Part shown: piece after piece, positions 1-64,000 of the stretch | Numbering within the stretch: the stretch's first letter is position 1 | Layout of the letters: every line of letters starts with the position of its first letter | From: a virus | Direction: 5' to 3' (one strand) | DNA: 64,000 nt | Virus record (IMG/VR): IMGVR_UViG_3300021961_000065 | Coordinates: 1-64,000 of that record | The notes under the pieces: generated by a model | Database searches by the model: none | Seen by the model: only the letters and a program-made list of their open reading frames with translations | Told to the model about the DNA's origin: nothing | Position numbers and translations under genes: made by a program

Positions 1-937
1 TCGTAAGTATGGCATAGACTTTCAGGATAAAAGAATATGGGATTGTCAGTTAGTGCATTTCATGCTAACAGGTCAATCAAAACCATATCCTAGCTTGAAT
101 CAAGTCTGTGAACACTATGGACTAGAAACTAAACTAGACGTAGTCAAAGAAGAATATTGGAAGAATGGCATTGATACTAATGAGATTCCAAGAGATATTC
201 TAGATGAGTATTTGCTCAAGGATTTAGAATTAACAGAGCAAGTGTATTTAAAACAGTTAGAAGATCTTGAGGCTAATCCACATCTTAAAAGACTAATCAG
301 CTTACATAATCAGGACTTGTTAGTTCTTGAAGAAATGGAGTTCAATGGTGTTTTATATGATCAAGATAGGTCAGAGATCTTAGGTAATGAATTGGAGGAA
401 CAGATTGCAAAACTCGATAAAAGACTTTATACATTCCATAATTTTGACATGTTTAATCCCAGTAGTGTTGATCATGTTAGTGCCTTATTATATGGGGGTA
501 TTATTAAGTTCCGTGTTCAGGAACCTGATGGGGTATACAAGTCAGGACAAAAGCAAGGACAAGTAAAACTTAGATGGATAGATAAAGAAATAGAATTTCC
601 TAGACTTGTCAAACCACTAAAAAACAGTGAGTTAGAAAAGGAAGGTTTATTCTCTACTGATGAACAAACACTTAAAAGTTTAGGTGGTTCTAAAAAAGCA
701 TCAGAAGTTATTAAGATAATCTTGACAAGAGCAGTTTTAGAGAAGAGAATGACTGCATATTATAAAGGTTTGGTAAATTTGATAACAGAGCAGAATTGGG
801 AAAAGGGTCATATCTATGGACAACTAAACCAATGTGTGGCTCGAACAGGACGACTATCAAGTAGTAAGCCTAACTTACAAAACTTTGATGGTGAAATTAA
901 AGGTTTATTATTATCACGATATAAGGAGGCAATATGA
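1..937 (+). CDS. DNA polymerase A, N-terminal half (3'-5' exo + thumb), 5'-truncated, copy A
   Basis: ExoIII-like YLLKDL, EMEFNGV and ARTGRLSSSKPNLQN (PolA motif 2); homologous to 43786-44940. Confidence 0.9.
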   Translation, partial: RKYGIDFQDKRIWDCQLVHFMLTGQSKPYPSLNQVCEHYGLETKLDVVKEEYWKNGIDTNEIPRDILDEYLLKDLELTEQVYLKQLEDLEANPHLKRLISLHNQDLLVLEEMEFNGVLYDQDRSEILGNELEEQIAKLDKRLYTFHNFDMFNPSSVDHVSALLYGGIIKFRVQEPDGVYKSGQKQGQVKLRWIDKEIEFPRLVKPLKNSELEKEGLFSTDEQTLKSLGGSKKASEVIKIILTRAVLEKRMTAYYKGLVNLITEQNWEKGHIYGQLNQCVARTGRLSSSKPNLQNFDGEIKGLLLSRYKEAI

Positions 938-1128
938 GTAACGATAACTATACCCCTGACTATGATGAAGGTATGCAACTTCAATCAGATCAGGAAGAAG
1001 CTTATGTAGTTCATACAGTAAATGACATCAATACAATCATTCAAGAAGTAGGTGTTGAGATTGTTATGGAAAATCTTAATGACTATTCAACTGAACAGAT
1101 TGTTAAATGGTTAGCCAAACACTATTAA
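934..1128 (+). CDS. Small protein between the two polymerase halves, copy A
   Basis: Strong SD AAGGAGG, ATGA overlap; C-terminal 34 aa align without gaps to 44930-45187. Confidence 0.75.
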   Translation: MSNDNYTPDYDEGMQLQSDQEEAYVVHTVNDINTIIQEVGVEIVMENLNDYSTEQIVKWLAKHY

Positions 1129-1141
1129 TGAGGCATTACTA

Positions 1142-1867
1142 ATGTTATTACAAGCAGATGCAAAACAACTAGAGTGGGTAGGTGCTAGTTATCTGTCTCA
1201 AGATCAAGTAGCTATTGATGAGATATGGCAAGGCACAGACATGCACTCTGATAATCAGAAGAGGTTTGGACTACCTAGTAGATTGATTGCTAAGACATTC
1301 GTATTTAGATTGATCTATGGAGGCAGTGCTTGGTCTTATGCTAATGATCCTAACTTCAAAGATGTAGGTGATGAGAAGTTTTGGGAAAAGATCATTAATG
1401 ACTTCTATGGAAAATATAAACAGTTATATCAGTGGCACGAAGAGATTGTATTCAAAGCCACAAGAGATCACAAACTTATCATGCCAACAGGACGGACTTA
1501 CTTTTATGAGCCTGAGGTTAAGTATGGTAAGATTAAGTATCCTCGAACTAAAATACTAAACTATCCAGTTCAAGGACTAGGTGCAGATTTAATGGCGATA
1601 GCTCGAGTCTCATTGAGAAATCGTCTTAAAGGTCGTGATGGAGTAAAGATGGTAAATACTGTTCACGATTCTATTATCCTTGACTTTGATCCAAAAGTAT
1701 GGGATAATGTTACATTGGTCAACATAGTTGATAAATGTTTCGAAGATGTTCCTGATAATTTTACTAAGTTATTTGGAATAGATTTTAACTTACCTATGCG
1801 TGTCGAGTGTCAAATAGGACAAACATGGGGTGATATGGAGATAATAAATGCAAATCACAGTAATTGA
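1142..1867 (+). CDS. DNA polymerase A, C-terminal catalytic half, copy A
   Basis: Motif A ADAKQLE, motif B RLIAKTFVFRLIYG, NYPVQG, motif C TVHDS; own SD GAGG. Confidence 0.92.
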   Translation: MLLQADAKQLEWVGASYLSQDQVAIDEIWQGTDMHSDNQKRFGLPSRLIAKTFVFRLIYGGSAWSYANDPNFKDVGDEKFWEKIINDFYGKYKQLYQWHEEIVFKATRDHKLIMPTGRTYFYEPEVKYGKIKYPRTKILNYPVQGLGADLMAIARVSLRNRLKGRDGVKMVNTVHDSIILDFDPKVWDNVTLVNIVDKCFEDVPDNFTKLFGIDFNLPMRVECQIGQTWGDMEIINANHSN

Positions 1868-2369
1868 TGTTGGACAACCCAACACACATGCAACTAAGAA
1901 TGGTAGATCTTATCAATCAATGGAAGTAACATACAAGAATGATAGTGGTCAAGTTCAATCTAAGAAGTTAATGTCATTCAGTAATCCTGATGTGTTTAAA
2001 CAGGCTAAGGATTGGCAAAAAGGTGACACAGTAGATATTAATACACAGAAAGATGACAATGGTTATTGGCAGTGGATTAGTATTGGTGCTGATGCAATAG
2101 CACAAGCTAGTAGTAGTACAAGTAATACAAGTTCTAAAACAACAAGAGTTACAGGTAGTAACTACGAAACTAAAGAAGAACGAGCACAACGTCAAGTTAT
2201 GATCGTAAGACAATCCTCAATCTCATCTGCTATTTCAGCTTTAACTGCTGAGGGCAAACGTCCTTCAGTTGCAGATATTTTAGGTATGGCTAAAGAGTTC
2301 GAGAACTATGTAATGGATAACAAATCTGTTGATTCAGTAACAGACATGGAAGACGATATTCCTTTATAA
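1848..2369 (+). CDS. Putative single-stranded DNA-binding protein
   Basis: Beta-rich N-terminus, acidic tail EDDIPL; position after pol; ortholog 45893-46429. Confidence 0.6.
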   Translation: MQITVIDVGQPNTHATKNGRSYQSMEVTYKNDSGQVQSKKLMSFSNPDVFKQAKDWQKGDTVDINTQKDDNGYWQWISIGADAIAQASSSTSNTSSKTTRVTGSNYETKEERAQRQVMIVRQSSISSAISALTAEGKRPSVADILGMAKEFENYVMDNKSVDSVTDMEDDIPL

Positions 2370-3067
2370 TGAAAGCTTTAGTCGACATGGATTTAGTGTG
2401 CTTTCGTTGTGCAGCGAGTGCTGAGAACGATGATGTTGGTATAGCTATCTATCGTATGAATGAATTGTTTGATCAGATTATTGAGAAGACAGGTTCAACA
2501 GAATACGAAGCTTATCTAACAGGTTCTAGTAATTTTAGGAAGACTATCTATCCTGAATACAAAGCACATAGAAGAGCACCTAAACCTGTGCACTTAGAGG
2601 CTTGTCGTGATTATGCGATGCAGTCTCTGAATGCAGTAATTGCTCCTGATGGGTTAGAGGCAGATGATGCCTTGGGAATAAATCAAACAGATAATACGAT
2701 AATATGTTCCCTTGATAAAGATTTACTCCAGATACCAGGACGACATTTTTCCTGGGAGATCAGTGGCAAAGGATGGACAAGACCTGATACTTTTGTTGAA
2801 CAGACAGAGCTTGAGGGTCTTCGTCTATTTTATGAACAATGTCTTAAGGGTGATACATCTGATAACATTAAGGGTATAGAGAAGATTGGTGATAAAAAGG
2901 CAAAAACTCTCCTTAGTTCGTGTCCATCTGAACTCGATATGCTTCGTGTTGTCAGAAACCTTTATGGTAATGATGATGAGTTTCTTATGAACGCAGGATG
3001 TTTATGGATCCTACGGGAAGAGAACTCTTATTACAAGGAAAGATTTAATGCCCTTATTCAAAAGTAA
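2369..3067 (+). CDS. 5'-3' exonuclease (T7 gp6/FEN-like)
   Basis: YPEYKAHR, LEADD, SLDKDLLQIPG, GDTSDNIKGI motifs. Confidence 0.9.
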   Translation: MKALVDMDLVCFRCAASAENDDVGIAIYRMNELFDQIIEKTGSTEYEAYLTGSSNFRKTIYPEYKAHRRAPKPVHLEACRDYAMQSLNAVIAPDGLEADDALGINQTDNTIICSLDKDLLQIPGRHFSWEISGKGWTRPDTFVEQTELEGLRLFYEQCLKGDTSDNIKGIEKIGDKKAKTLLSSCPSELDMLRVVRNLYGNDDEFLMNAGCLWILREENSYYKERFNALIQK

Positions 3068-3434
3068 GTTTGAAAAGACAGTGTGGGATAAACTTAAACA
3101 AGTATTCTCAGCCTGTAAATATGAACCTAATAAATATTCTTATATCCAACCTGCAATAGAACGCACTTACATTCCTGACTTTAAACCTGGCACTGCTGAG
3201 ATTTACATCGAGGCTAAAGGTAAACTAGACTTAGAGACTAGAAAGAAGATGGTGTGGTTTAAACAGTGTAATCCAAAGACTCGTATCATATTCCTATTTA
3301 TGAATCCTGATGTTAAGATTCGTAAAGGAAGTAAGACGACTTACTGGATGTGGGCAGAAGACAACGGATTCGAATGGCTTGATGCCAGAAAGGATTGGAT
3401 AAGTGATTATAAAAAACTTTGTAAGAAACGCTGA
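3048..3434 (+). CDS. Endonuclease I-like Holliday junction resolvase
   Basis: FKSKFE, YIPDF, YIEAKG (PD-(D/E)xK), SKTTY..WAE. Confidence 0.85.
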   Translation: MPLFKSKFEKTVWDKLKQVFSACKYEPNKYSYIQPAIERTYIPDFKPGTAEIYIEAKGKLDLETRKKMVWFKQCNPKTRIIFLFMNPDVKIRKGSKTTYWMWAEDNGFEWLDARKDWISDYKKLCKKR

Positions 3435-3600
3435 TGGTAGCTGTTCTTTTAAATGTGAGGTAGATGACAAAGAAGCAGAAGCTTTAATTCAATTTGCTGT
3501 AATAAATCTTATTGATATGGGAATCATTAATGTTGAAGAACAAGAAGACATTGAGTCAGAGGTAAATAGTTATTTAAATTCTGGAGGTAAACTCTCATGA
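3403..3600 (+). CDS. Hypothetical protein
   Basis: Ortholog at 47478-47675. Confidence 0.65.
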   Translation: MIIKNFVRNADGSCSFKCEVDDKEAEALIQFAVINLIDMGIINVEEQEDIESEVNSYLNSGGKLS

Positions 3601-4382
3601 GGAAACACATGGTGATACCTGATTGTCAAGTAAAACCAGGACATTCAGTGCAATATTTAAGATGGATAGGTCAATACATTGTTGACAAACAACCTGATGT
3701 AATTGTATGTATAGGAGACTTTGCAGATATGCCTAGTCTTTCTTCGTATGATGTAGGTAAAAAGATGTTTGAAGGTAGAACATATAAATCAGACATCAAA
3801 GCAGTTCACAAAGCTATGGAAAGTTTATTAGCTCCTCTATGGAGATTACAAGAGAGACAACGTAAAGCTAAACGAAAGCTTTATCAACCTAGAATGGTTC
3901 TTACTTTAGGTAATCATGAAGATCGTATAGATCGAGCTATTAATAATGATCGTAAATTAGAAGATTTAATTAGCATAGGAGACTTAAATTATGATAAGTA
4001 TGGTTGGGAAGTGTATCCTTTTCTTGATGTGGTCGTTGTTGATGGTATTGCTTATAGTCACTATTTTGCAAGTGGTGTCATGGGAAGACCGATTACATCA
4101 GCTAGAACGCTCATTACTCGTAAGCACATGTCGTGTTTCGCAGGACATCAACAAGGTAGACAGATCGCTTACGGAAGCCGTGCAGATGGAAGAGAGATTA
4201 CTGCTATTATTGCAGGATCATGCTACGAACACGATGAGGACTATTTAAGTTCACAAACTAACCAACACTGGAGAGGGTTCTATATGCTCCATGAGGTTAA
4301 TGATGGTGCTTTTGATGAGATGGCAGTAAGCATTAATTATCTTCGTCAAAAGTATGGTAAAAAGCTTGACAAAAGCGTTTAA
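3597..4382 (+). CDS. Calcineurin-like metallophosphoesterase
   Basis: IPDCQ, GDFAD, LGNHE, GHQQ motifs. Confidence 0.85.
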   Translation: MRKHMVIPDCQVKPGHSVQYLRWIGQYIVDKQPDVIVCIGDFADMPSLSSYDVGKKMFEGRTYKSDIKAVHKAMESLLAPLWRLQERQRKAKRKLYQPRMVLTLGNHEDRIDRAINNDRKLEDLISIGDLNYDKYGWEVYPFLDVVVVDGIAYSHYFASGVMGRPITSARTLITRKHMSCFAGHQQGRQIAYGSRADGREITAIIAGSCYEHDEDYLSSQTNQHWRGFYMLHEVNDGAFDEMAVSINYLRQKYGKKLDKSV

Positions 4383-4394
4383 ACGAGGTATAAT
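4366..4394 (+). promoter_or_regulatory. Consensus sigma70 promoter
   Basis: TTGACA-N17-TATAAT, exact consensus, upstream of the RNR block. Confidence 0.75.
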
Positions 4395-4396
4395 AT

Positions 4397-4690
4397 ATGA
4401 TACATCCATTAGAAAAGATCTTTGAAGAAGCAGTAGAACAAGCATCAGATGGTAAGGGTGAAGAAAGACATGGTAATGGTAAATGTTTTCTTACTCAACC
4501 TTGGGTTAGCTTAGCAGATACACATGGTACAGGGTTCTTAACTGGACAAGCTCAGAAGAAGATCATGGAAGCAGTAAAGAATAAAGAAGACTCTAACTAT
4601 TTATGGTATAAAAGAGAGATGTTAGGAGCTATAAACTATTTAGCTATGGCATTGTTATATGAAGAAAGGATAGATGATGGTCGACACTAA
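4397..4690 (+). CDS. Conserved all-alpha hypothetical protein (possibly nucleotide-pyrophosphatase-like)
   Basis: GKGEERHG..QPW..GFLTGQAQKK..GAINYLAM conserved in 48433-48735; function uncertain. Confidence 0.6.
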   Translation: MIHPLEKIFEEAVEQASDGKGEERHGNGKCFLTQPWVSLADTHGTGFLTGQAQKKIMEAVKNKEDSNYLWYKREMLGAINYLAMALLYEERIDDGRH

Positions 4691-4817
4691 CCCACATACT
4701 GGAGAACGTATAGTCTCTAAACTTAGAAATAAAGATAAGTTTGATGAGAACTTTGATCGTATCTTTCGTAAAGACAAGAAAGAAGACAAAGAGAATGATA
4801 AGAAATCTAACGTTTGA
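4674..4817 (+). CDS. Small hypothetical protein (47 aa), copy A only
   Basis: MMVDTNPHTGERIVSK...FDENFDRIF; AAGGA SD; fills the gap between genes. Confidence 0.55.
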   Translation: MMVDTNPHTGERIVSKLRNKDKFDENFDRIFRKDKKEDKENDKKSNV

Positions 4818-4986
4818 AGAGCTTAAAGAAGAGCTCTGCAAGATGGAAGAGACAGAGTTATTAGAATTATTAGACATTGAATCAGAAGAAATTGTAGAAA
4901 AGTTTCAAGATAAGATAGAAGATAATTTTGATAAATTACTAGAAGAAGTTGATAATTTAAAAGAGGAGATAGATTCAGATGAGTAA
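4795..4986 (+). CDS. Small acidic protein upstream of RNR
   Basis: Start re-called at MIRNLTFEEL by homology to 48732-48914. Confidence 0.65.
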   Translation: MIRNLTFEELKEELCKMEETELLELLDIESEEIVEKFQDKIEDNFDKLLEEVDNLKEEIDSDE

Positions 4987-6853
4987 TTTACCTAGTGTAT
5001 ATCAAGACGTGATTGCGATGTCTCGATATGCAAGATTCATACCTGAGAAAAACAGACGAGAGAACTGGAGTGAAACAGTAGATCGTTTAGTTAATTACCT
5101 AGAAACAAAGACACCTGATTTAAAGAAGGAACTTAAAGAAGTTAAAGAAGCTGTTCTTAACCTTGAAGTTATGCCTTCTATGAGATTATTAATGACTGCA
5201 GGAGAAGCCTGTGAGCGAGACAACATCTCTGCTTATAACTGTTCTTACCTAGCAGTTAATAATAAACGAGCATTTAGTGAAGCTCTATACATCCTAATGA
5301 ATGGGACTGGTGTAGGTTTTAGTTGTGAGAGACAGGAGATTGATAAGTTGCCCTCTATCCCCTTAGACCTTGATACCTGTGATGACTTAATTGTTGTCGA
5401 AGACAGTAAACTTGGTTGGGCAAAAGCTTTCAAGAAACTCCTGTCATCACTTTATGAAGGAGATATTCCTACGTTTGACTTCTCTAAAGTTAGACCTGCA
5501 GGAGCTAGACTAAGAACATTTGGAGGTAGAGCCAGTGGTCCTGATCCATTAAAGAAACTATTTACTTTCGTAGTGGATACGTTTAAACATGCTAAAGGAC
5601 GTAAGCTTAACTCTATCGAAGTACATGATATTATGTGTATGGTAGGAGAAATCGTTGTAGTTGGAGGTGTAAGACGTTCTGCTCTTATCTCTTTATCTAA
5701 CTTAACTGATCGCAGAATGCGTGAAGCTAAAATGGGAGCCTGGTATAATGATCACCCACATCGAGGTCTTGCCAACAACTCAGTTGCCTATACAGAAAAG
5801 CCTGACAGTGAAACTTTCATGGAAGAATGGGTATCATTGGTTAAGTCTAAATCAGGTGAACGAGGTATCTTTAATCGAATCGCTGCACAGGATCAAGCGA
5901 ATAAATGGGGACGTAGAAGTCCAGATTTCAGTTATGGAACCAATCCTTGTTCAGAGATTATACTCCGTGATAAACAATTCTGTAACCTTACGGAAGTGGT
6001 CGTACGAGCAAATGATACAGAAGAATCCCTTGCAAGAAAAGTTCGACTTGCCACTATTCTTGGTACTATCCAATCGACTCTAATAGACTTTAAGTTTCTA
6101 TCTGCTGAATGGAAACAGAATACAGAAGAAGAAAGATTACTTGGTGTATCAATGACAGGTATTATGGATGCTGAGATTACTTCTAATCCTAATCCTGAAA
6201 TGTTAGAAAGGTTAAGAGATGAAGCAAGAAAGACAAACGAAAAGTATGCTAAGAAATTGGACATCCCTGTTTCTGCATCAATTACTTGTGTTAAGCCTAG
6301 TGGTACTGTTTCTCAGCTTGTGGACAGTGCAAGTGGTATACATACACGACACAATGACTATTACTACAGACGAATCAGAATGGATAAAAAGGATCCAATC
6401 TATACGTTCTTAAAAGAAAAAGGTGTAGAAGTAGAAGATGAAGCTTATAGACCTGACTCTACTGCTGTGTTTACATTCCCTATGAAAGCTCCTAAAGGTG
6501 CTATTCTTAGAGATGGACTAACAGCTATTGAACAGTTAGAGAACTGGATTATATATCAAAGACATTGGTGTGAACACAAACCTTCAGTCACTATCTCTGT
6601 TAAAGATGATGAGTGGGTTGAGGTAGGTGCATGGGTATGGAAGCATTTTGATGAGATCAGTGGCGTATCATTCTTACCTCACAGTGATCATACTTATCAA
6701 CAAGCTCCTTACGAAGACTGTACTAAAGAGCAGTATGAAGAGCTTCTTGCTAGAACTCCTAAGACTATTGATTGGACAGAGTTTACAGAAGAGGAAGATA
6801 ATACCATTGGTCAACAAACATTAGCTTGCACTGCAGGCAGTTGTGAGATATAA
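4979..6853 (+). CDS. nrdJ: Class II (adenosylcobalamin-dependent) ribonucleotide reductase, copy A
   Basis: YNCSY, GTGVGFS, GTNPCSEI, FCNLTE, TCVKPSGT, C-terminal CTAGSCEI; no beta-subunit gene nearby. Confidence 0.9.
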   Translation: MSNLPSVYQDVIAMSRYARFIPEKNRRENWSETVDRLVNYLETKTPDLKKELKEVKEAVLNLEVMPSMRLLMTAGEACERDNISAYNCSYLAVNNKRAFSEALYILMNGTGVGFSCERQEIDKLPSIPLDLDTCDDLIVVEDSKLGWAKAFKKLLSSLYEGDIPTFDFSKVRPAGARLRTFGGRASGPDPLKKLFTFVVDTFKHAKGRKLNSIEVHDIMCMVGEIVVVGGVRRSALISLSNLTDRRMREAKMGAWYNDHPHRGLANNSVAYTEKPDSETFMEEWVSLVKSKSGERGIFNRIAAQDQANKWGRRSPDFSYGTNPCSEIILRDKQFCNLTEVVVRANDTEESLARKVRLATILGTIQSTLIDFKFLSAEWKQNTEEERLLGVSMTGIMDAEITSNPNPEMLERLRDEARKTNEKYAKKLDIPVSASITCVKPSGTVSQLVDSASGIHTRHNDYYYRRIRMDKKDPIYTFLKEKGVEVEDEAYRPDSTAVFTFPMKAPKGAILRDGLTAIEQLENWIIYQRHWCEHKPSVTISVKDDEWVEVGAWVWKHFDEISGVSFLPHSDHTYQQAPYEDCTKEQYEELLARTPKTIDWTEFTEEEDNTIGQQTLACTAGSCEI

Positions 6854-6990
6854 TGATCGCTACAATTCAACCAATATGTGGAGTTCAATTAGGCATAGAG
6901 TTTACTGAAGCAGAAGTAAATGGTACTGAAATAAGTTACTGCTTGATTGATTTATTAATAATCAGAATTCAATTAGCGTGGTATAAATAA
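6853..6990 (+). CDS. Small hypothetical protein (45 aa), copy A only
   Basis: MIATIQPICGVQLGIEF...; TAATG-coupled on both sides. Confidence 0.55.
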   Translation: MIATIQPICGVQLGIEFTEAEVNGTEISYCLIDLLIIRIQLAWYK

Positions 6991-7364
6991 TGAAAGTATG
7001 TATAATTGGTTCTCGCTCTATCGATAAAGCAGAAAAGGTCTTCCCTATCATAGATCGCTTTATCAAAGAGCATGGCACAGGCACTCTCACCTTCCTCCTA
7101 GGGAGTGCCAAAGGTGTCGATCCATTGTCGAAGAAGTATGCTGAGACTCGAGGAATAGATGTGGTAGAGTTTATACCTTATCATCTAATAGACCCTACAG
7201 CAGACTTTGACAGTAAGTATTTCTTTGTTAGAACTAAACAGATGATAGATAACGCAGATAAAGTTCTAGCTATCTGGGATACTCGTAGTAAAGGTACAGA
7301 GTATGGTATTAAGTATGCCCAGAAAAGAAATCTACCAGTGATGGTAGTTAAAGTCCCTGACTAG
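6990..7364 (+). CDS. SLOG-superfamily protein (YspA/DUF2493-like)
   Basis: MKVCIIGSRS, GSAKGVD, AIWDTRSKGT. Confidence 0.75.
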   Translation: MKVCIIGSRSIDKAEKVFPIIDRFIKEHGTGTLTFLLGSAKGVDPLSKKYAETRGIDVVEFIPYHLIDPTADFDSKYFFVRTKQMIDNADKVLAIWDTRSKGTEYGIKYAQKRNLPVMVVKVPD

Positions 7365-7407
7365 GGAGACATGTATGGTAGTAGGGGTTCGCCTCTCCTC
7401 TACTACC
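7354..7407 (+). other. Double stem-loop after the SLOG gene
   Basis: TCCCT/AGGGA, then 11-bp GGTAGTAGGGG/CCTCTACTACC; analogous pair at 51148-51233. Confidence 0.55.
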
Positions 7408-7427
7408 TTACTTTACAGGAGACATAT

Positions 7428-7643
7428 ATGTTTGAATATGTTTTAGTTGTATATATCAACAACACACCTATGTATAAGGGCAACTTTGAATCATGTGCCC
7501 ATGCTACAGACTATGTTAATAAATGCTTAATAAATACAATAGAGCCTAAAGACTTTAGGACTGCTTGTCTTTATCAAGATTATATAAACCTACCTGCCAA
7601 TTTCCATCCATTTTATCCTGGTAAGGAATGTTCCAAAGATTAA
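7428..7643 (+). CDS. Small Cys-containing protein, last gene of the + arm
   Basis: SD CAGGAG; start re-called at MFEYVLV; ortholog 51250-51462. Confidence 0.7.
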   Translation: MFEYVLVVYINNTPMYKGNFESCAHATDYVNKCLINTIEPKDFRTACLYQDYINLPANFHPFYPGKECSKD

Positions 7644-7669
7644 TTGGAGGTAGTTTAAACGATCCCCAG

Positions 7670-8410
7670 TTAATCAATGAATGGACTCTTTCCTTGAGCT
7701 ATTCGTTTCTTAGCATGTTCTATAGCTTTTTTCTTTATAGCTTCAGGAAATTCTTTATCATTAGTCATTGTTAATAGTTCTTGTATCTCTGCTTTAGTTA
7801 GAGTAGGTACGATAGAAGGTATTAATACTTTCTTACCATCTATTGTAGGTTCAATAGAATACTCTGTCATTACATAACCATCTGGTCTTTCTAAAGGTCC
7901 TAACCATCCTGCTCCTTTATAAGTACCATCTTTTCTAACTCCACCAATAGACTTCATAATAGTATCAAGAGGTACTTCTTTACCTTCTACTTTAGTAATA
8001 CCCTGTAGTAGTTTTCCTAATACTTGAGGATTATTGATATCTATTTTGTCATTAGCTTTAACTCCAATAGATTGTGCTACTATCTTTTCATAATTAGCTT
8101 GACTAATATCTTTCTCACCTCTTCGATCTGAAGCAGGTCTCCACAGAGATATAACATCTTTAACAGACTGTGTAGGTTTACCTTTAGCAGGACCTTCTCC
8201 TGCAAAGTATCTATATACTTGATCAGCAGAAGCTTTAATACCTTCTTCTACAGTCTTAAACTCTCTAAAAGACTTAGCATCTGCAGTTTTAAGGTTTGTT
8301 GGGTTATTGCTGCCAGTAGTATTATCTGATTGCGATACTACTGGCTCACTGCTTTTGTGAGGGAGATACTCCTGTAAGCCCCAATGAGGGGATAGCAGAG
8401 TAAAACTCAT
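7670..8410 (-). CDS. Virion-associated muralytic-like module (NNPxN domain plus a second domain), possibly a frameshift extension of 8346-10208
   Basis: NNPTNLK..FREFKTVEEGIKA...ITKVEG; no SD-supported start; copy B has a fused SLT domain at this position. Confidence 0.6.
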   Translation of the reverse strand: MSFTLLSPHWGLQEYLPHKSSEPVVSQSDNTTGSNNPTNLKTADAKSFREFKTVEEGIKASADQVYRYFAGEGPAKGKPTQSVKDVISLWRPASDRRGEKDISQANYEKIVAQSIGVKANDKIDINNPQVLGKLLQGITKVEGKEVPLDTIMKSIGGVRKDGTYKGAGWLGPLERPDGYVMTEYSIEPTIDGKKVLIPSIVPTLTKAEIQELLTMTNDKEFPEAIKKKAIEHAKKRIAQGKSPFID

Positions 8411-10208
8411 CTGCTGCTTGGTCAAGAGACATACCTGAAGTATGATAGAAAGCCCTAAAGCTAGCATTAATTTCTTTAACTGCTCTACTGAAAGTAGATC
8501 CAACAGGTAGACCCTGGATTGCAATAGTACCATCTTCTCTCCTTACTGTCTTTAACTGCAGATCAGGATTAGCTTTTATAAATTCTCTTGTAGTATTTTC
8601 TAATACTTTAGAGTAATTCATGATATTCTGATTAGCATTCATTACATTTGTAGGATCTAGTTTACCATATATTTCTCTAATAGAAGGGTCTTGTAAAGAA
8701 TTAATTAGGTTTCTAGTAGCAAGAACTCCCTCTTGTTGAGAGAGGTTTTCATTACCAATAACACGATTGTTTTTATCTATAGCATCATCAAACTTAGGAA
8801 TATCATTCTCATTTATTTTAGCTGATTTCAAAGTTCTTTCAGTATAATCTTGTAAAGAAGACTTACCTTTAAGTTCTTTTTTAGGTTTAATAGCTCTTGT
8901 CGAATAACCATCATCATCAGGTGTACCAATAGTATAGGTAGACTTTTTAATATCTTTCCATGATTCAGTTATAAATTCAGATCTAAGCAATTCAGGATAG
9001 TCTTTAGCCATATCCATTAGGTAATTAAATTTGTATAAGTCTTTACCCTCTGCTTCTAGATCTCTAGCTACCCTTTTAATAGCTATGTTTTTATTAATTG
9101 CTACATCATTATCTAATTCTTGACGTGTATAAGTTCCATTAGCTGTTCCTATAAAGCCCTCTTTTAATTTAGTAATCTGTTGTTGAACGTGAGTGATACC
9201 ATCTTTAAGAGCAGGATTATCAGGAGAAAGTCCATTATTAAGCATCATTTTACGAACATCTAAATTCAAGTTTGTTTCAAGCTGATTTAAGGCAAGCTCT
9301 TTATTAGGAGCATCAGAGTTTATAATCTCTAAAGCAGAATCTGAGAAATGATTAATAAGTGTTTCTTGATCCATAGCAAACTGACCTGAAGAAGAATAAG
9401 CATCAGCATCTAAAGCTTGTATAGATACTCTTGCATCTTTCATAAAGTCTAGCTTAGTTTTATTCTCTTTCAGAGCTCCCATGATATTAACATCAACCAT
9501 ATAAGCTTGATAGTCTGTACCTTGAGGAGTTTGATACTTAGGTTGCCAAGGAAATACACCTAAAGCTGTTCCTGTATCTACAAGCTTTTTAATGTCATTT
9601 TCCATAGCTTGTTGTTGCTCTTTAACTACGTTGACATCTTGTTTAACACGAGCAGTAATGTTTAATACATCTGCTATCTTAGAGGCATGACCCATAATCT
9701 CACCTGCATAAGCAGGATTTCTTGATATAGATTCTCTTATAATCTTAGAAAGTCTTTCACCTAACTCAAACTCTTTCATGATTCCTTGTTCTTTAGCTCT
9801 TACTAATTTAGAAGTTTGTTCGTCTAAAGCAGAAGTAATACCTTGAGTTTGTTTATTTAATTCTGTATTAAGAACCATAGGATAAGATTCATCATATCCT
9901 GAACTTTCTTTAATCATTTGAAGTTGACCTTCAGACTGAGCAATACCTTGCTCTAGGTTCTGAATACCCTGAAGACTACGATTAGCTCTATCTTCTTCAA
10001 GTTGTTTAATTTGTTCTGTAACATCTGCTAGTGTAGATTGTTTATCATAAGCTTTATAGGCATCTATTCCTGTCGTAACAAGACCAGAAATAAGTTCTCC
10101 TGTGGCAGCCTTCTCCATACCTTTAGACTTATCTACAACTCCTTGCTGTACATAAGCTTTAAAGTTAGAAGGTGATATACTTTGTTGAAAATCAGGTGCT
10201 TTTGGCAT
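8346..10208 (-). CDS. Internal virion (ejection) protein
   Basis: Helical protein at the end of the virion operon; N-terminal region similar to 51493-53829. Confidence 0.65.
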   Translation of the reverse strand: MPKAPDFQQSISPSNFKAYVQQGVVDKSKGMEKAATGELISGLVTTGIDAYKAYDKQSTLADVTEQIKQLEEDRANRSLQGIQNLEQGIAQSEGQLQMIKESSGYDESYPMVLNTELNKQTQGITSALDEQTSKLVRAKEQGIMKEFELGERLSKIIRESISRNPAYAGEIMGHASKIADVLNITARVKQDVNVVKEQQQAMENDIKKLVDTGTALGVFPWQPKYQTPQGTDYQAYMVDVNIMGALKENKTKLDFMKDARVSIQALDADAYSSSGQFAMDQETLINHFSDSALEIINSDAPNKELALNQLETNLNLDVRKMMLNNGLSPDNPALKDGITHVQQQITKLKEGFIGTANGTYTRQELDNDVAINKNIAIKRVARDLEAEGKDLYKFNYLMDMAKDYPELLRSEFITESWKDIKKSTYTIGTPDDDGYSTRAIKPKKELKGKSSLQDYTERTLKSAKINENDIPKFDDAIDKNNRVIGNENLSQQEGVLATRNLINSLQDPSIREIYGKLDPTNVMNANQNIMNYSKVLENTTREFIKANPDLQLKTVRREDGTIAIQGLPVGSTFSRAVKEINASFRAFYHTSGMSLDQAADEFYSAIPSLGLTGVSPSQKQ

Positions 10209-10211
10209 TTG

Positions 10212-13200
10212 TTATTCCTTAATTGGTGATAATTTTCTATTTACAACCATGTCATAATAATCCTGAAGAACAGGATCGTTTTCTTTTACATTCTTGAGAA
10301 TATTAACAATAGATTGCATATCCTCTGTTCTTCCATCACTATTTAATAAATAAGTAAATAGAGAGCCAGTTCTAGTAGTAGTTGCTCTAGCAGCCTGACG
10401 ACTAAGTACTTCTTTATAAATTTCATTTAGTTCAGATCCTGAGAAGTTACCTTCTTGTCTTAGTAGGTTCATTTCAAAGTTAAGTAGTTTAAACTTTGTC
10501 TCTGCATCTGCTCTAGTTCCTGTAAATACATCAATAAAAACACTATCTAAATCACTGATAGCATCTTTAACTTTCTGTTGTGCAGATCTTTTGAGTTCTT
10601 CTCCACGTCTTAGTTCAGCTTCTTTAAAGGTAGTAAATCCTAAAGCTTGCCAAAACGCATCTGTTTTAGTTATTTCTAAACCTTTAGCAAAGCCATTCTT
10701 AGTATAAAGATCTTGCATTCTCCAAGCACGTCTTGCTTTAGAAACATTAGAACCTAAAGAAGTAGCTTCTAAAAGAGCAGGCATTACTTCAAACATAGAA
10801 TCGCCAGTAATGTCTCTGTATTTAAATATGTTTTCTGCTTTAGATACAGACTCCATGATTCTACCTACAGCTTTGTTAAAAGGTATATTAGGAGCCTGAG
10901 CTTGTCTGTCTCCCATAAACCATGCAACTGATTGGAACAATCCATGTAATACTTCAATAGGAGCATTCGTAGCACTTACAGAAGCTGAAGCAGATATACT
11001 TACATCTGATTTCTCATCCATTAATAACTCAGAAAGATATTCAATGGATAGGTCTATAGCTCCTTTTTGTAGAAGTTCAGCATTAGCTTGTATTTCAGGA
11101 TTATCATGATTAGCAAAATAATCATAGATTAGTTTACCTGCTCCACCTATTGTTCCATACTTAACTCCATGTAGTAGGACTCTATTACCTACTAACATAG
11201 CTCTTTGACCTCTAGTTAAGTTAGTACCATTATCTTGTAATACTTGTACTAAGCCTTTAACGTTAATAGCTTGGAACTGTGTTAAGAAGGATAAAACAGG
11301 TTGTCTTTGAAATTGAAGAGCTCCTGCTCGAGACATCGAACCTGCTTGTTTCCATGCTTCAAAAGCTAACTGATTAATATTAGCTTTAGTAGTCCAATCC
11401 TTACCTGGATTAGCTGCTTTCCATCTTTCTTTATTTTGTAAGAACATACCTACCAAGTTGCTTAATTCAGATACACCATATCCATATTTATTAAAACCAC
11501 CTGCAACTACACCTTCAGCAGTTTGTACAGGTCTTAGTATTTTACCTGGAATAGAGGTTCCTTCATCAAAACTTCTAATACGTCTTCCTAATACTTCATG
11601 AGCAGCCAAGTTCTGGTTAATTGTTTCAAGAACATTAGCTTCTTTAAGTGCTTTCAATTCAAGATCATATTCTAATTTAGCTTTAGGATCTTTAATCATA
11701 ATACTTTTAACAGCTTGAGAATCAAAGCCCAATAGTTCTGAAGCTAATAAAGGTGTCTTTGTAAAAGTAGCCTTAGCTGTTTTAGGAAACACAGTAGCTT
11801 GTTCTATAAACATAGAGGGTTGAATGATCCAGTGTCTCATAGGAAGTACATAAGTAATCATAAGTCTAGTAGCTAAAGCCTTACCTAGGGTAGAGGCACC
11901 AGTAATACCCATACTTGCTAACTTTCTAAGTTCAGAAGCAGGTACTTTAAATGTACGAGACTCAAGAATATCAGCCATTGACTGTAGAGAGTTAAACCAT
12001 ATTCGATCAAAAGACTTAACATCACCTGCTTGAATAAAGTGATCATGTCTTAGCCATGCAGATTGAGCATCCTTAACCATTTGTTCTAAGGCAGGAGAAG
12101 CTGCTTTACCTTTTGCAGTAGCTGATATTTCATTTAATGAAGTAGGATAAGTATCTCCAGGGATTACATCTTTAAAGTCTTTTACAAACTTCTGTGTAAA
12201 AGCTTTCTCAAATTGAGATCCTGCTGCTGTAGAAGTAATTCTACGAGCACTTTCATGAAGAGCCTTTAAAGGATCCATGATAACATTGTCATCTTTAAGG
12301 TATCTAACACCTTCAGCTCGAGTCAGAGCATTTTTATAGTTGTCAGTATCCATCTTATAAATAGCAATATGATCAGATATACTGTTAGCTACTGACTTTT
12401 CAGGAGACATTACAACAGCATCTGGAACATAATTAGGTGAATTAGGATCAGACATCTCTTTAACTAATAAGTCTGCCTCATATTTAGTAGTAGCTGTACC
12501 TTTAACTTCTGTAAAGCTATCTGGAACAGGTCTATTAGTTCCTCTACCATATTCAATACCATTATGTTTTACATAAATAGGTTTAGTCTTAATAAAGAAA
12601 TGACTTTCATATTGTTTGTAATAGTGTCCAGGAATCTTATTAATAACTCTTTGAGGTAGAATCTTAAGCTCTGATTTTCCTTTAGCACTGATTAAAGCAT
12701 AGTCAGCAGAGGCTCCAGTTACATCCTTCTGTCTCTTACTGAGTCTTACTAATTCTTTACCAGAAGCTACATTAACAGTAGAGTCCTTAGCATTAAAGAT
12801 ATTACCTTTGGATTCATCAGGTACATATTTAACTATTTTTCCTGAATCAATATCTAATACTTCTGCAGGTACTTCAGATAAAAGTATACCTTTTTTCTGA
12901 TTAAACTGTTTAGCAAACATAAGGGTCGGTCGATTATTTATATAGATACCTTTATCATAACCCTCTGCATATAGTCTAGTTTTCTCACCTTGATTGGTAA
13001 TTTCAAATAGAGTATCTTGAACAGTTCTCCATTCTTTCTGAAGAGCATCAAGTCTTTCTAATTGTTTAGTTGTAAGCTTATCTCCTAAACGAACACCATT
13101 TACTTCTATATTAGATAATTCAGAAACACTATAAAGATCTATACTTTCTGCTTCCATCTTTCTAGCAATATGACCCATGTAAGGATTGATGTCCCTACTT

Positions 13201-15005
13201 ACTTTAACCATATTGTCCATCTTTTCAGTAACACGATTTAAAAGGTTTTCAGCTTTCTCACTTACACCTTTTCTAGCCATCTCTGCCCATTTAGGAAAGT
13301 AACCAGTTCCTGAAAAGTATTCACTGATACTAGATGTTTTATATGCTCCTGCGTTTAAACCACCTATAAAAGACATAGTCTCAGAATCTAATCTATTGTC
13401 TTCTATTACAGGATTATCTAGTAAGTCATACTTCTTCTTAAAGCCATATTCAATTTGAAACTCACCTTTATCTAATGTTTTAGCTTTAGATTTAAGGAAA
13501 GCATCAGCATCATACACTTTATTAGTTTTAAGGTCTCTTACTTTAATAGCACCTGGTTCATCCATAGCTTCTACTAAAGGTCTTAATTGTTTAATTCCAT
13601 GTTCAACAGCAGCTTTACTAGCAAACGCATAGTCAGGACCTTGAGTAAATACCATCTCACCTTCAAGAACATTATCTACCATGTTAAAAGTAGAGGCAGG
13701 TTGATTATGATGTAGCTTAGTAGACTGAGCAATATTAAAACGTCTTTCAAAGTCAGCAAAACGAGCAGGAGAATCTACAATATTATCATCAAATAAAGAA
13801 TCATAGATAATCTTAGCTGAATCTGACATTCCTTCTTTTTCTTTTAGTCTTCTATTAATATCAGGAATAGGACCATTTTGATCTGTCTTTTTACCAGTCT
13901 TAGCTAATACATTCTCAGCTATGATAGCTTCTTGAGAAGTACCCATAGCATCTGCAAGAGATGCACCATCAGGACCATCTAAAGAAGTAGCTAGAGTATC
14001 ACCTGCTAGTTTAGGATTAGCTGTAACTGTGGCTACTGCAGGAGAATCTTTAGGATGTGTTAGTCTATTATATTGAGTTTTAAGAGGTTTCCATGCAAAA
14101 GGAATCATCATACCTATTGCTTCCATAGTAAATAGAGCAGTCTCTTTATCCTTAGCTATACCTTTTTCTACAGCCTTATCAGCAATAAGTTCTAACTCAC
14201 CTCCTACCCAATTAAGAGCCTGAGTAGCGTAGGCTTCATCAAATTCTTTCTCTACACCCATCCATTTAGCAAGAAACTTAGGATCTAAGTCATCAAACCA
14301 ATTCTGTAGTTTGTCTACACCTAATTTAGTATTAGTCTTTTCTTCCCATTCTTTTCTATAACGAGCAATATCAACTTCTTTACCTTTAAGAAGGTCAACA
14401 GTTAGTCCTGCTAATGAATAAAGAAACTGAGGAATCCCTTTAATAGTACCCACACCTAAGTTACCTACAAGAGATGCTGCTTCAGCACTAATAGGTTTAG
14501 CATAGTCTTCATCGATAGATTTAAGAAACGTTGTATTTTCTTTAATAGCTTCTATGTTATTATTGTTTACACGCTCATTTACAGAATCAACAACTTGATC
14601 TTGACCTTCCATATCTAATGTTGATTGTCCTAGTTCAAGAATAGCTATATCTTCTATGTATTTATCTTTAAGAGATCTAGGAATAAAACCACCTAAACTA
14701 TACTGACGAAGCATTCTTTGCTTTTGATCTCTAGGAATAGTTTGATCACCCATAAGGTTAGCTATAACTAACTTATTCTTTTCATTGGCTTCTGCTTGAT
14801 AAGCTACTTCTGCGTTTTGATATACGTCAGAATAACCTACTTGAGTGAAGTCATCATACGTTTTATTATAAACATCTACAGCATTATCCATATTAGACTG
14901 AGAAGCTAAATAAAAAGCCTTCTCTTTTGCCTCTGTTTCTGATAAAGGTCTGCCCTTAAGCTCTTCACCTTCAAACTGAAGCAGTGTCGTATTTTCAAAT
15001 TCCAT
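10212..15005 (-). CDS. Large internal virion (ejection) protein, 1597 aa
   Basis: Size and position typical of podovirus core proteins; distant ortholog 53829-58982. Confidence 0.65.
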   Translation of the reverse strand: MEFENTTLLQFEGEELKGRPLSETEAKEKAFYLASQSNMDNAVDVYNKTYDDFTQVGYSDVYQNAEVAYQAEANEKNKLVIANLMGDQTIPRDQKQRMLRQYSLGGFIPRSLKDKYIEDIAILELGQSTLDMEGQDQVVDSVNERVNNNNIEAIKENTTFLKSIDEDYAKPISAEAASLVGNLGVGTIKGIPQFLYSLAGLTVDLLKGKEVDIARYRKEWEEKTNTKLGVDKLQNWFDDLDPKFLAKWMGVEKEFDEAYATQALNWVGGELELIADKAVEKGIAKDKETALFTMEAIGMMIPFAWKPLKTQYNRLTHPKDSPAVATVTANPKLAGDTLATSLDGPDGASLADAMGTSQEAIIAENVLAKTGKKTDQNGPIPDINRRLKEKEGMSDSAKIIYDSLFDDNIVDSPARFADFERRFNIAQSTKLHHNQPASTFNMVDNVLEGEMVFTQGPDYAFASKAAVEHGIKQLRPLVEAMDEPGAIKVRDLKTNKVYDADAFLKSKAKTLDKGEFQIEYGFKKKYDLLDNPVIEDNRLDSETMSFIGGLNAGAYKTSSISEYFSGTGYFPKWAEMARKGVSEKAENLLNRVTEKMDNMVKVSRDINPYMGHIARKMEAESIDLYSVSELSNIEVNGVRLGDKLTTKQLERLDALQKEWRTVQDTLFEITNQGEKTRLYAEGYDKGIYINNRPTLMFAKQFNQKKGILLSEVPAEVLDIDSGKIVKYVPDESKGNIFNAKDSTVNVASGKELVRLSKRQKDVTGASADYALISAKGKSELKILPQRVINKIPGHYYKQYESHFFIKTKPIYVKHNGIEYGRGTNRPVPDSFTEVKGTATTKYEADLLVKEMSDPNSPNYVPDAVVMSPEKSVANSISDHIAIYKMDTDNYKNALTRAEGVRYLKDDNVIMDPLKALHESARRITSTAAGSQFEKAFTQKFVKDFKDVIPGDTYPTSLNEISATAKGKAASPALEQMVKDAQSAWLRHDHFIQAGDVKSFDRIWFNSLQSMADILESRTFKVPASELRKLASMGITGASTLGKALATRLMITYVLPMRHWIIQPSMFIEQATVFPKTAKATFTKTPLLASELLGFDSQAVKSIMIKDPKAKLEYDLELKALKEANVLETINQNLAAHEVLGRRIRSFDEGTSIPGKILRPVQTAEGVVAGGFNKYGYGVSELSNLVGMFLQNKERWKAANPGKDWTTKANINQLAFEAWKQAGSMSRAGALQFQRQPVLSFLTQFQAINVKGLVQVLQDNGTNLTRGQRAMLVGNRVLLHGVKYGTIGGAGKLIYDYFANHDNPEIQANAELLQKGAIDLSIEYLSELLMDEKSDVSISASASVSATNAPIEVLHGLFQSVAWFMGDRQAQAPNIPFNKAVGRIMESVSKAENIFKYRDITGDSMFEVMPALLEATSLGSNVSKARRAWRMQDLYTKNGFAKGLEITKTDAFWQALGFTTFKEAELRRGEELKRSAQQKVKDAISDLDSVFIDVFTGTRADAETKFKLLNFEMNLLRQEGNFSGSELNEIYKEVLSRQAARATTTRTGSLFTYLLNSDGRTEDMQSIVNILKNVKENDPVLQDYYDMVVNRKLSPIKE

Positions 15006-15014
15006 TAATTAATC

Positions 15015-15830
15015 CTATACATTAAAGATGTTAATAAAGTCTTTTGACATTCCTGAAGCCATTGTAGCCATGTTTGTCCATTGATTAGCCTGTACTCCTG
15101 CCTGGTATCCTTTAGAAGCTGCAGTAGCAGCACCAATATTATATCCTGATTGTTCTTGAGCAAACCCTTGAGCTACGTTAATTTGTCCTATGTTAGCTGC
15201 AGCTTGAGTTGCTAAACCTCCTACTGCTCCAGTAAAGCTAGATGTACCTGCCATACCTATTCCTGCTCCACCTGTTGCTGCTGTAATTTGACCTGTTTTA
15301 ATCCTTTGCTCTCTTACTTGAGCTATCCGTTGCAATCTTGCTTGAACAGCATTTTCTCTTTGTCTAGACTCTTCTAATTTCTTAGCTTCAGCTACTCGTT
15401 GTGCCTCAAACTTTGATTGTTGACCTGCATATTTTCTAGATTGAATTTGAGAAGCAACATTAAGACCAAGACCTGCTATAGAAGTAGCTTGTGATAAAGA
15501 AAGACCTGAAGTTGCTAACTTAGCTACACTTCCTAAGCCCTGTCCCATATAACCAAAGCTACCCATACCAAAAGCAGAATATCCTCCATAAGCAATAGCT
15601 GCTACTGCTGCTACTTTTGCTATTGTTTTAACAGCTTTTTTATATTCAGGAAGACCTGTATATGGATTAATAGTACCAGAACCACCATACATTTTTAATA
15701 ATAAAGCTTCTTCTGGATTAATATGAGCAAGCATTGTATCACCTTCTTGCCCTTTACCTGCAATATCATGATATAATTCTTTAAGTAATTCTACTTTTTC
15801 TTTAGTAGATAAGTTTCTTATTAAACTCAT
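15015..15830 (-). CDS. Internal virion/pilot protein with extra N-terminal domain
   Basis: Gly/Ala-rich body with coiled coil; N-terminal GDTMLAHINPEEA..GGSGTINPYTGLPEY absent in copy B. Confidence 0.6.
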   Translation of the reverse strand: MSLIRNLSTKEKVELLKELYHDIAGKGQEGDTMLAHINPEEALLLKMYGGSGTINPYTGLPEYKKAVKTIAKVAAVAAIAYGGYSAFGMGSFGYMGQGLGSVAKLATSGLSLSQATSIAGLGLNVASQIQSRKYAGQQSKFEAQRVAEAKKLEESRQRENAVQARLQRIAQVREQRIKTGQITAATGGAGIGMAGTSSFTGAVGGLATQAAANIGQINVAQGFAQEQSGYNIGAATAASKGYQAGVQANQWTNMATMASGMSKDFINIFNV

Positions 15831-15840
15831 AGTGTCTCCC

Positions 15841-16146
15841 TTATAATACTTTTTTAGTTAATATTTGTTGCATTCCATCTGTTGTTGTAACTATAAAATT
15901 GGTTGGCATCATACCAAACATCTTATTAAATTTAAGATCAAGTATAGTTTCTGGTAATCCATATATTTCTTTTATACCCATAGCTTTAATTTTAGGTATA
16001 ATAATATTATCCCAAACATGTAAATATCTTTTATAAGTATCAGGACTCCATTGGATTGAATCCATGTGAAGCATCCATCCAGGAAGATCCTTATCATATC
16101 TTATATGGACATATCCATTACCTGGTTCTTCGTATAATATATTCAT
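15841..16146 (-). CDS. Putative GNAT-fold assembly protein (T7 gp13 position)
   Basis: Between nozzle and first ejection protein; KF..MFG pattern; ortholog 59603-59923. Confidence 0.45.
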   Translation of the reverse strand: MNILYEEPGNGYVHIRYDKDLPGWMLHMDSIQWSPDTYKRYLHVWDNIIIPKIKAMGIKEIYGLPETILDLKFNKMFGMMPTNFIVTTTDGMQQILTKKVL

Positions 16147-18395
16147 TAAACATTAGAAGTTGCTGTGGCAGGGAACGCCCATCCTAGTAACTTCATATCT
16201 TTTCCTTCTTCTGAATTTATCTTTAAACTTATTGTTTTACCAGAACCTCTTAGCTTATTCTTTGTTATAATAACTCCATCACCATAGTCAAAAGGATCTC
16301 CTGATCCAGTAGGTATGTAGTTTCTTAATAAACGATAAGCTTGGAATTCTGATCCCCATTTACCACTATTAGCACTATTTGACCAATTCCATTGTGATTG
16401 TACTTTACATGATGATTGGTTATTAAGAATTAAATTAGATCCTGAAGCTATATAGCCATCTTCTGTACGAGTAAAATAGAAGAATACATAAGGTATTTGT
16501 TTGTCTCTCATAACATCACCAAACAACTCATAACCTGTTACAAGATAACTAGTATAGCTAACTCCTGTACCATTTTCTGTTACCCAATCTTTAAATGACA
16601 AGTTATTAAATTTAGATAGAGTAAAAGAAGTACCTACTATAGTTAAATAACTAAATTGTGAACTTCTATTTAATAACAAATCTTCTGTTGTTACTACAGT
16701 ATCAGAATTACTATCTATAACTGTATCTCCACTTGTAACTAATACAGATTGATCAAAACTAGATACGGCATAACCAGGTACTTCAATATAGTCAGCTACA
16801 TAAGGTGAATTAGTTGCAAGATCACTAAATGTATTTGTGTACCAAGCTTGGAGTGTAAGATCATATACAAGTTCCTTGGTATACTTATTTATATAATTAT
16901 TGTTCGTATAAGAAGTACTATCATTATATAACCAACGTACTCTATTTTCTTTCTCATCATAGAATCCTTTACAGTTGTTTTTACCAATGTCAGGAATACC
17001 TAAATATAAAGATTGAATTGTTGTAAGTGATAAAGATTCAGCTTTAAATCTTCCTGCTACAGAGTCTGTAGATAATAAATAAATACCTGCTTTAGACCAA
17101 TATACAAAGTTACCCCCTACATTAACTACAGATTTAGAATTTAAGATTCCATTTGGAGAAATCTTACTTGCTTGGAAAGAAGTAGCTACGAAACCATTAG
17201 TATCTCCATAAACTTCCCACACACCATTCTCTGCAAAGACAAGTAAAGATGATTGAGAAGAAATTATCTTAACAATACGAGTAGCTTCTGGTATCTGAAT
17301 AGTACCCCCATCAGAGTCAATAATGTCATTAATACCAGGATCTGTAGGATCAGCTTCTTGATGACATTTACCTAAGTCTGTATTAGATGTTACAACTTTA
17401 GTAAAGAATATATATCCTGAATAATTAGGAGATTTAGCATCACCATTTGTAACACTAGAATCAATACCTGAATAGAATATACGTTGAGCATAAGAAGCAA
17501 TAGTAGATATATTACCTGTTTCTGTATCTGAATTAAGTCCTGTAACATCTGTTCCTGCTTCTCTAGAAGAACCTCTATCAAAGGCATCTATAATGATTGA
17601 ACCTCTAGCTACTGTATAACGTGATTGTGAGTTCTTTTGTAATACTACTGGATCAAACTTTTCATAATTAGCATCGGCTGAATTACTAATCTTACCAAGA
17701 GTCCATGAATCAGAATTACTTGGATATTTACTTAGAGCAGTAAATGTTTCAGCTAAAGCATCTCCTCCTCCTTTAGTAACAATGTTTTCATTCCAACCTT
17801 GGTTACGAAGATTATACTTATGCTCATCTGATAGAGTAGCAGGTCTTTCATCATCTCCTAAACCATCTACTAATCCCCATATATCTCTAACTTTAATATC
17901 AATAGTAGATTGAGTTACTGTATCTGTTGTACTATTGTAAGAAAGAAGTACAGGTTTATCTATGTCTTTAGAAACAATAATTAACTGATTGTTAATAACA
18001 GCAGTTTCTATATTATTGTTAGATAGTCCTGTTATCGTAATAGAATTACCACTATTTAATAAATTAGCACTAGGAGCTGAAGTTAAGAGATCTATAAACC
18101 ATAGTTTATTTTTAACACGAATAACACCAATAGCTACAGATGAGTTACCACTAGGAGTATCCCATCTATGAAAAGATTGTTTACCTTGTTTAATATCATC
18201 TGCTGTTAAACCTGTAGAAGTCTTTGCATAGGCACCTTCATAGTCTAAACCTAGTCTACGAGAGCGTGAGCCATCTCTATTGAGTACAAAGTTTTGTTCG
18301 TCAATAGAAGCATTCTCTGGAAATGTAAGAGGACTCGCCTCTGTAATTAGACCCTTGACAAAGGATCTAAAGACTTTCTCGGTTTTAGCTGCCAA
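16146..18395 (-). CDS. Tail nozzle / tubular protein B
   Basis: 749-aa beta-rich, F.KGLITEASPL..NFVLNRDGSRSRRLG; position. Confidence 0.75.
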   Translation of the reverse strand: MAAKTEKVFRSFVKGLITEASPLTFPENASIDEQNFVLNRDGSRSRRLGLDYEGAYAKTSTGLTADDIKQGKQSFHRWDTPSGNSSVAIGVIRVKNKLWFIDLLTSAPSANLLNSGNSITITGLSNNNIETAVINNQLIIVSKDIDKPVLLSYNSTTDTVTQSTIDIKVRDIWGLVDGLGDDERPATLSDEHKYNLRNQGWNENIVTKGGGDALAETFTALSKYPSNSDSWTLGKISNSADANYEKFDPVVLQKNSQSRYTVARGSIIIDAFDRGSSREAGTDVTGLNSDTETGNISTIASYAQRIFYSGIDSSVTNGDAKSPNYSGYIFFTKVVTSNTDLGKCHQEADPTDPGINDIIDSDGGTIQIPEATRIVKIISSQSSLLVFAENGVWEVYGDTNGFVATSFQASKISPNGILNSKSVVNVGGNFVYWSKAGIYLLSTDSVAGRFKAESLSLTTIQSLYLGIPDIGKNNCKGFYDEKENRVRWLYNDSTSYTNNNYINKYTKELVYDLTLQAWYTNTFSDLATNSPYVADYIEVPGYAVSSFDQSVLVTSGDTVIDSNSDTVVTTEDLLLNRSSQFSYLTIVGTSFTLSKFNNLSFKDWVTENGTGVSYTSYLVTGYELFGDVMRDKQIPYVFFYFTRTEDGYIASGSNLILNNQSSCKVQSQWNWSNSANSGKWGSEFQAYRLLRNYIPTGSGDPFDYGDGVIITKNKLRGSGKTISLKINSEEGKDMKLLGWAFPATATSNV

Positions 18396-18399
18396 TTAA

Positions 18400-18669
18400 T
18401 TATTCCTCAGTAGATTGTTCTTCTTTTTCTTTAATAGTCTTTTTAAGATCTTTAACAAACTCTTTGTTTTCTGCTTTCTTTTCGAAACGATCTTTGTTAT
18501 TTAGTAGATAGTTACGAACAGCTATTTGTGCTACAGCACTTGATGTAAAGAATCCTGCTAGTTCTTGTGGTGTTTGTCCACCTTGAGTAAATTGTATTTT
18601 ATAATGTCCAGTACCTGGAGCATTAACAATCTGTATCTCCTTACCATTTGGGGTCATAAATGTATCCAT
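18400..18669 (-). CDS. Hypothetical protein
   Basis: GG..P..L.G.FTS conserved with 62214-62456. Confidence 0.7.
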   Translation of the reverse strand: MDTFMTPNGKEIQIVNAPGTGHYKIQFTQGGQTPQELAGFFTSSAVAQIAVRNYLLNNKDRFEKKAENKEFVKDLKKTIKEKEEQSTEE

Positions 18670-18683
18670 TGTTTATCCTTAAG

Positions 18684-18920
18684 TTATTTAATTTTAGACT
18701 TTTTATAGTTCTCTTTGTTTTCTTCTCTAGTTTGAATAGTTCTAGCCATAGAGTCTTTAACTATGTTTTTCATACCTTCATAGAGCTTCTTACCTGCTTT
18801 GATAGGTGAGGGTGGTTTACCTTCGCCCATATTAGCTTTAGTAGAGTTAGCATCACGAATAGCTGCTATCTCTTCAGCAGTCATTTCGCTAGGTTTTTTA
18901 CCTTTATATAAATCTCCCAT
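18684..18920 (-). CDS. Hypothetical charged protein
   Basis: Coupled ORF; C-terminus weakly similar to 62458-62697. Confidence 0.55.
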   Translation of the reverse strand: MGDLYKGKKPSEMTAEEIAAIRDANSTKANMGEGKPPSPIKAGKKLYEGMKNIVKDSMARTIQTREENKENYKKSKIK

Positions 18921-19336
18921 TAGTTTCCTCCCATCATTTTACGAGCTTTTCTTTCAGCTTCTCTAGCCCAAGACATACGATCTTCTGATGGTTCTGACTT
19001 AGCTGATAAAGTACCAGTAGCTGTTTCTTTTGATTGACTCAAATTATTAACATAGTCTTGTACAATAGGATTATTAGAATAGCTCTCTGCAGAAGAAGTA
19101 GATTCTTTTACACTAGATTTAGAATTATAATTAGGTCCTTGTCTAAGCACATCATCAGATTGTCTTACTACTGAAGTTTGAGGAGCTGTTGATTTACGAG
19201 GTACTGTATAATCAGGTCCTTTTGAAGTATCAGTAGGAATATACTTAGGTTTTTTTAGATTAGCTTTATATCTTTCATTAGCTTCTTTATTAGCTTTTTC
19301 ATAAGAAGGTTGTTTGTACTTTTTCATGAGTGGCAT
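18920..19336 (-). CDS. Low-complexity hypothetical protein, copy A only
   Basis: Ser/Lys-rich ORF with SD AAGGA. Confidence 0.55.
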   Translation of the reverse strand: MPLMKKYKQPSYEKANKEANERYKANLKKPKYIPTDTSKGPDYTVPRKSTAPQTSVVRQSDDVLRQGPNYNSKSSVKESTSSAESYSNNPIVQDYVNNLSQSKETATGTLSAKSEPSEDRMSWAREAERKARKMMGGN

Positions 19337-19338
19337 GA

Positions 19339-19482
19339 TTAATATCCTTGTTTTTTAGGTTTAACTATCTTTTTCATAGGTTTCTTTTTCATTGTTTTCA
19401 TAGAAGTTTTCCTTTTCTTAGTTGATTTACCATATTGTTCTTTGTGAACAAATGCCTGAGTATTGCTCGTTAGTTGTGACAT
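19339..19482 (-). CDS. Small basic protein with MCP-like N-terminus (47 aa)
   Basis: MSQLTSNTQAFVHKEQYGKSTKKRKTSMKTMKKKPMKKIVKPKKQGY; TAATG-coupled; ortholog 62700-62864. Confidence 0.8.
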   Translation of the reverse strand: MSQLTSNTQAFVHKEQYGKSTKKRKTSMKTMKKKPMKKIVKPKKQGY

Positions 19483-20258
19483 TAGTAGTTAGGTTTTCCT
19501 TTCACTCCTGGTTTACGTCCATAATTACCAAAGGTAATTCCATTCTTTAGTTTCCATGCCTCTTGAGACATTCTACGTTTCTGTGAAACGGATACTTGTT
19601 CAGCCTTAGGATTACCCATTTGTTTTAATGTAATAAAGCAAGTAGACTTAGCTTCTGCTAATAAGTATGTAAACATTTGAACAGGAAGATCAGGTGTAAA
19701 AGAATCTGTTATACTAAAAGCAACTGATCGTTTGCCATGACACTGTGTCTTACTACTTACAAGAGTAGAATTAACAGCACTATCATAAGAATCAAATACA
19801 AGATTGTCATCATCAAATGAAGTAAAGTATTGAGGAGGTTTATCATTATAAATTAATAAAGATATACCTGTTGTATCTGTTACTGTAGTTACATTAGATG
19901 CAGAACTATCTCTTTGATTCAAGATATAAAGAAAGTCTTCAGGAGTCTTATAGAGAATCTCTTTATACTTGTCCTTAGTATCTGTAAGTTTTCTACAATT
20001 ATAATTAAGCTTCTTAAGATCAATAATAGTTTCAGGTAGACTCATGTGAGTAGGTCTTGCTGAAGTACCACTACTATCTAATTGAAACAACTCATAGAGA
20101 AAAGGAAAGTCTTTACCATCTATAATGTTATAATAAGTTGATTTAATAATCTGTGCTACTTGTAAGGCTTCGACTGTATCATTAATACTATTAATTTCAT
20201 CAGAGTCCATATCTGACATGATGTCTTGTACCATTTCAAGTAGTGTCATTTTAGCCAT
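19482..20258 (-). CDS. Tail adaptor / tubular protein A
   Basis: MTLLEMVQDIMSDMDSDEINSI; position; highly conserved with 62864-63640. Confidence 0.7.
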   Translation of the reverse strand: MAKMTLLEMVQDIMSDMDSDEINSINDTVEALQVAQIIKSTYYNIIDGKDFPFLYELFQLDSSGTSARPTHMSLPETIIDLKKLNYNCRKLTDTKDKYKEILYKTPEDFLYILNQRDSSASNVTTVTDTTGISLLIYNDKPPQYFTSFDDDNLVFDSYDSAVNSTLVSSKTQCHGKRSVAFSITDSFTPDLPVQMFTYLLAEAKSTCFITLKQMGNPKAEQVSVSQKRRMSQEAWKLKNGITFGNYGRKPGVKGKPNY

Positions 20259-20262
20259 AATT

Positions 20263-20835
20263 TTATCCTAGAAATAAAACAGTTAAACCTGCTTCAGTTG
20301 GAGTAATATTAGTTCCTGAAGAAGTACCATCTCCTCCTACAAACATGGATAGTGTTTGACCTGCTGTTGCATTAACTAAACCACTAGAAGCTAAAGTAAT
20401 TTTATCAGCTCCATTAGTAGGTTTAGCAACAGTTGTTAATCGAGCTCCTACAGAACCATTTAAAGCATATTTAAAGTTATAAACTGAACCTGAAGCAATA
20501 GCTGCTGTTGTAAAGTTAATCCAGAAATCTACATAATAAGTACCTGCTTGATTAAGAGTAATGATACCACTTGCAGGAGTTGTAGTTAAAATAGACACAT
20601 CACCTTGTGTCCATTCTCCACTTGGATTAAGAAGTGAATAAGCAGAAGCACCTGCTAATGTATGAGCAGTAGCACCTGCTGAGATGTATAGATCTGCATG
20701 AGCTTTACCTGGAGGGTATGTCCATGCACCAGAACCTGATCCATTAGAAATATATACTTTACCACTTGTAGCAGCAGCTACACCCTTAGGCTCATGTATA
20801 TCTGGATCTGTGATAATGTTATGTTGTATAGTCAT
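20263..20835 (-). CDS. Virion structural protein (beta-rich)
   Basis: IHEPKG..A..G.VY.SNGSGSG.W N-terminus; ortholog at 63650-64000. Confidence 0.55.
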   Translation of the reverse strand: MTIQHNIITDPDIHEPKGVAAATSGKVYISNGSGSGAWTYPPGKAHADLYISAGATAHTLAGASAYSLLNPSGEWTQGDVSILTTTPASGIITLNQAGTYYVDFWINFTTAAIASGSVYNFKYALNGSVGARLTTVAKPTNGADKITLASSGLVNATAGQTLSMFVGGDGTSSGTNITPTEAGLTVLFLG

Positions 20836-20850
20836 TTAATATATATTCCT

Positions 20851-20885
20851 AAAAGATAAGGGAGGGTCCGAAGACCCTCATCCTT
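20851..20885 (-). terminator. Intrinsic terminator after the capsid genes
   Basis: GAGGGTC-TTCG-GACCCTC hairpin followed by CCTTATCTTTT. Confidence 0.75.
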
Positions 20886-20887
20886 AA

Positions 20888-21376
20888 TTAGTTTTTGTCG
20901 TAAACGTATTCAACGACAAGTCGAGCTTTACCTGTAAGTAAATCGTCAACGTTAGGAGCAACTACAACTTCTCCTGCAGTAGCACCGATTGTTTTACCTA
21001 CTAAAGCACCTGCACCAGTAACAACGTTACCTGCAGTGCCAATAGCTGTTTGTGTAGCCTCATCAGCTTCCACCAAACCATCAGCATCGATAGCAACACC
21101 TGCAGAATTATACAATCCAACAACTAAGTCTGTTGTAGTAGATGTAGAAGTAAATGCTACATCAACATATAACTTAGCTGAAACGATTGTTGCGTTTGCA
21201 GGAATAACATATTGTAAATTGCTAGTACCAGAAGCAGGGAGATTATCATAAGAGAAATCCCATTGGGCTCTTTTGATAATACCTGTAGATGCTGTTTGAG
21301 CACCTTTACTTCCATCTGTTGTTCTAGCACCATAGTGGTTAGCAACACCACGCTTTGCGTCTACTTCATAAGTCAT
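20888..21376 (-). CDS. Capsid decoration/cement protein
   Basis: Beta-rich 162 aa directly after MCP, before the terminator. Confidence 0.55.
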   Translation of the reverse strand: MTYEVDAKRGVANHYGARTTDGSKGAQTASTGIIKRAQWDFSYDNLPASGTSNLQYVIPANATIVSAKLYVDVAFTSTSTTTDLVVGLYNSAGVAIDADGLVEADEATQTAIGTAGNVVTGAGALVGKTIGATAGEVVVAPNVDDLLTGKARLVVEYVYDKN

Positions 21377-21387
21377 GTGATGTCTCC

Positions 21388-22368
21388 TTAGTAATTAGAT
21401 GGATGAGTTAAAATTACACCCAACGTGTCAACACGTTGAGCACCAAAACCGAAGCGAGAAGTAACTTGATACTTGTCAGCTCTTTCTTCGTTGTCTCTCC
21501 AACCTTCTGTTTTTGGAGCACGTCTCCATGCGTGCATAATTGGCTTGCATGAATCATCAGCCACACACATAAATACGTTTGCTTTGTCACCAACAGCAGC
21601 AGTTTCAGATGTTAAACCATATGAAGAAGCATTGATAGCTTCAGTAGCTGTTAATGTAGGTAAGAAGTTAGAAGTATAGATGTCGAAACCAAAGATATTC
21701 TTAACGAATTTATGATCACGAGCAAAACCTTCTGTTACAATACCATCAAACATTGGGTTATTTGAAACGTTAACTAAGTTTTGTAAGCTATTTAATGTAG
21801 CTTCAACAACTGGATCAACGATAGCAATACGACCACCTGCAGGAACATTAGCTTTATCAAATGCTAATTTCATAGCGATAAAGTCTTCTAATGTAATAGT
21901 TCTTGCATTAGCTGCAGCAGAACCTACCCAACGATGTGGACGACCATTAACTAAGTTAAGGTTAGCTGCAGTTTGACCTGAGTTAGCAGCAGCTAAATAT
22001 TTAGTTTCGTGGTTTTCACCAAGAGCACGTGTAGATTCCATAGCTCTCATAGACATTAATGTGTCTACTTGTGAACCATCTTCACGTAAGTCGTCAGAAA
22101 CTTTCCAAGCATCACCAACATAGTCAGTAATAGCAAGTGTTAAGTTACCTGTGTCAATAGGTGAGAAATTTAAAGGTGTATCCTCAGCAGCATCTTGAAG
22201 AGTTACTGTACCTACTGTTTTAATGTTTAAAGTTGTACCTGAACCAAAGTCAGTTACATCTCTCCACATTCCTTCTGGCAATAGATAGTCATGTAAGTTT
22301 TCAAGGATAAACTGAGAATACTGTTGAGCTTCAATAAAAGCTGTAGTATTAGAAGTTAATTGTGACAT
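21388..22368 (-). CDS. Major capsid protein
   Basis: 326 aa after scaffold; G.T..I..VG, LDKANVP..GR..IVDP-like pattern, C-terminal FGFG..R; strong SD. Confidence 0.85.
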   Translation of the reverse strand: MSQLTSNTTAFIEAQQYSQFILENLHDYLLPEGMWRDVTDFGSGTTLNIKTVGTVTLQDAAEDTPLNFSPIDTGNLTLAITDYVGDAWKVSDDLREDGSQVDTLMSMRAMESTRALGENHETKYLAAANSGQTAANLNLVNGRPHRWVGSAAANARTITLEDFIAMKLAFDKANVPAGGRIAIVDPVVEATLNSLQNLVNVSNNPMFDGIVTEGFARDHKFVKNIFGFDIYTSNFLPTLTATEAINASSYGLTSETAAVGDKANVFMCVADDSCKPIMHAWRRAPKTEGWRDNEERADKYQVTSRFGFGAQRVDTLGVILTHPSNY

Positions 22369-22381
22369 TTAAGTCTCCTTG

Positions 22382-23101
22382 TTAATTGTTTAATTGTCGT
22401 TTTACTTTTTCACCTGCAATTCGCCAAGCATTAAGCATATCTTTAGTAGAAGCACCTTTAGGTACTCTAGCAGATAACTCATCTGTTGCTTTATTATTAG
22501 ATAAAGATTCTGTATTTACAGTACTTTGTGATTTTGCAACTGTTGTAGCTCTGTTATCAAAACCTGCTAATTTTAAAACAACATTTGGAGATGTTGCAGA
22601 TAAATTGTGTAATTGTTCTAGTGTCATACCTGACTCTTTTGCTAAGGTATTATAAACTTCTTCAGCTTTACTTCCATACTTTTCAGTAAACTTGTCAGCT
22701 ACTGAACGAGCATTAGTTTGAGCTTTAGTTAGTTTTTCCCTTTGCTGTAAGGTTTGATTAACTAGATCCATGATTCTATCTTGGTTTATTTCACTCGTAG
22801 AAGTGGTAGCTTCTTGAGGTTGAATACCAGACTTTATTTCATCAAGTAACTCTTCTGTTGTTCTACGTTTAGCAAGTTCCTCTTTCAAATGAGTCATTTC
22901 TTCCTCTAGGGTTTTGATATGCTCTTGTGCATGAGGCACTGATCTTAACGCATCATCAACAGATTTATACTTTTTACCTTCGCCTACAAACTCTTGAGCT
23001 TCTGTCGGTATCTCAAAAGGTCTAGCTTGGGTATCTTGTTGCTGAGTCTCTTGGGTATTTGACTCAACAGCTTGTTCTTGTTTAACTTGTTCTTCACTCA
23101 T
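22382..23101 (-). CDS. Scaffolding protein
   Basis: Acidic coiled coil between portal and MCP. Confidence 0.7.
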   Translation of the reverse strand: MSEEQVKQEQAVESNTQETQQQDTQARPFEIPTEAQEFVGEGKKYKSVDDALRSVPHAQEHIKTLEEEMTHLKEELAKRRTTEELLDEIKSGIQPQEATTSTSEINQDRIMDLVNQTLQQREKLTKAQTNARSVADKFTEKYGSKAEEVYNTLAKESGMTLEQLHNLSATSPNVVLKLAGFDNRATTVAKSQSTVNTESLSNNKATDELSARVPKGASTKDMLNAWRIAGEKVKRQLNN

Positions 23102-23322
23102 TATTTTTCTCCTTGGTCAGGAATAAGATTATATAATTTAGAAAAAGCTTTTTGGATGCCTAATTGATAAGCTTGGTATTGACTCCAAGCAGGTTTATCA
23201 AAAGTTTCTTCATCTATTGCTTTTCTTTGAGCAAGTTGAATCTGCTCGAGACAGTAAGCTTTGAGCTCTTCAAACACTTGTTGTTTTGTTAAGCTCTTAG
23301 CTTTATCTGATTTTAAATCCAT
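23101..23322 (-). CDS. Hypothetical protein, probably leaderless
   Basis: ATG 6 nt after the -10 box, no SD. Confidence 0.65.
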   Translation of the reverse strand: MDLKSDKAKSLTKQQVFEELKAYCLEQIQLAQRKAIDEETFDKPAWSQYQAYQLGIQKAFSKLYNLIPDQGEK

Positions 23323-23328
23323 ATAACT

Positions 23329-23357
23329 ATTCTAACATAATTGATTAAAAAAGTCAA
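23329..23357 (-). promoter_or_regulatory. Sigma70 promoter for scaffold/capsid genes
   Basis: TTGACT-N17-TAGAAT with TGn extended -10. Confidence 0.7.
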
Positions 23358-23360
23358 GGT

Positions 23361-25148
23361 TTAAATTAACCCTGCTCCCTGTAAGACAGACTCATTTAAG
23401 TCGTCTTCAATAGGTTCTTGTGCTTGCATCTGAGCTTCTTGTTGAGCAGACATAGCTAACTTCTGTGTTTCAGCATTTTCAAAGATAGCTGCGTTGTCTT
23501 TAATAAACTCATAAGCTTCAAAACCCATGTACTCTTCCACCATCTTAGCTAATTGTTTAGCAGAGATATGTGGTGAAATCATTTGTCCAATCGGACTATT
23601 AAATAAACCTATAATGTTTTGAATTAACTGTGCTCGTGCTGCATAATGTCTAGCACCTATAGGACGTAATTTACCTTTAGCTGTAATATCTTCTTTAGTA
23701 ATAGATATAAAGTCAGCAACACCTAAGTCGTTATCCATTACTTTAGCAATCTCTGCAACATCTAAATTACGTCTAGCTGTTTCAAGCATTGTATTTAAAA
23801 TAGGTTCTATAAATTCTATTTCAAATTTATTAACTTTGTTTTGGAAAATACGACCTGCAGCATTTTGTAATTGTTGTACTTCAAATGCTGTTTTTTCACC
23901 TGGACTACGAATACCCATAGCTTCTCTAGGTGCTCCTGCCATTTCTTCCATAAGTTGTAATAACATACCAATTTCATTATTAACTTGGAAAGCAGCAGGA
24001 TTAGGAGGCATCATATCTACATCACCATCTTCAGGAATATGAATTACTGATTCAGGACCCCATTCAAATGGTTCTACATCACCTTTAATTCTAATTGGTG
24101 GATGTATTGTTAAATCTAGTGCATCTGCTTTTAAGTTTTCTAAATGGTCTACTCGATATTGCATACCTACTAAATTATCTAAAGGACCCATCGCATATAA
24201 ATTATCAGGACGATTTCTCCATCCTACATGATGTTTATTATCTTTACCTAAGTAAGATGGATTTTCTATATTACGTAATACATAACTACGATCTACAATA
24301 GTAATAATTCTATTTTCAAGTAACTCATCATCATGTTCACTATAAATAGTTCCTTCAAATTCTAATATTTCTACTAAACCTGATTGATAATATTCTTGTA
24401 ATGAACCAAAACCATCAATGTGATAAGCTTCTGCTTTGTTAATATCTTCTAATCTAAATTGAGTTATATTACGTCTTACATCCATAGTTTTATTAAAAGA
24501 ATCTATGTTGTATTGTAGATCAGGTCGTTTATCAATATCTAATTTAAGTTCACCTACTGTTTTTACATATCGTGTAAATTTAGGAGTATCTTTAAATGCT
24601 TTAGCTGTTGGATTAAAAATAATATCAAATGGTGATATTCTTTCTAGTTTAGGACCAGTATAAGTAACTATTTCTTCTTTTGTAATAGGATCAATATGTT
24701 TTTCTGTAATATAGTTTACTTCTGCAAAAGAATTACCATAATCAATGTAGTCATATACTAATTGAGCTACTGTTTCTCTAAAACCTGATTCTTTTAGTTT
24801 AGTTTTTAAATAGGCTTCAATCGCTTTACGTTTTGCTGTAGTTGTATCTTCTAAAGAAGCTCCTTCCCATTTCATCCAGTTATCATTAGGAAATAAAGCA
24901 TCCATGTAGTTAGCATGAAGATTATCTCTAATCTGAGTTAATTTAGGAAGTGTTGTTTTATTCTTCCAAGGAAGTTTAGAGTTAGTTGTTTTAGTGGTAT
25001 CAGTTGCAAATAGATAGTTTCTTAATTCTCTCCATTCTTCTTCTTTATCTTGTCTTTGAATCCACCAATTATTGTAGAGATGTCCTAGCTGTCTTGCTAA
25101 ATTTTCTCTAGCTAACATTTGTTTAATTTCTGCGACTTTTCCTGCCAT
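23361..25148 (-). CDS. Portal protein
   Basis: 595 aa after terminase; YDYIDYGN, MAGAP...G, KTAFEV. Confidence 0.85.
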   Translation of the reverse strand: MAGKVAEIKQMLARENLARQLGHLYNNWWIQRQDKEEEWRELRNYLFATDTTKTTNSKLPWKNKTTLPKLTQIRDNLHANYMDALFPNDNWMKWEGASLEDTTTAKRKAIEAYLKTKLKESGFRETVAQLVYDYIDYGNSFAEVNYITEKHIDPITKEEIVTYTGPKLERISPFDIIFNPTAKAFKDTPKFTRYVKTVGELKLDIDKRPDLQYNIDSFNKTMDVRRNITQFRLEDINKAEAYHIDGFGSLQEYYQSGLVEILEFEGTIYSEHDDELLENRIITIVDRSYVLRNIENPSYLGKDNKHHVGWRNRPDNLYAMGPLDNLVGMQYRVDHLENLKADALDLTIHPPIRIKGDVEPFEWGPESVIHIPEDGDVDMMPPNPAAFQVNNEIGMLLQLMEEMAGAPREAMGIRSPGEKTAFEVQQLQNAAGRIFQNKVNKFEIEFIEPILNTMLETARRNLDVAEIAKVMDNDLGVADFISITKEDITAKGKLRPIGARHYAARAQLIQNIIGLFNSPIGQMISPHISAKQLAKMVEEYMGFEAYEFIKDNAAIFENAETQKLAMSAQQEAQMQAQEPIEDDLNESVLQGAGLI

Positions 25149-25158
25149 AATAATTTCC

Positions 25159-26688
25159 TTAGTAAGTTACTCCCCCAAAACGAGAGTGTGTTTGTATACG
25201 ACTTGTCATATTAATAACATTACCTCTACCTTTTGGTACGATTGAAATAGCAATAGCATTGGCTAGTGCATCTTTAATATCATCGTGAGGAGGATGTCTT
25301 TGTGTTAATTCTTCTTCTAATGGTTGGCAATTACCTCCTTTGTAATGCCATATTTGTTTATTATCATATTTAGGTTCTAAAATAGCACTAATACGTTGTC
25401 GTTTATCACCCATATGTCGTGTAGGTCTATACTCATCAATAGCAAGAGGTATACCATTAGGTCGTAAATAACTATCTTTTAATTCTTTAACAATAAGTTG
25501 TTGAGCTACAGTAATTTCAGCTCGTAGTTTTCTAAATCCCCACTTTTCCCAAGAACGTAATATATGAGAATAGTAATCAACAATTTTATCTGTTTTAAAA
25601 CGATCTATATCTAAGACATAATAATTAGCTTGACTATCTACACCAATGATAACAAGAGCTGTATAGTCAGCTTTTTTACGTAAACTAAAAGCAAAGTCAA
25701 TCGCTGCATATATATTTAATTTACGATCTCGTATAAACCAGTCGCCTTCTTTATTTGTTAAAACTGAACGATCATAATATTGAAAATCATCTACATTTAA
25801 ATTAGCTGTTTCTTTACTATTAGGATCATTATAATATTGTGCAAAGAATTGAGTTTGATCTACATATTTAGCACGAATACGAGCTAATTCTCTTGCATCA
25901 AATCCAAATGATTTACCATCTTTACGTTTTTGTTTACTCCAAAGAAACTCACCATTAGTTTCTACTACTCGTTGAAATAATTCATAGACTGGCTCTTCTT
26001 CAAGCATTTCTCCTTCATCATCATAAATGCTTTCTTTCATGTTTACCATTGTGTCATATATATCTCTGGGGTGATAACGAGTACCAACAACCCACTCAAA
26101 AGCACCAGGATTTTCAATGGAAGCCAGTTGACTATATGCTGACGATACTTTATCTCGTCCCTCTTCAGTATAAGCATTACCAGGCACAACAATGTCGTCA
26201 AGCACAACAACATCAGCATGGAAACCAGTAGTATTTGAAGTAAGTCCAACTGCTTTAACACTGGCATCTCTTACTCCTTCCTCTTTTCTTTTTGGATGAT
26301 CAACAGCTATTTCAGCTACTGCCCATCGTTCTCTTTTGCCCTCTTCAGGATGTAACATTTCAGACCAATAACGTCTATAAATTGGACTATCTATAATTTG
26401 TTTAATTTGATATAATTGTTTTTCAGCTAAATCTGCTGTAGCTGATACATATAATATAGTAGTTTCAGGATGTTTAGTTAACCACCAAGCTGTTCTATAT
26501 GCTACTAATTTAGATTTCATATGTCCACGAGGAAGTAATACAAGTTGATTGTTTTTAGCTTCTTGTCTAGTCCACCATTGTATTAATTCTTCATGTATAG
26601 CTCCCATCATTAAATGAGGAGCTACTAATTTAATAAACGTTAGTAAGTCTTCTTCTGCTGCTTGTCTAATTTGGTCAATTTGACTCAT
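25159..26688 (-). CDS. Terminase large subunit
   Basis: PRGHMKS (Walker A), VVLDD (Walker B), GTRYH, IDFAFS, HDDIKDA. Confidence 0.9.
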   Translation of the reverse strand: MSQIDQIRQAAEEDLLTFIKLVAPHLMMGAIHEELIQWWTRQEAKNNQLVLLPRGHMKSKLVAYRTAWWLTKHPETTILYVSATADLAEKQLYQIKQIIDSPIYRRYWSEMLHPEEGKRERWAVAEIAVDHPKRKEEGVRDASVKAVGLTSNTTGFHADVVVLDDIVVPGNAYTEEGRDKVSSAYSQLASIENPGAFEWVVGTRYHPRDIYDTMVNMKESIYDDEGEMLEEEPVYELFQRVVETNGEFLWSKQKRKDGKSFGFDARELARIRAKYVDQTQFFAQYYNDPNSKETANLNVDDFQYYDRSVLTNKEGDWFIRDRKLNIYAAIDFAFSLRKKADYTALVIIGVDSQANYYVLDIDRFKTDKIVDYYSHILRSWEKWGFRKLRAEITVAQQLIVKELKDSYLRPNGIPLAIDEYRPTRHMGDKRQRISAILEPKYDNKQIWHYKGGNCQPLEEELTQRHPPHDDIKDALANAIAISIVPKGRGNVINMTSRIQTHSRFGGVTY

Positions 26689-26931
26689 TTATTTCTTTCT
26701 ATATTTAGCTGTTTTTTTAGCTATTGATTTAGGCTGTGCAACAAATTGTTTACCTTTACGTTTACCTTCTGCTTTAGCTGCATTAGTAGCTTTTTTTTCA
26801 GAAAGACTTAATGCTTTCCATGCTGCATCAGGTAAGTATCTTTTCTTTCCTTCACTTTTACTACCATCAGAAGTTCTCCACTTCTGTTTAGTCCAAGCTT
26901 TTAAACTCTTTTGTGATTTAGCAAGAGCCAT
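26689..26931 (-). CDS. Small basic protein (DUF5872-like, C-terminal part)
   Basis: QKSLKAWTKQKWRT..RYLP..AW..GKQFVAQP. Confidence 0.6.
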   Translation of the reverse strand: MALAKSQKSLKAWTKQKWRTSDGSKSEGKKRYLPDAAWKALSLSEKKATNAAKAEGKRKGKQFVAQPKSIAKKTAKYRKK

Positions 26932-27119
26932 TATTTATAACCTCCTCCTGCTTTTTTATATTCACTAGCAAGTAACTGAGCTTTACGAGCTGACCATTGT
27001 CCAGGATTACCACCTTTACTACCTGCTTTAATCTTTTCAAATAAACGTTTACGCATTGTAGGTTTTGTATAATTACCTGCTTGATTAACTTTACTTTTTG
27101 TTTTGCTTTTCGTTTTCAA
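26931..27119 (-). CDS. Small basic protein (DUF5872-like, N-terminal part)
   Basis: YTKP.MR..GSKGG.PGQWSARKAQLLASEYKKAGGGY. Confidence 0.6.
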   Translation of the reverse strand: MKTKSKTKSKVNQAGNYTKPTMRKRLFEKIKAGSKGGNPGQWSARKAQLLASEYKKAGGGYK

Positions 27120-27267
27120 GTTGTTTCATCCTTTCTAGTCTAGCTTCTCTTGTCATATACAACCAATGTTCTAGATCATCATAATTTCTGTAACATGATC
27201 TACATCTTGCTTTACCTGCTACATTTATCATACGACAATCCCCAGTACAAGGACTGTCGTCTACCAT
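27091..27267 (-). CDS. DUF1289-like four-Cys protein (58 aa)
   Basis: MVDDSPCTGDCRM...CRSCYRNYDDLEHW..M..EAR; not in the ORF track. Confidence 0.65.
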   Translation of the reverse strand: MVDDSPCTGDCRMINVAGKARCRSCYRNYDDLEHWLYMTREARLERMKQLENEKQNKK

Positions 27268-27542
27268 TTAACTTTATGACTCCAATAACGAGCACTTAAT
27301 TTACTTGGATTTGGATCTTGTGCATTATGTCTTGCATAGTAAGATTTCTTACGTGCTTTATCTTTAGCAGACGTAGGATTTTTACCTGCACCTCGTACAC
27401 CTTGTTGTCCAAACCTAATTGTTTTAACTTTATCTCCTACTTTAGCTACAACAACATGAGATTTAGTAGGATGTCCTGGAGTACGTTTAGGTTTGTTATA
27501 ACCTGATACTCCTGCTTTTTCTAGTCTAGAGTCTTTAGCCAT
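27261..27542 (-). CDS. Small basic protein
   Basis: Start re-called at MAKDSRL; K.IRFGQQG..RKKSYYARH..SARYWS. Confidence 0.65.
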   Translation of the reverse strand: MAKDSRLEKAGVSGYNKPKRTPGHPTKSHVVVAKVGDKVKTIRFGQQGVRGAGKNPTSAKDKARKKSYYARHNAQDPNPSKLSARYWSHKVKW

Positions 27543-27543
27543 A

Positions 27544-27678
27544 TTATTTCCTTTTTTTACTTTTACCTGCTTTTGATAATGCAATAGCAATAGCTTGTTT
27601 TTGTGGTTTACCTGCTTTCATTTCTTTACGAATATTTGCAGAAATAGTTTTTTGTGATTTACCTTTTTTAAGGGGCAT
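27544..27678 (-). CDS. Small basic protein (44 aa)
   Basis: [44 protein letters not shown]; SD GGAG. Confidence 0.7.
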
Positions 27679-28105
27679 AATGTACTCCATTTTTATCAAT
27701 AATTAATATTTGTCTTAAAGCTTTATCACCTTCTTTAGGAAAAGAAATATGTATCCAAGCATCATATTCTAAAATTAATTGATCAAATTCAATAGATGAA
27801 TCAGCCAAAACTGAAAATACATCATCGACATCGCCATAACGATCACAAGTAAAATCAGCAGCAAGACCAAGTATATGTCTGCTTGTTCTTTTTGACCCCA
27901 AACGATCATTGAGAGCCTCACACCTAAAACCACTACTAATATTAATAGGATTACCACCAAGCTTAGTCCTAACATCTTCTAACCCTTTCGCTAAAGTTTT
28001 TAAATTCTCTATTTGCTCTTCATTAGGAGTGTTAGCTATTCCATATCGTGAAGCTGTTTGAGATCTTGTAAATTCATTTAATGTAAAATGTTCTGATAAC
28101 TTCAT
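27668..28105 (-). CDS. Endolysin, peptidase M15A family
   Basis: [29 protein letters not shown]. Confidence 0.85.
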
Positions 28106-28494
28106 TTAGTTAAGCCTTTACTTTTCTCCCAAGTTCTTAAACTTGCAAGACCAAGCATGGCTAAAGTTAGTTCCATTAATACATCTGTTTGTAATTGAGG
28201 TAATGTTATAGTAATGCCAAGTAATGTACACACCCACTGAGCCAATGGGGATAAAACAAACACCCAAGCAAAACCAAACCCAGAGACCCAACCAAGGAAA
28301 GGACGCCAACCACTAACCCAAATAGAGCGATGGCTAGCTTCGATTTTATTCGTTTCAGCTTGAGTAAGACTAATCTGTGCTGCATTATCAATAAGAGCTT
28401 TTTCAATTTCTTGTTTAGCTTTTTCTTTTGCATTGTTGTCAGGTATTAGTTTATCTAGTACAGTACTTATAATTGGTAAAATAGCTTGTATCAT
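28102..28494 (-). CDS. Holin (GTA 3TM-like)
   Basis: SGWRPFLGWV, hydrophobic segments, LG...LRTWEK.KG; next to the lysin. Confidence 0.8.
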   Translation of the reverse strand: MIQAILPIISTVLDKLIPDNNAKEKAKQEIEKALIDNAAQISLTQAETNKIEASHRSIWVSGWRPFLGWVSGFGFAWVFVLSPLAQWVCTLLGITITLPQLQTDVLMELTLAMLGLASLRTWEKSKGLTK

Positions 28495-28658
28495 TTAGAC
28501 ACAATCTCCTTCAATCGTAACACAGTCTCCTTGAGAACAGTGTACATTTTTATTGTTTTTACTTGTATAGTTTCTTTGAGAGCGTGGAGTGGATCTCGGA
28601 TAATTTCGTAAGCCACGAGTATCACACAAACTGAAATCAAATGAAGTGTCATAGACAT
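28491..28658 (-). CDS. Small membrane protein in the lysis cassette (55 aa)
   Basis: SD AAGGAG 7 nt before ATG; MSMTLHLISVCVILVAYEII...; ATGA overlap with the holin start. Confidence 0.55.
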   Translation of the reverse strand: MSMTLHLISVCVILVAYEIIRDPLHALKETIQVKTIKMYTVLKETVLRLKEIVSK

Positions 28659-28697
28659 CTTTGTTTCTCCTTAATAATTGACATAATCTAGATAACA

Positions 28698-28910
28698 TTA
28701 AAACATCCTTGTTATAAGTTCTACTGCATTTACTTTACTAATTATAATACTTGATCCTACAATACTACCAAAACCTACAATAATAGTCCAAAGAAGTTTA
28801 TTAAGAACATTTTCTATTTTATCTATACGAGCATGTATATTAGCGTACCTTTCGGCACACAGTTCTTCATGAGATCTAAGTTCCTGTTCTACTTCTTTTG
28901 CTGTTGTCAT
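28698..28910 (-). CDS. Coiled-coil plus TM protein (XhlA/holin-like)
   Basis: HEELCAERY..I..RIDKIE followed by a TM helix. Confidence 0.6.
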   Translation of the reverse strand: MTTAKEVEQELRSHEELCAERYANIHARIDKIENVLNKLLWTIIVGFGSIVGSSIIISKVNAVELITRMF

Positions 28911-28911
28911 A

Positions 28912-29481
28912 TTAAAATTCTATCCATCCAGTTATAATATACTTGTCTCCACCAATAGGTGGGTTTCCTCTGTGTGTATGTGTAAAGGCTGCAGGAAATA
29001 TTACTACATCTCCTTTACTTGGTTTGTATCTGTATTGTTGATAAAGAAATTCTGTTTCACCTGCTTCAAAGTCATCGTTAAGATAAGCAGTCCATACTAA
29101 AACTCTATTAGATGAATCTCTATCTGTAGCTTCAGCATGCCAAACATGATACCCTTGACCTGGTTTAGTTAATTGTATCTTCATTGTATATGATTTATGT
29201 TGAGCTAATGTGTGTACAATATTATATTTTTTAGCATACTCACTATAACAATCTGACCAAAATACTTTATTAAACTCATTTATTAATTCAGGAGTCGTAT
29301 GATGTAAAGGATAGCTAGGAAGAAAAGTAAATTGATCTTGTTTTTCTAATTTAGGAACTTTTTCTATACTTTGTCTATCTTGTGTAAATCCATTTGTATG
29401 TGCTATATTAAAATAGTTTATTACTTTATTACAGAACTCATCACTTAATACATTTTTATAAACTTCTATAAAATTATCCAT
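28912..29481 (-). CDS. 2OG-Fe(II) oxygenase
   Basis: GYHVWHAE, YLND, GETEF, FPAAFTHTHRGNPP. Confidence 0.85.
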   Translation of the reverse strand: MDNFIEVYKNVLSDEFCNKVINYFNIAHTNGFTQDRQSIEKVPKLEKQDQFTFLPSYPLHHTTPELINEFNKVFWSDCYSEYAKKYNIVHTLAQHKSYTMKIQLTKPGQGYHVWHAEATDRDSSNRVLVWTAYLNDDFEAGETEFLYQQYRYKPSKGDVVIFPAAFTHTHRGNPPIGGDKYIITGWIEF

Positions 29482-29496
29482 GTTATGTTTTATCCT

Positions 29497-29916
29497 TTAT
29501 ATTAATTCATTTACTATTAGTTGAGACCATTTGACTGCATCTTTTGTTTTAATTCTGTAGTCATAACTAATAGGATTACTAAATAAACTATTAGTATCTT
29601 TATATCTACTTTGATTTATTGTATCCATCCATATTACAATATCAGCATTAAATATATTTCTAATTTCTTCAGTAGGTGCTACAAAATCTGTTATAGTATG
29701 ACTATAATTATTACTTATAGTTTTTAATCTAGTTGCTTGTCTAAGCCTTCCTTCATAACTAAAATCCCAATCATTACTTAAAGCTCTAACCTCATCTGCA
29801 TTTATTCTAATAAAGTTTGTTAGTTTACCTAGTTCATTGGCTAATGTAGTTTTACCTGATCCTGGTAAACCCATTACTAATATCTTTAGTTTCTCCAAAA
29901 CTCCATTCCTTGACAT
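29497..29916 (-). CDS. Adenylylsulfate (APS) kinase-like P-loop kinase
   Basis: GLPGSGKTT, NADEVR, DFSYEGR, DFVAP..R. Confidence 0.7.
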   Translation of the reverse strand: MSRNGVLEKLKILVMGLPGSGKTTLANELGKLTNFIRINADEVRALSNDWDFSYEGRLRQATRLKTISNNYSHTITDFVAPTEEIRNIFNADIVIWMDTINQSRYKDTNSLFSNPISYDYRIKTKDAVKWSQLIVNELI

Positions 29917-30611
29917 TTATCTATAATATCTTGAGTAGGAGTTGTTGTTGATTTACTTAATGTAGATCGTAAAGAATGTAAGTTTGCATCACCATAAGCC
30001 TCTTTATCTAATTCTTTATATGTTGATTTTATATTATTAAATGTATGTTCATAATAATTTTCATTTAAAAACTTATATATCTTTTGTAAAGTTTCTTTAG
30101 GTTTATTAATTAAATTATTATACTCAACAATATGTATACAATCTTTATAATTATTAAAACCTATTTTTAAATTATCATAAGGATCTTGTAAAAGAATATC
30201 ATCTTTAGTTAATAAAAGATTACTATCTATATTAATTTTTGTATTTTTAATAGACATATAAATTTCAGATATATCTCTAACCATACATATTATCTTAGGT
30301 TTTATTTTAAAATAATGTAAAATATCAGTAACTTTACCTGTCCAAACTCTATTCTTATCAAATATAACTTCTTGTGTTATATCAGAATAATAATATTTAA
30401 TAAAGTCTCCTATATAACTTTCAACTTGAGTCACTTTAGGAAAAGCTTTAAATAAATCTAAATCATTAATTGTAGTAGCAATAGTTTCCATAATTTTAAC
30501 TACAGGTGAACTTGGTCCTGAATAAAAATTAGGATTTTGATTTAGTATAGCAGAAAGTAATGTACTTCCTGATCTTGGTAATCCTGATATAAAATATAGT
30601 TTTTTTGTCAC
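29886..30611 (-). CDS. Sulfotransferase
   Basis: ISGLPRSGSTLL (5'-PAPS loop), IICMVRD...S (3'-PB), VEYNNLI..P. Confidence 0.8.
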   Translation of the reverse strand: MTKKLYFISGLPRSGSTLLSAILNQNPNFYSGPSSPVVKIMETIATTINDLDLFKAFPKVTQVESYIGDFIKYYYSDITQEVIFDKNRVWTGKVTDILHYFKIKPKIICMVRDISEIYMSIKNTKINIDSNLLLTKDDILLQDPYDNLKIGFNNYKDCIHIVEYNNLINKPKETLQKIYKFLNENYYEHTFNNIKSTYKELDKEAYGDANLHSLRSTLSKSTTTPTQDIIDKCQGMEFWRN

Positions 30612-31708
30612 TTAAAGTAAGGACCTTCTAACCATGTTACACAACTATATCGTACTCCTTCTGTAACAGGTTCTACTCCATGTAACATATAACTAGGAAA
30701 AACTATTATAGTACCTTTTTCTTGAGGCGGGTAAAACTTTTTATGTGTAGTTTGAATATAAAACTTACCACCTTTGTAGTCATCATTAAGAAAAGCTAAT
30801 ACTGTTAGTTTTCTAGTTTCGTTACTATGTTTATGTATTGTATCTACATGAGGATAATAACGTCCATCTTGTTTATAAATTAAAAATTCAGATTGGTTAG
30901 TATGTGTTACATTATATTTCCACCAATAATTATTAGCATTTAAACCAGTAGCAGCTAATGTAGCACTAATACCTACATTAGGTTGTAATATAACTCTTTC
31001 AACATCTCTAATATTTTTATCTAAATTATTATCACCTATATAAGCAGGTTCTTTTTTAATACTATCTTGACTATAAGTATTAATAAGATTTTGACAAAAA
31101 CTATCTGTTATATGATTCTTAAATATAGCACAGTCAGTTAATCTATTATTTATAACTGTAGAAGGTTTTGGTATTCCTAAAGATTCTCTGCTATCATACT
31201 TTTGATCTGCATGAGGACCATCTGCATCTACATAGTGTAAGAATACTTGAGCCTGCCACTGTCCCTCTGTATATTTGTTTCTCCAATGTTCTAAATCCAT
31301 ACCACGATAAAGAACAGCATCTCCTACTTCCATATCTATTTTATTATGTTCCATATAAATAGACCAAGGTTTACCTTCAAATCCTAAAGTAAGAGTAGCT
31401 GATATTTCACAAGCAGGTCTATCTGTATGTTTTTTTAACTCATCATTAGGTTGATATAACCTAGCATAAGAATAAGTAGGATATAATTTTTTACCACTAG
31501 CTTTTTCAAAATAAGGTAATAAATCCTCAAGAAGCTCATCAAAGTTTTTTTGTCCATAGATACCATAAGATAATGGACATTGTTTATCTTTTGTAGCTTC
31601 ACCTTTATTTACTAAATCTTTTAATAAATTAGTATATCGTTTACAAGTATTTCTATTAATAAATTCTTTTAAATGAACGTATCCATTTTTATCGAAATCG
31701 TTGGTCAC
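30608..31708 (-). CDS. Tandem two-domain 2OG-Fe(II) oxygenase (prolyl-hydroxylase-like)
   Basis: Domain 1 HTD...HWR; domain 2 HVD...RKLT..FPSYMLHGVEPVTEGVRYS. Confidence 0.85.
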   Translation of the reverse strand: MTNDFDKNGYVHLKEFINRNTCKRYTNLLKDLVNKGEATKDKQCPLSYGIYGQKNFDELLEDLLPYFEKASGKKLYPTYSYARLYQPNDELKKHTDRPACEISATLTLGFEGKPWSIYMEHNKIDMEVGDAVLYRGMDLEHWRNKYTEGQWQAQVFLHYVDADGPHADQKYDSRESLGIPKPSTVINNRLTDCAIFKNHITDSFCQNLINTYSQDSIKKEPAYIGDNNLDKNIRDVERVILQPNVGISATLAATGLNANNYWWKYNVTHTNQSEFLIYKQDGRYYPHVDTIHKHSNETRKLTVLAFLNDDYKGGKFYIQTTHKKFYPPQEKGTIIVFPSYMLHGVEPVTEGVRYSCVTWLEGPYFK

Positions 31709-31727
31709 GATTATCCTTTCTAATTAT

Positions 31728-32036
31728 TTAGACTGAAACTTTAGTCCAGGTGTCTGTAGTCCAATCCCATTGATAGTCTTCTATTAAATTACCTTCTGCA
31801 TCTTCTGCAAGAGCTCCTGCTGTACTTTGATGAACAGCATCAGGTAAAATTCTAAACGTGTTTGTAGTAGGATCATACCAATAATCATAACTTTCTATAG
31901 AATCAGGACAATCTTTCCATTCCATTGAAGAATGTACTTCAAATTCATTTCCAGAATCTACTACTTCTAAAACTCGATAGCCTCTATTATCTTGTCCTTT
32001 AGATTCATTTGTATTAACTAATGCTTTTTTTGTCAT
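31728..32036 (-). CDS. Tail-fibre-associated small protein (chaperone-like)
   Basis: Follows the fibre; YWYDP...YQWDW..W pattern. Confidence 0.45.
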   Translation of the reverse strand: MTKKALVNTNESKGQDNRGYRVLEVVDSGNEFEVHSSMEWKDCPDSIESYDYWYDPTTNTFRILPDAVHQSTAGALAEDAEGNLIEDYQWDWTTDTWTKVSV

Positions 32037-32048
32037 AATTTATTCCTA

Positions 32049-33017
32049 TTAATATTCTACGATAACGCTACCTGCTTGACCTGCTAAACCAGGACAACTA
32101 GATATTAGATGACCTCCTCTACCTCCTGCACCTGTACCTCCACCATAGATACTAGCTCCTCCTACCATAAGAGAACCAGTAGAATGACTCAGTACAGAAT
32201 GAGCATAACCTCCTGCAAAGTTTGCATTACCTCCTGTACCATTTCCAGGATTTCTTGGGTTTTTAGGTGGGTTAGAGTTAGCACAATAAGCTCCTTGACC
32301 TCCAGTAGCAGAACAATAAGCTCCAAATGAAGAAGTACCTCCTGTTCCTCCATTTTGTCCACCACTTCCATTATTATTTGGATTACCTCCTGAACCTACA
32401 GTAACAGGTACATTAGTTCCTGATGGAAATGAAATAACTTCTATAGCTGCTCCTGCTGCTGCTGCTCCATAATTACCTGCTGTGTTATAACAATATACTC
32501 CTCCACCTCCACCACCTACAACAGTTACTTTAACTTTTTCTACTGTTCCTGGATTAGTCCATGTACCTGGTGAAGTAAATACTTGCATGTTAGAAAAACC
32601 ACCTGCTGCCGCAGCAAGAGTAGTCCATGTCATTGTACCATCACCATCAGAGGCTAAGTATTGACCTGCTGTACCATTACCTGGAACATTAAGTTCATCA
32701 GCACCTACAGCATTAGAAGCAATAGAATCAGCATTAACTGCACCAGTTGCTATATGTTCATTACCAATAGCATCATTTGCAATCTTAGTTCCATCAACTG
32801 CATCAGCAGCTAATTTACCAGTAGTCACTGCAAGGTTATCAATGTCTGCTGTAGCTACTGTATTTTTAGATGCCAGTGCTCCGTCTGCAGAATTGACGTA
32901 TGCTTTAATTTGTGATCCAGTAACTTTCTTACTGGTACCTGCTTCGTTGATTTCAAACTCATTGGCATCTGCTGCTACCGATGCTGCTGTTAAGTCTGAG
33001 ATTTTAATGTTTGCCAT
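32049..33017 (-). CDS. Tail fibre distal protein with glycine-rich tip
   Basis: MANIKISDL adaptor, AV(T)..K(L/I)A shaft repeats, FTSPGTW..VKVTVVGGGGGG, G.SSFG, GSVIVEY. Confidence 0.75.
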   Translation of the reverse strand: MANIKISDLTAASVAADANEFEINEAGTSKKVTGSQIKAYVNSADGALASKNTVATADIDNLAVTTGKLAADAVDGTKIANDAIGNEHIATGAVNADSIASNAVGADELNVPGNGTAGQYLASDGDGTMTWTTLAAAAGGFSNMQVFTSPGTWTNPGTVEKVKVTVVGGGGGGVYCYNTAGNYGAAAAGAAIEVISFPSGTNVPVTVGSGGNPNNNGSGGQNGGTGGTSSFGAYCSATGGQGAYCANSNPPKNPRNPGNGTGGNANFAGGYAHSVLSHSTGSLMVGGASIYGGGTGAGGRGGHLISSCPGLAGQAGSVIVEY

Positions 33018-33020
33018 CTT

Positions 33021-33935
33021 TTAATAACTCCTTTTCCAAGCTCCGTTAGTGTGTTTGTAAATTTTAATATTACCAGTCCAAGCTCCATTCCATTTAACAT
33101 AAGGAAGAAACTCTTTCCAAGATCCATCATCTTTGTAGTAAGGTTCTGATGAGAATAAAGTTGTAACACCATTACCTACCATTGTTGCTGCTATAATATT
33201 GCCTTCAGCTTGTATACCTGTTCTTACATCAGTACCATTCTCAAGTACTCGTATATCACCTGACTCTGTAATACGAGTAACATCTGTTGTCCCACCTTCA
33301 ACAAATCCATTAAGTATTTTAACTGCAGATGGACTTAAAGTACCTGTACCTGTTTTATCAAACAGACCATATTGTATTCTAATACCTGCAGAAACTTTAG
33401 AACCTAATGATGCTAAACTTGATTCTGCTAATTGATTTCTATAACCTATAGCAGATACAGCTCCTGCACTTACAAGATTAACTGTAGGGAATTGAATCCT
33501 TGTACTAACTCCTAATTTACTACCTACAGCTTGTAAACTACTAAATACAAGACTTGTTGTATTAGGATAAATATTAGTAGTAGCTTCACCTACTAATGAT
33601 ATATCTGCTTGAGATTTACCTGTACCTAAAGGAGCTAATGTAGCTGTTCCTGTTAATGAGGTAGCTCCTGAGTAGTCCATTCGTACTACATCAGTTATAG
33701 TACCTGTACTATTAAATTCACTGTAACCAAATACAGTTCGTTCTGCTGCTGATATTTTAGAACCTAAAACATCTAAATTAGAGAAACCATACTTAGTAAG
33801 TAAACCTACAGAGCTTATACTACTAGAAGCTGATACACTTGCAAAAGCTTCTACAAAGTTTTCAGTTATTCGAGTGTCAGACGACTGCGTAATGCGAATG
33901 TCGCCATTTTCGAGTATTCGAAAGCCGTCTGCCAT
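33021..33935 (-). CDS. Tail fibre/spike shaft protein
   Basis: Ser/Gly-rich beta repeats; duplicated RILENGDIRIT/RITESGDIRVLENG motif; Y.K..G.W repeats at the C-terminus. Confidence 0.55.
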   Translation of the reverse strand: MADGFRILENGDIRITQSSDTRITENFVEAFASVSASSSISSVGLLTKYGFSNLDVLGSKISAAERTVFGYSEFNSTGTITDVVRMDYSGATSLTGTATLAPLGTGKSQADISLVGEATTNIYPNTTSLVFSSLQAVGSKLGVSTRIQFPTVNLVSAGAVSAIGYRNQLAESSLASLGSKVSAGIRIQYGLFDKTGTGTLSPSAVKILNGFVEGGTTDVTRITESGDIRVLENGTDVRTGIQAEGNIIAATMVGNGVTTLFSSEPYYKDDGSWKEFLPYVKWNGAWTGNIKIYKHTNGAWKRSY

Positions 33936-33947
33936 TTAAATAAGTCC

Positions 33948-34340
33948 TTAAGCTATTGTAAGGTCAATATTGCCAGTTGAAAACTGTAATGTGTCTCCAT
34001 CATTAACAACTTTAGAAGCAGTCATAGAACCATGCCATAACAAGTTTCCTGCAGATACAGCATCAAAAATACCTATGTGAGTAATTGTGCCCCAGTTACC
34101 TCCACTTGCAGTGAAAGAAATATCTGCTGAGTTAGATGTTGTACCACCTGGTGATGATGCTGCATCAAAAGCTGCTGATTCTCTTGCATAGCCTGAACCT
34201 GATACTTCAGTACCTCCTCCACTATCTGAAGGTGCTGCAGTAAATAATCCTACATACCATGCTGTTGGTCTTGTAGCAGAGCCAGTTGTCATCATCCAAT
34301 CTAATAACAATTTCTCTGCGTAATCTGATAAAGCTGCCAT
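33948..34340 (-). CDS. Tail-fibre-associated structural protein
   Basis: YVGLFTAAP..GTEVSGSGYAR..WGTITH.GIFDA...GNLL. Confidence 0.6.
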   Translation of the reverse strand: MAALSDYAEKLLLDWMMTTGSATRPTAWYVGLFTAAPSDSGGGTEVSGSGYARESAAFDAASSPGGTTSNSADISFTASGGNWGTITHIGIFDAVSAGNLLWHGSMTASKVVNDGDTLQFSTGNIDLTIA

Positions 34341-34359
34341 ATTATAAGTCTCCTCTTAA

Positions 34360-34704
34360 TTAAGTTATTTTAAACCAAATATCACCATCACTACCTCCTG
34401 AAGGTGAAGCTGTGCTAACAGTAACACTCTGGGTGATACTGGCATAATTGTTATAGACTGTTTGCATAGATGTTAAATAGTCTACACCATTAACTGTTAA
34501 ACTTGTTACTGACAATCCACCTGCATTAAGAATGTCATTGTTATTCATATCAAAATCATTCAACATCTGGTTAGGTTCACCAGATGGATTGTTTCGATAT
34601 AGAACCTTATTATTAAATTCGTCTTCTATTTGGTTAAAACTAGCGTTTAGTGCTGTGGTACTAGCGTAACCTGATGCTATGTCACTTACTGTAATTTTAG
34701 CCAT
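34360..34704 (-). CDS. Short tail-fibre proximal (anchor) protein
   Basis: LN..F..IE....LYR...PNQM..DFDMN...ILN; ends PSGGSDGDIW. Confidence 0.5.
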   Translation of the reverse strand: MAKITVSDIASGYASTTALNASFNQIEDEFNNKVLYRNNPSGEPNQMLNDFDMNNNDILNAGGLSVTSLTVNGVDYLTSMQTVYNNYASITQSVTVSTASPSGGSDGDIWFKIT

Positions 34705-34954
34705 TACGTTTCCTTCTTGCCTCTTTTGTTAAATTAGTTTTAGCAGAAACAACTCTAAGGTTACTTCTACTATTAGAACCACCATTCTTTAAAGTCTTAA
34801 CGTGATCTACTTGTTTTGGATCACCTACTTTTAATCCCATCTTCTTACGAGCGGCATTACGAGCTGCTCGATCTTTTACTCGTGTCGGTTTCTTTTTCTT
34901 TTCCCAAGAGAGTTCTTTCTTGTAGTCTCTCTTTCCTTTAGTCATGTAAGGCAT
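34697..34954 (-). CDS. HNH endonuclease
   Basis: VDHVKTLKNGGSN...NLRVVS..TN. Confidence 0.75.
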   Translation of the reverse strand: MPYMTKGKRDYKKELSWEKKKKPTRVKDRAARNAARKKMGLKVGDPKQVDHVKTLKNGGSNSRSNLRVVSAKTNLTKEARRKRNG

Positions 34955-35505
34955 TAGTCTTTTTCTCCATTAACAACTTTAAGACCAATCCGTTCCATAT
35001 CTGTTTCAAGTTCTTTTCGAGCTCCTGCTTGAATTTTACGTTCACGCTCTATTTCTTCTTTGCTAGGTCGTCCTCGTTTTACTTCGTATCCTTTTTCAGC
35101 AAGATACTTAGAAGCTTGTACTCCTTTAGCATCATTATCTCGTGAAGCATGAATCAAAGCTTTTAAGCCTAATGCTTTTAGTTTAATATCTAATTCCTCT
35201 CTCCATGATTTAATTTCATCTTTGATAGCAGGTAGAGTGTCGTTAGCTAACTTGTTCCAATGATCCCAAGAGCTAAACACATCTGTAGCGAATTCATATT
35301 CATATTTAGGAACATGATCGTAAGACAAGTAAATCTTTTTAAGTGAATAATATAATTTGCCGTCTCTCTCAATATTATCAGATTTAAGCGTAAAGATAGG
35401 AGGAAACTTTTCTTCTGTTCCATAGCGAAGTTCCCAAAATAAACTTTGGGTACGATAACGACCTATGTCGTCTTTCATGACAGAATGAAACTTTTTTAAA
35501 TCCAT
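34954..35505 (-). CDS. First late gene; putative terminase small subunit
   Basis: Helical 183 aa with KRGRPSK; first gene of the - arm; function inferred from position. Confidence 0.4.
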   Translation of the reverse strand: MDLKKFHSVMKDDIGRYRTQSLFWELRYGTEEKFPPIFTLKSDNIERDGKLYYSLKKIYLSYDHVPKYEYEFATDVFSSWDHWNKLANDTLPAIKDEIKSWREELDIKLKALGLKALIHASRDNDAKGVQASKYLAEKGYEVKRGRPSKEEIERERKIQAGARKELETDMERIGLKVVNGEKD

Positions 35506-35533
35506 AGTAAAGAGGAAAAGATATTATATGAAT

Positions 35534-35562
35534 AGTATAACAAAAAAATATATTCTTGTCAA
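35534..35562 (-). promoter_or_regulatory. Sigma70 promoter of the late arm
   Basis: TTGACA-N17-TATACT on the - strand. Confidence 0.75.
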
Positions 35563-35623
35563 GTAATATTTGAGATATTTATAAAAATATCGAAAATGAA
35601 GTAATTGTCGTTTTGTAGTATAG

Positions 35624-35694
35624 TAATTACTAATTACTGTTATTAGTTATTATAGTAATTAGTAATACTACATAACTACAGTAATTAGTAATTA
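35624..35694. repeat. 17-bp perfect inverted repeat with AGTAATT-type iterations
   Basis: TAATTACTAATTACTGT (35624-35640) / ACAGTAATTAGTAATTA (35678-35694); partial third copy at 35653. Confidence 0.7.
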
Positions 35695-35997
35695 GACATA
35701 TTAAGTTCAGAATAGTTTGATAGATTTTACTTATCATAATACTATGTGATAAGTTTTACTTATGGATACCTAGTAGCTATGCTATGCGAGAGGTCGTTTT
35801 TACCTCGAGCACGATAATTAGTTCCCCCTGACATTAGGAATTTCTATGAGATAATTATTTGTTGTAATGCAATCTGTCCTTGTCATGGGTGTGTTCCCCC
35901 CTGTACCCTTCCAGACAGTGACATATATTTAACATGTACCAACAATTACTTGAGGAGACTGATGAGTTGTATTGTATTATTTACACTATTGCCACTG

Positions 35998-36010
35998 TAA
36001 CTTATTGATT
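35998..36010 (-). promoter_or_regulatory. IHF consensus site
   Basis: AATCAATAAGTTA matches WATCAANNNNTTR. Confidence 0.45.
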
Positions 36011-36133
36011 TTATTGTAAGAGATACATTATTATTCTTAACTGTCATATATTACTCTAACTATATTCTAAATAGTTATATAACGTACATTCTACAGGAGT
36101 TTCCCATGACTGTCGTGCTCATATTTTTTCTGT

Positions 36134-36314
36134 GTGCTTCGCACTCTATTTAATATTCGCATCATTCATTACCCACGCTCAATCGCCGCTCGGGCTTACA
36201 CACTCACTCTAGTTTACCACATGGTTCAAGACCTTCCGTTCACTGCGTTCACTTCAGCGAGAAATGCTTCGCATTTGTCTTGACCTCATGTGATCACTAG
36301 ATTACGAGTGTGTA
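36134..36314. other. Long imperfect stem-loop with GNA-triloop mini-hairpins
   Basis: Stems TACACACTC/GAGTGTGTA, CTAGT/ACTAG, CACATG/CATGTG, TCAAGAC/GTCTTGA; bottom strand has GCGAAGC twice and GTGAAC-GCA-GTGAAC. Confidence 0.7.
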
Positions 36315-36362
36315 TTACACTTATTTCATTATTATAAATCTATATTTTTTTAGGAGCTTATT

Positions 36363-36551
36363 ATGAACGACAAATTAATCTTTGGTTTTGACGAATGGAT
36401 GCTTGACTTAATTCACTATCATGAAATGAATATGGAGCAAGCCATGCAACTTGCTCATATTTGTTACGATGAAGATGAATATGATCCATGGAATGATACA
36501 ATATTCGATACTCTCGAAGAGTACGAGCTTGACGAGGGACAAGTTTATTAA
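36363..36551 (+). CDS. Early acidic hypothetical protein
   Basis: SD AGGAG; first gene of the + arm. Confidence 0.65.
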   Translation: MNDKLIFGFDEWMLDLIHYHEMNMEQAMQLAHICYDEDEYDPWNDTIFDTLEEYELDEGQVY

Positions 36552-36569
36552 CCCTCTAAACCTCAAAGC

Positions 36570-36608
36570 GAGTGCCTCTCTCTTTCGTGAGAGAGGCTCT
36601 CTTTATTT
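36570..36608 (+). terminator. Intrinsic terminator-like hairpin
   Basis: GCCTCTCTC/GAGAGAGGC plus T-rich tail. Confidence 0.55.
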
Positions 36609-36635
36609 ATTATTTAACAAAAAGGAAACTATATT

Positions 36636-37088
36636 ATGTCTAAACAACTTACATTTGATAAAAACTTACTTACTCAACATAGCTACACTGTTAAATCTGA
36701 ATTTGATAAGCTCGAGGGTTTAGAGCCGTTCAATTTCATACAGTCCTTGGTGAAAGGTAAGTCAGCTAACATGATGCTTGCTCTTGCAGAAAGTATCCTA
36801 CGGCAAGCTAATTACGATCAGTTCAAGAAGTACAACTCACCACTAGAACGAGATGTATCGAGCTTAATCATCAAATCAAAAGCAATACGAGAGGAAAACA
36901 AAGCTCTAATCGCAGAGCGTATGGCTAAGAAAGATGCTCAATCAGACACTGTTGAACAATCTGTAATCGTTGTAAATGAAGATGGCAAGCAGATTGGTGC
37001 AAGAGTAGAGGTTCTTGCAGAGCGTGGCAGACCTGAGATTGAGTATGCTCAAGAGTCAACATCAGCAAATGGGGGTGCAGTAGCGTAA
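36636..37088 (+). CDS. Early hypothetical protein
   Basis: SD AAGGA; 150-aa ORF ending in a terminator. Confidence 0.7.
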   Translation: MSKQLTFDKNLLTQHSYTVKSEFDKLEGLEPFNFIQSLVKGKSANMMLALAESILRQANYDQFKKYNSPLERDVSSLIIKSKAIREENKALIAERMAKKDAQSDTVEQSVIVVNEDGKQIGARVEVLAERGRPEIEYAQESTSANGGAVA

Positions 37089-37108
37089 GCTACTCCCCCT
37101 TTTTTTTT
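37071..37108 (+). terminator. Intrinsic terminator
   Basis: GGGGG..AGTAGC-GTAA-GCTACT-CCCCC plus T9. Confidence 0.85.
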
Positions 37109-37188
37109 GCTAAGACGGCAGGGGACCAGGGGTCGGTCACTTGTACAAATACGCAACTTTTGACTTATACTTTTACAGGAGTTTTTGT

Positions 37189-37383
37189 ATGAACGAAATT
37201 TTTGATGTAGTTATAGCAGCAATAGGTACAGTATTATTTACTGGACTAGCAATCTATACATATTTTATAGATGGATCATCTGCATTATTGTTCATGTTTA
37301 TCTGTGGAGCAACAGCATTTGGTTTGATATTAATCTCAATAGTTAGTTATGTCATTGATATTACTGGGGGTAAAAAGAAATGA
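37189..37383 (+). CDS. Two-TM membrane protein
   Basis: SD CAGGAG; start re-called at MNEIF; two hydrophobic helices. Confidence 0.6.
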   Translation: MNEIFDVVIAAIGTVLFTGLAIYTYFIDGSSALLFMFICGATAFGLILISIVSYVIDITGGKKK

Positions 37384-37538
37384 CTTATACAATTATATTC
37401 CAACACAATGGACAAAACTTAAATTGGATCTCGGGCCTGCCCTCACTTGAGCAGGCTCGAGCTCACCTTAAAGACTGGGTGCAATATGCTAAGCCAGGTG
37501 ATAACTTTGTAATACAAGAAGGGATTGATGAATGTTAA
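37380..37538 (+). CDS. Small early protein (52 aa)
   Basis: ATGA-coupled, MTYTIIFQHNGQ... Confidence 0.5.
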   Translation: MTYTIIFQHNGQNLNWISGLPSLEQARAHLKDWVQYAKPGDNFVIQEGIDEC

Positions 37539-37714
37539 CAATAAAAGATGCAGAAGTTCTTAACTATGATACACTATTAGAAATGTGGGCAGAAGAATAT
37601 ATTTTGTATCACAACAAGCTTCCACATAAGAATATAAAGTTCCGATACAAATTGGAATTGTTAAATGAAATCAATACTTTACGTAAACAACAACAGTTGG
37701 AGAAGTCCGAATGA
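37532..37714 (+). CDS. Small early protein
   Basis: Overlapping-ORF chain. Confidence 0.55.
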   Translation: MLTIKDAEVLNYDTLLEMWAEEYILYHNKLPHKNIKFRYKLELLNEINTLRKQQQLEKSE

Positions 37715-37893
37715 AAAGTACTATATATGAAGTTTTAAATCGTAATGGTAAAAGCCTTGGCTTTGTACAAGGTAAAGACATTGAAGAATGTAATTCAATG
37801 GCTGAAGAATTTTATGGTGATAACTTTTATTCTTTACACAGAGTTACAAGTTATCCTGGATCAATCGATGTTAAAATTGGAGGTAGTAACTAA
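37711..37893 (+). CDS. Small early protein
   Basis: SD GGAG; ATGA overlap. Confidence 0.55.
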   Translation: MKSTIYEVLNRNGKSLGFVQGKDIEECNSMAEEFYGDNFYSLHRVTSYPGSIDVKIGGSN

Positions 37894-38024
37894 TGTATAA
37901 TAGAGAAAGAGAAAAGTTATATGACAGTTGGCTAACTGATTATGATAAATATCTTGATGATCAATGGCAACGACAAAATGATCAAGAACGTCAACAATGG
38001 GAAGAGGAAAATAAAAATGAGTAA
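37893..38024 (+). CDS. Small acidic early protein (43 aa)
   Basis: SD GGAGG; TAATG coupling; MYNREREKLYDSWL... Confidence 0.55.
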   Translation: MYNREREKLYDSWLTDYDKYLDDQWQRQNDQERQQWEEENKNE

Positions 38025-38181
38025 ATTTCATTTTGAAGTAGAAGAACGACACTTATACAAGTTTGATATAAACGCTAATGATCGTGATCAAGCAATACGA
38101 ATATTTACTGAACATGCTTCACTTTATATGAAAGATGATACTTTAGAAAATATTCATTTAGATTATGAAGTTACTGAATAA
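38017..38181 (+). CDS. Small early protein
   Basis: Start re-called at MSKFHFEV, SD GAGG. Confidence 0.55.
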   Translation: MSKFHFEVEERHLYKFDINANDRDQAIRIFTEHASLYMKDDTLENIHLDYEVTE

Positions 38182-38192
38182 GGAATATAACT

Positions 38193-38378
38193 ATGAAAGT
38201 AACTTGCGATAGATGCAATTTATCAATCAAATATAAAGGGGACTATTTGTTCAATGATGGACAATTTTTTGGAGATAATGGAGACCGAATATTATTTAAA
38301 TTAAATGAAGTTATTTGTTCACATTGTATAGAAGAACTCGCAAGAGTAGGTGATCCACATGTGCGTGTGCAGCCTTAA
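38193..38378 (+). CDS. Zn-finger protein
   Basis: CDRC...CSHC. Confidence 0.6.
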   Translation: MKVTCDRCNLSIKYKGDYLFNDGQFFGDNGDRILFKLNEVICSHCIEELARVGDPHVRVQP

Positions 38379-38560
38379 ATGCTGATGAGCAGCCAGACTT
38401 TAATCCATGTCTTTAAATTTGATTGGTCAATCTCAGCGACTTAAAACTGAAATCTGTCGCAACATGCAGTCGACATTAACTCACTGTCTGAGTGGAAGTA
38501 ATGGCAGTGATTCCCAAAAAAACACATTCTGCCATTTAATTTTTTAGAAGGAGCTTAACT

Positions 38561-39034
38561 ATGGGTTTAGATATGCACTTACTAGGTGAGCGTTATATAT
38601 GGAAACATACTAACGAACCTCAAGAAGATTTACTACGTAACAAAGTAGCACAAGCAACTGGCTTTAAACCTAATCAAGTTCAAGGTATTAAATTAGATCT
38701 TGGTTACTGGAGAAAAGCTAACCACATACATAATTGGTTTGTTGAAAACATACAAAGTGGTGAAGATAACTGTCGTCAATATCATGTTGAAAGATCTGAG
38801 TTAATGGATCTAAAACATATATGTCAACGTATCATGGATCGTGTAGAAAATGGTGATGAATGGAAGTCTTATGCAGAAGAAGTATTACCATGCTGTGATG
38901 GCTTCTTCTTTGGTAGCACAGAGATTGATGACTATTATCTTGAAGCTTGTAAAGAAACCATACGCATTATTGATAACATCATTACTGACCCTGCATTAAC
39001 TGATGTTGATTTGTATTACGCATCATCATGGTAA
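38561..39034 (+). CDS. Conserved phage hypothetical protein
   Basis: MGLDM.L, YWRKANHIHNWF, GFFFGS..D.YY, YYASSW. Confidence 0.75.
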   Translation: MGLDMHLLGERYIWKHTNEPQEDLLRNKVAQATGFKPNQVQGIKLDLGYWRKANHIHNWFVENIQSGEDNCRQYHVERSELMDLKHICQRIMDRVENGDEWKSYAEEVLPCCDGFFFGSTEIDDYYLEACKETIRIIDNIITDPALTDVDLYYASSW

Positions 39035-39162
39035 AGTACATAATATTATTAATGTGTGTATTACATGTATTACAAATACAAGCTAGTGTTGTAATTATAG
39101 AACCTGATGGTGATGTAAAACAATGTTATATAGATTCATCAGGTATTATGATATGTATTTAA
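39028..39162 (+). CDS. Small exported peptide (44 aa)
   Basis: MVKYIILLMCVLHVLQIQA signal-like segment, then SVVIIEPDGDVKQCYIDSSGIMICI. Confidence 0.45.
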   Translation: MVKYIILLMCVLHVLQIQASVVIIEPDGDVKQCYIDSSGIMICI

Positions 39163-39172
39163 GGAGAGATTT

Positions 39173-39346
39173 ATGTCATGTGATCCAAATAAAGAAGCTA
39201 TACTAGAACAGATGTATGAAGAGTGGTATGACTTTTACAAAGAAGAAGGTTTCATAGGTGAGCAGTTATGTATACTTGCAGAAGAAGCTGCTTTAAATCA
39301 ATATCAATCAGGTGATTTTTACCAAGGAGATTATGATGTCGAGTAA
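39173..39346 (+). CDS. Small acidic early protein (57 aa)
   Basis: SD AAGGAG; MSCDPNKEAILEQMYEEW... Confidence 0.6.
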   Translation: MSCDPNKEAILEQMYEEWYDFYKEEGFIGEQLCILAEEAALNQYQSGDFYQGDYDVE

Positions 39347-39530
39347 ATTTGTACGTTGGACTTTACTAGCTCAAACAGAAGATGGATTAGATTACGATGT
39401 GTCGAGCCACGTTCCAGTGGGCCTCGACAATCGTCTTAATGATTTTCTAGATGATCTAGAACAATACTGGGATGAGGAGGATCTTGATCCAATAGAATGG
39501 GAAGGAGAAGATGATGCAAGGAGTAAATAG
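39333..39530 (+). CDS. Small acidic early protein
   Basis: SD AAGGAG before MMSSKFVRW. Confidence 0.55.
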   Translation: MMSSKFVRWTLLAQTEDGLDYDVSSHVPVGLDNRLNDFLDDLEQYWDEEDLDPIEWEGEDDARSK

Positions 39531-40407
39531 TAAAAACATAGCTAAGATTATTACTGATCGAATCTTAGAAGAACTTAAGAAAGATCCAGGTCAATGGATT
39601 AAATCTTGGTCTGCTGCTAATCGTCCAGTTAATTTAGTAACAGGTCGTGAATACACAGGCTGTAATTGGCTATGGTTATCTATGATGCAAGGTCACGAAG
39701 GTAACGATACTAATGAATGGTGTACTTATAACCAAGCTAAAGAATTAACAGGTCTTGACTATCCAATTAAGAAAGGTAGTAAAGGGCAACCAGTTATTCT
39801 TTACAAACCACAAAAGATTGCAACACTTGATAAAAAACAAAACAAAATGAAAGACAAAGTTGTTCCTTTAATGCGAGTGTTTCAGGTATTTAATCGTAGT
39901 CATATCATTGATTTACCACCACGAGAAATACCAAATGAAGAAGAAAACAAACTAGAAAAAGTAGAAGTGTTTGTTAATCATCACAAGTTAAACTTAAAGA
40001 ATGGTTTTGATCACGCTTGTTTTATACCAAGTAAAGATGAAATTCACATGCCATACATTACAAACTTTAAGTCAACAGAAGATTACTATGCTACGCTTCT
40101 ACATGAAATGACACACTGGACTGGTCATGAGAAACGACTTGATCGTAAACTTAAAACTAGTTATGGTACAGAAGCTTATGCTTTTGAAGAATTAGTTGCA
40201 GAGTTAGGTGCAGCTATGTTATGTAATCATCTTAATATTCAAGGTAAACTACAACACACAGAGTATATTGCTAGTTGGCTAAAGGTATTACAGAATGATG
40301 AAAAGGCTGTGTTACGTGCATCAGCACAAGCACAAAAAGCATTTGATTATATTGTAGGAGTTACTAATGACAAAACAACAGCAAACGTGGTTAATGCACC
40401 TGCTTGA
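39511..40407 (+). CDS. ardC: ArdC-like antirestriction protein (ssDNA-binding plus zincin-like domain)
   Basis: P.N..TGR.Y.G.N, WCTYNQA, HEMTHWTGH..RLDR, YAFEELVAELGA, YIASWL. Confidence 0.85.
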   Translation: MMQGVNSKNIAKIITDRILEELKKDPGQWIKSWSAANRPVNLVTGREYTGCNWLWLSMMQGHEGNDTNEWCTYNQAKELTGLDYPIKKGSKGQPVILYKPQKIATLDKKQNKMKDKVVPLMRVFQVFNRSHIIDLPPREIPNEEENKLEKVEVFVNHHKLNLKNGFDHACFIPSKDEIHMPYITNFKSTEDYYATLLHEMTHWTGHEKRLDRKLKTSYGTEAYAFEELVAELGAAMLCNHLNIQGKLQHTEYIASWLKVLQNDEKAVLRASAQAQKAFDYIVGVTNDKTTANVVNAPA

Positions 40408-40555
40408 TTTTGAACAACAACGAATGTCATTTTCAGGCAGGTTATATTTAATTAAATTAGCTGAATCTATGGATATAGATGTACAAACAGATGTTGAAGA
40501 TTTGTATGCAGAATATCCTGAACAATTTATGCAAATTACTGGAGGTATGCTATGA
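40367..40555 (+). CDS. Small early protein
   Basis: SD AGGAG. Confidence 0.55.
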   Translation: MTKQQQTWLMHLLDFEQQRMSFSGRLYLIKLAESMDIDVQTDVEDLYAEYPEQFMQITGGML

Positions 40556-40734
40556 ATAGACAGATCAGAGAACATCGAGTAAAAGAAGCATTAGCATCAT
40601 TAGAGATAGAAGGATTAAAGATTAGTGATTATTGTCAATCACAAATCAAGGAATACATCGAGGGGCGCATGACACACAAGATGTTATTACAGATGCTAGA
40701 TGAATGGTATTTAACGGAGGTCGTTAAACGTTAA
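40552..40734 (+). CDS. VbhA-like (Fic) antitoxin
   Basis: VKEALASLEIEGL.IS...YIEG.MT; (S/T)xxxE(G/N) motif SLEIEG. Confidence 0.65.
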   Translation: MNRQIREHRVKEALASLEIEGLKISDYCQSQIKEYIEGRMTHKMLLQMLDEWYLTEVVKR

Positions 40735-40751
40735 ACATTAAGGAGAAATTT

Positions 40752-40910
40752 ATGAAAACTGTGTGGGCTATCTTTACTGATGAAGATAGATTAGATAGTA
40801 TATGGGCTAATAGAACTAGTGCTGATGCCTATGTTAAACAAGAAGAAAAGAAAGATCCTGGAGTTGAGTTATATCCTTGGGAACTTCCATTAAACAACTG
40901 GAGTAAATAA
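40752..40910 (+). CDS. Small early protein (52 aa)
   Basis: SD AAGGAG; MKTVWAIF... Confidence 0.55.
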   Translation: MKTVWAIFTDEDRLDSIWANRTSADAYVKQEEKKDPGVELYPWELPLNNWSK

Positions 40911-40912
40911 TT

Positions 40913-41053
40913 ATGACATTTGCAACTGATTTACTAGATGAGTTTTGTATAGAAGCAGGATTTGTAGACTGGGAAATTGTTAGATTGTCTGATGAATCCC
41001 CTTACTATGGAGACTATGTTGTTAGATTTATAGAAGGACCTATTGACAACTAA
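40913..41053 (+). CDS. Small early protein (46 aa)
   Basis: SD GGAG; MTFATDLLDEF... Confidence 0.5.
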   Translation: MTFATDLLDEFCIEAGFVDWEIVRLSDESPYYGDYVVRFIEGPIDN

Positions 41054-41071
41054 AAGATTTTCTGTTAGAAT
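41043..41071 (+). promoter_or_regulatory. Sigma70 promoter upstream of the replication genes
   Basis: TTGACA-N17-TAGAAT with TGn extension. Confidence 0.7.
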
Positions 41072-41086
41072 GGAATTTTATTTCAT

Positions 41087-41290
41087 ATGAAAGCAGTTCC
41101 TATGAGATGTCTAGCTTGCAATAAAGAGCTCTCAGACTTCGAAGCTACAAGAAAATCTACTCAAACAGGTGAATATATAGACTTATGTAATACGTGTTAT
41201 CGTACTATTAAAGATGTAATATTGCCTCAAGAACGTGAAGACTTACGAGATGTAATAGAAGATGATGATGAAGAAAATGGGGAGTACTAA
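41087..41290 (+). CDS. Zn-finger protein
   Basis: RCLACN.ELSDFEATRK....YIDLCNTC. Confidence 0.65.
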   Translation: MKAVPMRCLACNKELSDFEATRKSTQTGEYIDLCNTCYRTIKDVILPQEREDLRDVIEDDDEENGEY

Positions 41291-41300
41291 ACTCCCCTTT
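41273..41300. terminator. Bidirectional terminator between Zn-finger gene and pqqA
   Basis: GGGGAGT/ACTCCCC stem with T runs on both strands. Confidence 0.7.
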
Positions 41301-41304
41301 GATA

Positions 41305-41376
41305 TTACTTGTTACATACGTACATAGTAACTTCAAAACCAAATCTCATTTCTGTTGCTGATGGTTTAGTCCACAT
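41305..41376 (-). CDS. pqqA: Pyrroloquinoline quinone precursor peptide PqqA (23 aa)
   Basis: MWTKPSATEMRFGFEVTMYVCNK with W..P..R.GFEVTMY and the ExxxY core; SD GGAG 7 nt upstream. Confidence 0.92.
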   Translation of the reverse strand: MWTKPSATEMRFGFEVTMYVCNK

Positions 41377-41425
41377 AATGTTTCTCCATTTAGTTGATTA
41401 ATATACTTTTTTAGTATATAATAAT

Positions 41426-41431
41426 ATTATA
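41426..41431 (-). promoter_or_regulatory. Putative -10 box of pqqA
   Basis: TATAAT about 50 nt upstream of the ATG; -35 weak. Confidence 0.4.
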
Positions 41432-41487
41432 CTATAAATACGATATAGTGTAATCAGTACGATCTTGATAAGGAGCTAAGTTAAATC

Positions 41488-42186
41488 ATGAGTGCTTTTT
41501 TACAGCATTTACCCTGTCCTAATTGTGGTAGTAAAGACAATCTAGGTGAGTATGAAGATCATTTCTTCTGCTTTGGATGTCGTTATCACAAACATAAATC
41601 AGACACAAAATCATTAAGAAAACGAATAACTGTTAAACAAGAAACAGTGTATACTCCTGTCCAGGACATGGAGTTAACAGATGAACTACCTTCTGTTGCA
41701 AAACAATGGCTATTGAAGTATGGCATTACAATGGAAGATGCTAAAGAATATAATTTACAATGGAATCCTAATATGAATATGCTAATGTTATTAAAAACAA
41801 AATACTATTGGCAAGCAAGATTATTTGATAAAGCTAAACCAAAGTATTTATCTAAAGGAAAGAAACCTGTACAAATATATGGATATGGTACAGAACGAGT
41901 TACACTATGTGAAGACATAATTTCTGCTATCAAGTTAGCTCGAGTCTCTCCTGAGATGTGTGCTTCTCCTCTTCTAGGAAGCACAATCTCTTTCGAGGCC
42001 CTTCGCTTTTATAAGAAAAAATATAACAGAATCACAATATGGCTTGATCGAGATAAAGCTAAAGAAGCAATAAAGATAAGTAAATTGTTTCAACAATATG
42101 GAACTAAGAGTGATGTTATTATTACTCCTCTTGATCCAAAAGAATACAATAGAACGGAGCTTAGAGAATGGTTGAATTACAGATAA
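41488..42186 (+). CDS. DNA primase (Zn ribbon plus TOPRIM)
   Basis: CPNCGSKD..CFGC, LCEDIISA, WLDRD, DPKEY. Confidence 0.85.
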   Translation: MSAFLQHLPCPNCGSKDNLGEYEDHFFCFGCRYHKHKSDTKSLRKRITVKQETVYTPVQDMELTDELPSVAKQWLLKYGITMEDAKEYNLQWNPNMNMLMLLKTKYYWQARLFDKAKPKYLSKGKKPVQIYGYGTERVTLCEDIISAIKLARVSPEMCASPLLGSTISFEALRFYKKKYNRITIWLDRDKAKEAIKISKLFQQYGTKSDVIITPLDPKEYNRTELREWLNYR

Positions 42187-43415
42187 TAAGATTATTCTGT
42201 GTAAATAAAGATGAGTATAGTCGTTACTATAAATACGTTGATACGACTTACATGAAAAACAATTATCCTTTGTTACATAAATTGTTTCAAATGGTATTTA
42301 GTTTCTATGATAAATATGATAAAGATAACATTACACCTAATGAACTCTTTACAATGTATCAAGCTAACTATATTACAGATGAATCAGAACAAAAAGAAAT
42401 AAAAGAACTTATTGATACCATCTTTGATTCTGAAGAAAACACAGCTATACGAGATTTATTACAGACACATAAAAGACGTGCTCTTGCAGGTAACCTTGCT
42501 AAAGTAGCTTTAGATGTAGAAGAAGGTAAAGTAGAAGCTGAAAAACTACAGGAACTTTTTAGTGACTTTGAATTACAAGCAGTAAATGAACAAGAAATTA
42601 ATGGCTGCACAGATGATTTATCAGACTTATTACATCAACAATTTGATGAAGTGGGGCTTCGTTGGAGACTTAACTTCTTAAATAAATCATTAGGTAGTCT
42701 ACGTCAAGGAGACTTTGGCTTTATCTTTGCTAGACCTGAAACAGGTAAAACTACTTTCTTAGCTTCAGAAGTATCTAATATGATAAAATATACAGACAAA
42801 GAAATACATTGGTTTCATAACGAAGAGGGTGCACGTAAAGTGCAAACTCGAGTCTATCAAGCAGTGCTTGGAGTTACAACACAACAACTAAAGAAACACG
42901 AAGAACGTTGTAAACAAAAGTATTATGAAGAAACATATAAAGATGGACAGAAAAGAATCTTTATACATGATGTTAATGAATCTTCACACATCAAAGTAAT
43001 TGAAGGAATCTTAAAACAAAAGAACCCCGGGCTTATAATACTTGATCAAATTGATAAGATAAAAGGATTTAAAGCAGATCGTAATGATCTTGAATTAAAA
43101 GTATTATATCAATGGGCTAGGGAACTTTGTAAAAAGTATGCTCCAGTTATTGCCGTCTCCCAAGCTAGTGGTGAGGCAGAGGGTGTACCATTTCTAACAA
43201 TGGATATGGTAGACTCATCCAAGACAGCCAAACAAGGAGAGGCTGATTGGATTCTAGGTATAGGTAAGGATAAAGATAATACCTCTCGTATAAGGTATCT
43301 AAATATCACTAAAAATAAGCTCCTTGGTGATAGCGATTCCTTACCTGCACTTAGACATGGTAGTGCTAGAGTACTAATTAAACCTGAGGTAGCTCAATAT
43401 GAAGACATCGTTTAG
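42168..43415 (+). CDS. DnaB-like replicative helicase
   Basis: ARPETGKTT, HNEE, IILDQ, VSQA, EADWILG, KNKL. Confidence 0.9.
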   Translation: MVELQIIRLFCVNKDEYSRYYKYVDTTYMKNNYPLLHKLFQMVFSFYDKYDKDNITPNELFTMYQANYITDESEQKEIKELIDTIFDSEENTAIRDLLQTHKRRALAGNLAKVALDVEEGKVEAEKLQELFSDFELQAVNEQEINGCTDDLSDLLHQQFDEVGLRWRLNFLNKSLGSLRQGDFGFIFARPETGKTTFLASEVSNMIKYTDKEIHWFHNEEGARKVQTRVYQAVLGVTTQQLKKHEERCKQKYYEETYKDGQKRIFIHDVNESSHIKVIEGILKQKNPGLIILDQIDKIKGFKADRNDLELKVLYQWARELCKKYAPVIAVSQASGEAEGVPFLTMDMVDSSKTAKQGEADWILGIGKDKDNTSRIRYLNITKNKLLGDSDSLPALRHGSARVLIKPEVAQYEDIV

Positions 43416-43560
43416 TAAAAGAGAATGTAATATTTGTGGTGAGCCTGCTCTTATATGGTATAAAAACAAATGGTGGTGTGCTTTTTGTACAAGTATGGGT
43501 GAATTTAATATGAAAGGATATTGTAAACATGAGAAGACTGATGATAACGATCCATCGTGA
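43399..43560 (+). CDS. Small Cys-rich protein (53 aa)
   Basis: SD GAGG; CNIC...WWCAFC. Confidence 0.5.
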   Translation: MKTSFSKRECNICGEPALIWYKNKWWCAFCTSMGEFNMKGYCKHEKTDDNDPS

Positions 43561-43789
43561 TTATGATGCAACAAATGATATAACTAATCCTACTATGAAA
43601 AAGATATATTCATATATGCAAAGAGGTAAAACATATACTCGTAAAGATATAGCAAAAGACCTGTCCCTACCTGTTCCTACAGTGACAGCTAGGGTTTCAG
43701 ATCTTCTGATGAAACATTATATAACAGAGACCCCTACTGTATGGGATGAAAAATCTAAAAGATATATAGGAGGCTTCCAAAGATTATGA
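43529..43789 (+). CDS. Winged HTH DNA-binding protein
   Basis: TRKDIAKDLSLPVPTVTARVSDL. Confidence 0.7.
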   Translation: MRRLMITIHRDYDATNDITNPTMKKIYSYMQRGKTYTRKDIAKDLSLPVPTVTARVSDLLMKHYITETPTVWDEKSKRYIGGFQRL

Positions 43790-44940
43790 ATGTATTAACA
43801 ATAGATGTAGAAACTACCATATCAAATAAAGGTAATCCTTTTGATACAACTAATAAATTAGTATATGTAGGATGTAAAGATAACGAGCAACCTACTAAAG
43901 TATTTAGTATTGAATACAATCAAGAACCTTATAAAGATAAACTTAATAAGATTCAAGCTATGATAAATGATGTTGATTGGTTAGTAGGTTTTAATATTAA
44001 ATTTGATTTATCTTGGTTAAAAAGATATGGAATTAAATTTGATCACAAAAGAATATGGGATTGTCAGTTAGCTCACTTTATTATGACAGGACAAGAAAAA
44101 CCATATCCTAGTTTAAATGGAGTCTGTGAACATCACGGACTTGAACAAAAGATAGATATTATTAAAGAGCAGTATTGGTCTAATGGCATTGACACTCCAA
44201 ATATACCAGAAGAATTATTACAAGACTATCTTAAAAAAGATGTAGACTTAACAAGAGAAGTTTATAAAAAACAAATGTATGTATTATATAAAGATACTAA
44301 TCAAGCTAATCTTATACAATTACATTTTAGAGATTTAGCAGTGCTTCAAGAAATGGAATACAATGGGATGTTATATGATCAACAAAGGAGTAAAATACTT
44401 GGTGATGAATTGGATGAACAAATTGGGAAACTGGATAGACGACTGTACGATTTACATGGATTGGATTCTTTTAACCCTTCTAGCGTGGATCACCTTAATG
44501 CTTTCCTTTATGGTGGGAGGCTTAGCTTCCGTCGTAAAGTACCTGATGGTGTTTACAAGACGGGGGCTCGTAAAGGTGAACCAAAGGAAAAATGGGAAAC
44601 GTATGAAGTAGAATTACCACAACGTTGTAAACCTATTGCAGGATCTGAACTAAAAAAAGATGGATTATATTCAGTAGATGATAGTACAATTAAAAGATTA
44701 AAAGGAGCAAAAGATATTCGTGATTTAATACTAACAAGAGCTACATTACAGAAACGACTTACAGCATACTATAGAGGCTTAGATGAACTTATCACAGAAA
44801 ATAATTGGAAACAAAACAAACTACATGGAGTCCTCAACCAATGTGTTGCTAGAACAGGACGACTCTCAAGTAGTAAACCCAACTTACAAAACTTTGATTC
44901 AGAAATTAAAGGCTTGCTTTACAGTAGATATGAGTCATAG
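43786..44940 (+). CDS. DNA polymerase A, N-terminal half, copy B
   Basis: ExoI IDVET, ExoII GFNIKFDL, ExoIII YLKKDV, ARTGRLSSSKPNLQN. Confidence 0.9.
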   Translation: MNVLTIDVETTISNKGNPFDTTNKLVYVGCKDNEQPTKVFSIEYNQEPYKDKLNKIQAMINDVDWLVGFNIKFDLSWLKRYGIKFDHKRIWDCQLAHFIMTGQEKPYPSLNGVCEHHGLEQKIDIIKEQYWSNGIDTPNIPEELLQDYLKKDVDLTREVYKKQMYVLYKDTNQANLIQLHFRDLAVLQEMEYNGMLYDQQRSKILGDELDEQIGKLDRRLYDLHGLDSFNPSSVDHLNAFLYGGRLSFRRKVPDGVYKTGARKGEPKEKWETYEVELPQRCKPIAGSELKKDGLYSVDDSTIKRLKGAKDIRDLILTRATLQKRLTAYYRGLDELITENNWKQNKLHGVLNQCVARTGRLSSSKPNLQNFDSEIKGLLYSRYES

Positions 44941-45187
44941 TAAAAAAGTAACAGTAGCTATTACAGGCATTGATGATTATTTTCGTAATAATTGTCCTCG
45001 CTCTGAAAGATTAAAAGATCTTTATGAACATATAGAACGCAAAGGATTAAATGTAGCCTGGGCAGAATATGTATCTAAAGATATAGAAGATCTTATTATG
45101 ATAGAAGGACCTGAATTTTTACTTAAACATATGTCTGTTAGTGCTAAAGATAAACTAATAAAGTACATGAAAAAGAGGTATCTTTAA
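44930..45187 (+). CDS. Small protein between the polymerase halves, copy B (85 aa)
   Basis: Start re-called at MSHSKK; homologous to 934-1128. Confidence 0.7.
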   Translation: MSHSKKVTVAITGIDDYFRNNCPRSERLKDLYEHIERKGLNVAWAEYVSKDIEDLIMIEGPEFLLKHMSVSAKDKLIKYMKKRYL

Positions 45188-45912
45188 TGTTATTACAAGC
45201 AGATGCAAAACAACTAGAGTGGGTAGGTGCTGCTTATTTATCTCAAGATCCTGTAGCTATTAATGAAATATGGGGATCAGTAGATATGCACAGTGATAAT
45301 CAAAAACGATTTGGTCTACCTAGTAGATTGATTGCTAAGACTTTCGTGTTTAGATTAATCTATGGAGGCAGTGCTTATAGTTATGCACATGATCCTAACT
45401 TTATGTCAATAGGTAGTGAAAAGTATTGGCAAACTATTATAGATAACTTTTATGATAAATATAAAAGATTAGGTGAATGGCATAAAGAAATCTATGAAGA
45501 AGCAGTTCGTGAACGTAGATTAGTAATGCCAACAAATAGAGTCTATAACTTTGAATCTGAAGTTAAAGGCAATAAAGTATATTATCCACGTACTAAGATA
45601 TTAAACTATCCTGTACAAGGATTAGGCGCAGATCTTATGGCGATTGCTCGTGTGTCGTTAATGACTAAACTACGTGAGATGAAAGACATAGTTATGGTTA
45701 ATACAGTACATGATTCAATAATACTTGATTTTAATTCAAAAGTATGGGATAATATACATATAGTCAATTTAGTTGACAAATGTTTCAATGAAGTTCCAGA
45801 TAACTTTCACAAATTATTTGGGAAAGAGTTTAACTTACCTATGAGAGTCGAGTGTCAAGTAGGACCCACATGGGGATCAATGGAGATAATAAATGCAGAT
45901 AAACGTAATTGA
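45187..45912 (+). CDS. DNA polymerase A, C-terminal half, copy B
   Basis: Motifs A/B/C as in 1142-1867. Confidence 0.92.
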   Translation: MLLQADAKQLEWVGAAYLSQDPVAINEIWGSVDMHSDNQKRFGLPSRLIAKTFVFRLIYGGSAYSYAHDPNFMSIGSEKYWQTIIDNFYDKYKRLGEWHKEIYEEAVRERRLVMPTNRVYNFESEVKGNKVYYPRTKILNYPVQGLGADLMAIARVSLMTKLREMKDIVMVNTVHDSIILDFNSKVWDNIHIVNLVDKCFNEVPDNFHKLFGKEFNLPMRVECQVGPTWGSMEIINADKRN

Positions 45913-46429
45913 TGTAGGACAACCAACCACTCATGCTAGTGCTAATGGTAGATCATATGAAATGATTGAAGTTGCATACAAGAATGAGAACGGGCAAATT
46001 CAACAAAAGAAGTTAATGTCATTCAAAAACCCTGACGTTTACAAACAAGCTTTAACATGGGAGAAAGGTGCAACAGTCCATATACAAGCTGAGAAAAACG
46101 AAAAAGGTTATTGGGAATGGATTGGCTTAGGAGATGTACCAGTAGCTAGTGCATCACCATCATCACAACCTAGTAAATCTAATAGCAATACTAGAGTTAC
46201 TGGTTCTAACTATGAAACCAAAGAAGAACGTGCAGCACGACAAGTAATGATTGTTCGGCAGTCATCTATCTCTTCAGCAGTCAGTGCTTTAACAGCAAGT
46301 AATAATGTTCCTTCAAGCAACGACATTCTATCTCTTGCAAAAGAGTTTGAAGATTATGTTATGGGTAATACTACTGTTAACAAAGCTGATGGTGGAATAG
46401 ATAACTTTGAGGATGATGTTCCTTTTTAG
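45893..46429 (+). CDS. Putative SSB, copy B
   Basis: Ends EDDVPF. Confidence 0.6.
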   Translation: MQINVIDVGQPTTHASANGRSYEMIEVAYKNENGQIQQKKLMSFKNPDVYKQALTWEKGATVHIQAEKNEKGYWEWIGLGDVPVASASPSSQPSKSNSNTRVTGSNYETKEERAARQVMIVRQSSISSAVSALTASNNVPSSNDILSLAKEFEDYVMGNTTVNKADGGIDNFEDDVPF

Positions 46430-46446
46430 GGACATCTTCTTTCATT

Positions 46447-47142
46447 ATGTTAGCTCTAATTGATATGGATATAGTATGCTATCGTTGTGCTGCTTCAGCA
46501 GAAAACAATGATCTAGGAATAGCTATATACAGACAGAATGAATTACTTGATCAGATATTAGAGATGACAGGAGCTACAGCATATAAAGCTTACCTATCAG
46601 GTCAAAAGAACTTTCGTAAACAAATCTACCCAGAATATAAAGCTAATAGAAAGCAACCTAAACCTATACATCTGGATAACTGTAGAGACTATGCGATGCA
46701 GGAACAAAATGCAGAACTCGCACCTATAGGATTAGAAGCAGATGATGCTCTAGGAATAAATCAGACTAAAGACACAGTAATTTGTAGTTTAGATAAGGAT
46801 CTATTACAGATCCCTGGACAACATTACTCATGGGAAATTAGTGGTAAAGGATGGAAAAAACCACACATATTCAGAGAAATTACTGAAATAGAAGGACTTA
46901 AACTATTCTATGAACAATGCCTTAAAGGAGATCGAACAGACAATATACGAGGCATAGAAAAGATTGGAGATAAAAAAGCAAACTTAATATTAAAACCATA
47001 CACAACAGAACTAGAAATGTTTAATGTAGTCAGAGATATGTATGGTAATGATGAAGAGTTTTTAATGAACGCTAATTGTTTATGGATATTACGAGATGAA
47101 AACGAAACGTTTACAGAACGCTTTGCCAAACTTCAAAAGTAA
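46447..47142 (+). CDS. 5'-3' exonuclease, copy B
   Basis: Same motifs as 2369-3067. Confidence 0.9.
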   Translation: MLALIDMDIVCYRCAASAENNDLGIAIYRQNELLDQILEMTGATAYKAYLSGQKNFRKQIYPEYKANRKQPKPIHLDNCRDYAMQEQNAELAPIGLEADDALGINQTKDTVICSLDKDLLQIPGQHYSWEISGKGWKKPHIFREITEIEGLKLFYEQCLKGDRTDNIRGIEKIGDKKANLILKPYTTELEMFNVVRDMYGNDEEFLMNANCLWILRDENETFTERFAKLQK

Positions 47143-47506
47143 ATTTGAACGTAGTATTTGGGAACAGTTAATAAAAGAATACAAGACTTGTCAGTATGAA
47201 TGTGACTCGTACAAATACGAACAACCTGTTATTATAAGAACCTACACTCCTGACTTTAAGACAGGTAAACATAAAGTATACTTAGAAACAAAAGGTAAAT
47301 TAGATTTAGAGACTCGTAAGAAAATGATATGGTTTAAAGAATGTAATCCTAATGTACGGATTATATTTTTATTTCAAAATGCTGATGTTAAACTACGTAA
47401 AGGTAGTAAAACATCTTATAGTGAATGGGCAACAAAGAATAACTTTGAATGGTTAGATGCTAGAAAGGATTGGATAAGTGCATATAAAGAAATGCTCAAA
47501 GAATAA
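47096..47506 (+). CDS. Endonuclease I-like, copy B (true start probably TTG near 47123)
   Basis: FKSKFE, YTPDF, ETKG. Confidence 0.85.
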   Translation: MKTKRLQNALPNFKSKFERSIWEQLIKEYKTCQYECDSYKYEQPVIIRTYTPDFKTGKHKVYLETKGKLDLETRKKMIWFKECNPNVRIIFLFQNADVKLRKGSKTSYSEWATKNNFEWLDARKDWISAYKEMLKE

Positions 47507-47675
47507 AGATGGTTCATTTAAATTTGAAGTTGAAGTGAACAAAGATGAAGCTGCCTATTTGTTTAATTATGCTCTTAATGATTTAATAAAAGCAGGGTTT
47601 ATGCACGTAGATTTAATTACTGAAGCTGAATATGAGCTTAATTTATTTAGAGAAGATGGAGGAGATCTATCATGA
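47478..47675 (+). CDS. Hypothetical protein, copy B
   Basis: Ortholog of 3403-3600. Confidence 0.65.
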   Translation: MHIKKCSKNKDGSFKFEVEVNKDEAAYLFNYALNDLIKAGFMHVDLITEAEYELNLFREDGGDLS

Positions 47676-48433
47676 AACATTTAGTGATACCTGATTGTCA
47701 AGTTAAACCTAAAGTAGATATATCTTATTTATATTGTATTGGTAACTATATAGTGGCTAAACAACCTGATGTTATTGTATGTATAGGTGACTTTGCTGAT
47801 ATGCCTAGCTTATCAAGTTATGATACAAATAAGAAATCATTTGAAGGACGTACATACAAAGCAGATGTTAAATCTGTTCACACAGGAATGGAACTACTTT
47901 TAGGTCCTTTATGGGAGTATCAAGATAGACAACGTAAAGATAAAAAGAAGATGTACAGACCTCGTATGATATTGACGTTAGGTAATCATGAAGATAGAAT
48001 AGATAGAGCGATTAACACAGATCGTAAACTTGAAGATTTAATTAGTATAGGAGATCTAAACTATGAACACTATGGTTGGGAGGTGTATCCTTTTCTTGAC
48101 GTGGTTGTGGTCGATGGTGTTGCTTACTCACATTATTTTGCAAGTGGTGTCATGGGAAGACCAGTTACATCAGCACAAGCTCTCATTAATAAAAAGCACA
48201 TGTCATGCTTTGCAGGACACCAACAAGGACGACAAATTGCCTATGCAAGAAAAGCAGATGGCACTGAAATTACTTGTATTATAGCAGGTAGTTGTTATCT
48301 ACATAATGAAGACTATCTATCTTCACAAGGTAATAATCACTGGAGAGGGATCTATATGTTACATGAAGTAGATAATGGGGCTTTCGATGAGATGGCAGTT
48401 AGTTTAAGATATTTAATGAAGGAGTATAAGTAA
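47672..48433 (+). CDS. Metallophosphoesterase, copy B
   Basis: GDFAD, GNHE, GHQQ. Confidence 0.85.
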   Translation: MKHLVIPDCQVKPKVDISYLYCIGNYIVAKQPDVIVCIGDFADMPSLSSYDTNKKSFEGRTYKADVKSVHTGMELLLGPLWEYQDRQRKDKKKMYRPRMILTLGNHEDRIDRAINTDRKLEDLISIGDLNYEHYGWEVYPFLDVVVVDGVAYSHYFASGVMGRPVTSAQALINKKHMSCFAGHQQGRQIAYARKADGTEITCIIAGSCYLHNEDYLSSQGNNHWRGIYMLHEVDNGAFDEMAVSLRYLMKEYK

Positions 48434-48735
48434 TGCACCCATTAGAAACAATATATAAAAAAGCAGTAGAACAAGTTACAAGTGGAAAAGGTAATGAAAG
48501 ACATGGTGATGGTGATGACTTTATGTTACAGCCTTGGGTTAACATTACTAGACTACATGGACGTGGTTTTCTAACAGGACAGGCACAGAAGAAACTAGAA
48601 GAGGCAGTCCGTAATCGAGTCGGTCATAACTACGACTGGTATGAGCGTGAGTTACTTGGTGCTATCAATTACTTAGCTATGGCATTACTTGCTGAATATG
48701 AGATTGGTAAAAGTACTACGGAGGAACTACATTGA
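48433..48735 (+). CDS. Conserved hypothetical protein, copy B
   Basis: Ortholog of 4397-4690. Confidence 0.65.
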   Translation: MHPLETIYKKAVEQVTSGKGNERHGDGDDFMLQPWVNITRLHGRGFLTGQAQKKLEEAVRNRVGHNYDWYERELLGAINYLAMALLAEYEIGKSTTEELH

Positions 48736-48914
48736 TTACTATTGAAGAATTAGCTGAACAGCTAGAAACATTTAGTGAGGTAGACTTACTAGAGATACTA
48801 GACATTGATTCAAAAGAATTAATTGCTAGGTTTATAGATAAGATAGAAGATAAGTATGAAGATCTTGTATCTGAATTTACTATTGATTTAAATGAGGAGA
48901 ATGAGGATGATTAA
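48732..48914 (+). CDS. Small acidic protein, copy B
   Basis: Ortholog of 4795-4986. Confidence 0.65.
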   Translation: MITIEELAEQLETFSEVDLLEILDIDSKELIARFIDKIEDKYEDLVSEFTIDLNEENEDD

Positions 48915-50784
48915 TTTACCATCGGTATATCAAGACGTTATTGCTATGTCTAGATATTCTAGATATATTCCTGAGAAAAAACGTAGAGAAACTTGGGATG
49001 AAACTGTAGATAGATTGGTAAACTATTTAGAAAGTAAAGCACCAGAATTAAAGAAAGACTTAAAAGAAGTTAGAGAAGCTGTTCTTAACTTAGAAGTAAT
49101 GCCTTCTATGCGTTTATTAATGACAGCAGGTGAAGCTGTAGAGCGAGATAATATTGCTGCTTATAATTGCTCTTACCTTGCTATTAATAATAAACGTGCT
49201 TTTAGTGAGGCTCTTTATATCCTAATGAATGGTACTGGTGTTGGTTTTAGTTGTGAACGACAAGAGATTAATAAACTACCTGCAGTACCTACTGAAATGT
49301 CAGAAGTCAAAGACATTATTGTCGTTGGAGATAGTAAACTTGGATGGGCGAAAGCCTTCAAGAAATTGTTATCCAGTCTTTGGGAAGGAGATATACCACA
49401 GATTGACTACTCACATATTCGACCATTAGGAGCTAGACTAAAGACATTTGGAGGACGAGCTAGTGGTCCAGGTCCCTTAGAAAAACTATTTAAATTTGTT
49501 ATTAACAAGTTTGTAGAGGCTAAAGGACGTAAACTAAACTCTATCGAAGTACATGATATTATGTGTATGATTGGTGACATTGTTGTTGTAGGTGGTGTAA
49601 GACGATCAGCTTTAATTTCTTTAAGTAATCTAACAGACAGACGTATGAGAGATGCTAAAACAGGTGCTTGGTGGGAAAAAGATGAACATCGTAGACTTGC
49701 TAATAACTCAGTAGCTTACACAGAAACACCTGATAGTGAGACTTTTATGGAAGAATGGCTATCTTTAGTTAAATCTAAATCTGGAGAACGAGGTATCTTT
49801 AATCGTGTTGCTGCTCAGAAACAAGCTAACAAATGGGGAAGACGTGATCCTACTTTAGATTATGGTACTAATCCTTGTAGTGAAATTATTCTACGTGATA
49901 AACAATTCTGTAACTTAACTGAAGTTATTATTCGTGCTAATGATACAGAAGAGTCTTTAACTAGAAAAGTCAGACTAGCTACGTTGTTAGGCACTATACA
50001 ATCTACACTTACTAACTTTCAATTTTTATCTCATGATTGGATTAAAAATACAGAAGAAGAAAGATTACTTGGAGTATCATTAACAGGGATTATGGATTGT
50101 AAACTAACTTCAAACCCTGATTCTAAAATGTTAGAAAGGTTAAGAGATGTTGCAAGAAAAACAAATGAAACATACGCTAAAAAACTGGACATTCCTGTGT
50201 CTACGTCAATTACTTGTGTTAAGCCTAGCGGCACTGTGTCTCAGCTTGTTGACTCTGCTAGTGGTATACATACACGACACAATGACTACTACATTAGAAG
50301 AATACGTATGTCTAAAGCAGACCCTATATATGACTTCTTAAAAAACAAAGGTATTGAAGTAGAAGATGATTTGTTTGATAAAAGTAAAATAACGGCTGTA
50401 TTTAGTTTCCCTATGAAATCACCTAAAGGTGCTATACTTAGAGATGGTATGACAGCTATAGAGCAATTAGAAAACTGGCTTATTTATCAACGTCATTGGT
50501 GTGAACATAAACCTTCTGTAACTATATCTGTTAAAGATGATGAATGGATTCAAGTAGGAGCCTGGGTATGGAAACATTTTAATGAGATTAGTGGAGTTTC
50601 TTTCTTACCTCATGATGGTGGATCATATCAACAAGCTCCTTATGAAGACTGCACTAAAGAACAGTATGAAGAGTTGTTAAGTCGTACTCCTAAAACCATA
50701 GATTGGTTAGACTTTATTGAAGAAGACGATAATACAATAGGACAACAAACATTAGCCTGTACGGCAGGAAGCTGTGAGATATAA
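48892..50784 (+). CDS. nrdJ: Class II ribonucleotide reductase, copy B
   Basis: Same motifs as 4979-6853; true start probably a few codons downstream. Confidence 0.9.
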   Translation: MRRMRMINLPSVYQDVIAMSRYSRYIPEKKRRETWDETVDRLVNYLESKAPELKKDLKEVREAVLNLEVMPSMRLLMTAGEAVERDNIAAYNCSYLAINNKRAFSEALYILMNGTGVGFSCERQEINKLPAVPTEMSEVKDIIVVGDSKLGWAKAFKKLLSSLWEGDIPQIDYSHIRPLGARLKTFGGRASGPGPLEKLFKFVINKFVEAKGRKLNSIEVHDIMCMIGDIVVVGGVRRSALISLSNLTDRRMRDAKTGAWWEKDEHRRLANNSVAYTETPDSETFMEEWLSLVKSKSGERGIFNRVAAQKQANKWGRRDPTLDYGTNPCSEIILRDKQFCNLTEVIIRANDTEESLTRKVRLATLLGTIQSTLTNFQFLSHDWIKNTEEERLLGVSLTGIMDCKLTSNPDSKMLERLRDVARKTNETYAKKLDIPVSTSITCVKPSGTVSQLVDSASGIHTRHNDYYIRRIRMSKADPIYDFLKNKGIEVEDDLFDKSKITAVFSFPMKSPKGAILRDGMTAIEQLENWLIYQRHWCEHKPSVTISVKDDEWIQVGAWVWKHFNEISGVSFLPHDGGSYQQAPYEDCTKEQYEELLSRTPKTIDWLDFIEEDDNTIGQQTLACTAGSCEI

Positions 50785-51155
50785 TGAGAGTTTGTATAAT
50801 AGGTAGTCGTAGTTTAGATAAGGCAGAGATAGTTCTTCCTATTATAGATAAGTTCTTTAAAGAACATACAGTTAAACCTCAAGTTATTATATCAGGAGGA
50901 GCTAAAGGAGTTGATCACTTTAGTCAGTTGTATGCAGAACATAATGGACTTGACTTTATACAAATATTGCCGTATCATTTATTGGATACCACCACTGAGT
51001 TTAACAGTAAATACTTTTTTATTCGTACCAAGCAGATGATAAGTAACGCAGATAAGGTACTTGCAATATGGGATACAAAAAGTAAAGGTACTGAGTATGG
51101 TATTAAACTTGCTCAGAAGTTAGATATACCAGTGATGGTTGTTAAAGTACCATAG
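50784..51155 (+). CDS. SLOG-family protein, copy B
   Basis: IIGSRS, ISGGAKGVD, WDTKSKGT. Confidence 0.75.
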   Translation: MRVCIIGSRSLDKAEIVLPIIDKFFKEHTVKPQVIISGGAKGVDHFSQLYAEHNGLDFIQILPYHLLDTTTEFNSKYFFIRTKQMISNADKVLAIWDTKSKGTEYGIKLAQKLDIPVMVVKVP

Positions 51156-51233
51156 GTTTCCTTCCTTTTTGTCCTATGGTATGCTATGGTGCTGTAGTAG
51201 TTAGGTTGCCTCGCCTAGCTATTACAGCATTAT
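51148..51233 (+). other. Double stem-loop after the SLOG gene, copy B
   Basis: TACCATAGG/CCTATGGTA, then a 20-bp stem with G-U pairs and loop TTGCCTCG. Confidence 0.6.
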
Positions 51234-51249
51234 TTTATATGGAGGTTAT

Positions 51250-51462
51250 GTGCTTGAATACGTATTAGTACTCTATCTTAATGATGAGCCTAACTATATA
51301 GGTAACTTTAAGTCATGTGCTCATGCTAATAGATACATACAAAACTGTTACTTTAGTACAGTTATGCCTAGTGACTACTATGTATCATGCCAACATCAAG
51401 ACTATTTATTTTTACCTGAGGGTTTTGTAGCCTCTTATCCTGAGGATTGTTCCACAGATTAA
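51250..51462 (+). CDS. Small Cys-containing protein, copy B
   Basis: Ortholog of 7428-7643. Confidence 0.7.
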   Translation: MLEYVLVLYLNDEPNYIGNFKSCAHANRYIQNCYFSTVMPSDYYVSCQHQDYLFLPEGFVASYPEDCSTD

Positions 51463-51492
51463 TAGGAGGAAAATCTATATCCTTCCATTCAA

Positions 51493-53829
51493 TCATAGTA
51501 AGCTATCTAAATAATTTATAGTTTCACTAGGTAATTTTGTTTTCCATTTATTACCATTAGCTTCTATTAATTTATCTACATTACCTAAACCATAATTATA
51601 AGCAGCTAAAGCTTTTTCTTTATCGCCTCGATAGTAACTAACTAATTTATCAAGATAGTTTTGTACCCATTGAGCTTGTTCCATTACAGTAGAAGTTTCA
51701 AGATCTATTGAAGGTAATCCAAATCCAGGATCTTTTGCTGTACTAGGTAGTATTTGGAATTGTCCTAAAGCACCTTTACTAGATTTAATAAGTTTACCTG
51801 CTTTATCTCGATGTCCTTCTTTAGATTCTACAGGACCTAACTCATTAACTACAAAGTCTAAATCAAGTTCTTTAGCTTTTGTTTGAGTTATAGGAGGTTC
51901 TTGTTCTACAGGAGCAGTTGTAACTCCTTCTGTAGGTGTCGTCTCTACAGGTTGTTCATTAACTATAGGAACAGTTTCTTCTTGTACTTGTTGTTGTACA
52001 GCTTTAAGACTATCTAAAATACCTTTATTAGATTCAACAGCCATTACTTTACCATAGGTTTTAATACTGTTATTTAATGGTACTACATACTTATTATTAA
52101 AATCATTTTTAGCACCAGGTACAATAACTAAACCTTGACCATCTGTTTTAATAGTAAGCCCCAAAGTAGCAGCTTCTGCTTCCATTTGTTTATAAATTGT
52201 AGGAACAGCGTTTTCAATACTTTGAGCTAATGCACTTTGACGAGTTGCATCTAATGATCTAACATCATCACTTGTTACAAAGTTTGATGCTATACCTGCC
52301 ATAATTTCAGTATATAATTTATATTTATCAGCAGGACTATCCATTTTATTATTATAGGCTTCTTCAATACGATCAAATAAAGAATTAGCTACTTGAGTAC
52401 CTTTAGTATCTCCTGATAATTTAGTTAAAGATATTTGAACTCCTTCTTGTACCATTGATTTATTTTTATTAAGAGGACTTATATTTAACATTTCATCTAA
52501 TGATGATATTCCTGTATTGCCTTGTTTTTCAAACATTCTATTAATATTATCAATAAAACCAACGTATTCAGCACTATTAAATTGAATACCAAACGTATTA
52601 CCTACAGTAGCTAGTTTTTCTAACATACCTGCTACTTCTGTAGTAGCTCCAAATTTATTTCTAAAATCTATTTGTATTTGATTTTCAGTAATAGATTTTT
52701 GATTTTCAATATAAGTTTTAATATCACTAAGATTTTTATAGTTTTCAATCGTAGTTAAAGAATCATTTAATCTATCTTTATAACGAGTAAGCCGTTCTTT
52801 AACTTCAGGATTATTTAATCCATAAGGAGAAAATGTTAATTCAGCATCCATAATACGATTTTGAATATATGTTTTAGCATTAGCTTTAGCTGTTGCTAAT
52901 TCATTAGGAGACAATTCTTGTCTTGTTACAAGTTGTCCAGTTTGAGGATCTACATTTGTAATAGTAAATATTTTTTCTATTTCATTTACATCACTATATT
53001 GTCTACTTAATGAAATTTTATCAAAAGTACCATCTTTAATAGCTCTACGAAGTTGTAATTTATCAACATCTTCACCACGTTTAGCTTCTCTAGATAAAGC
53101 ATCATCTCCAAATTTAGCTTGTCTTAAATATTGATTAAAAGCATCCATCGCATTAGAATCTAATTGACCATTAGGTCCTCTAAATATTGGATTATTTAAA
53201 TTAAGATTATTATCTTTAGCTTCTTTATAAATCTCTTTAAACATCCATTCATCCATACCTGCTTTAGAGGTAGCCATTTTGTCGTCAAGTTTAATACGAT
53301 TTTCAATACCATTTAAATCAAGTACAGTTTTACCATGAGAAAGAATTTCTGATTTAAGATAAGGATATTGTGTTACTTTATCTTTAAGTATTTGTTTTAC
53401 TCGTTGATCAAATTCAAAACCAGTAATACGTTCTTGTGACTTTGCTTTGTCTAAGAATTGTTTTTGTGTATCAATATCTGATAAAACATTATTAATAGAC
53501 TGGTTAACTTCTTCAGCAGAACCTGATTTTTGACTTGGTAGTTTAGCTAATTCAGCTTCAGACTTTTGTAAACCCTGTTGTTGTTCTAGTATTTTAGAAG
53601 GACTAGCAGATTCATAAGCATTAATTTCATCGTCTATTTCACCAGTAATTCCTTGAAGAGCATTGAGTTCAGCAACATCTTTATAAATAGCTGTAGATAA
53701 TTTAGCTGCATTAGTAAACGCATTAATGTTTGTAGCAGCACCATAGCCTGCTGATTTATCAATTACTGGTTGTTTAACAAAAGGAGCAACATTTCTTTCT
53801 CCTATTTCATCTGTAAATCTATTTGCCAT
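51493..53829 (-). CDS. Internal virion protein with C-terminal lytic transglycosylase (SLT) domain
   Basis: VES...SSKGALGQFQILPSTA...ALAAYNYG.GNV...LP.ET.NY. Confidence 0.8.
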   Translation of the reverse strand: MANRFTDEIGERNVAPFVKQPVIDKSAGYGAATNINAFTNAAKLSTAIYKDVAELNALQGITGEIDDEINAYESASPSKILEQQQGLQKSEAELAKLPSQKSGSAEEVNQSINNVLSDIDTQKQFLDKAKSQERITGFEFDQRVKQILKDKVTQYPYLKSEILSHGKTVLDLNGIENRIKLDDKMATSKAGMDEWMFKEIYKEAKDNNLNLNNPIFRGPNGQLDSNAMDAFNQYLRQAKFGDDALSREAKRGEDVDKLQLRRAIKDGTFDKISLSRQYSDVNEIEKIFTITNVDPQTGQLVTRQELSPNELATAKANAKTYIQNRIMDAELTFSPYGLNNPEVKERLTRYKDRLNDSLTTIENYKNLSDIKTYIENQKSITENQIQIDFRNKFGATTEVAGMLEKLATVGNTFGIQFNSAEYVGFIDNINRMFEKQGNTGISSLDEMLNISPLNKNKSMVQEGVQISLTKLSGDTKGTQVANSLFDRIEEAYNNKMDSPADKYKLYTEIMAGIASNFVTSDDVRSLDATRQSALAQSIENAVPTIYKQMEAEAATLGLTIKTDGQGLVIVPGAKNDFNNKYVVPLNNSIKTYGKVMAVESNKGILDSLKAVQQQVQEETVPIVNEQPVETTPTEGVTTAPVEQEPPITQTKAKELDLDFVVNELGPVESKEGHRDKAGKLIKSSKGALGQFQILPSTAKDPGFGLPSIDLETSTVMEQAQWVQNYLDKLVSYYRGDKEKALAAYNYGLGNVDKLIEANGNKWKTKLPSETINYLDSLL

Positions 53830-56800
53830 TATTGTTCTCCTTGAATTTCTACGGGTCCTACAGTAACATTTTCGTTTTCTTTAGGCTCTGTTTGTTTTAT
53901 ATTAAAGCGTTCTTTTAACATTTCTACGGCTTTTTTAGTAGAAGGTTTGTCTATACGTTCTAGTTTATTAATTACATTATTAATAAATTCATTAGTTTCT
54001 CGTTCTTGAGATCTAAATACTCTTCCTAAAATACTTGATTCAATATCAGAACGAGCTGCTCTTCTATCAAAAGCAACTATTTGTTTTTGAATAGCTATCA
54101 TATCATCTTTAGTAAAGAATTTACCACCTTGCTCTAATACTGTAAGTGTTTCACCAACTACTTTCATTTTAGCTGTAGCTGTTTCAACTGTGTCCATACT
54201 ATTTTTAACTTCAGGACTATTAAAGATTTTTACCATTTGTTTGTAAACATCTTCAGCTACTTGTTTATTACGTTCATTACGTTTATTTTCATTTGAAAGT
54301 ATTGCATACATTTCATTTTCATTTACAGTTCTAAAACCAAACTTCTGAGCTGCAAGCTCTGCTTGTGTTTTTTGTAATTGTAAACTATTGCCAAATGATG
54401 TAAGAATTTCACCTGATTCTGCTTGTACATAAGATTTAGTAATATTACTCATACCTGATACAAATTCAAATATTCTAGGAAGGGCTGAAGACATATCTTC
54501 TTTAGTAATATCTTTAGTTCTTATATAAAAATCAAAAGTATCAAATGCTTTAAATAAAGATTGAGAACCTTGTATTGCAGGTATTCTAAATGTACCCCCT
54601 TTTTCAGTAAATACATCTTGTATATTATAGATAAACTCAACAAAAGCAAAAGGAGTTCCTGAATTACCTACAGGAGATACAGAAGTTGAGTAGTCTATAT
54701 TAGGTCGTTTACCTTCTCCATCTTGAGCTAATTGATAAAATAATTCATTAACAACATAATTAGCTAAACCTCGTTCTATTAAAGCTCTAGTATTCTCATC
54801 TAATTGATCATCAGGATGTTGTTTATCTAACCAATCCATTAAGAATTTACCAAAGTAAAAACCAGTAGCACCAAAGGCTAATACTTGTCCTGCAAAGAAA
54901 CGTCCTCTTTGGAATTTAGTAAGATTAGTTGCATTATTTTGAAAAAACACATTACCTATCTTTTGAACAACAGCAAGGAATTGGAATAAACTACTTGTTA
55001 AACCTTTTTGGAAATTAAAAGCACCTTGTCTTGTTTGTGATCCTGAAATTCTCCATCCTTCATAGAAAATATCATCTTGAGTACGTTTATCTTTTAAATT
55101 AAAATCTTTACCTGCTAATTTACGTTTGTTCATCATAGCAATATTAGCAAAAAATAATCTGTTTTGAAATTCAGCAAAGTTAAAACCAATAGTACGAGCT
55201 ATACCAACAGCTCCTCTTATAGGTGATGTTGCTACGTTTACTGTTTGTTGTAATTTAGAAGGATTAATAGGATTATATTTATCTCCTAATAACTCGTTTA
55301 CCATCATGTTAAGAGAAGCAGACTGAGCTAATCCTGATTTATTTACAGCTTCTACCCAAGCTTCAAACTCAGGTACTTTCATAATTCTAAAACCTGGCAC
55401 ATCTGTAACTTGTAATAAACTATGAACCATTTGTTTAATGGCTTCTCCTGCAGGTTTACCTTTAAATTTATCTGCTTCAGCTAATAAACGTAAGTTAATT
55501 AAAACAGACATAGAGGTATCTCTTAAAATTGTATGAGGATTACCTGCCATCCACCCTACCATTTGAGTCGTTTGAACAAAAGGCTGTCGTAAAACGTTTA
55601 AAGCAATATATAAAGTAGAAGCAACTTTATTACCTAAAGAAGTAATTTGTTGTCCATCTAACTTTCTAAGAATAGAGTTAGTTCTTTTATTAATAAAATT
55701 AGGAGTTACCCATTCAAAACCATCATATACTTTATTAACAAACTCGTTAACTAATCCCTCACCTTTAGTTAAATAAGTTTGTTGTGCTTCATAATATTTA
55801 TATTTATTTAAAGCTGCTCTATATTTATTACGATTAACGTTAGCATTAATTATATCTGATTCTGATCTAGGAAATATAGGGTCACCTTGAGCATCTCGTT
55901 TAAGAAACTCAGGATAAGTCCTTACAAAGTATTCTTCAAATACTCTAAGATGTGGATCTAATAAATTAAGTCTATCTAAAGCTCGATGAGACTTAGCAAG
56001 AGCAGTCATCATATCTTCTAGATTATTATTCTTAAAGTTACGATTTAAATACTCGCCTCTAGCTTTAGCACTTGATGCAGAGGCTACATAAATTTCTTGA
56101 TCTGCTTTAATATCATTATATGTATTTTCTGCACGTCTTGGGTCAACTACACGATATGCAGGATTACCATCTAAATCCATAGGTAAGTCTGCTTCCATCT
56201 TTTTAGCAAATGCTTTAGCATCTTTAATAGTGTCAGCAGTTCCTACTACTTGTCTGTATTGAGCTAATACTTCAGGTTGTTGTTTAAACTTACCATTAAC
56301 AAATAAAGAAGCAGGTTCTATTTCTATAAAATAAACGGCTTTATGTACTGTAGGTAAATAGCCAGGTACCTTATCTAAAACTTGTGTAGGTAATGAATCA
56401 ATTTGAAATTTAGTTGCATCAATAACACCATATTCATAAACATCAATACGTTTATTTAAATTAAAGGGGTCTTGCTGTGGAAAACGTAATTGAACAATTT
56501 GTCGTCCATATTTATCATAAGGAATACCATCTTTTACTTTATCAAATACAAGTTCAGTTCCTGCTTTAGCTTCAAAATCCCAAATTAAACCTATGTCTTC
56601 TTTAATAAAAGGGAAGTCTGTTTTAACAGGTTGTAACATTGTATCTAAATTACCTTTATTATATAAAGCTTCTTTAAATCCATTAGCTACTAAATCTTCT
56701 TTAAATAGTTTATTAGTATAAGCATAGTCAAGTTTAGTTATTAACTTAATTGTTTGTATATCTGTATATACATCATCAATTAATTTAGTACGTTTAGAAG

Positions 56801-58982
56801 ATTCAATTTGATCAAATAAAGATCTATGTAATGTCACTAAATCAGAACGAGATATATCTTTTAATCCATTAACAAATAAATGATTTAATGTTTCAAATAC
56901 ATAACTTGAGTGAGGTGATTTAGCTATTTTATTAATTTCTTTTACAATAGCACGAGTATTATAGTTTGTTTTTTCTGCTGCTCTTTGATAACCTTGTGAT
57001 AACCAATTATCAAATTGAGCTCCTAAACTCATAATATTATTACTAAATATATCTGCTGCTTTAGCAATACCTTCACTACCAAAGTAAGTTGTTCTAGGAG
57101 CTAACCCTTCAGTGTCGTATACATATAAATCAAGAGGATCAAAAGGTCTATCAAATTCTAAAGTAATACTTAGAGTACGTTCACTACCTTCTAAGTTATT
57201 TTTAAATTCAGCCATATCATTTGCATCTAATACGTCTTTACCTTTACGTTCTTTAAAGTCTTGTAAGTTAAAGAATTTAGATTCTTTCATAAGAGTATCA
57301 GGTGTATACTTTTTACCTGTATCTAAATCTTCAATATAAAGATCTAGTTTACCTCTATTTTTAACAAAGTTTTTTAAATCACCATAGGCAGCTTTACCTT
57401 GATCTATTAAGTCTTGTTTAATTTTATTATAGATACCAATAGCTTCTTGTCGTGAGTAAATCATGTAGCTATCGTCTTTACCAAAACGAGCTTTACCAAA
57501 GATGTTATTTTGTGCTAATGTAAATTTAGATTTATTTAAATGTAATTTACCTTGGCTTTCTGATACAATAGCTTGTAATAAATCAGCATATTGTAAACGT
57601 GCCTCATAGTTTTGAAGAGGATTAAAATAGTTTTCTGTAAATATATTACTAAAATCTTCAGTTAAAGTTCTTAGTTTATGTTCAAGAGAAGGTGTGTTTT
57701 TAATATCAGACGTAAAGTTGTCTGCTTGATTTAATAAAGTATCATGAATAATGTTAAACTTTTGATTATTTAATTTACTTGCTATATTGTTAGTAGGATC
57801 TATAATAGCTGTAAGTGCTAACTCGCCACCTGCTTTAGGGTTTGCTTGTATTACATTATCAAGAGGACTACCATCTGCGATATTTTCAGCACGTCCATTT
57901 TCATAAACACGAATACGTTCACGTACAGTTTTACCTGTTTGTGGATCAAGATATTCTACTGTTGTATATCGTTCATTATATTTACGAGATATAAAGTTTT
58001 TACCACCCTTAGCAAGAGGATAAGCTATTAAAGCAGTTTCAATAATTAAACTACCTTGATCTTTGTTTTTAAAAACACCATATTTAGCCCCTGCTTCAGC
58101 TAAAGTTTGAATACCATCACTAATAGCTGTTTCACCTTTACGAACCATACTATTTCTAAACTCTTCACCAATTCCTACTTTATCAGCATATTGTTCTAGT
58201 GTTAACATATGTGCTGCTCTATGAATAGGATTATTAGCTTCTTTCATTAATACGTCAGCACGTTCAGCTAGTGTTTCCCAAGTAACTTCACCATTATCAA
58301 TAGCATCTTTAGTAGCAAGTGCCCATCTAGCTCCTAAATTACCCATTACTTCAGGTATTTGAGTAAAGAAATTAACTAAAGCACCTGTCTCTGCTGTTGT
58401 TTGTTTACCCCATTGTTTCCAATTAATACTACCATTTTTGTTTTTAGGTATTTCAGAACCAAAGGTCATTTCAGAATTATTAAAGAAATCAATTACATTA
58501 CCTGTTAACTGTTTATCTTCTTGTAAAGATTGATAATCTTTTTTCTCTTTACGAGAATCTACAATCGTTGATAAATGAGCATCTTGATTTTGTTCTTCAA
58601 CATCAAATTTACCACCTGGAAGTGTTGCTATATTTTCAACAAATATATCTTCTTTATCTTGAGGTGTAAAGACTCCTTTATAGTAGTCAGCAATTAATTG
58701 TCGTTTAGTTAGATCATCATATTGAGGATCATCAATAATATCAGCTACGGCTGACTTATAGTTATTAGCTTCTGTTTGTTGTATTTGTGCATCTTTTAAA
58801 TCTCGATCTTCAGTAATACCATTCTTTAAATCTTCAGACATTTTAAAGATGTCTTCAAAATCAGCACTACCATCTAAACCTATAGTATATATAGCTTCTT
58901 CATTAGCCGTAGGCTCATTCATTAGAAGCTGTTTATTTTCAACCTCAGGTACTATAAAGTCTTTAGGTAAAGTAAGTCCCAT
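53829..58982 (-). CDS. Large internal virion protein, copy B (1717 aa)
   Basis: Position and size; patches shared with 10212-15005 (K.PG, GA..FQ, N.TNLT..QR). Confidence 0.65.
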   Translation of the reverse strand: MGLTLPKDFIVPEVENKQLLMNEPTANEEAIYTIGLDGSADFEDIFKMSEDLKNGITEDRDLKDAQIQQTEANNYKSAVADIIDDPQYDDLTKRQLIADYYKGVFTPQDKEDIFVENIATLPGGKFDVEEQNQDAHLSTIVDSRKEKKDYQSLQEDKQLTGNVIDFFNNSEMTFGSEIPKNKNGSINWKQWGKQTTAETGALVNFFTQIPEVMGNLGARWALATKDAIDNGEVTWETLAERADVLMKEANNPIHRAAHMLTLEQYADKVGIGEEFRNSMVRKGETAISDGIQTLAEAGAKYGVFKNKDQGSLIIETALIAYPLAKGGKNFISRKYNERYTTVEYLDPQTGKTVRERIRVYENGRAENIADGSPLDNVIQANPKAGGELALTAIIDPTNNIASKLNNQKFNIIHDTLLNQADNFTSDIKNTPSLEHKLRTLTEDFSNIFTENYFNPLQNYEARLQYADLLQAIVSESQGKLHLNKSKFTLAQNNIFGKARFGKDDSYMIYSRQEAIGIYNKIKQDLIDQGKAAYGDLKNFVKNRGKLDLYIEDLDTGKKYTPDTLMKESKFFNLQDFKERKGKDVLDANDMAEFKNNLEGSERTLSITLEFDRPFDPLDLYVYDTEGLAPRTTYFGSEGIAKAADIFSNNIMSLGAQFDNWLSQGYQRAAEKTNYNTRAIVKEINKIAKSPHSSYVFETLNHLFVNGLKDISRSDLVTLHRSLFDQIESSKRTKLIDDVYTDIQTIKLITKLDYAYTNKLFKEDLVANGFKEALYNKGNLDTMLQPVKTDFPFIKEDIGLIWDFEAKAGTELVFDKVKDGIPYDKYGRQIVQLRFPQQDPFNLNKRIDVYEYGVIDATKFQIDSLPTQVLDKVPGYLPTVHKAVYFIEIEPASLFVNGKFKQQPEVLAQYRQVVGTADTIKDAKAFAKKMEADLPMDLDGNPAYRVVDPRRAENTYNDIKADQEIYVASASSAKARGEYLNRNFKNNNLEDMMTALAKSHRALDRLNLLDPHLRVFEEYFVRTYPEFLKRDAQGDPIFPRSESDIINANVNRNKYRAALNKYKYYEAQQTYLTKGEGLVNEFVNKVYDGFEWVTPNFINKRTNSILRKLDGQQITSLGNKVASTLYIALNVLRQPFVQTTQMVGWMAGNPHTILRDTSMSVLINLRLLAEADKFKGKPAGEAIKQMVHSLLQVTDVPGFRIMKVPEFEAWVEAVNKSGLAQSASLNMMVNELLGDKYNPINPSKLQQTVNVATSPIRGAVGIARTIGFNFAEFQNRLFFANIAMMNKRKLAGKDFNLKDKRTQDDIFYEGWRISGSQTRQGAFNFQKGLTSSLFQFLAVVQKIGNVFFQNNATNLTKFQRGRFFAGQVLAFGATGFYFGKFLMDWLDKQHPDDQLDENTRALIERGLANYVVNELFYQLAQDGEGKRPNIDYSTSVSPVGNSGTPFAFVEFIYNIQDVFTEKGGTFRIPAIQGSQSLFKAFDTFDFYIRTKDITKEDMSSALPRIFEFVSGMSNITKSYVQAESGEILTSFGNSLQLQKTQAELAAQKFGFRTVNENEMYAILSNENKRNERNKQVAEDVYKQMVKIFNSPEVKNSMDTVETATAKMKVVGETLTVLEQGGKFFTKDDMIAIQKQIVAFDRRAARSDIESSILGRVFRSQERETNEFINNVINKLERIDKPSTKKAVEMLKERFNIKQTEPKENENVTVGPVEIQGEQ

Positions 58983-58985
58983 GTA

Positions 58986-59603
58986 TTATCCTACGTTAAA
59001 TGTATCGAAATAGTCACTACTAAAAGTTCTAGAGGCTGTCTTAGGTACTTCAAAAGGATTACCTACTCCAAAATCACGAGCTACATTCATACCTAAAGTA
59101 GATAAGTTTTGATAACCTTGCATTTCCATACCAGTTGTAGCTACTTGAGAAGCATATGTTCCTATTTGTTGAGTTGTTTCACTCATAGAACGTCCTGCCA
59201 TTTCAGCACCTGTTAAGTTAGCTTGTTGATAGGCTTCTTGAGTTAATAAAGAACCAGTAGCTCCACTAGCCACAGAAGTACCAGGAAATGCTACACCACT
59301 TTGTGCTAAGTTTGCTATAATATTAGATCGTTTAAGATACGATTCTCGAGTTAACTGCCTTCGTTGCTTTTGTATATTAGCTTCAGCTACTTTTTGTTTC
59401 TTTTCTTCAAGAATTCTAGCTTGTTCTGCACGTTGTTCTTCTGCTTTTTCTTGTTTTTTACCAAGTCGTCTTTGTTGTATCATTGAATAAGCTGAAGCAA
59501 CATAACCTATAGGTCCTAAATATTTACCTACAATACCTGCTTTATCTGCAAATTTACCTACAGCACTTACAACACTTGTAACAGCATTAACAGCACCACC
59601 CAT
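58986..59603 (-). CDS. Internal virion/pilot protein, copy B
   Basis: Gly/Ala-rich with coiled coil; starts MGGAV. Confidence 0.6.
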   Translation of the reverse strand: MGGAVNAVTSVVSAVGKFADKAGIVGKYLGPIGYVASAYSMIQQRRLGKKQEKAEEQRAEQARILEEKKQKVAEANIQKQRRQLTRESYLKRSNIIANLAQSGVAFPGTSVASGATGSLLTQEAYQQANLTGAEMAGRSMSETTQQIGTYASQVATTGMEMQGYQNLSTLGMNVARDFGVGNPFEVPKTASRTFSSDYFDTFNVG

Positions 59604-59923
59604 TATAATACTCCTTTAACAATATATTGATACTCAGTTCCATGATTAATTTCAGCTAGTTCACCTGTATATTCACCACCAAATAAAGCATTAAACTTTA
59701 TTTCTTTTGGTGTTTTAGATAAACCATATACTTCATTAATCCCTCTTCTTTTTAATACTTTTCTAATAACTTCACCTATTTTACGATAACGTTTATACGT
59801 AGATAATGACCATTCTTTACACTCAATATGAAGTATCCATTTCTTCATATAAGGTTCCCAACTAATGGCTACATAACCATTACCATCTTCTTCATATAAG
59901 ATTGTTTTTGTTGAATCATGCAC
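59603..59923 (-). CDS. Putative GNAT-fold assembly protein, copy B
   Basis: ILYEE.GNGYV, WS..TYKRY, KFN..FG. Confidence 0.45.
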   Translation of the reverse strand: MHDSTKTILYEEDGNGYVAISWEPYMKKWILHIECKEWSLSTYKRYRKIGEVIRKVLKRRGINEVYGLSKTPKEIKFNALFGGEYTGELAEINHGTEYQYIVKGVL

Positions 59924-62213
59924 GATCTAATGTTACTACAGGTGTTGCCCATCCTAATAAAACCATATCTTTACCTGCTTCTGATTCTATCTTTAAACTT
60001 AAGGTTTTACCTGATCCTCTTATTTTATTCTTTGTTACAATAACTTCTTCACCATAATCAAAAGTATCTGTAGGTCCACTTGGTATATAATTTCTTAATA
60101 AACGATAAGCTTGAAATTGTGTACCCCATTTACCACTGTTAGCACTATTTGCCCAATTCCATTGAGCTTGCACTAAACATGATGATTGTTTATCTAATTC
60201 TAAATTACCACCTACTTCTGTATAACCATCTTCTGTTCGTTTTAAATAAAAGAAAATGTAGTTAGCTTGTTTACGTCTCATAATATCATTATATAATTCA
60301 TAGCCAGTTACAAGATAACTTGAATAATCAGCCCCTACATTATCTACTGTATACCAGTCTTTAAATTGTAAACTACTAAATTTAGAAATTGTAAATTGAG
60401 TTCCTTTTATAGTAAGATAACTAAATTGTGAACTTCTATTTAAAGGAGTATCAATAGTTATAACTACAGGATTACTACTACTATCAATAACTGTATTTGT
60501 ATTTACAACAACATTTGTATCTTGTTCTGCAATTACATAACCTGGTATTTGAATATAATCAGCAATATAAGGAGAACCTGTTGCTAAGTCTGCAAATGTA
60601 TTTGTATACCAAGCTTGTAATGTTAAATCATAAATTAATTCTTTATTGTATTTATTTATGTAATTAGTCGTATTATAAACAACATCATTATTATCATTGT
60701 ATAACCAACGTACTCTATTTTCTTTTTCATCATAATAACCTTTACAAAAGTCTTTACCTAATTCAGGAATATCTAAATATAAAGATTGAATTGTTGTTAA
60801 TGATAAAGAAACAGCTTTAAAACGTCCTCCTGCAGCATCAGGAGTAAGCATATAAATACCTGCATTAGACCAATAAAAGAAAGCTCCATTAACAAAAACA
60901 ATAGAGTCAGCATTAAGTACACCATTATCAGATATTTTACCTAACTGAAAAGAGGTTGCATTAAAACCACCTGTATCACCATAAAGTTCCCATACACCAT
61001 TTTCTGCAAAGATTAATAAAGAAGCTTGAGACGGCACAATTTTAATAATCTTGCTACAATCAGGTATTTGTACAGTACCTCCATCAGAAGCTACTACATC
61101 ATTTAAAGCTGAATCTGTTGGATCAGTTTCTTGATGACATTTACCTAATTGGTCATCTGACGTTACTACTTGAGTAAAGAAAATATAACCTGAATAATTA
61201 GGTGATTTAGCATCAGGATCAGTTACATTAGAAACAATACCTGAATAAAAAAGTCGTTGAGCATAAGCAGCAATAGTAGTTAATGATCCTGTTTCTTGAT
61301 CTGTATTAAGACCTGTTACATCTGTATTAGTTTCTCTACTAGAGCCTCTATTAAAAGCATCTATAATAATACGACCTTTAGCTACTTGAAAACGAGAAGT
61401 AGCATTTTTTTCAAGAATAGTAGGATCATACTTTTCATAGTTAGCATCTGTAGCATCACTATTTTTACCTAATACAAAAGCATCAGCATTACTAGGATAA
61501 CCTCCTAAAGCTCCTCGTGTAGCATTAAGAGCATCAGTTGTAGCTACTGTAGGAGTTGCAGGATCATTATCATCATCCCATTGAGTACTAACTGTAACAA
61601 TGTTTTCTGCCCAACCTTGATTTCTAAGATTATATTTATGTTCAATAGATAATGCTGCAGGTCTTTCATCTACATCTAAACCATCCTCAAGTCCCCATAT
61701 ATCACGTACTTTAATATCAATCGTAGTTTGAGTAACAGTATCTGTAGTAGAATTATAAGATAATAAAACAGGTTTTGATAAATCTTCAGATACTAAAATA
61801 CATTTATTATTAATAACAGCAGTTTGTAATTTAGCATTACTTAAATCTGTTACTGTTAAAGCACTACCACCATTTAATAAATTAGCACTAGGATTAGCTG
61901 TAAGTAAATCTACAAACCATAGTTTACCTTCTATTCTAATAATACCAATAGATACAGAACTAGACCCTCCTGGTGTTGTCCAACGATGAAAAGACTGTTT
62001 ACTTTCTTTAATAGTATCTACTGTTAAACCTGTACTATTTAATTGATACAAGTTTTCATAGTCAATACCTAGTCGTCTTGAACGAGAGCCATCTCGATTC
62101 AGAACAAAGTTATTTTCATCAAGAGAAGCATTTTCAGGAAAAGTAAGAGGACTTGCCTCAGTAATTAAACCTTTTGTAAAAGATCTAAATGCCTTTTCAA
62201 TAGCTTTAGCCAC
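59916..62213 (-). CDS. Tail nozzle / tubular protein B, copy B
   Basis: Ortholog of 16146-18395. Confidence 0.75.
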   Translation of the reverse strand: MAKAIEKAFRSFTKGLITEASPLTFPENASLDENNFVLNRDGSRSRRLGIDYENLYQLNSTGLTVDTIKESKQSFHRWTTPGGSSSVSIGIIRIEGKLWFVDLLTANPSANLLNGGSALTVTDLSNAKLQTAVINNKCILVSEDLSKPVLLSYNSTTDTVTQTTIDIKVRDIWGLEDGLDVDERPAALSIEHKYNLRNQGWAENIVTVSTQWDDDNDPATPTVATTDALNATRGALGGYPSNADAFVLGKNSDATDANYEKYDPTILEKNATSRFQVAKGRIIIDAFNRGSSRETNTDVTGLNTDQETGSLTTIAAYAQRLFYSGIVSNVTDPDAKSPNYSGYIFFTQVVTSDDQLGKCHQETDPTDSALNDVVASDGGTVQIPDCSKIIKIVPSQASLLIFAENGVWELYGDTGGFNATSFQLGKISDNGVLNADSIVFVNGAFFYWSNAGIYMLTPDAAGGRFKAVSLSLTTIQSLYLDIPELGKDFCKGYYDEKENRVRWLYNDNNDVVYNTTNYINKYNKELIYDLTLQAWYTNTFADLATGSPYIADYIQIPGYVIAEQDTNVVVNTNTVIDSSSNPVVITIDTPLNRSSQFSYLTIKGTQFTISKFSSLQFKDWYTVDNVGADYSSYLVTGYELYNDIMRRKQANYIFFYLKRTEDGYTEVGGNLELDKQSSCLVQAQWNWANSANSGKWGTQFQAYRLLRNYIPSGPTDTFDYGEEVIVTKNKIRGSGKTLSLKIESEAGKDMVLLGWATPVVTLDRA

Positions 62214-62456
62214 TTAGTCTTCCTTTGTAAGTTCTAGTTTTTCGTTTACTTTTTTAGATTGTTTCTTTTGTTGAGCTGTTAATAAATAGCTACGAGCTGT
62301 TACATCAGCTACTCGTTCTGATGTAAAATGACCCCCTAGTTGTTCAGGTAGTTCACCACCACTACCAAATTGAAACTTAAGATGAGCAGTAGTAGGGCAT
62401 ACAAATAATTGTAATTCTTTACCACCTTCTGTTTCATACGTTCTTATAATTTTCAT
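62214..62456 (-). CDS. Hypothetical protein, copy B
   Basis: Ortholog of 18400-18669. Confidence 0.7.
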   Translation of the reverse strand: MKIIRTYETEGGKELQLFVCPTTAHLKFQFGSGGELPEQLGGHFTSERVADVTARSYLLTAQQKKQSKKVNEKLELTKED

Positions 62457-62457
62457 T

Positions 62458-62697
62458 TTATGTCCTTTGAAGTTTCTTTTTACGATCTTCGTTATCTTTA
62501 CGTAATTGTTCTGTACGTTCTTTAGATTCTTCTACTTGATCTTTCATAGAAGGATGAGTATAGTTACCTTCATCATCTACATTATATTTATTTAAAAACT
62601 CATCTATATCTTTATAGTGAGGTAAGTCAGCCCTTTCTTTTTGAGCATCTTCATATATAGTTGATTCTCTTTTTTGTTTTTTAGGCATAGTGCTCAT
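62458..62697 (-). CDS. Hypothetical charged protein, copy B
   Basis: Positional equivalent of 18684-18920. Confidence 0.55.
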   Translation of the reverse strand: MSTMPKKQKRESTIYEDAQKERADLPHYKDIDEFLNKYNVDDEGNYTHPSMKDQVEESKERTEQLRKDNEDRKKKLQRT

Positions 62698-62699
62698 TA

Positions 62700-62864
62700 T
62701 TAGTAACCTTGTTTTTTAGGTTTAGCCATTTTCTTCATTGGTTTCTTTTTAGGCATAGGTTTCTTTTTCATAGGATGTTTCATAGTTTTTTTACCTTTCT
62801 TAGTTGATTTACCATATTGTTCTTTATGAACAAAGGCTTGAGTGTTGCTCGTTAATTGTGTCAT
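62700..62864 (-). CDS. Small basic protein with MCP-like N-terminus, copy B (54 aa)
   Basis: MTQLTSNTQAFVHKEQYGKSTKKGKKTMKHPMKKKPMPKKKPMKKMAKPKKQGY. Confidence 0.8.
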   Translation of the reverse strand: MTQLTSNTQAFVHKEQYGKSTKKGKKTMKHPMKKKPMPKKKPMKKMAKPKKQGY

Positions 62865-63640
62865 TAGTAGTTAGGCTTTCCTTTAATACCTGGTTTACGA
62901 CCATAGTTTCCAAATGTAATACCATTTTTTAGTCTCCAAGCTTCTTGGCTCATTCTACGTTTTTGAGATATAGAAGCTTGTTCTGCTTTAGGATTAGGCA
63001 TTTGTTTTAAAGTTAAGAAACAATTTGATTTAGCTTCTGCTAATAAATAAGTAAACATTTGTACAGGTAAATCAGGTGTAAAAGAATCTGTTATACTAAA
63101 AGTTACTGATCTTTTACCTTGTGCTTTTGTTTTAGAAGAAGACAATGTAGAGTCTATAACACTATCATAAGAATCAAAAACTAAAGTTTCATCATCAAAA
63201 GATGTAAAATAATTAGGACTTTGGTCATTATAAATATTTAAAGTAATACCTGTAGCATCTGTAACAACAGTTACATCAGAAGCAGAGCTATCTCGTTGAT
63301 CTACAATATACATAAAATCTTCAGGTGTTTTATAAATAATTTCTTTATATTTATCTTTAGTATCAGTTAACTTACGACAATTATATTTAATAAATTTAAG
63401 ATCTATAATATCTTCAGGTAGTCTCATGTGTGTAGGTTTTGTATTATCACCTGAAGCTTGTAACTGAAATAACTCATATAAAAATGGCATATCACGACCA
63501 TCTATAATATTATAGTATGTTGATTTAATTATTTGGGCTACTTGAGTGGCTTCTTGAGTATCATTAATACTATTAATTTCATCAGAATCCATGTCTGACA
63601 TTATGTCTTGTACCATTTCAAGTAGTGTCATTTTAGCCAT
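62864..63640 (-). CDS. Tail adaptor / tubular protein A, copy B
   Basis: Ortholog of 19482-20258. Confidence 0.7.
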   Translation of the reverse strand: MAKMTLLEMVQDIMSDMDSDEINSINDTQEATQVAQIIKSTYYNIIDGRDMPFLYELFQLQASGDNTKPTHMRLPEDIIDLKFIKYNCRKLTDTKDKYKEIIYKTPEDFMYIVDQRDSSASDVTVVTDATGITLNIYNDQSPNYFTSFDDETLVFDSYDSVIDSTLSSSKTKAQGKRSVTFSITDSFTPDLPVQMFTYLLAEAKSNCFLTLKQMPNPKAEQASISQKRRMSQEAWRLKNGITFGNYGRKPGIKGKPNY

Positions 63641-63649
63641 AATTTATTC

Positions 63650-64000
63650 CTAGTCTAAGAAGAGAGCTACTAAACCTGCTTCAGTTGGAGTAATATTCTC
63701 TCCTGAAGAAGTACCATCTCCTCCTACGTGTATTGATAATAATTGACCTGCTGTTGCATTTACAGTGCCTGTAGAAGATAAAGTTAATTTATCAGCACCA
63801 TTAGTAGGTTTAGCTACTGTACTTGTTCGAGTACTTGTTGTACCATCTAAAGCAAATTTAAAGTTATAAACAGATCCTGAAGCTATAGCTGTTGTTGTAA
63901 AGTTAATCCAAAAAGTAATTAAATAGTGACCTGCTTGATTAAGTGTAATAACTCCACTAGCAGGTGTTACAGTAAGAATATCTTCATTACCTGAAGCTGT
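63650..64000 (-). CDS. Virion structural protein, copy B (5'-truncated)
   Basis: Ortholog of 20263-20835, ends EAGLVALFLD. Confidence 0.65.
   Translation of the reverse strand, partial: TASGNEDILTVTPASGVITLNQAGHYLITFWINFTTTAIASGSVYNFKFALDGTTSTRTSTVAKPTNGADKLTLSSTGTVNATAGQLLSIHVGGDGTSSGENITPTEAGLVALFLD

Follow-up and report, generated by a model that had tools for sequence, protein, structure and literature searches.

The podophages MEP401 and MEP402 of OM43 Methylophilales, members of the Zobellviridae, carry a DNA polymerase split over ORF13, ORF14 and ORF15, and so do most group I metagenomic genomes; no explanation was given for ORF14, and an intron was suggested (Yang et al., 2023, PMC10580990). 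In the T4-related Aeromonas phages 25 and 44RR the essential polymerase is split into gp43A and gp43B, two proteins that co-purify and are active, and the gap between their genes differs among relatives, holding a seg endonuclease gene in one and an untranslated spacer in another (reviewed in Edgell et al., 2010, PMC2988022). That review asked what we ask here, namely whether the occupant invaded a gene that was already split. Phage Aeh1 has a mobE insertion in the conserved core of its NrdA, and the pieces still work (Friedrich et al., 2007, as cited in PMC2988022). Fractured genes combine split inteins with a free-standing endonuclease (Dassa et al., 2009, PMC2677866), and the PhiKZ polymerase consists of DNAP-N and DNAP-C, whose stable 1:1 complex becomes more active with a third protein named Rhc (Basu et al., 2026, preprint, PMC13648687).

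We analysed positions 1 to 64,000 of the virus record IMGVR_UViG_3300021961_000065, a stretch of 64,000 nucleotides referred to below as the window, which contains two phage genomes, each with a copy of the PolA locus. It belongs to the same phage group as MEP401 and MEP402 (65–68% DNA identity over the replication module) and has the same split, and the 77-aa ORF14 of those phages is a member of the small protein family, here called family 1, that is encoded between the halves in the window. The split arrangement is already published, and the window provides two more members. The features of the two loci are as follows.

2..937, + strand: copy 1 PolA N-half (ORF list; Pfam DNA_pol_A profile positions 49–131, E 2.7e-17)
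923..929, + strand: Shine-Dalgarno sequence AAGGAGG of the copy 1 mini-gene, inside the last N-half codons (direct sequence reading)
934..1128, + strand: copy 1 mini-gene, family 1 type A, 64 aa (ORF list)
1128..1142, + strand: 4-codon relic ORF, ATG AGG CAT TAC TAA (M-R-H-Y-stop; alignment with relatives L007 and L012)
1142..1867, + strand: copy 1 PolA C-half, 241 aa (Pfam DNA_pol_A profile positions 154–381, E 1e-23)
43786..44940, + strand: copy 2 PolA N-half, complete, 384 aa (Pfam DNA_pol_A_exo1, E 5e-8; DNA_pol_A, E 1e-16)
44930..45187, + strand: copy 2 mini-gene, family 1 type B, 85 aa (ORF list)
45187..45912, + strand: copy 2 PolA C-half, 241 aa (ORF list, Pfam; Shine-Dalgarno sequence GAGG at 45175–45178)

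Both copies are cut five residues ahead of the catalytic Asp of motif A. The copy 1 N-half, whose 5′ end is truncated by the start of the record, contains the 3′–5′ exonuclease, the thumb and motifs 1–2 and ends in ...NLQNFDGEIKGLLLSRYKEAI followed by the stop, while its C-half starts with MLLQADAKQLEW (motif A, with the Asp as residue 6) and contains RLIAKTFVFRLIYG as motif B and VHDS as motif C. Motif B has the form RxxxKxxxFxxxYG, and motif C reads HDS, not HDE, which is the norm of this clade (114 of 120 relatives, unsplit ones included). Pfam models PF01612 and PF00476 together span the two halves, as in family A DNA polymerases of the Pol I/T7 gp5 type. Against the PDB, the copy 2 N-half matched the Bst, Klenow and Taq polymerases, and alignments of the halves included the apicoplast polymerases as well. 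The copy 2 C-half, 73% identical to that of copy 1, aligned to Taq 606–792 with its residue 2 opposite residue 606, so that the catalytic Asp, Taq D610, corresponds to D6 of the C-half. On the DNA_pol_A profile the N-halves end at position 131–132 and the C-halves begin at 154; the former end lies 14–17 aa past the NLQN of motif 2, and the distances to NLQN and to the motif A Asp are those of unsplit relatives. The complete halves sum to 625 aa (384 + 241), compared with 617–645 aa in unsplit relatives. Since these are continuous across the junction (P0051, for example, reads ...SRYEDGLLLNSDAS...), no residues are missing from the halves, in agreement with a preliminary description of the window that had placed the break between motif 2 and motif A without loss. 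A search of IMG/VR for the genomic context of P0051, the nearest unsplit relative, returned none. The split lies at the same point in all of the approximately 230 related viral contigs sampled; at 16 loci a tblastn alignment had run through in-frame stops, and all 16 proved to be split on inspection. A break that recurs in about 230 independent contigs rules out a sequencing error, which the preliminary description had argued from the two copies. Judged by their sequences, the two pieces qualify as genes-in-pieces: both are conserved, each has its own start and stop, nothing was lost, and unsplit homologues exist.

The genes at the junction are tightly packed. In copy 1 the mini-gene ATG (934) and the N-half stop overlap as ATGA, the type A stop and the relic ORF start share bases as TAATG, and so do the relic stop and the C-half ATG. 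In copy 2 the first 11 nt of the mini-gene lie within the N-half, and the mini-gene stop TAA shares bases with the C-half ATG. Among the relatives, too, the C-half start is nearly always tied to the stop of the upstream ORF, either as TAATG or as a stop, one nucleotide and ATG, and translation of the C-half is therefore probably coupled to that of the upstream ORF by termination-reinitiation. The C-half had been described as having its own Shine-Dalgarno sequence; a GAGG is indeed present, but in copy 1 it sits within the 4-codon relic ORF. We also considered a frameshift fusion of the mini-gene with the C-half, or of the N-half with the C-half, and rejected it: there is no slippery site, and the AGGA/GAGG before the ATG has ordinary Shine-Dalgarno spacing.

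Alignment with L007 and L012, which retain a full type B gene of 84–90 aa, shows what the relic is. The copy 1 deletion spans from just after ATGAG to ...AAGAG, and on this alignment the relic is identified as the remnant of a second mini-gene, of type B, after an in-frame deletion. Types A and B occur in tandem at the loci L005, L007–L015 and L058. They give no pairwise BLASTP alignment, although their profiles match by hhalign with 97.5% probability (E 6e-12, 50 columns). The two mini-genes, whose likeness had been noted before, are paralogs and not orthologs, as their tandem occurrence in relatives of copy 1 shows.

To see what occupies the junction elsewhere, we collected a first sample of relatives by C-half similarity alone, which gave 79 informative loci of the window's own subclade. 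There was no gene in the gap at 30 of the 79, an unrelated membrane-anchored (TM) family at 23, and family 1 at 26, including 11 with two tandem copies. Where the junction is empty the halves abut as TAATG or overlap by 17 nt, and non-coding spacers measure 48–126 nt. Other occupants included a winged-HTH gene (PF14090, E 4e-10), a 60-aa TM protein together with family 1, and Zn-ribbon-like ORFs. The junction state changes at least 10 times over the polymerase tree, and close sisters can differ, as do L040 (family 1) and L034 (the second gap family, family 2), or L039/L062 (family 1) and L038 and L069 (none). Clean deletions of a mini-gene that keep the overlaps are seen in the copy 1 relic and in L006. 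In the MEP401 subclade, on the other hand, family 1 lies directly upstream of the C-half in all 75 informative loci, and it is also found in a second, deeper split clade of the MLIQGDAS type (L253, L255, L257–L260, L263–L270 and L283; E 1e-11 to 1e-17). The near-relative tree alone would suggest that family 1 was ancestral to the split, a reading that a broader tree weakened. The preliminary description had found no HNH, GIY-YIG or intein motif in the two mini-genes, and this extends to the relatives: Pfam searches gave no HNH, GIY-YIG, Hint or LAGLIDADG domain in any junction ORF of the window or the relatives (up to 173 aa), PHROGs gave no homing endonuclease, including the seg and mob types, and no nuclease was found in the junctions of about 230 loci.

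Family 1 proteins are 50–105 aa long and usually strongly acidic (median pI 4.7), with a core of about 48 aa predicted to form three helices; the profile family comprises 50 clusters. The type A protein of copy 1 has a pI of 4.1 and a net charge of −11, and its AF2 model (pLDDT 78.6, core >89) has a disordered segment at residues 1–16 and helices at 14–38, 41–46 and 50–63. The type B protein of copy 2, with a pI of 9.0, is predicted to be all-helical, with one additional helix N-terminal to the shared core (helices 23–38, 40–59, 61–65 and 70–84; AF2 pLDDT 71.9). The substitution pattern shows family 1 to be a real, translated and strongly constrained protein: type A has a dN/dS of 0.01–0.05 against near relatives, with 22 synonymous and 3 non-synonymous changes between copy 1 and L006, and the values for family 1 (0.01–0.18) are at least as low as those of the polymerase halves (0.05–0.15). 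Its function could not be assigned by homology, as it had no match in Pfam, PHROGs, PADLOC or a PDB sequence profile search and no usable match in the ESM Atlas. Foldseek gave a best hit of only E 5.7 against the PDB and only uncharacterised family members in BFVD. In a VIA-align wide search the best match reached Z 4.1 (rmsd 3.4 over 56 residues), far below the meaningful level for helical models; the top structural matches, with Z at most 4.1, were histone-fold proteins, including Dpb3/Dpb4 of Pol epsilon. Two proteins with long profile matches to family 1, P0014 and P0038, are ankyrin-repeat proteins and were discarded as spurious.

Family 1 is also found away from the polymerase. In L130–L137 the recombination genes ERF and YqaJ come after it, in L127/L128 genes for an RNase-H-like exonuclease and Pyr_excise come before it, and in G006, a 90%-complete record, it is present although there is no PF00476 match. 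Conversely, a search that included a positive control found no family 1 homologue anywhere in G001 and G004, split relatives that are complete by CheckV. The family-1 core of L127/L128 is 97.4% identical over 153 nt to the copies at the PolA junctions of L154/L114, and the two pairs of loci have nothing in common beyond this core. Family 1 is an independent accessory gene that has been traded horizontally between unrelated phages and is missing in many close relatives, so that the polymerase does not require it as a third part.

The explanation that we favour, and consider likely, is that the polymerase works as two pieces and that the junction between their genes offers a slot to small accessory genes. 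The family A enzyme would consist of two subunits, an N-half with the exonuclease, the thumb and motifs 1–2 and a C-half with motifs A, B and C, which would be translated separately, the C-half by way of reinitiation, and then associate without a covalent join. Small genes at the junction would be gained, lost, duplicated and replaced, probably through recombination in which the conserved polymerase halves act as homology arms. An explanation in which the pieces are rejoined, as RNA or as protein, through a self-splicing intron, an intein or the remnant of a homing endonuclease seems highly improbable to us. Phage polA genes with group I introns or inteins have been described (according to references given in PMC10580990), the cut lies at exactly one conserved site over deep branches, as a site-specific mobile element would give, and the N- and C-halves share a frame in both window copies. 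This shared frame, however, is accounted for by three successive one-base overlaps; the mini-genes lie in another frame than the halves, and in many relatives without intervening sequence the stop and the ATG still lie in different frames, as in TAATG or the 17-nt overlap. Rfam matches at the two junctions, taken up to E 10, were no more than noise and included no group I or group II intron. The broken ends carry no extra residues and no Hint or intein match in Pfam, and since the halves add up to the unsplit length there is no room for split-intein pieces; nor do the junction ORFs encode any endonuclease domain. Since every clade member sampled has the split, both halves begin at starts of their own, and neither an intron, an intein nor a spare residue was found, we infer with good support from these sequences that the polymerase is heterodimeric, the part of the earlier proposal that stood.

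The other part of that proposal, a small accessory subunit or assembly factor, did not stand. A three-part polymerase, in which the mini-protein helps the halves to associate or adds processivity and the phages that lost it compensated otherwise, is in our view quite unlikely. Its presence in every informative MEP401-subclade locus and in the deeper split clade, the strong purifying selection on it and the tight coupling of start and stop codons would all agree with such a role, for which PhiKZ, with Rhc as the third subunit of its split polymerase, provides a precedent (PMC13648687). Against it stand the relatives of the window's own subclade whose split is empty or filled by another gene, which contradict the expected co-occurrence of split and mini-gene, the complete split genomes without family 1, the homologues in phages without PolA, and the recent movement of the core between unrelated phages. 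Strict co-occurrence with the split and restriction to genomes with a split enzyme, as expected of an obligatory subunit, were thus not observed. Moreover, the unsplit enzyme is no longer than both halves together, so there is no missing structural element for the mini-protein to supply. A structural third part is not supported, but where phages retain family 1 it may have an optional function linked to the polymerase, given its position directly upstream of the C-half throughout the MEP401 subclade. An alternative concerning the origin of the split, which we regard as possible but rather doubtful, is that a mobile small gene of family 1 inserted into polA just before motif A and so made the split, the other junction states being later losses or replacements. 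In the near-relative tree every deep branch of the split clade carries family 1, with the empty states nested among them, and the clean deletions described above show directly that a mini-gene can be lost. In the broader tree, however, early branches of the window's clade are empty or non-coding (L232, L243–L249 and the L272 group), split and unsplit lineages are interleaved, and support for the deep nodes is poor. Family 1 has no associated nuclease or transposase and, because it moves horizontally, it may equally have entered a pre-existing split. An extended version of the slot explanation strikes us as unlikely. It would make the junction a dedicated, recombination-friendly expression slot, in which phages that co-infect a cell, and even unrelated ones, exchange small cassettes, mainly of family 1, with the polymerase halves as homology arms and polymerase translation providing expression. 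In that case family 1 would represent a new class of mobile small phage protein (counter-defence, host-nuclease inhibitor or facultative replisome modulator), whose insertion perhaps made the split.

Under the favoured explanation, a two-piece polymerase with a slot for accessory genes, the window differs from each of the described systems. Compared with MEP401 and MEP402, for which the published intron suggestion, like the three-subunit idea, can now largely be set aside, our analysis shows in addition that some junctions are empty or contain other genes, that relatives of ORF14 exist outside PolA and move horizontally, and that types A and B in the window are paralogous. The gp43A/gp43B polymerase belongs to family B and has a recognisable homing endonuclease, whereas here the enzyme belongs to family A and its junctions lack a nuclease. 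Aeh1 NrdA is likewise an enzyme split into separate polypeptides with a gene in between, but its occupant is a homing endonuclease with a known mobility mechanism, while family 1 has no nuclease motif. Fractured genes resemble the window in that halves of phage replication genes are parted by a small ORF; unlike them, the window has broken ends free of intein or Hint sequence, as the summed length of the halves implies, and no endonuclease. PhiKZ is the closest real example of the three-part proposal, yet its polymerase is of family B and Rhc is a large RNase H and clamp-like protein encoded elsewhere, in contrast to a dispensable helical protein of about 64 aa encoded in the gap. MEP401 and MEP402, grown on OM43 strain FZCC0133, offer a cultured system for a natural, intein-free two-piece polymerase of family A. 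The gap itself is a hypervariable slot, with a widespread, strongly conserved and horizontally traded small family as an occupant.

Small acidic early proteins such as T7 gp5.9 and lambda Gam block host nucleases. Family 1 resembles them as a functional analogy, being small, usually acidic and located among polymerase, exonuclease and recombination genes, in L130–L137 just upstream of an annealing-protein and exonuclease pair; it has no sequence or fold similarity to them. Family 1 probably works independently of PolA, and it moves between unrelated phages. Our best guess is that at an early stage of infection it would target a host factor or one of DNA metabolism, as small acidic inhibitors of host nucleases or defence systems do. 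Its biochemical target is guessed from size, charge and gene neighbourhood only. The family may reasonably be put forward as a candidate host-interference protein, of a new kind, in abundant marine phages. As a counterpoint to the slot explanation, the constraint on family 1 equals that on the polymerase, and its expression is physically coupled to that of the C-half; together with its presence at all informative MEP401-subclade loci, this fits a polymerase-related role in those phages. The type B protein of copy 2, being basic (pI 9), is a poor fit to a simple acidic mimic.

The IMG/VR record is linear (74.8 kb, the window being its bases 1-64000) and carries in series two diverged, syntenic podophage genomes of the MEP401 type, copy 1 and copy 2, with a period of about 44 kb and PolA C-halves that are 73% identical; probably two strains that occur together were joined in assembly. 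Their nearest cultured relatives are MEP401 and MEP402 (Zobellviridae; phages of OM43, Methylophilales), at 65-68% DNA identity in the replication module. Both copies share one gene order, PolA N-half, small ORF (the mini-gene), PolA C-half:

2..937, copy 1, PolA N-half
934..1128, copy 1, mini-gene (64 aa)
1128..1142, copy 1, four-codon relic ORF (M-R-H-Y-stop), remnant of a type B gene (described below)
1142..1867, copy 1, PolA C-half
1848-2369, copy 1, gene directly after the C-half (173 aa)
43786..44940, copy 2, PolA N-half (384 aa)
44930..45187, copy 2, mini-gene (85 aa)
45187..45912, copy 2, PolA C-half (241 aa)
45893-46429, copy 2, gene directly after the C-half (178 aa)

The N-halves matched the Pfam DNA_pol_A profile up to position 131-132 and the C-halves from position 154. 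Residue 2 of the C-half corresponds to Taq residue 606 in PDB alignments, so that the cut precedes motif A's catalytic Asp by five residues (the motif reads MLLQAD in the C-half). Unsplit relatives of 617-645 aa are continuous across the junction (for example database protein P0051, ...SRYEDGLLLNSDAS...) and, as the copy 2 halves add up to 625 aa, no polymerase residues are missing. This bears out the preliminary description of a PolA broken before motif A with essentially nothing lost and with the same layout in both copies. Motif C reads HDS (about 1661-1672 and 45706-45717) and not the canonical HDE, which is no sign of decay, since HDS was found in 114 of 120 relatives, unsplit ones included. 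The split arrangement is already known: Yang et al. (PMC10580990) reported it as common to most related metagenomic genomes and proposed, as a suggestion only, an intron.

The mini-protein had been proposed as a small accessory subunit or assembly factor of a heterodimeric, possibly three-part polymerase. We surveyed the junction in three samples of viral contigs, each chosen by polymerase sequence alone. With the window C-half as query (sample 1), 79 loci were informative, including both window copies, MEP401 and MEP402, and all were split at the identical point. No gene lay in the gap of 30 loci, where stop and ATG overlapped as TAATG, the ORFs overlapped by 17 nt or 8-48 nt separated them; 26 loci had a member of the mini-gene's protein family, here called family 1, and 23 had one of a different family, family 2, which is unrelated to it. 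Relatives with the split and without the mini-gene thus exist, which by the criterion set with the proposal excludes an obligatory third subunit. Sample 2 represents the MEP401 side: in all 75 informative loci a family-1 gene lay directly upstream of the C-half, in some preceded by an additional gene, whose product is either of the winged-helix type (PF14090, E 4e-10) or a membrane protein of 60 aa, and in one followed by a 38-aa ORF. Sample 3, seeded with unsplit relatives, returned 77 loci; the 73 that could be parsed were all split at the identical site, 16 of them with both halves in one frame. Among the parsed loci, the halves overlap by 17 nt at one extreme and lie 876 nt apart at the other. 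Some of these gaps are empty; others have a non-coding spacer (48-126 nt), a family-1 gene, a small ORF of Zn-ribbon-like type or ORFs that could not be annotated (up to 173 aa). No nuclease domain was found in the sample 3 junction ORFs.

Family 2 proteins (60-107 aa; L042, L047, L056, L064, L068, L073, L078, with variants in L017-L021, L034 and L219-L225) occupy the same slot as family 1. They carry a transmembrane helix at the N-terminus; their conserved tail, ...PLPEI..DPILPRALPPL.EGGEVYFEEL, is rich in proline at PLPEI/LPPL and has an acidic, aromatic end (GGEVYFEEL). Searched against Pfam, they gave no match. It is odd that a polymerase gene should contain the gene for a membrane-anchored protein. 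The Cys-rich, Zn-ribbon-like ORFs occur in deeper split lineages (L236, 67 aa; L247, 28 aa). One subclade (L243, L244, L246, L248, L249) has a conserved 119-nt spacer with no ORF of at least 22 codons, which may be a non-coding element or simply a decayed gene.

Family 1 is a real, autonomous and mobile gene. Differences between near relatives are mainly synonymous (22 synonymous and 3 non-synonymous between copy 1 and L006), and dN/dS across subgroups was 0.01-0.18, compared with 0.05-0.15 for the adjoining polymerase halves. Run against 1.84 billion representatives, a profile built from junction copies only retrieved small proteins of 52-105 aa in 50 clusters. Phages of other kinds carry family 1 as well. 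In L130-L137 it opens an operon whose further genes encode an annealing protein (ERF), an exonuclease (YqaJ), a putative ParB-like and an SSB-like protein, and in L127/L128 it lies downstream of genes for an RNase-H-like exonuclease and for a pyrimidine-dimer glycosylase. The records of these loci, one of them 90% complete, yielded no family A polymerase. The family-1 core of L127/L128 is 97.4% identical over 153 nt to that of L154 and L114, junction copies of MEP401-type phages, and nothing beyond this stretch is shared, which indicates recent transfer between unrelated phages. Conversely, two CheckV-complete relatives with the split and an empty junction had no family-1 homologue anywhere; as a positive control, the same search of the window's own record yielded exactly the two known genes. 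These three observations bear directly on the three-subunit idea. A facultative role linked to the polymerase would fit the universal retention of family 1 in the MEP401 subclade, a constraint equal to the polymerase's and an expression that would be coupled to the C-half; we consider it improbable.

For the copy 1 mini-protein AF2 predicted a confident core (helices 14-38, 41-46 and 50-63) and an acidic N-terminus that is disordered; for type B it predicted one additional helix. The family has a median pI of 4.7 and a median net charge of -8; the copy 2 type B protein is basic. Searches of Pfam, PHROG, PADLOC, PDB sequences, Foldseek and Atlas gave no match indicating a function. In database protein P0047 (120 aa) an L130-type core is preceded by an N-terminal domain unrelated to it, about 57 aa long; the fusion is either natural or a gene-calling artefact.

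The window's two mini-genes are paralogs. BLASTP did not align their products, but the closest relatives of copy 1 (L005, L007-L015, L058) carry two tandem family-1 genes between the halves, an acidic type A (64-66 aa) like the copy 1 mini-gene and a type B (83-90 aa) like that of copy 2, and the type A and type B profiles match (97.5% probability, E 6e-12, 50 columns). In copy 1 the type B gene is gone: an in-frame deletion removed its codons 2-81 and left the relic ORF, which overlaps the stop of type A with its start and the C-half ATG with its stop. The Shine-Dalgarno sequence ascribed to the C-half as its own is present, although in copy 1 it lies within this relic. Synonymous divergence of copy 1 from L005-L012 is uneven (pS 0.5-0.6 in the N-half, 0.2-0.6 in the mini-gene, 0.17-0.25 in the C-half), suggesting that recombination breakpoints lie at the junction or close to it.

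The enzyme most likely consists of two polypeptides, with N-half and C-half associating non-covalently, as was shown for the split polymerases of Aeromonas phages (PMC2988022) and PhiKZ (PMC13648687), although those are of family B and the window's is of family A. The C-half ATG is nearly always joined to the stop of the preceding ORF, whatever that ORF is, so that C-half translation is probably coupled to it by termination-reinitiation; the chain of ORF overlaps is kept in the observed deletions. The junction behaves as a slot for small accessory genes. For the family-1 product the most likely role is that of an accessory protein made early in infection, which would act on a separate target in the host or in DNA metabolism. 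In size, charge and gene neighbourhood it resembles small inhibitors of host nucleases, a possible functional analogy.

In a tree of near relatives the junction changed state at least 10 times, closely related polymerases being in different states; family 1 seemed ancestral to the split and P0051 was sister to the split clade. In a broader tree, the junctions on early branches within the window's clade are empty or non-coding, P0051 falls inside the split clade, suggesting re-fusion or repeated splitting, and a second group of split polymerases appears among other unsplit lineages, with weakly supported deep nodes. Since horizontal transfer of family 1 is demonstrated, it is plausible that its insertion caused the split and equally that it entered a pre-existing one.

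The genes directly after the C-halves had no significant Pfam match, only a sub-threshold one to YheC/D ATP-grasp (E 0.004). Judging by sequence, their product is likely a phage single-strand DNA-binding protein. The proteins end in ...MEDDIPL and ...FEDDVPF, resembling the acidic C-terminal tail of bacterial SSB, and similar tails occur in L130 (FEDDVPF) and L133 (FEDMPF).

Follow-up and report, generated by a model that had tools for sequence, protein, structure and literature searches.

A small late gene of marine podoviruses encodes a mimic of the major capsid protein N-terminus with a polycationic tail

A small gene of 35-70 codons is conserved in marine phages of OM43 methylotrophs, directly downstream of the adaptor gene, and the first 17 residues of its product mimic the N-terminus of the phage's own major capsid protein (MCP). 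The remainder of the product is a polycationic tail. The gene was found in the window, a 64,000-nucleotide stretch that forms the first 64 kb of a 74.8-kb IMG/VR record (G000:C1:1-74813).

Results

Organization of the locus

The 74.8-kb record is a head-to-tail join of two different, related podovirus genomes of ~43 kb each. These two genome copies, A and B, are offset by ~43.1-44.0 kb and share 66-80% nucleotide identity where they can be aligned; rather than a single genome, the record is probably a chimera in which two species present together were joined during assembly. Their closest cultured relatives are MEP401 and MEP402 (OM43, Methylophilales phages; Zobellviridae), with an MCP identity of 77%. 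The late operon lies on the minus strand and runs from TerL through portal, scaffold, MCP, two small head-associated genes and adaptor to the mini-gene, after which come two small basic ORFs, a conserved 89-aa gene, the nozzle and internal virion proteins (Table 1). The homologue of the scaffold gene carries the annotation scaffold in MEP402 and CW02. The islet that follows the mini-gene varies in length from 353 to 1291 nt across mini-gene-carrying relatives, and its proteins (pI 9.7) gave no family matches. In the gap between MCP and adaptor, a 190-aa protein (20263-20835, minus strand) gave a sub-threshold match to BclA_C (C1q-like; 25.3 bits, cut-off 38), and the CW02 annotation at the equivalent place reads 'possible head fiber'; this protein may be a head fibre or decoration protein.

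Table 1. Positions of the mini-gene, its partners and its neighbours (window coordinates unless the record is named)
Feature	Position	Strand	Remarks
Mini-gene, copy A (47 aa; MCP N-tip mimic and polycationic tail)	19339..19482	-	ORF
Mimic segment, copy A, residues 1-18 (MSQLTSNTQAFVHKEQYG)	19429..19482	-	12/17 identity to MCP N-terminus
Polycationic tail, copy A, residues 19-47 and stop	19339..19428	-	14 K+R, no D/E
Adaptor gene (tail tubular A-like)	19482..20258	-	phrog_7592 tail protein, E 3.8e-91
MCP, copy A (326 aa; T7-like HK97 fold)	21388..22368	-	phrog_267, PF25209
MCP N-arm tip, copy A, residues 1-18 (segment copied)	22315..22368	-	
Mini-gene, copy B (54 aa)	62700..62864	-	
Adaptor gene, copy B	62864..63640	-	stop-start overlap with mini-gene as in copy A
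MCP, copy B (beyond window end)	G000:C1:64785-65765	-	starts MSQLTSNTTAFIEAQQY
Scaffold (239 aa; candidate partner of MCP N-arm)	22382..23101	-	phrog_7931
Portal (595 aa; net charge -24; candidate partner of tail)	23361..25148	-	PF12236
Variable islet of small basic proteins (138 aa, 78 aa), from mini-gene to 89-aa gene	18684..19336	-	
Nozzle (749 aa; tail tubular B-like; bounds the islet downstream)	16146..18395	-	phrog_8094, E 5.6e-188

The mini-protein copies the tip of the major capsid protein

The mini-ORF of copy A reads MSQLTSNTQAFVHKEQYGKSTKKRK...KPKKQGY (also written as MSQLTSNTQAFVHKEQY-GKSTKKRK...KPKKQGY), and the MCP of the same genome begins with MSQLTSNTTAFIEAQQYSQ (also given as MSQLTSNTTAFIEAQQY). 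The likeness of 12 in 17 residues reported in the preliminary description is correct; it becomes 11 of 16 without the Met, and corresponds to 34 identical bases out of 51. The differing serine codons on which that description had remarked are also there, Ser6 being AGC in the mini-gene and TCT in the MCP, and the Leu codons differ too. To place this value, residues 1-17 were compared between all pairs of the 256 ORFs that reach 30 aa or more in one genome copy. Among the resulting 32,640 ORF-start pairs the mini-protein and the MCP agree at 11/16 positions versus 7/16 for the next best pair, which excludes a chance likeness. Furthermore, the strict motif NT..F[IVL]....Y is present in the 74.8-kb record only in the two MCPs and the two mini-ORFs.

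Conservation in copy B had been claimed for the mimic segment, with variation in the basic repeats, and it holds: there is one difference in the first 20 residues, and the tail is longer through indels. A 15-18-nt tandem unit in 2.5 copies, encoding KKPMK-like units, was detected in copy B only. The ORF had also been called unannotated, a statement that has to be corrected, since MEP401 gp37 and MEP402 gp39, which are the mini-gene in cultured phages, are annotated as hypothetical proteins.

Distribution and expression signals

Two IMG/VR scans with adaptor proteins, together with our own scripts, yielded 67 distinct adaptor-nozzle intervals from the MEP401-type (Zobellviridae-like) clade. In 61 of them the mini-gene immediately follows the adaptor stop, and it is kept at adaptor identities down to ~61%. 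The intervals without it belong to locus L052 and to five distant relatives (adaptor identity at most 50%). Marine and freshwater viromes are rich in members of the clade, with 5045 MCP clusters matching at E<1e-10. Outside the clade, no mini-gene was found in the structural loci (13 kb) of Klyazma, CW02, PA11, ICP2, Vibrio 1.264.O and RIO-1. At its place, these six cultured Zobellviridae loci and Manatee Spring (MW202697) have only a small conserved 'GGxxPxELxGxYTS' gene, and neither the six loci nor the Manatee Spring genome holds a further copy of the MCP tip. The MCP N-terminus QLT[ST]NT.AFIE.EQYS is found in five of the six sampled cultured Zobellviridae, and is more diverged in ICP2 and RIO-1. 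Since the mini-gene is unseen in other Zobellviridae with the same MCP N-terminus, it is best regarded as a clade-specific accessory and not as a core part of assembly. Likewise, its absence from L052 and from distant relatives, and the failure to find it in the six structural loci, most of which have a very similar MCP N-terminus, indicate that the lattice does not need it.

Database searches placed the mini-protein in no characterized family. It matched 0 PHROG families at E<=0.01 and no Pfam family, and the curated domains of both collections gave no match to known DNA-binding or histone-like families. A tblastn search of the peptide against 50,697 phage records returned MCP N-termini as the only matches. 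The ESM Atlas yielded only unnamed clusters with scores <0.9, and nine unnamed clusters of a large protein collection contain the mini-protein. The paper describing MEP401 and MEP402 (PMC10580990) does not discuss the gene. No description of such a gene was found in the literature searched, in keeping with the earlier statement that no description of the arrangement was known.

The start codon of the mini-gene overlaps the adaptor stop, usually as TAATG and sometimes with a TTG or ATG that precedes the stop by one base. Most variants have an AGGA at poor spacing or no Shine-Dalgarno (SD) sequence, and the MCP has AGGA or AGGAG. The stop-start overlap together with the weak or absent SD suggests a low dosage, similar to that of the adaptor or below. 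A frameshift fusion to the adaptor was considered and rejected: an in-frame stop lies three codons before the ATG, there is no slippery heptamer, and the start codon is always kept. An RNA element was also rejected, as there was no Rfam match of note in 18300-20400 and nucleotide conservation is below peptide conservation.

The likeness is maintained at the peptide level and follows the MCP

Purifying selection acts on the motif T-x-N-T-x-x-F-[IV]-x4-Y. By the Nei-Gojobori method, 15 codons of the motif give pS 0.69 and pN 0.25 among mini-genes (omega ~0.16), and pS 0.72 (saturated) and pN 0.29 when each mini-gene is compared with the MCP of its own phage. Where the two residues are identical, the codon is also the same in 49.8% of cases within genomes and in 51.9% across genomes. 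With synonymous sites saturated and no excess of codon identity within genomes, the likeness is held by selection on the peptide and not by recent DNA copying, as had been proposed from the codon differences; recent gene conversion from the MCP 5' end is rejected as unlikely on the same figures. In 41 unique nucleotide variants T5, N/D7, T8, F11, I/V12, Y17 and G/S18 are invariant or near-invariant. Among 79 distant MCP representatives (25-62% identity), conservation in the N-terminus is highest at T5, N7, L/F11, I/V12, Y/W/F17 and S18. Hence, the mini-motif retains the residues that are constrained in the MCP family, namely T5, N7, the hydrophobic pair 11-12 and the aromatic 17.

Co-variation of the peptide with the MCP N-terminus, which the preliminary description had made the test of its own idea, was then assessed and is present. 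Over 39 unique pairs and the MCP-variable columns, mini-proteins match their own MCP at 2.90 positions versus 2.01 in shuffled pairs (p<2e-5), and after collapsing to 11 MCP N-terminal variants the values are 3.0 versus 1.79 (p<2e-5); these shuffles leave shared ancestry in and are not fully corrected for it. Derived states are shared between MAH[NT]TANT and M[ST]F[NT]T[AQ]NT, between MASTANT and MAST[KQ]NT (both also shorter by one residue), between MANTGNT and MASTGNT, and between MAQTTSNT and MQTTSNT; in L066, TGNT goes with TGNT. These alignments point to about four or five independent co-variation events. Counter-examples exist too, with MCP Gly6 accompanied by His or Ser in the mini-protein and MAQNTTNT by MTQSTSNT.

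The tail varies in sequence and keeps its charge

Across the 41 variants the tail is 14-53 aa long and contains 8-18 K+R against 0-1 D+E, which gives net charges from +8 to +17, and it comes in several types that cannot be aligned with one another: KSTKK..PMKKK..KPKKQGY, MVKKPGVKVTNPFKQFQ.., KKSKKKVTTKKVKK.., KGKKNGRKVDSKSN.. and AKKKKKLKRG..GSFSKQL.., with longer forms in the MEP401 clade. The PMKKK-type repeats of the preliminary description are thus present, but they characterize just one of these types. Charge conserved over such different sequences shows selection on the charge of the tail. The whole mini-protein (pI 10.6) is the most basic product of the structural module, in which the portal, nozzle (-16) and MCP (-14) are acidic. 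The name 'histone-like', which had been given to the tail, would describe its composition alone.

The tail also shows signs of modularity. In L005, L006 and L019 a separate ORF of 25-26 codons, ~120 nt past the adaptor stop, encodes the C-terminal half of the window's tail type (MK.MKKKPMKK..KPKKQGY), and the mini-gene ahead of it has another type of tail; the occurrence of the KPKKQGY module as its own ORF points to a tag-plus-payload build. L056 has a 66-aa ORF with the same KPKKQGY ending. In L022:5771-6017 (also L023-L037 and L042), the last ~77 nt of the mini-gene overlap a conserved 59-aa basic ORF in another frame (MAEKWIQKAIKKPGALR...), for which a sub-threshold Pfam match to fusellovirus VP2 was obtained (16.8 bits versus a cut-off of 27). 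The adaptor C-termini (19482-19520 and 62864-62900, minus strand) carry a variable basic tail with a C-terminal Tyr (..GRKPGVKGKPNY) that resembles the ..KPKKQGY end of the mini-protein in this clade; other Zobellviridae adaptors end differently. A contribution of the gene to denser DNA packing is not supported, as carriers have genomes of 43-44 kb versus 45-50 kb in relatives without it.

The copied segment belongs to an extended arm

An AF2 model of the MCP built with a deep alignment (pLDDT 86) has the HK97 fold, with residues 1-31 as an extended arm. The assignment agrees with profile matches to PF25209 (43.4 bits, cut-off 27) and phrog_267 (3.9e-47) and with Foldseek matches of the model at probability 1.0 to 8i4l, 9jwb, 7y3t and 3j7w. 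The nearest solved structures are T7-like capsids, those of P-SCSP1u, A4, Kp7/Kp9, T7 and HRP29. In T7-like capsids, extended N-arms dock on neighbouring capsomers, and this arrangement is altered at the portal vertex (PMC10575957; bioRxiv 10.64898/2026.08.19.745834), where portal and adaptor clamp a ring (PMC10575957). Some N-arms next to the portal lose their partner, and in P-SSP7 the hexon subunit adjoining the portal has a disordered N-arm (aa 1-30) (bioRxiv 10.64898/2026.08.19.745834). These published structures make a vacant N-arm site near the portal structurally reasonable. From lattice geometry, the portal vertex should offer the acceptor sites of five penton arms for which there is no donor. 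In P22, the coat N-arm binds the C-terminal helix-turn-helix of the scaffold through N4, D14, E15 and E18 (PMC9965877). The MCP arm has an invariant acidic residue, E13, whose place is taken by H, N or K in all but one of the 41 mini variants.

Two further proteins of the module carry segments that resemble the tip, and the loose motif [ST]xNTxx[FL] matches both scaffold and TerL. Residues ~190-203 of the scaffold, ~45 residues before its C-end, include a conserved [VI]-N-T-[EQ]-x-[LF] (SQSTVNTESL here) that resembles the MCP and mini tip SQLTSNTTAF. It is kept in all clades of the group and is weaker in CW02 and Vibrio 1.264.O; the copy B scaffold lies at G000 ~65779-66497. This segment could be a chance match, about one match to the loose motif being expected per genome, or a third carrier of the motif. 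In TerL, residues 150-157 (~26218-26241, minus strand) read GLTSNTTGF, with 7/8 identical to MCP residues 4-11. The TerL segment adjoins a likely Walker B motif (HADVVVLDD) and is conserved in the Klyazma TerL, for which reasons we read it as probably a coincidence and as a caution against over-reading short motifs.

Discussion

Purifying selection on the motif, a tail selected for its charge and a placement coupled to the adaptor fit a peptide associated with the virion or with its assembly. Tentatively, we prefer to see in the mini-motif a surrogate MCP N-arm tip that would dock where the tip usually docks, possibly at vacant sites round the portal, with the tail contacting DNA or acidic portal surfaces; we hold this to be possible, and short of probable. 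The product would be a two-part accessory peptide of head assembly or of the virion. Its residues 1-17 would be a free-standing stand-in for the MCP N-arm tip and would fill the receptor site for that tip, which could belong to an adjacent capsomer or to a partner that both share; most plausible are the sites that lose their donor arm at the vertex where a penton gives way to the portal. The tail of 14-53 residues would make sequence-independent electrostatic contacts with packaged DNA or with acidic surfaces of portal or adaptor.

This surrogate-arm proposal is consistent with the retention in the motif of the MCP-constrained positions, with variable positions that track the MCP of the same phage (four or more derived states shared at clade level) and with a likeness kept by selection on the peptide at a pS of 0.72. 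It is also consistent with a gene that always comes straight after the adaptor and has a weak SD or none, where the MCP has a clear one; with the T7-like fold and extended N-arm of the MCP and the partnerless portal-side N-arms (bioRxiv 10.64898/2026.08.19.745834); with tails of +8 to +17 in unalignable types alongside an acidic portal (-24) and MCP (-14); and with the modularity seen in L005, L006 and L019, where KPKKQGY is a separate micro-ORF. On the other hand, L052 and more distant relatives lack the gene, a search of the structural loci of six cultured Zobellviridae did not find it, co-variation has its counter-examples and the permutations retain shared ancestry, and short motifs can match by chance, as the TerL segment illustrates. 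Inter-capsomer contacts could moreover come from later parts of the N-arm instead of residues 1-17, and the vacant acceptor sites at the portal vertex are a location that we infer from lattice geometry.

The same mimicry could serve other ends. The N-motif might bind the scaffold as the MCP N-arm does and be carried into the procapsid as an internal protein, which would stay with the DNA after scaffold exit and might be ejected into the host, a protease-free counterpart of the T4 internal proteins. The contact between the P22 coat N-arm and the scaffold helix-turn-helix (PMC9965877) provides a precedent, a tail module that is a separate ORF in some genomes suggests a tag-plus-cargo layout, and a polycation suits DNA binding. 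A need for both N-termini to fit one scaffold would lead to co-variation, and T4 gp61.1 joins a CTS-like leader to a copy of a gp23 segment. However, H, N or K in place of E13 in 40/41 mini variants agrees poorly with electrostatic scaffold binding of the P22 type, the peptide would compete with the MCP for scaffold, its weak translation signals speak against a high copy number, and the scaffold C-terminus varies by clade without an obvious tie to the N-tip variants (judged by eye). We therefore consider this cargo route rather unlikely. Loading could also be beside the point, with the free N-tip competing with MCP N-arms and capping capsomers or scaffold without being a stable virion component; such a modulator would time or limit shell nucleation, or favour portal-containing initiation. 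Mimicry and co-variation fit competitive binding, and a place in the late operon beside the adaptor and an apparently low dosage suit a regulator. Yet this would leave the strongly selected, sequence-free polycationic tail unexplained, and the dispensability of the gene in sister lineages with the same MCP and scaffold argues against a core control of assembly, so that we judge modulation of assembly improbable.

Less probable again, and in our view doubtful, is a decoy that imitates an MCP epitope and soaks up or blocks a sensor of host defence. A phage MCP can directly trigger a bacterial immunity protein such as CapRel SJ46 (PMC9712102). A decoy would need to track the MCP sequence, as is seen here, and in T4 the analogous gene 61.1 has dmd and sp nearby. 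Against this, the gene sits within the structural operon in translational coupling to the adaptor, and the polycationic tail is given no role; to our knowledge, there is no known sensor in the hosts of these phages. Finally, a short, low-complexity ORF without family matches, missed by most gene callers, might be a functionless remnant of a partial duplication of the MCP 5' end, or spurious. Its presence in 61/67 intervals at adaptor identities to ~61%, an omega of ~0.16 with saturated synonymous sites, a start codon kept in place and acid-free tails in independent types effectively refute such a remnant, which we regard as very improbable. These five readings are not exhaustive, and the probability that they leave over is assigned to explanations not thought of.

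A likeness of design is found in T4. Residues 2-38 of gp61.1 (54 aa) share 46% identity with residues 57-93 of gp23 (E 2e-9; loci compared, L091:1967-2131, minus strand, and L092:3446-3999, plus strand), so that here too the core of a small protein copies a segment of the phage's own MCP, and gp61.1 also has a lysine-rich C-terminal stretch. The copied gp23 segment presumably spans the maturation cut site. However, gp61.1 has an internal-protein-like or CTS-like leader (MKTFKEFIKE) and copies an internal gp23 segment, whereas the mini-protein copies the extreme MCP N-terminus; gene 61.1 is among the early genes and the mini-gene in the structural operon; and the gp61.1 tail mixes K and E where that of the mini-protein is purely basic. 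As the mini-protein has no PHROG match, and gene 61.1 is early and has a CTS-like leader, we regard the two as independent analogues alike in design only. No published function of gp61.1 was found in the literature searched.

Internal proteins of T4 are small and basic, are directed into the head, lie with the DNA and are injected. IPI, IPII and IPIII have a short N-terminal address (PMC3012670, PMC7697877), as the mini-protein would have. Unlike them, the mini-protein, of 35-70 aa, uses an MCP-tip copy as its putative address and has no sign of proteolytic removal; it starts with MSQLTSNTQAF and lacks a capsid targeting sequence of the MKTYQEFIAE type. A search of the 74.8-kb record for the HK97-type (S78) prohead protease PF04586 found nothing, although its positive controls worked; that for the T4-type S77 protease PF03420 found nothing either, but its positive controls were silent too. 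P22 offers a case in which an HK97-fold coat protein uses its N-arm for specific docking in assembly (PMC9965877). There, however, the arm is part of the coat protein, and the acidic contact residue is not kept in the mini-protein. We know of no separate mimic peptide in P22. SaPI1 CpmB is likewise a small protein that copies a capsid-assembly segment, the C-terminus of the 80alpha scaffold, and enters the assembly pathway (PMC5644958), but it is encoded by a parasite, copies scaffold and not MCP, redirects capsid size and has no polycationic tail. Scaffold proteins and mimics of the CpmB type are helical with a C-terminal MCP-binding helix-turn-helix, and the mini-protein does not belong with them: its 47 aa comprise an MCP-like N-terminus and K/P/M-rich low complexity.

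Encapsulin cargo-loading peptides are short terminal peptides by which a payload docks to the inside of an HK97-fold shell; unlike the mini-protein, they carry an unrelated motif that is not a copy of a shell arm, and their cargo is an enzyme and not a polycation. Adenovirus mu and VII are small polycationic DNA-associated peptides with a presumed counter-ion or condenser role, and differ from the mini-protein in having no shell-mimic segment, in being processed by the viral protease and in showing no homology. By its sequence, the mini-protein would be akin to a design of an address tag plus a small basic head protein. The separate appearance of the same design in T4 gene 61.1 suggests, by analogy, a general principle that may have been overlooked because such genes are tiny, of low complexity and often not called. 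A wider formulation, which we put forward as speculative and rather improbable as it stands, is that N-arm surrogate peptides form an unrecognised class of phage head proteins that would supply missing arm tips, either at the symmetry-mismatched portal vertex or elsewhere where arms are lacking, and hold DNA or portal by a fuzzy cationic tail, with independent origins in Zobellviridae-like podoviruses and T4-like phages (61.1).

Two members of the clade are in culture, which makes the idea testable. If the peptide docks through its copy of the MCP arm, it would offer a natural, protease-free route by which a payload reaches a defined site in an HK97-fold shell. If this is true, it could show how the lattice is completed, or DNA or portal retained, at the portal vertex, where the mismatch between 5-fold and 12-fold symmetry is poorly understood.

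Follow-up and report, generated by a model that had tools for sequence, protein, structure and literature searches.

A stand-alone pqqA gene in a MEP401-type phage and its putative role in supplying PQQ precursor to infected methylotrophs

A gene for PqqA, the peptide precursor of PQQ, has been identified as a short antisense unit among the replication genes of a MEP401-type phage, and pqqA recurs in unrelated phages of methylotrophs. The phage peptide would be converted to PQQ by the host, sustaining PQQ-dependent methanol oxidation in infection; from comparative evidence, the probability of this reading is placed at roughly 0.7. The phage is represented by an IMG/VR virus record of 74,813 bp, within which a stretch of 64,000 nucleotides (the window, to which coordinates refer) was analysed.

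Identity, neighbours and host of the phage pqqA

The gene is a 72-nt open reading frame on the minus strand (41305–41376, stop included) encoding 23 amino acids, exactly the peptide quoted in an earlier sequence-only reading of the window, with Glu15 and Tyr19 held in the E-x-x-x-Y arrangement of an EVTMY motif. PQQ is built from the Glu and Tyr of this Glu-x-x-x-Tyr pair of PqqA in the PqqA/PqqD/PqqE system. The peptide scores 43.3 bits (E 3e-11) against the Pfam PqqA family (PF08042; gathering score 21.1) and 44.7 bits (E 8e-12) against the NCBIfam equivalog TIGR02107 (cut-off 20), more than twice both family cut-offs and far beyond chance, so that the profile comparison proposed in the sequence-only reading bears out its assignment of the locus (41273–41455) to PqqA. 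A six-frame scan of the entire 74,813-bp record returned a single PqqA match (42.2 bits, E 9.5e-12). Size and motif are those of PqqA (∼20–40 amino acids with a conserved Glu-x-x-x-Tyr), and the peptide lies one to two residues from chromosomal PqqA of the Methylophilaceae, the variant positions being Ser6 and, in some comparisons, Cys21; recognition of this leader by PqqD is predicted. Adjacency to pqqBCDE, common in bacteria and not a defining feature of pqqA, is lacking in the record, and a PDB sequence search with the 23 residues gave no match.

The gene sits, as the same reading had described, antisense among replication genes, between a plus-strand gene for a 67-residue CxxC...CxxC (zinc-ribbon) protein (41087–41290), homologous to MEP402 gp10 with 58.6% identity to MEP402 4567–4740, and a plus-strand DNA primase gene (41488–42186), followed by a plus-strand gene for a DnaB-like helicase (42168–43415; DnaB_C); the homologues of the latter two are annotated primase and helicase in MEP402. 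ArdC, a split family-A DNA polymerase (PolA) and a class II ribonucleotide reductase are also encoded in the vicinity, and the opposite arm of the record carries terminase, portal (labelled head-tail adaptor in PHROGs), major capsid and tail genes. Searches of the 74.8-kb record for PqqB, PqqC, PqqD and PqqE came back empty, in agreement with the stand-alone status already noted for the gene, as did a search for a PQQ-dependent alcohol dehydrogenase. The gene thus has the genomic features of an auxiliary metabolic gene: close homology to a metabolic gene of the host, and phage genes on both sides within a bona fide phage genome.

The Shine–Dalgarno sequence, TATAAT box and terminator previously ascribed to the gene are all present. 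A GGAG motif lies 7 nt upstream of the pqqA ATG (41384–41387, minus strand), and a Shine–Dalgarno-like motif precedes viral pqqA in 119/121 copies among the matches listed. Further upstream, a putative promoter of sigma-70 type (ATTACA-17-TATAAT, 10/12 matches; 41426–41454, minus strand) stands back to back with a promoter-like site ahead of the primase (41394–41422, plus strand). Taken alone, the TATAAT box is weak evidence, because promoter-like matches in this AT-rich stretch occur at chance level as a class (14 observed vs 12.7 expected); the box is unchanged in 5–6 relatives at 65–97% DNA identity, among which the spacer is otherwise variable (alignment A1). The gene ends in a G+C-rich hairpin of the intrinsic terminator type (41279–41297), with 7 bp, five of them G-C pairs, running from 41297 to 41279 and followed by the T-rich tail ATTTTCTT; its folding energy is −13.3 kcal/mol (z = −4.95), a value equalled by 0/200 shuffles, and it is also found in the close relatives L254 and L256. 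On the plus strand the same hairpin is likewise scored as a terminator and overlaps the stop of the convergent zinc-ribbon gene.

Closest among cultured phages are MEP401 and MEP402, two Methylophilales phages that infect OM43 strain FZCC0133; gene order is shared with them, and amino acid identity reaches 52–53% for the helicase and 76.8% for the major capsid protein; relatives are found at the protein level, a megablast search of 8 kb around pqqA against GenBank phages having returned no match. A degenerate DNA pattern, scanned against GTDB with a single genome for each species, gave at least 120 cellular loci. Among the matches listed, peptides identical at 21–22/23 positions belong to Methylotenera, Methylophilus, Methylovorus and Methylobacillus, all Methylophilaceae, or to genomes with the broader labels Nitrosomonadales, Betaproteobacteria and Pseudomonadota, with two such loci in a metagenome-assembled genome labelled Acidovorax caeni; identity falls to at most 17/23 in Methylophaga and to 14–16/23 in Pseudomonas and Marinobacter. 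Kinship to MEP401/402 (helicase 53%, capsid 77%) together with the closest cellular PqqA supports an OM43-clade Methylophilaceae host, as had been predicted from the letters of the window.

Two 1.2-Mb Methylophilaceae genomes (∼33% GC at the pqqA locus) encode PqqC and XoxF-type enzymes, and each holds 3 pqqA copies, within a range of 2–5 per Methylophilaceae genome. Dispersed pqqA copies numbering 3–12 have been reported in this family against a single pqqBCDE (PMC4109929), an imbalance which suggests that precursor dosage matters in these hosts.

The record itself spans ∼1.7 genome lengths and consists of two related MEP401-type genomes joined head to tail (window 1–35505 and 35600–64000, the second continuing to the record end at 74813), which are only 66–79% identical in DNA (∼70%), with matching segments at 1127–4653 and 45172–48686, and at 16177–18371 and 59947–62189. 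The join probably reflects an assembler circling a permuted genome and switching strain, and the CheckV designation of the record as 100% complete is misleading since two genomes are held in it. The sister copy (copy A) begins at record base 1 inside the polymerase gene, so that its equivalent pqqA locus is cut off; the split at window 43786–44940, 44783–45187 and 45187–45912 recurs in it at 2–937 and 1142–1867. Elsewhere in the window, an AT-rich stretch (28912–31708; 27% GC) behind the tail-fibre genes holds a 366-residue protein with PHROGs matches to 2OG-Fe(II) oxygenase and 'ferrochelatase' families, and an imperfect inverted repeat of ∼70 nt (35624–35694; 80% identity) lies within a gene-poor region of ∼950 nt separating the minus and plus arms.

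Presence, absence and spread of the pqqA cassette

Antisense pqqA was found just upstream of the primase gene in 7/7 close primase relatives from independent metagenomes, comprising five at 83–99% amino acid identity plus L007 and L091. The upstream region is covered in 52/80 helicase relatives, with pqqA at the same site in 26, slightly further upstream in 2 and missing from the locus in 24. A whole-record search of these 24 and of seven further helicase relatives included eight records at least 90% complete, in six of which pqqA lies elsewhere in the genome and in two of which it is absent; these two essentially complete genomes with a MEP401-type helicase (G077 and G083) indicate that pqqA is dispensable. 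The first (the record of L329) is 35,773 bp long with direct terminal repeats and the second (the record of L336) 41,871 bp, and both offer natural pqqA-minus comparators. The gp10 homologue and the primase gene are separated by 24–45 nt without pqqA and by 197–283 nt with it, with clean insertion edges. Presence and absence between the same two genes, together with these edges, mark the unit as a moron-like cassette of ∼200 nt, with its own terminator and a putative promoter. In MEP401/402 the gene stands not ahead of the primase, as here, but at the head of the minus arm next to gp69, in MEP402 as the first gene of the structural arm operon directly before gp69. A tblastn search with the genes flanking host pqqA against the at least 120 viral loci described below recovered no shared host flank, which argues against host contamination.

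The wider distribution was explored by tblastn with the peptide against a GenBank phage collection of 50,697 records, a viral database search proposed in the sequence-only reading; besides Methylophilaceae phages, the only matches were a single viral genome from spring water and weak ones to a pair of contigs labelled Acinetobacter phage MD-2021a. The Methylophilaceae phages comprise Venkman, MEP301, MEP401, MEP402, P19250A and four Melnitz records, and this set, as returned by tblastn, is what is meant here by all cultured methylophages; MEP431–434, HIM624-A, MG-MTP1 and RSA-MFP1 possibly lie outside the collection. The PqqA peptides of these cultured phages (23–24 amino acids) pass TIGR02107 at 34–40 bits, and the gene is likewise antisense within the recombination/replication module of both Venkman and MEP301. 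PqqA is annotated in none of the cultured methylophage records returned, as anticipated by the earlier suggestion that gene callers would miss so small a gene; at 23 codons, pqqA falls under the usual gene-calling thresholds. The publications on Venkman, MEP301, MEP401/402 and Melnitz make no mention of a phage pqq gene. An intact 24-residue PqqA frame in Melnitz-1 (L253; MZ577095.1 74848–74943; TIGR02107 34 bits) lies beside a tRNA-Leu gene, opposite in strand to the annotated 'hypothetical protein' Melnitz1EXVC043M_151, which is probably a mis-called frame masking pqqA.

A scan of IMG/VR with a degenerate DNA pattern, in which several residues were fixed, identified at least 120 contigs with pqqA, the loci having 31–47% GC and the peptides being nearly identical. 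By flanking genes, the loci listed comprise 34 Venkman-like, 10 like the present phage or MEP402, 8 MEP301-like, 7 P19250A-like and 4 Melnitz-like, with 57 resembling none of these. PqqC was absent from the 50 longest pqqA-bearing viral records among the matches listed, the same search having found it in 5/5 Methylophilaceae genomes used as positive control. Four loci at 40–47% GC (L003, L009, L012 and L015) encode PqqA of a gammaproteobacterial type with the core IRLGFEVTMYFKN (TIGR02107 42–45 bits), a minority of viral PqqA among the IMG/VR matches listed; with the Acinetobacter phage matches, these peptides raise the prospect that phage pqqA may reach hosts beyond the Methylophilaceae.

Selection on viral pqqA and the putative role of its peptide

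The 121 viral copies among the matches listed comprise 108 distinct DNA sequences and 45 peptides, with codon-position entropies of 0.93 at the third, 0.34 at the first and 0.24 at the second position. Mean pS is 0.63 and mean pN 0.11 in the same copies, giving a pN/pS of 0.17, a value pushed down somewhat by the several residues held constant in the search pattern; as judged from this ratio, with its partial bias, viral pqqA is under purifying selection, as befits an auxiliary metabolic gene. The combination of Ser6 and Cys21 occurs only in viral contigs within the sampled matches listed.

Methanol dehydrogenase of the Methylophilaceae is non-functional without PQQ. In the reading favoured here, the carrier is a lytic, MEP401-type (Zobellviridae-like) phage of OM43-clade Methylophilaceae, whose self-contained, moron-like cassette would be transcribed by the host RNA polymerase. 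The 23-residue peptide would be recognised by host PqqD/PqqE, as expected from its near identity to host PqqA, and host PqqB/C/(F) would finish its conversion to PQQ. Each PQQ made uses up one peptide, the enzymes being catalytic and persistent, so that the phage need bring only the consumable substrate. The resulting PQQ supply would keep the host XoxF-type methanol dehydrogenase and its energy yield going as host gene expression declines, with a presumed benefit to phage fitness. Against precursor supply, PQQ already in the holo-enzyme is stable, which may leave little need for new PQQ within a short lytic cycle, and the two essentially complete relatives without pqqA manage in its absence.

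Conversion to PQQ could alternatively bring a benefit other than methanol-derived energy, by serving other quinoproteins, by redox or antioxidant protection, or by replacing PQQ leaked from the periplasm. The PF08042 and TIGR02107 scores, the selection and the invariance of Glu and Tyr would fit such a role equally well, and the gammaproteobacterial-type viral peptides, beside the weak Acinetobacter phage matches, suggest a trait not tied solely to methanol oxidation. This alternative is nevertheless considered unlikely, given the overwhelming link of phage pqqA to phages of obligate methylotrophs, in which the main PQQ enzyme is methanol dehydrogenase, and the carriage of PqqA alongside a viral methanol dehydrogenase in Lake Baikal phages (PMC7678222).

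A decoy role, raised in the sequence-only reading as its own alternative, would have the peptide occupy PqqD/PqqE without yielding PQQ, thereby shutting the pathway or redirecting radical-SAM capacity, and the stand-alone gene in a record free of processing enzymes is compatible with it. Loss of the reactive residues or divergence from the host peptide would then be expected, but IMG/VR scans with four patterns for substituted Glu15 or Tyr19 codons in an otherwise kept frame gave 0 matches, against at least 120 canonical ones. This constancy in targeted scans argues against a decoy, the commonest viral peptide among the matches listed is identical to a chromosomal Methylophilaceae PqqA, and the hosts amplify their own pqqA copy number; a competitive inhibitor is accordingly very improbable.

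Absence of any peptide function, the locus being host DNA that was recently captured or wrongly assembled, the remnant of an attachment site, or a unit retained solely for its bidirectional terminator and divergent promoters, could draw on the composite nature of the record and on a hairpin that terminates both strands at the boundary of early and replication operons, but deserves very little credence: mis-assembly, a concern voiced when the gene was first noticed, was rejected on finding the identical arrangement in independent metagenome assemblies at 65–97% nucleotide identity, an attachment-site remnant was rejected because synonymous sites diverge freely (pS 0.63) while frame and ribosome site are always complete, and a purely structural element is likewise at odds with a conserved peptide, with retention of start, ribosome site and stop in 119–121/121 copies among the matches listed, and with the different position of the MEP402 gene, where it heads an operon.

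Precedents and significance

A PqqA and a methanol dehydrogenase were both reported from T4-like Lake Baikal phages of the Methylophilaceae by Coutinho et al. (2020; Microbiome 8:163, PMC7678222). Phage-borne PqqA was thus already known, and the novelty implied when the present gene was first noticed was overstated. As here, the Lake Baikal phage population VP_266 encodes a PQQ precursor peptide that was read as an auxiliary metabolic gene aiding methanol oxidation, and the predicted host family is the same (PMC7678222). Those phages are large, freshwater and T4-like, with further genes for methanol dehydrogenase and for radical-SAM/SAM-cycle functions (PMC7678222), whereas the present phage is a marine podovirus type of ∼44 kb with pqqA as its sole PQQ-related gene, housed in an antisense cassette of 200 nt. 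Orphan chromosomal pqqA genes of the Methylophilaceae are likewise stand-alone, multicopy and away from pqqBCDE, with 21–22/23 identity among the matches listed; unlike them, the present gene is phage-borne between replication genes, with a putative promoter and a terminator of its own. The intact, unannotated PqqA frames of MEP401, MEP402, Venkman, MEP301, P19250A and Melnitz offer a closer parallel, and what is new here is the recognition of pqqA in the MEP401-type lineage, where it had gone unannotated.

Cyanophage psbA, encoding D1, is a rapidly consumed part of the host energy-harvesting machinery that has been gained repeatedly by unrelated phages. The likeness of pqqA to psbA would be one of logic only, a phage bringing a consumable part and the gene being acquired repeatedly within one host guild; PqqA differs in being a sacrificial cofactor substrate rather than a subunit, is unrelated in sequence and structure, and has a putative benefit. 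In its strongest form, the comparison would make pqqA a convergently acquired, near-universal hallmark of methylophages, present in every cultured lineage as a mobile cassette of 200 nt ('the psbA of methylophages'), a proposition to which we give even odds; no statement of such near-universality was found in the literature. If true, methylotrophic energy metabolism would be kinetically limited in infected cells by the supply of PqqA peptide, and the gene would be an overlooked, simple marker pointing to methylotroph hosts for uncultured viral contigs.

In coastal seas and lakes, OM43 and its relatives among the Methylophilaceae rank as major methanol consumers. Cultured host–phage pairs, namely MEP401/402 on FZCC0133, and Venkman and Melnitz on H5P1, make the proposed role testable, and the presence of pqqA is a strong cue for predicting the hosts of uncultured viral contigs. 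A phage gene supplying only the consumable precursor would, if so confirmed, reveal a limiting step of cofactor supply in the infected methylotroph.
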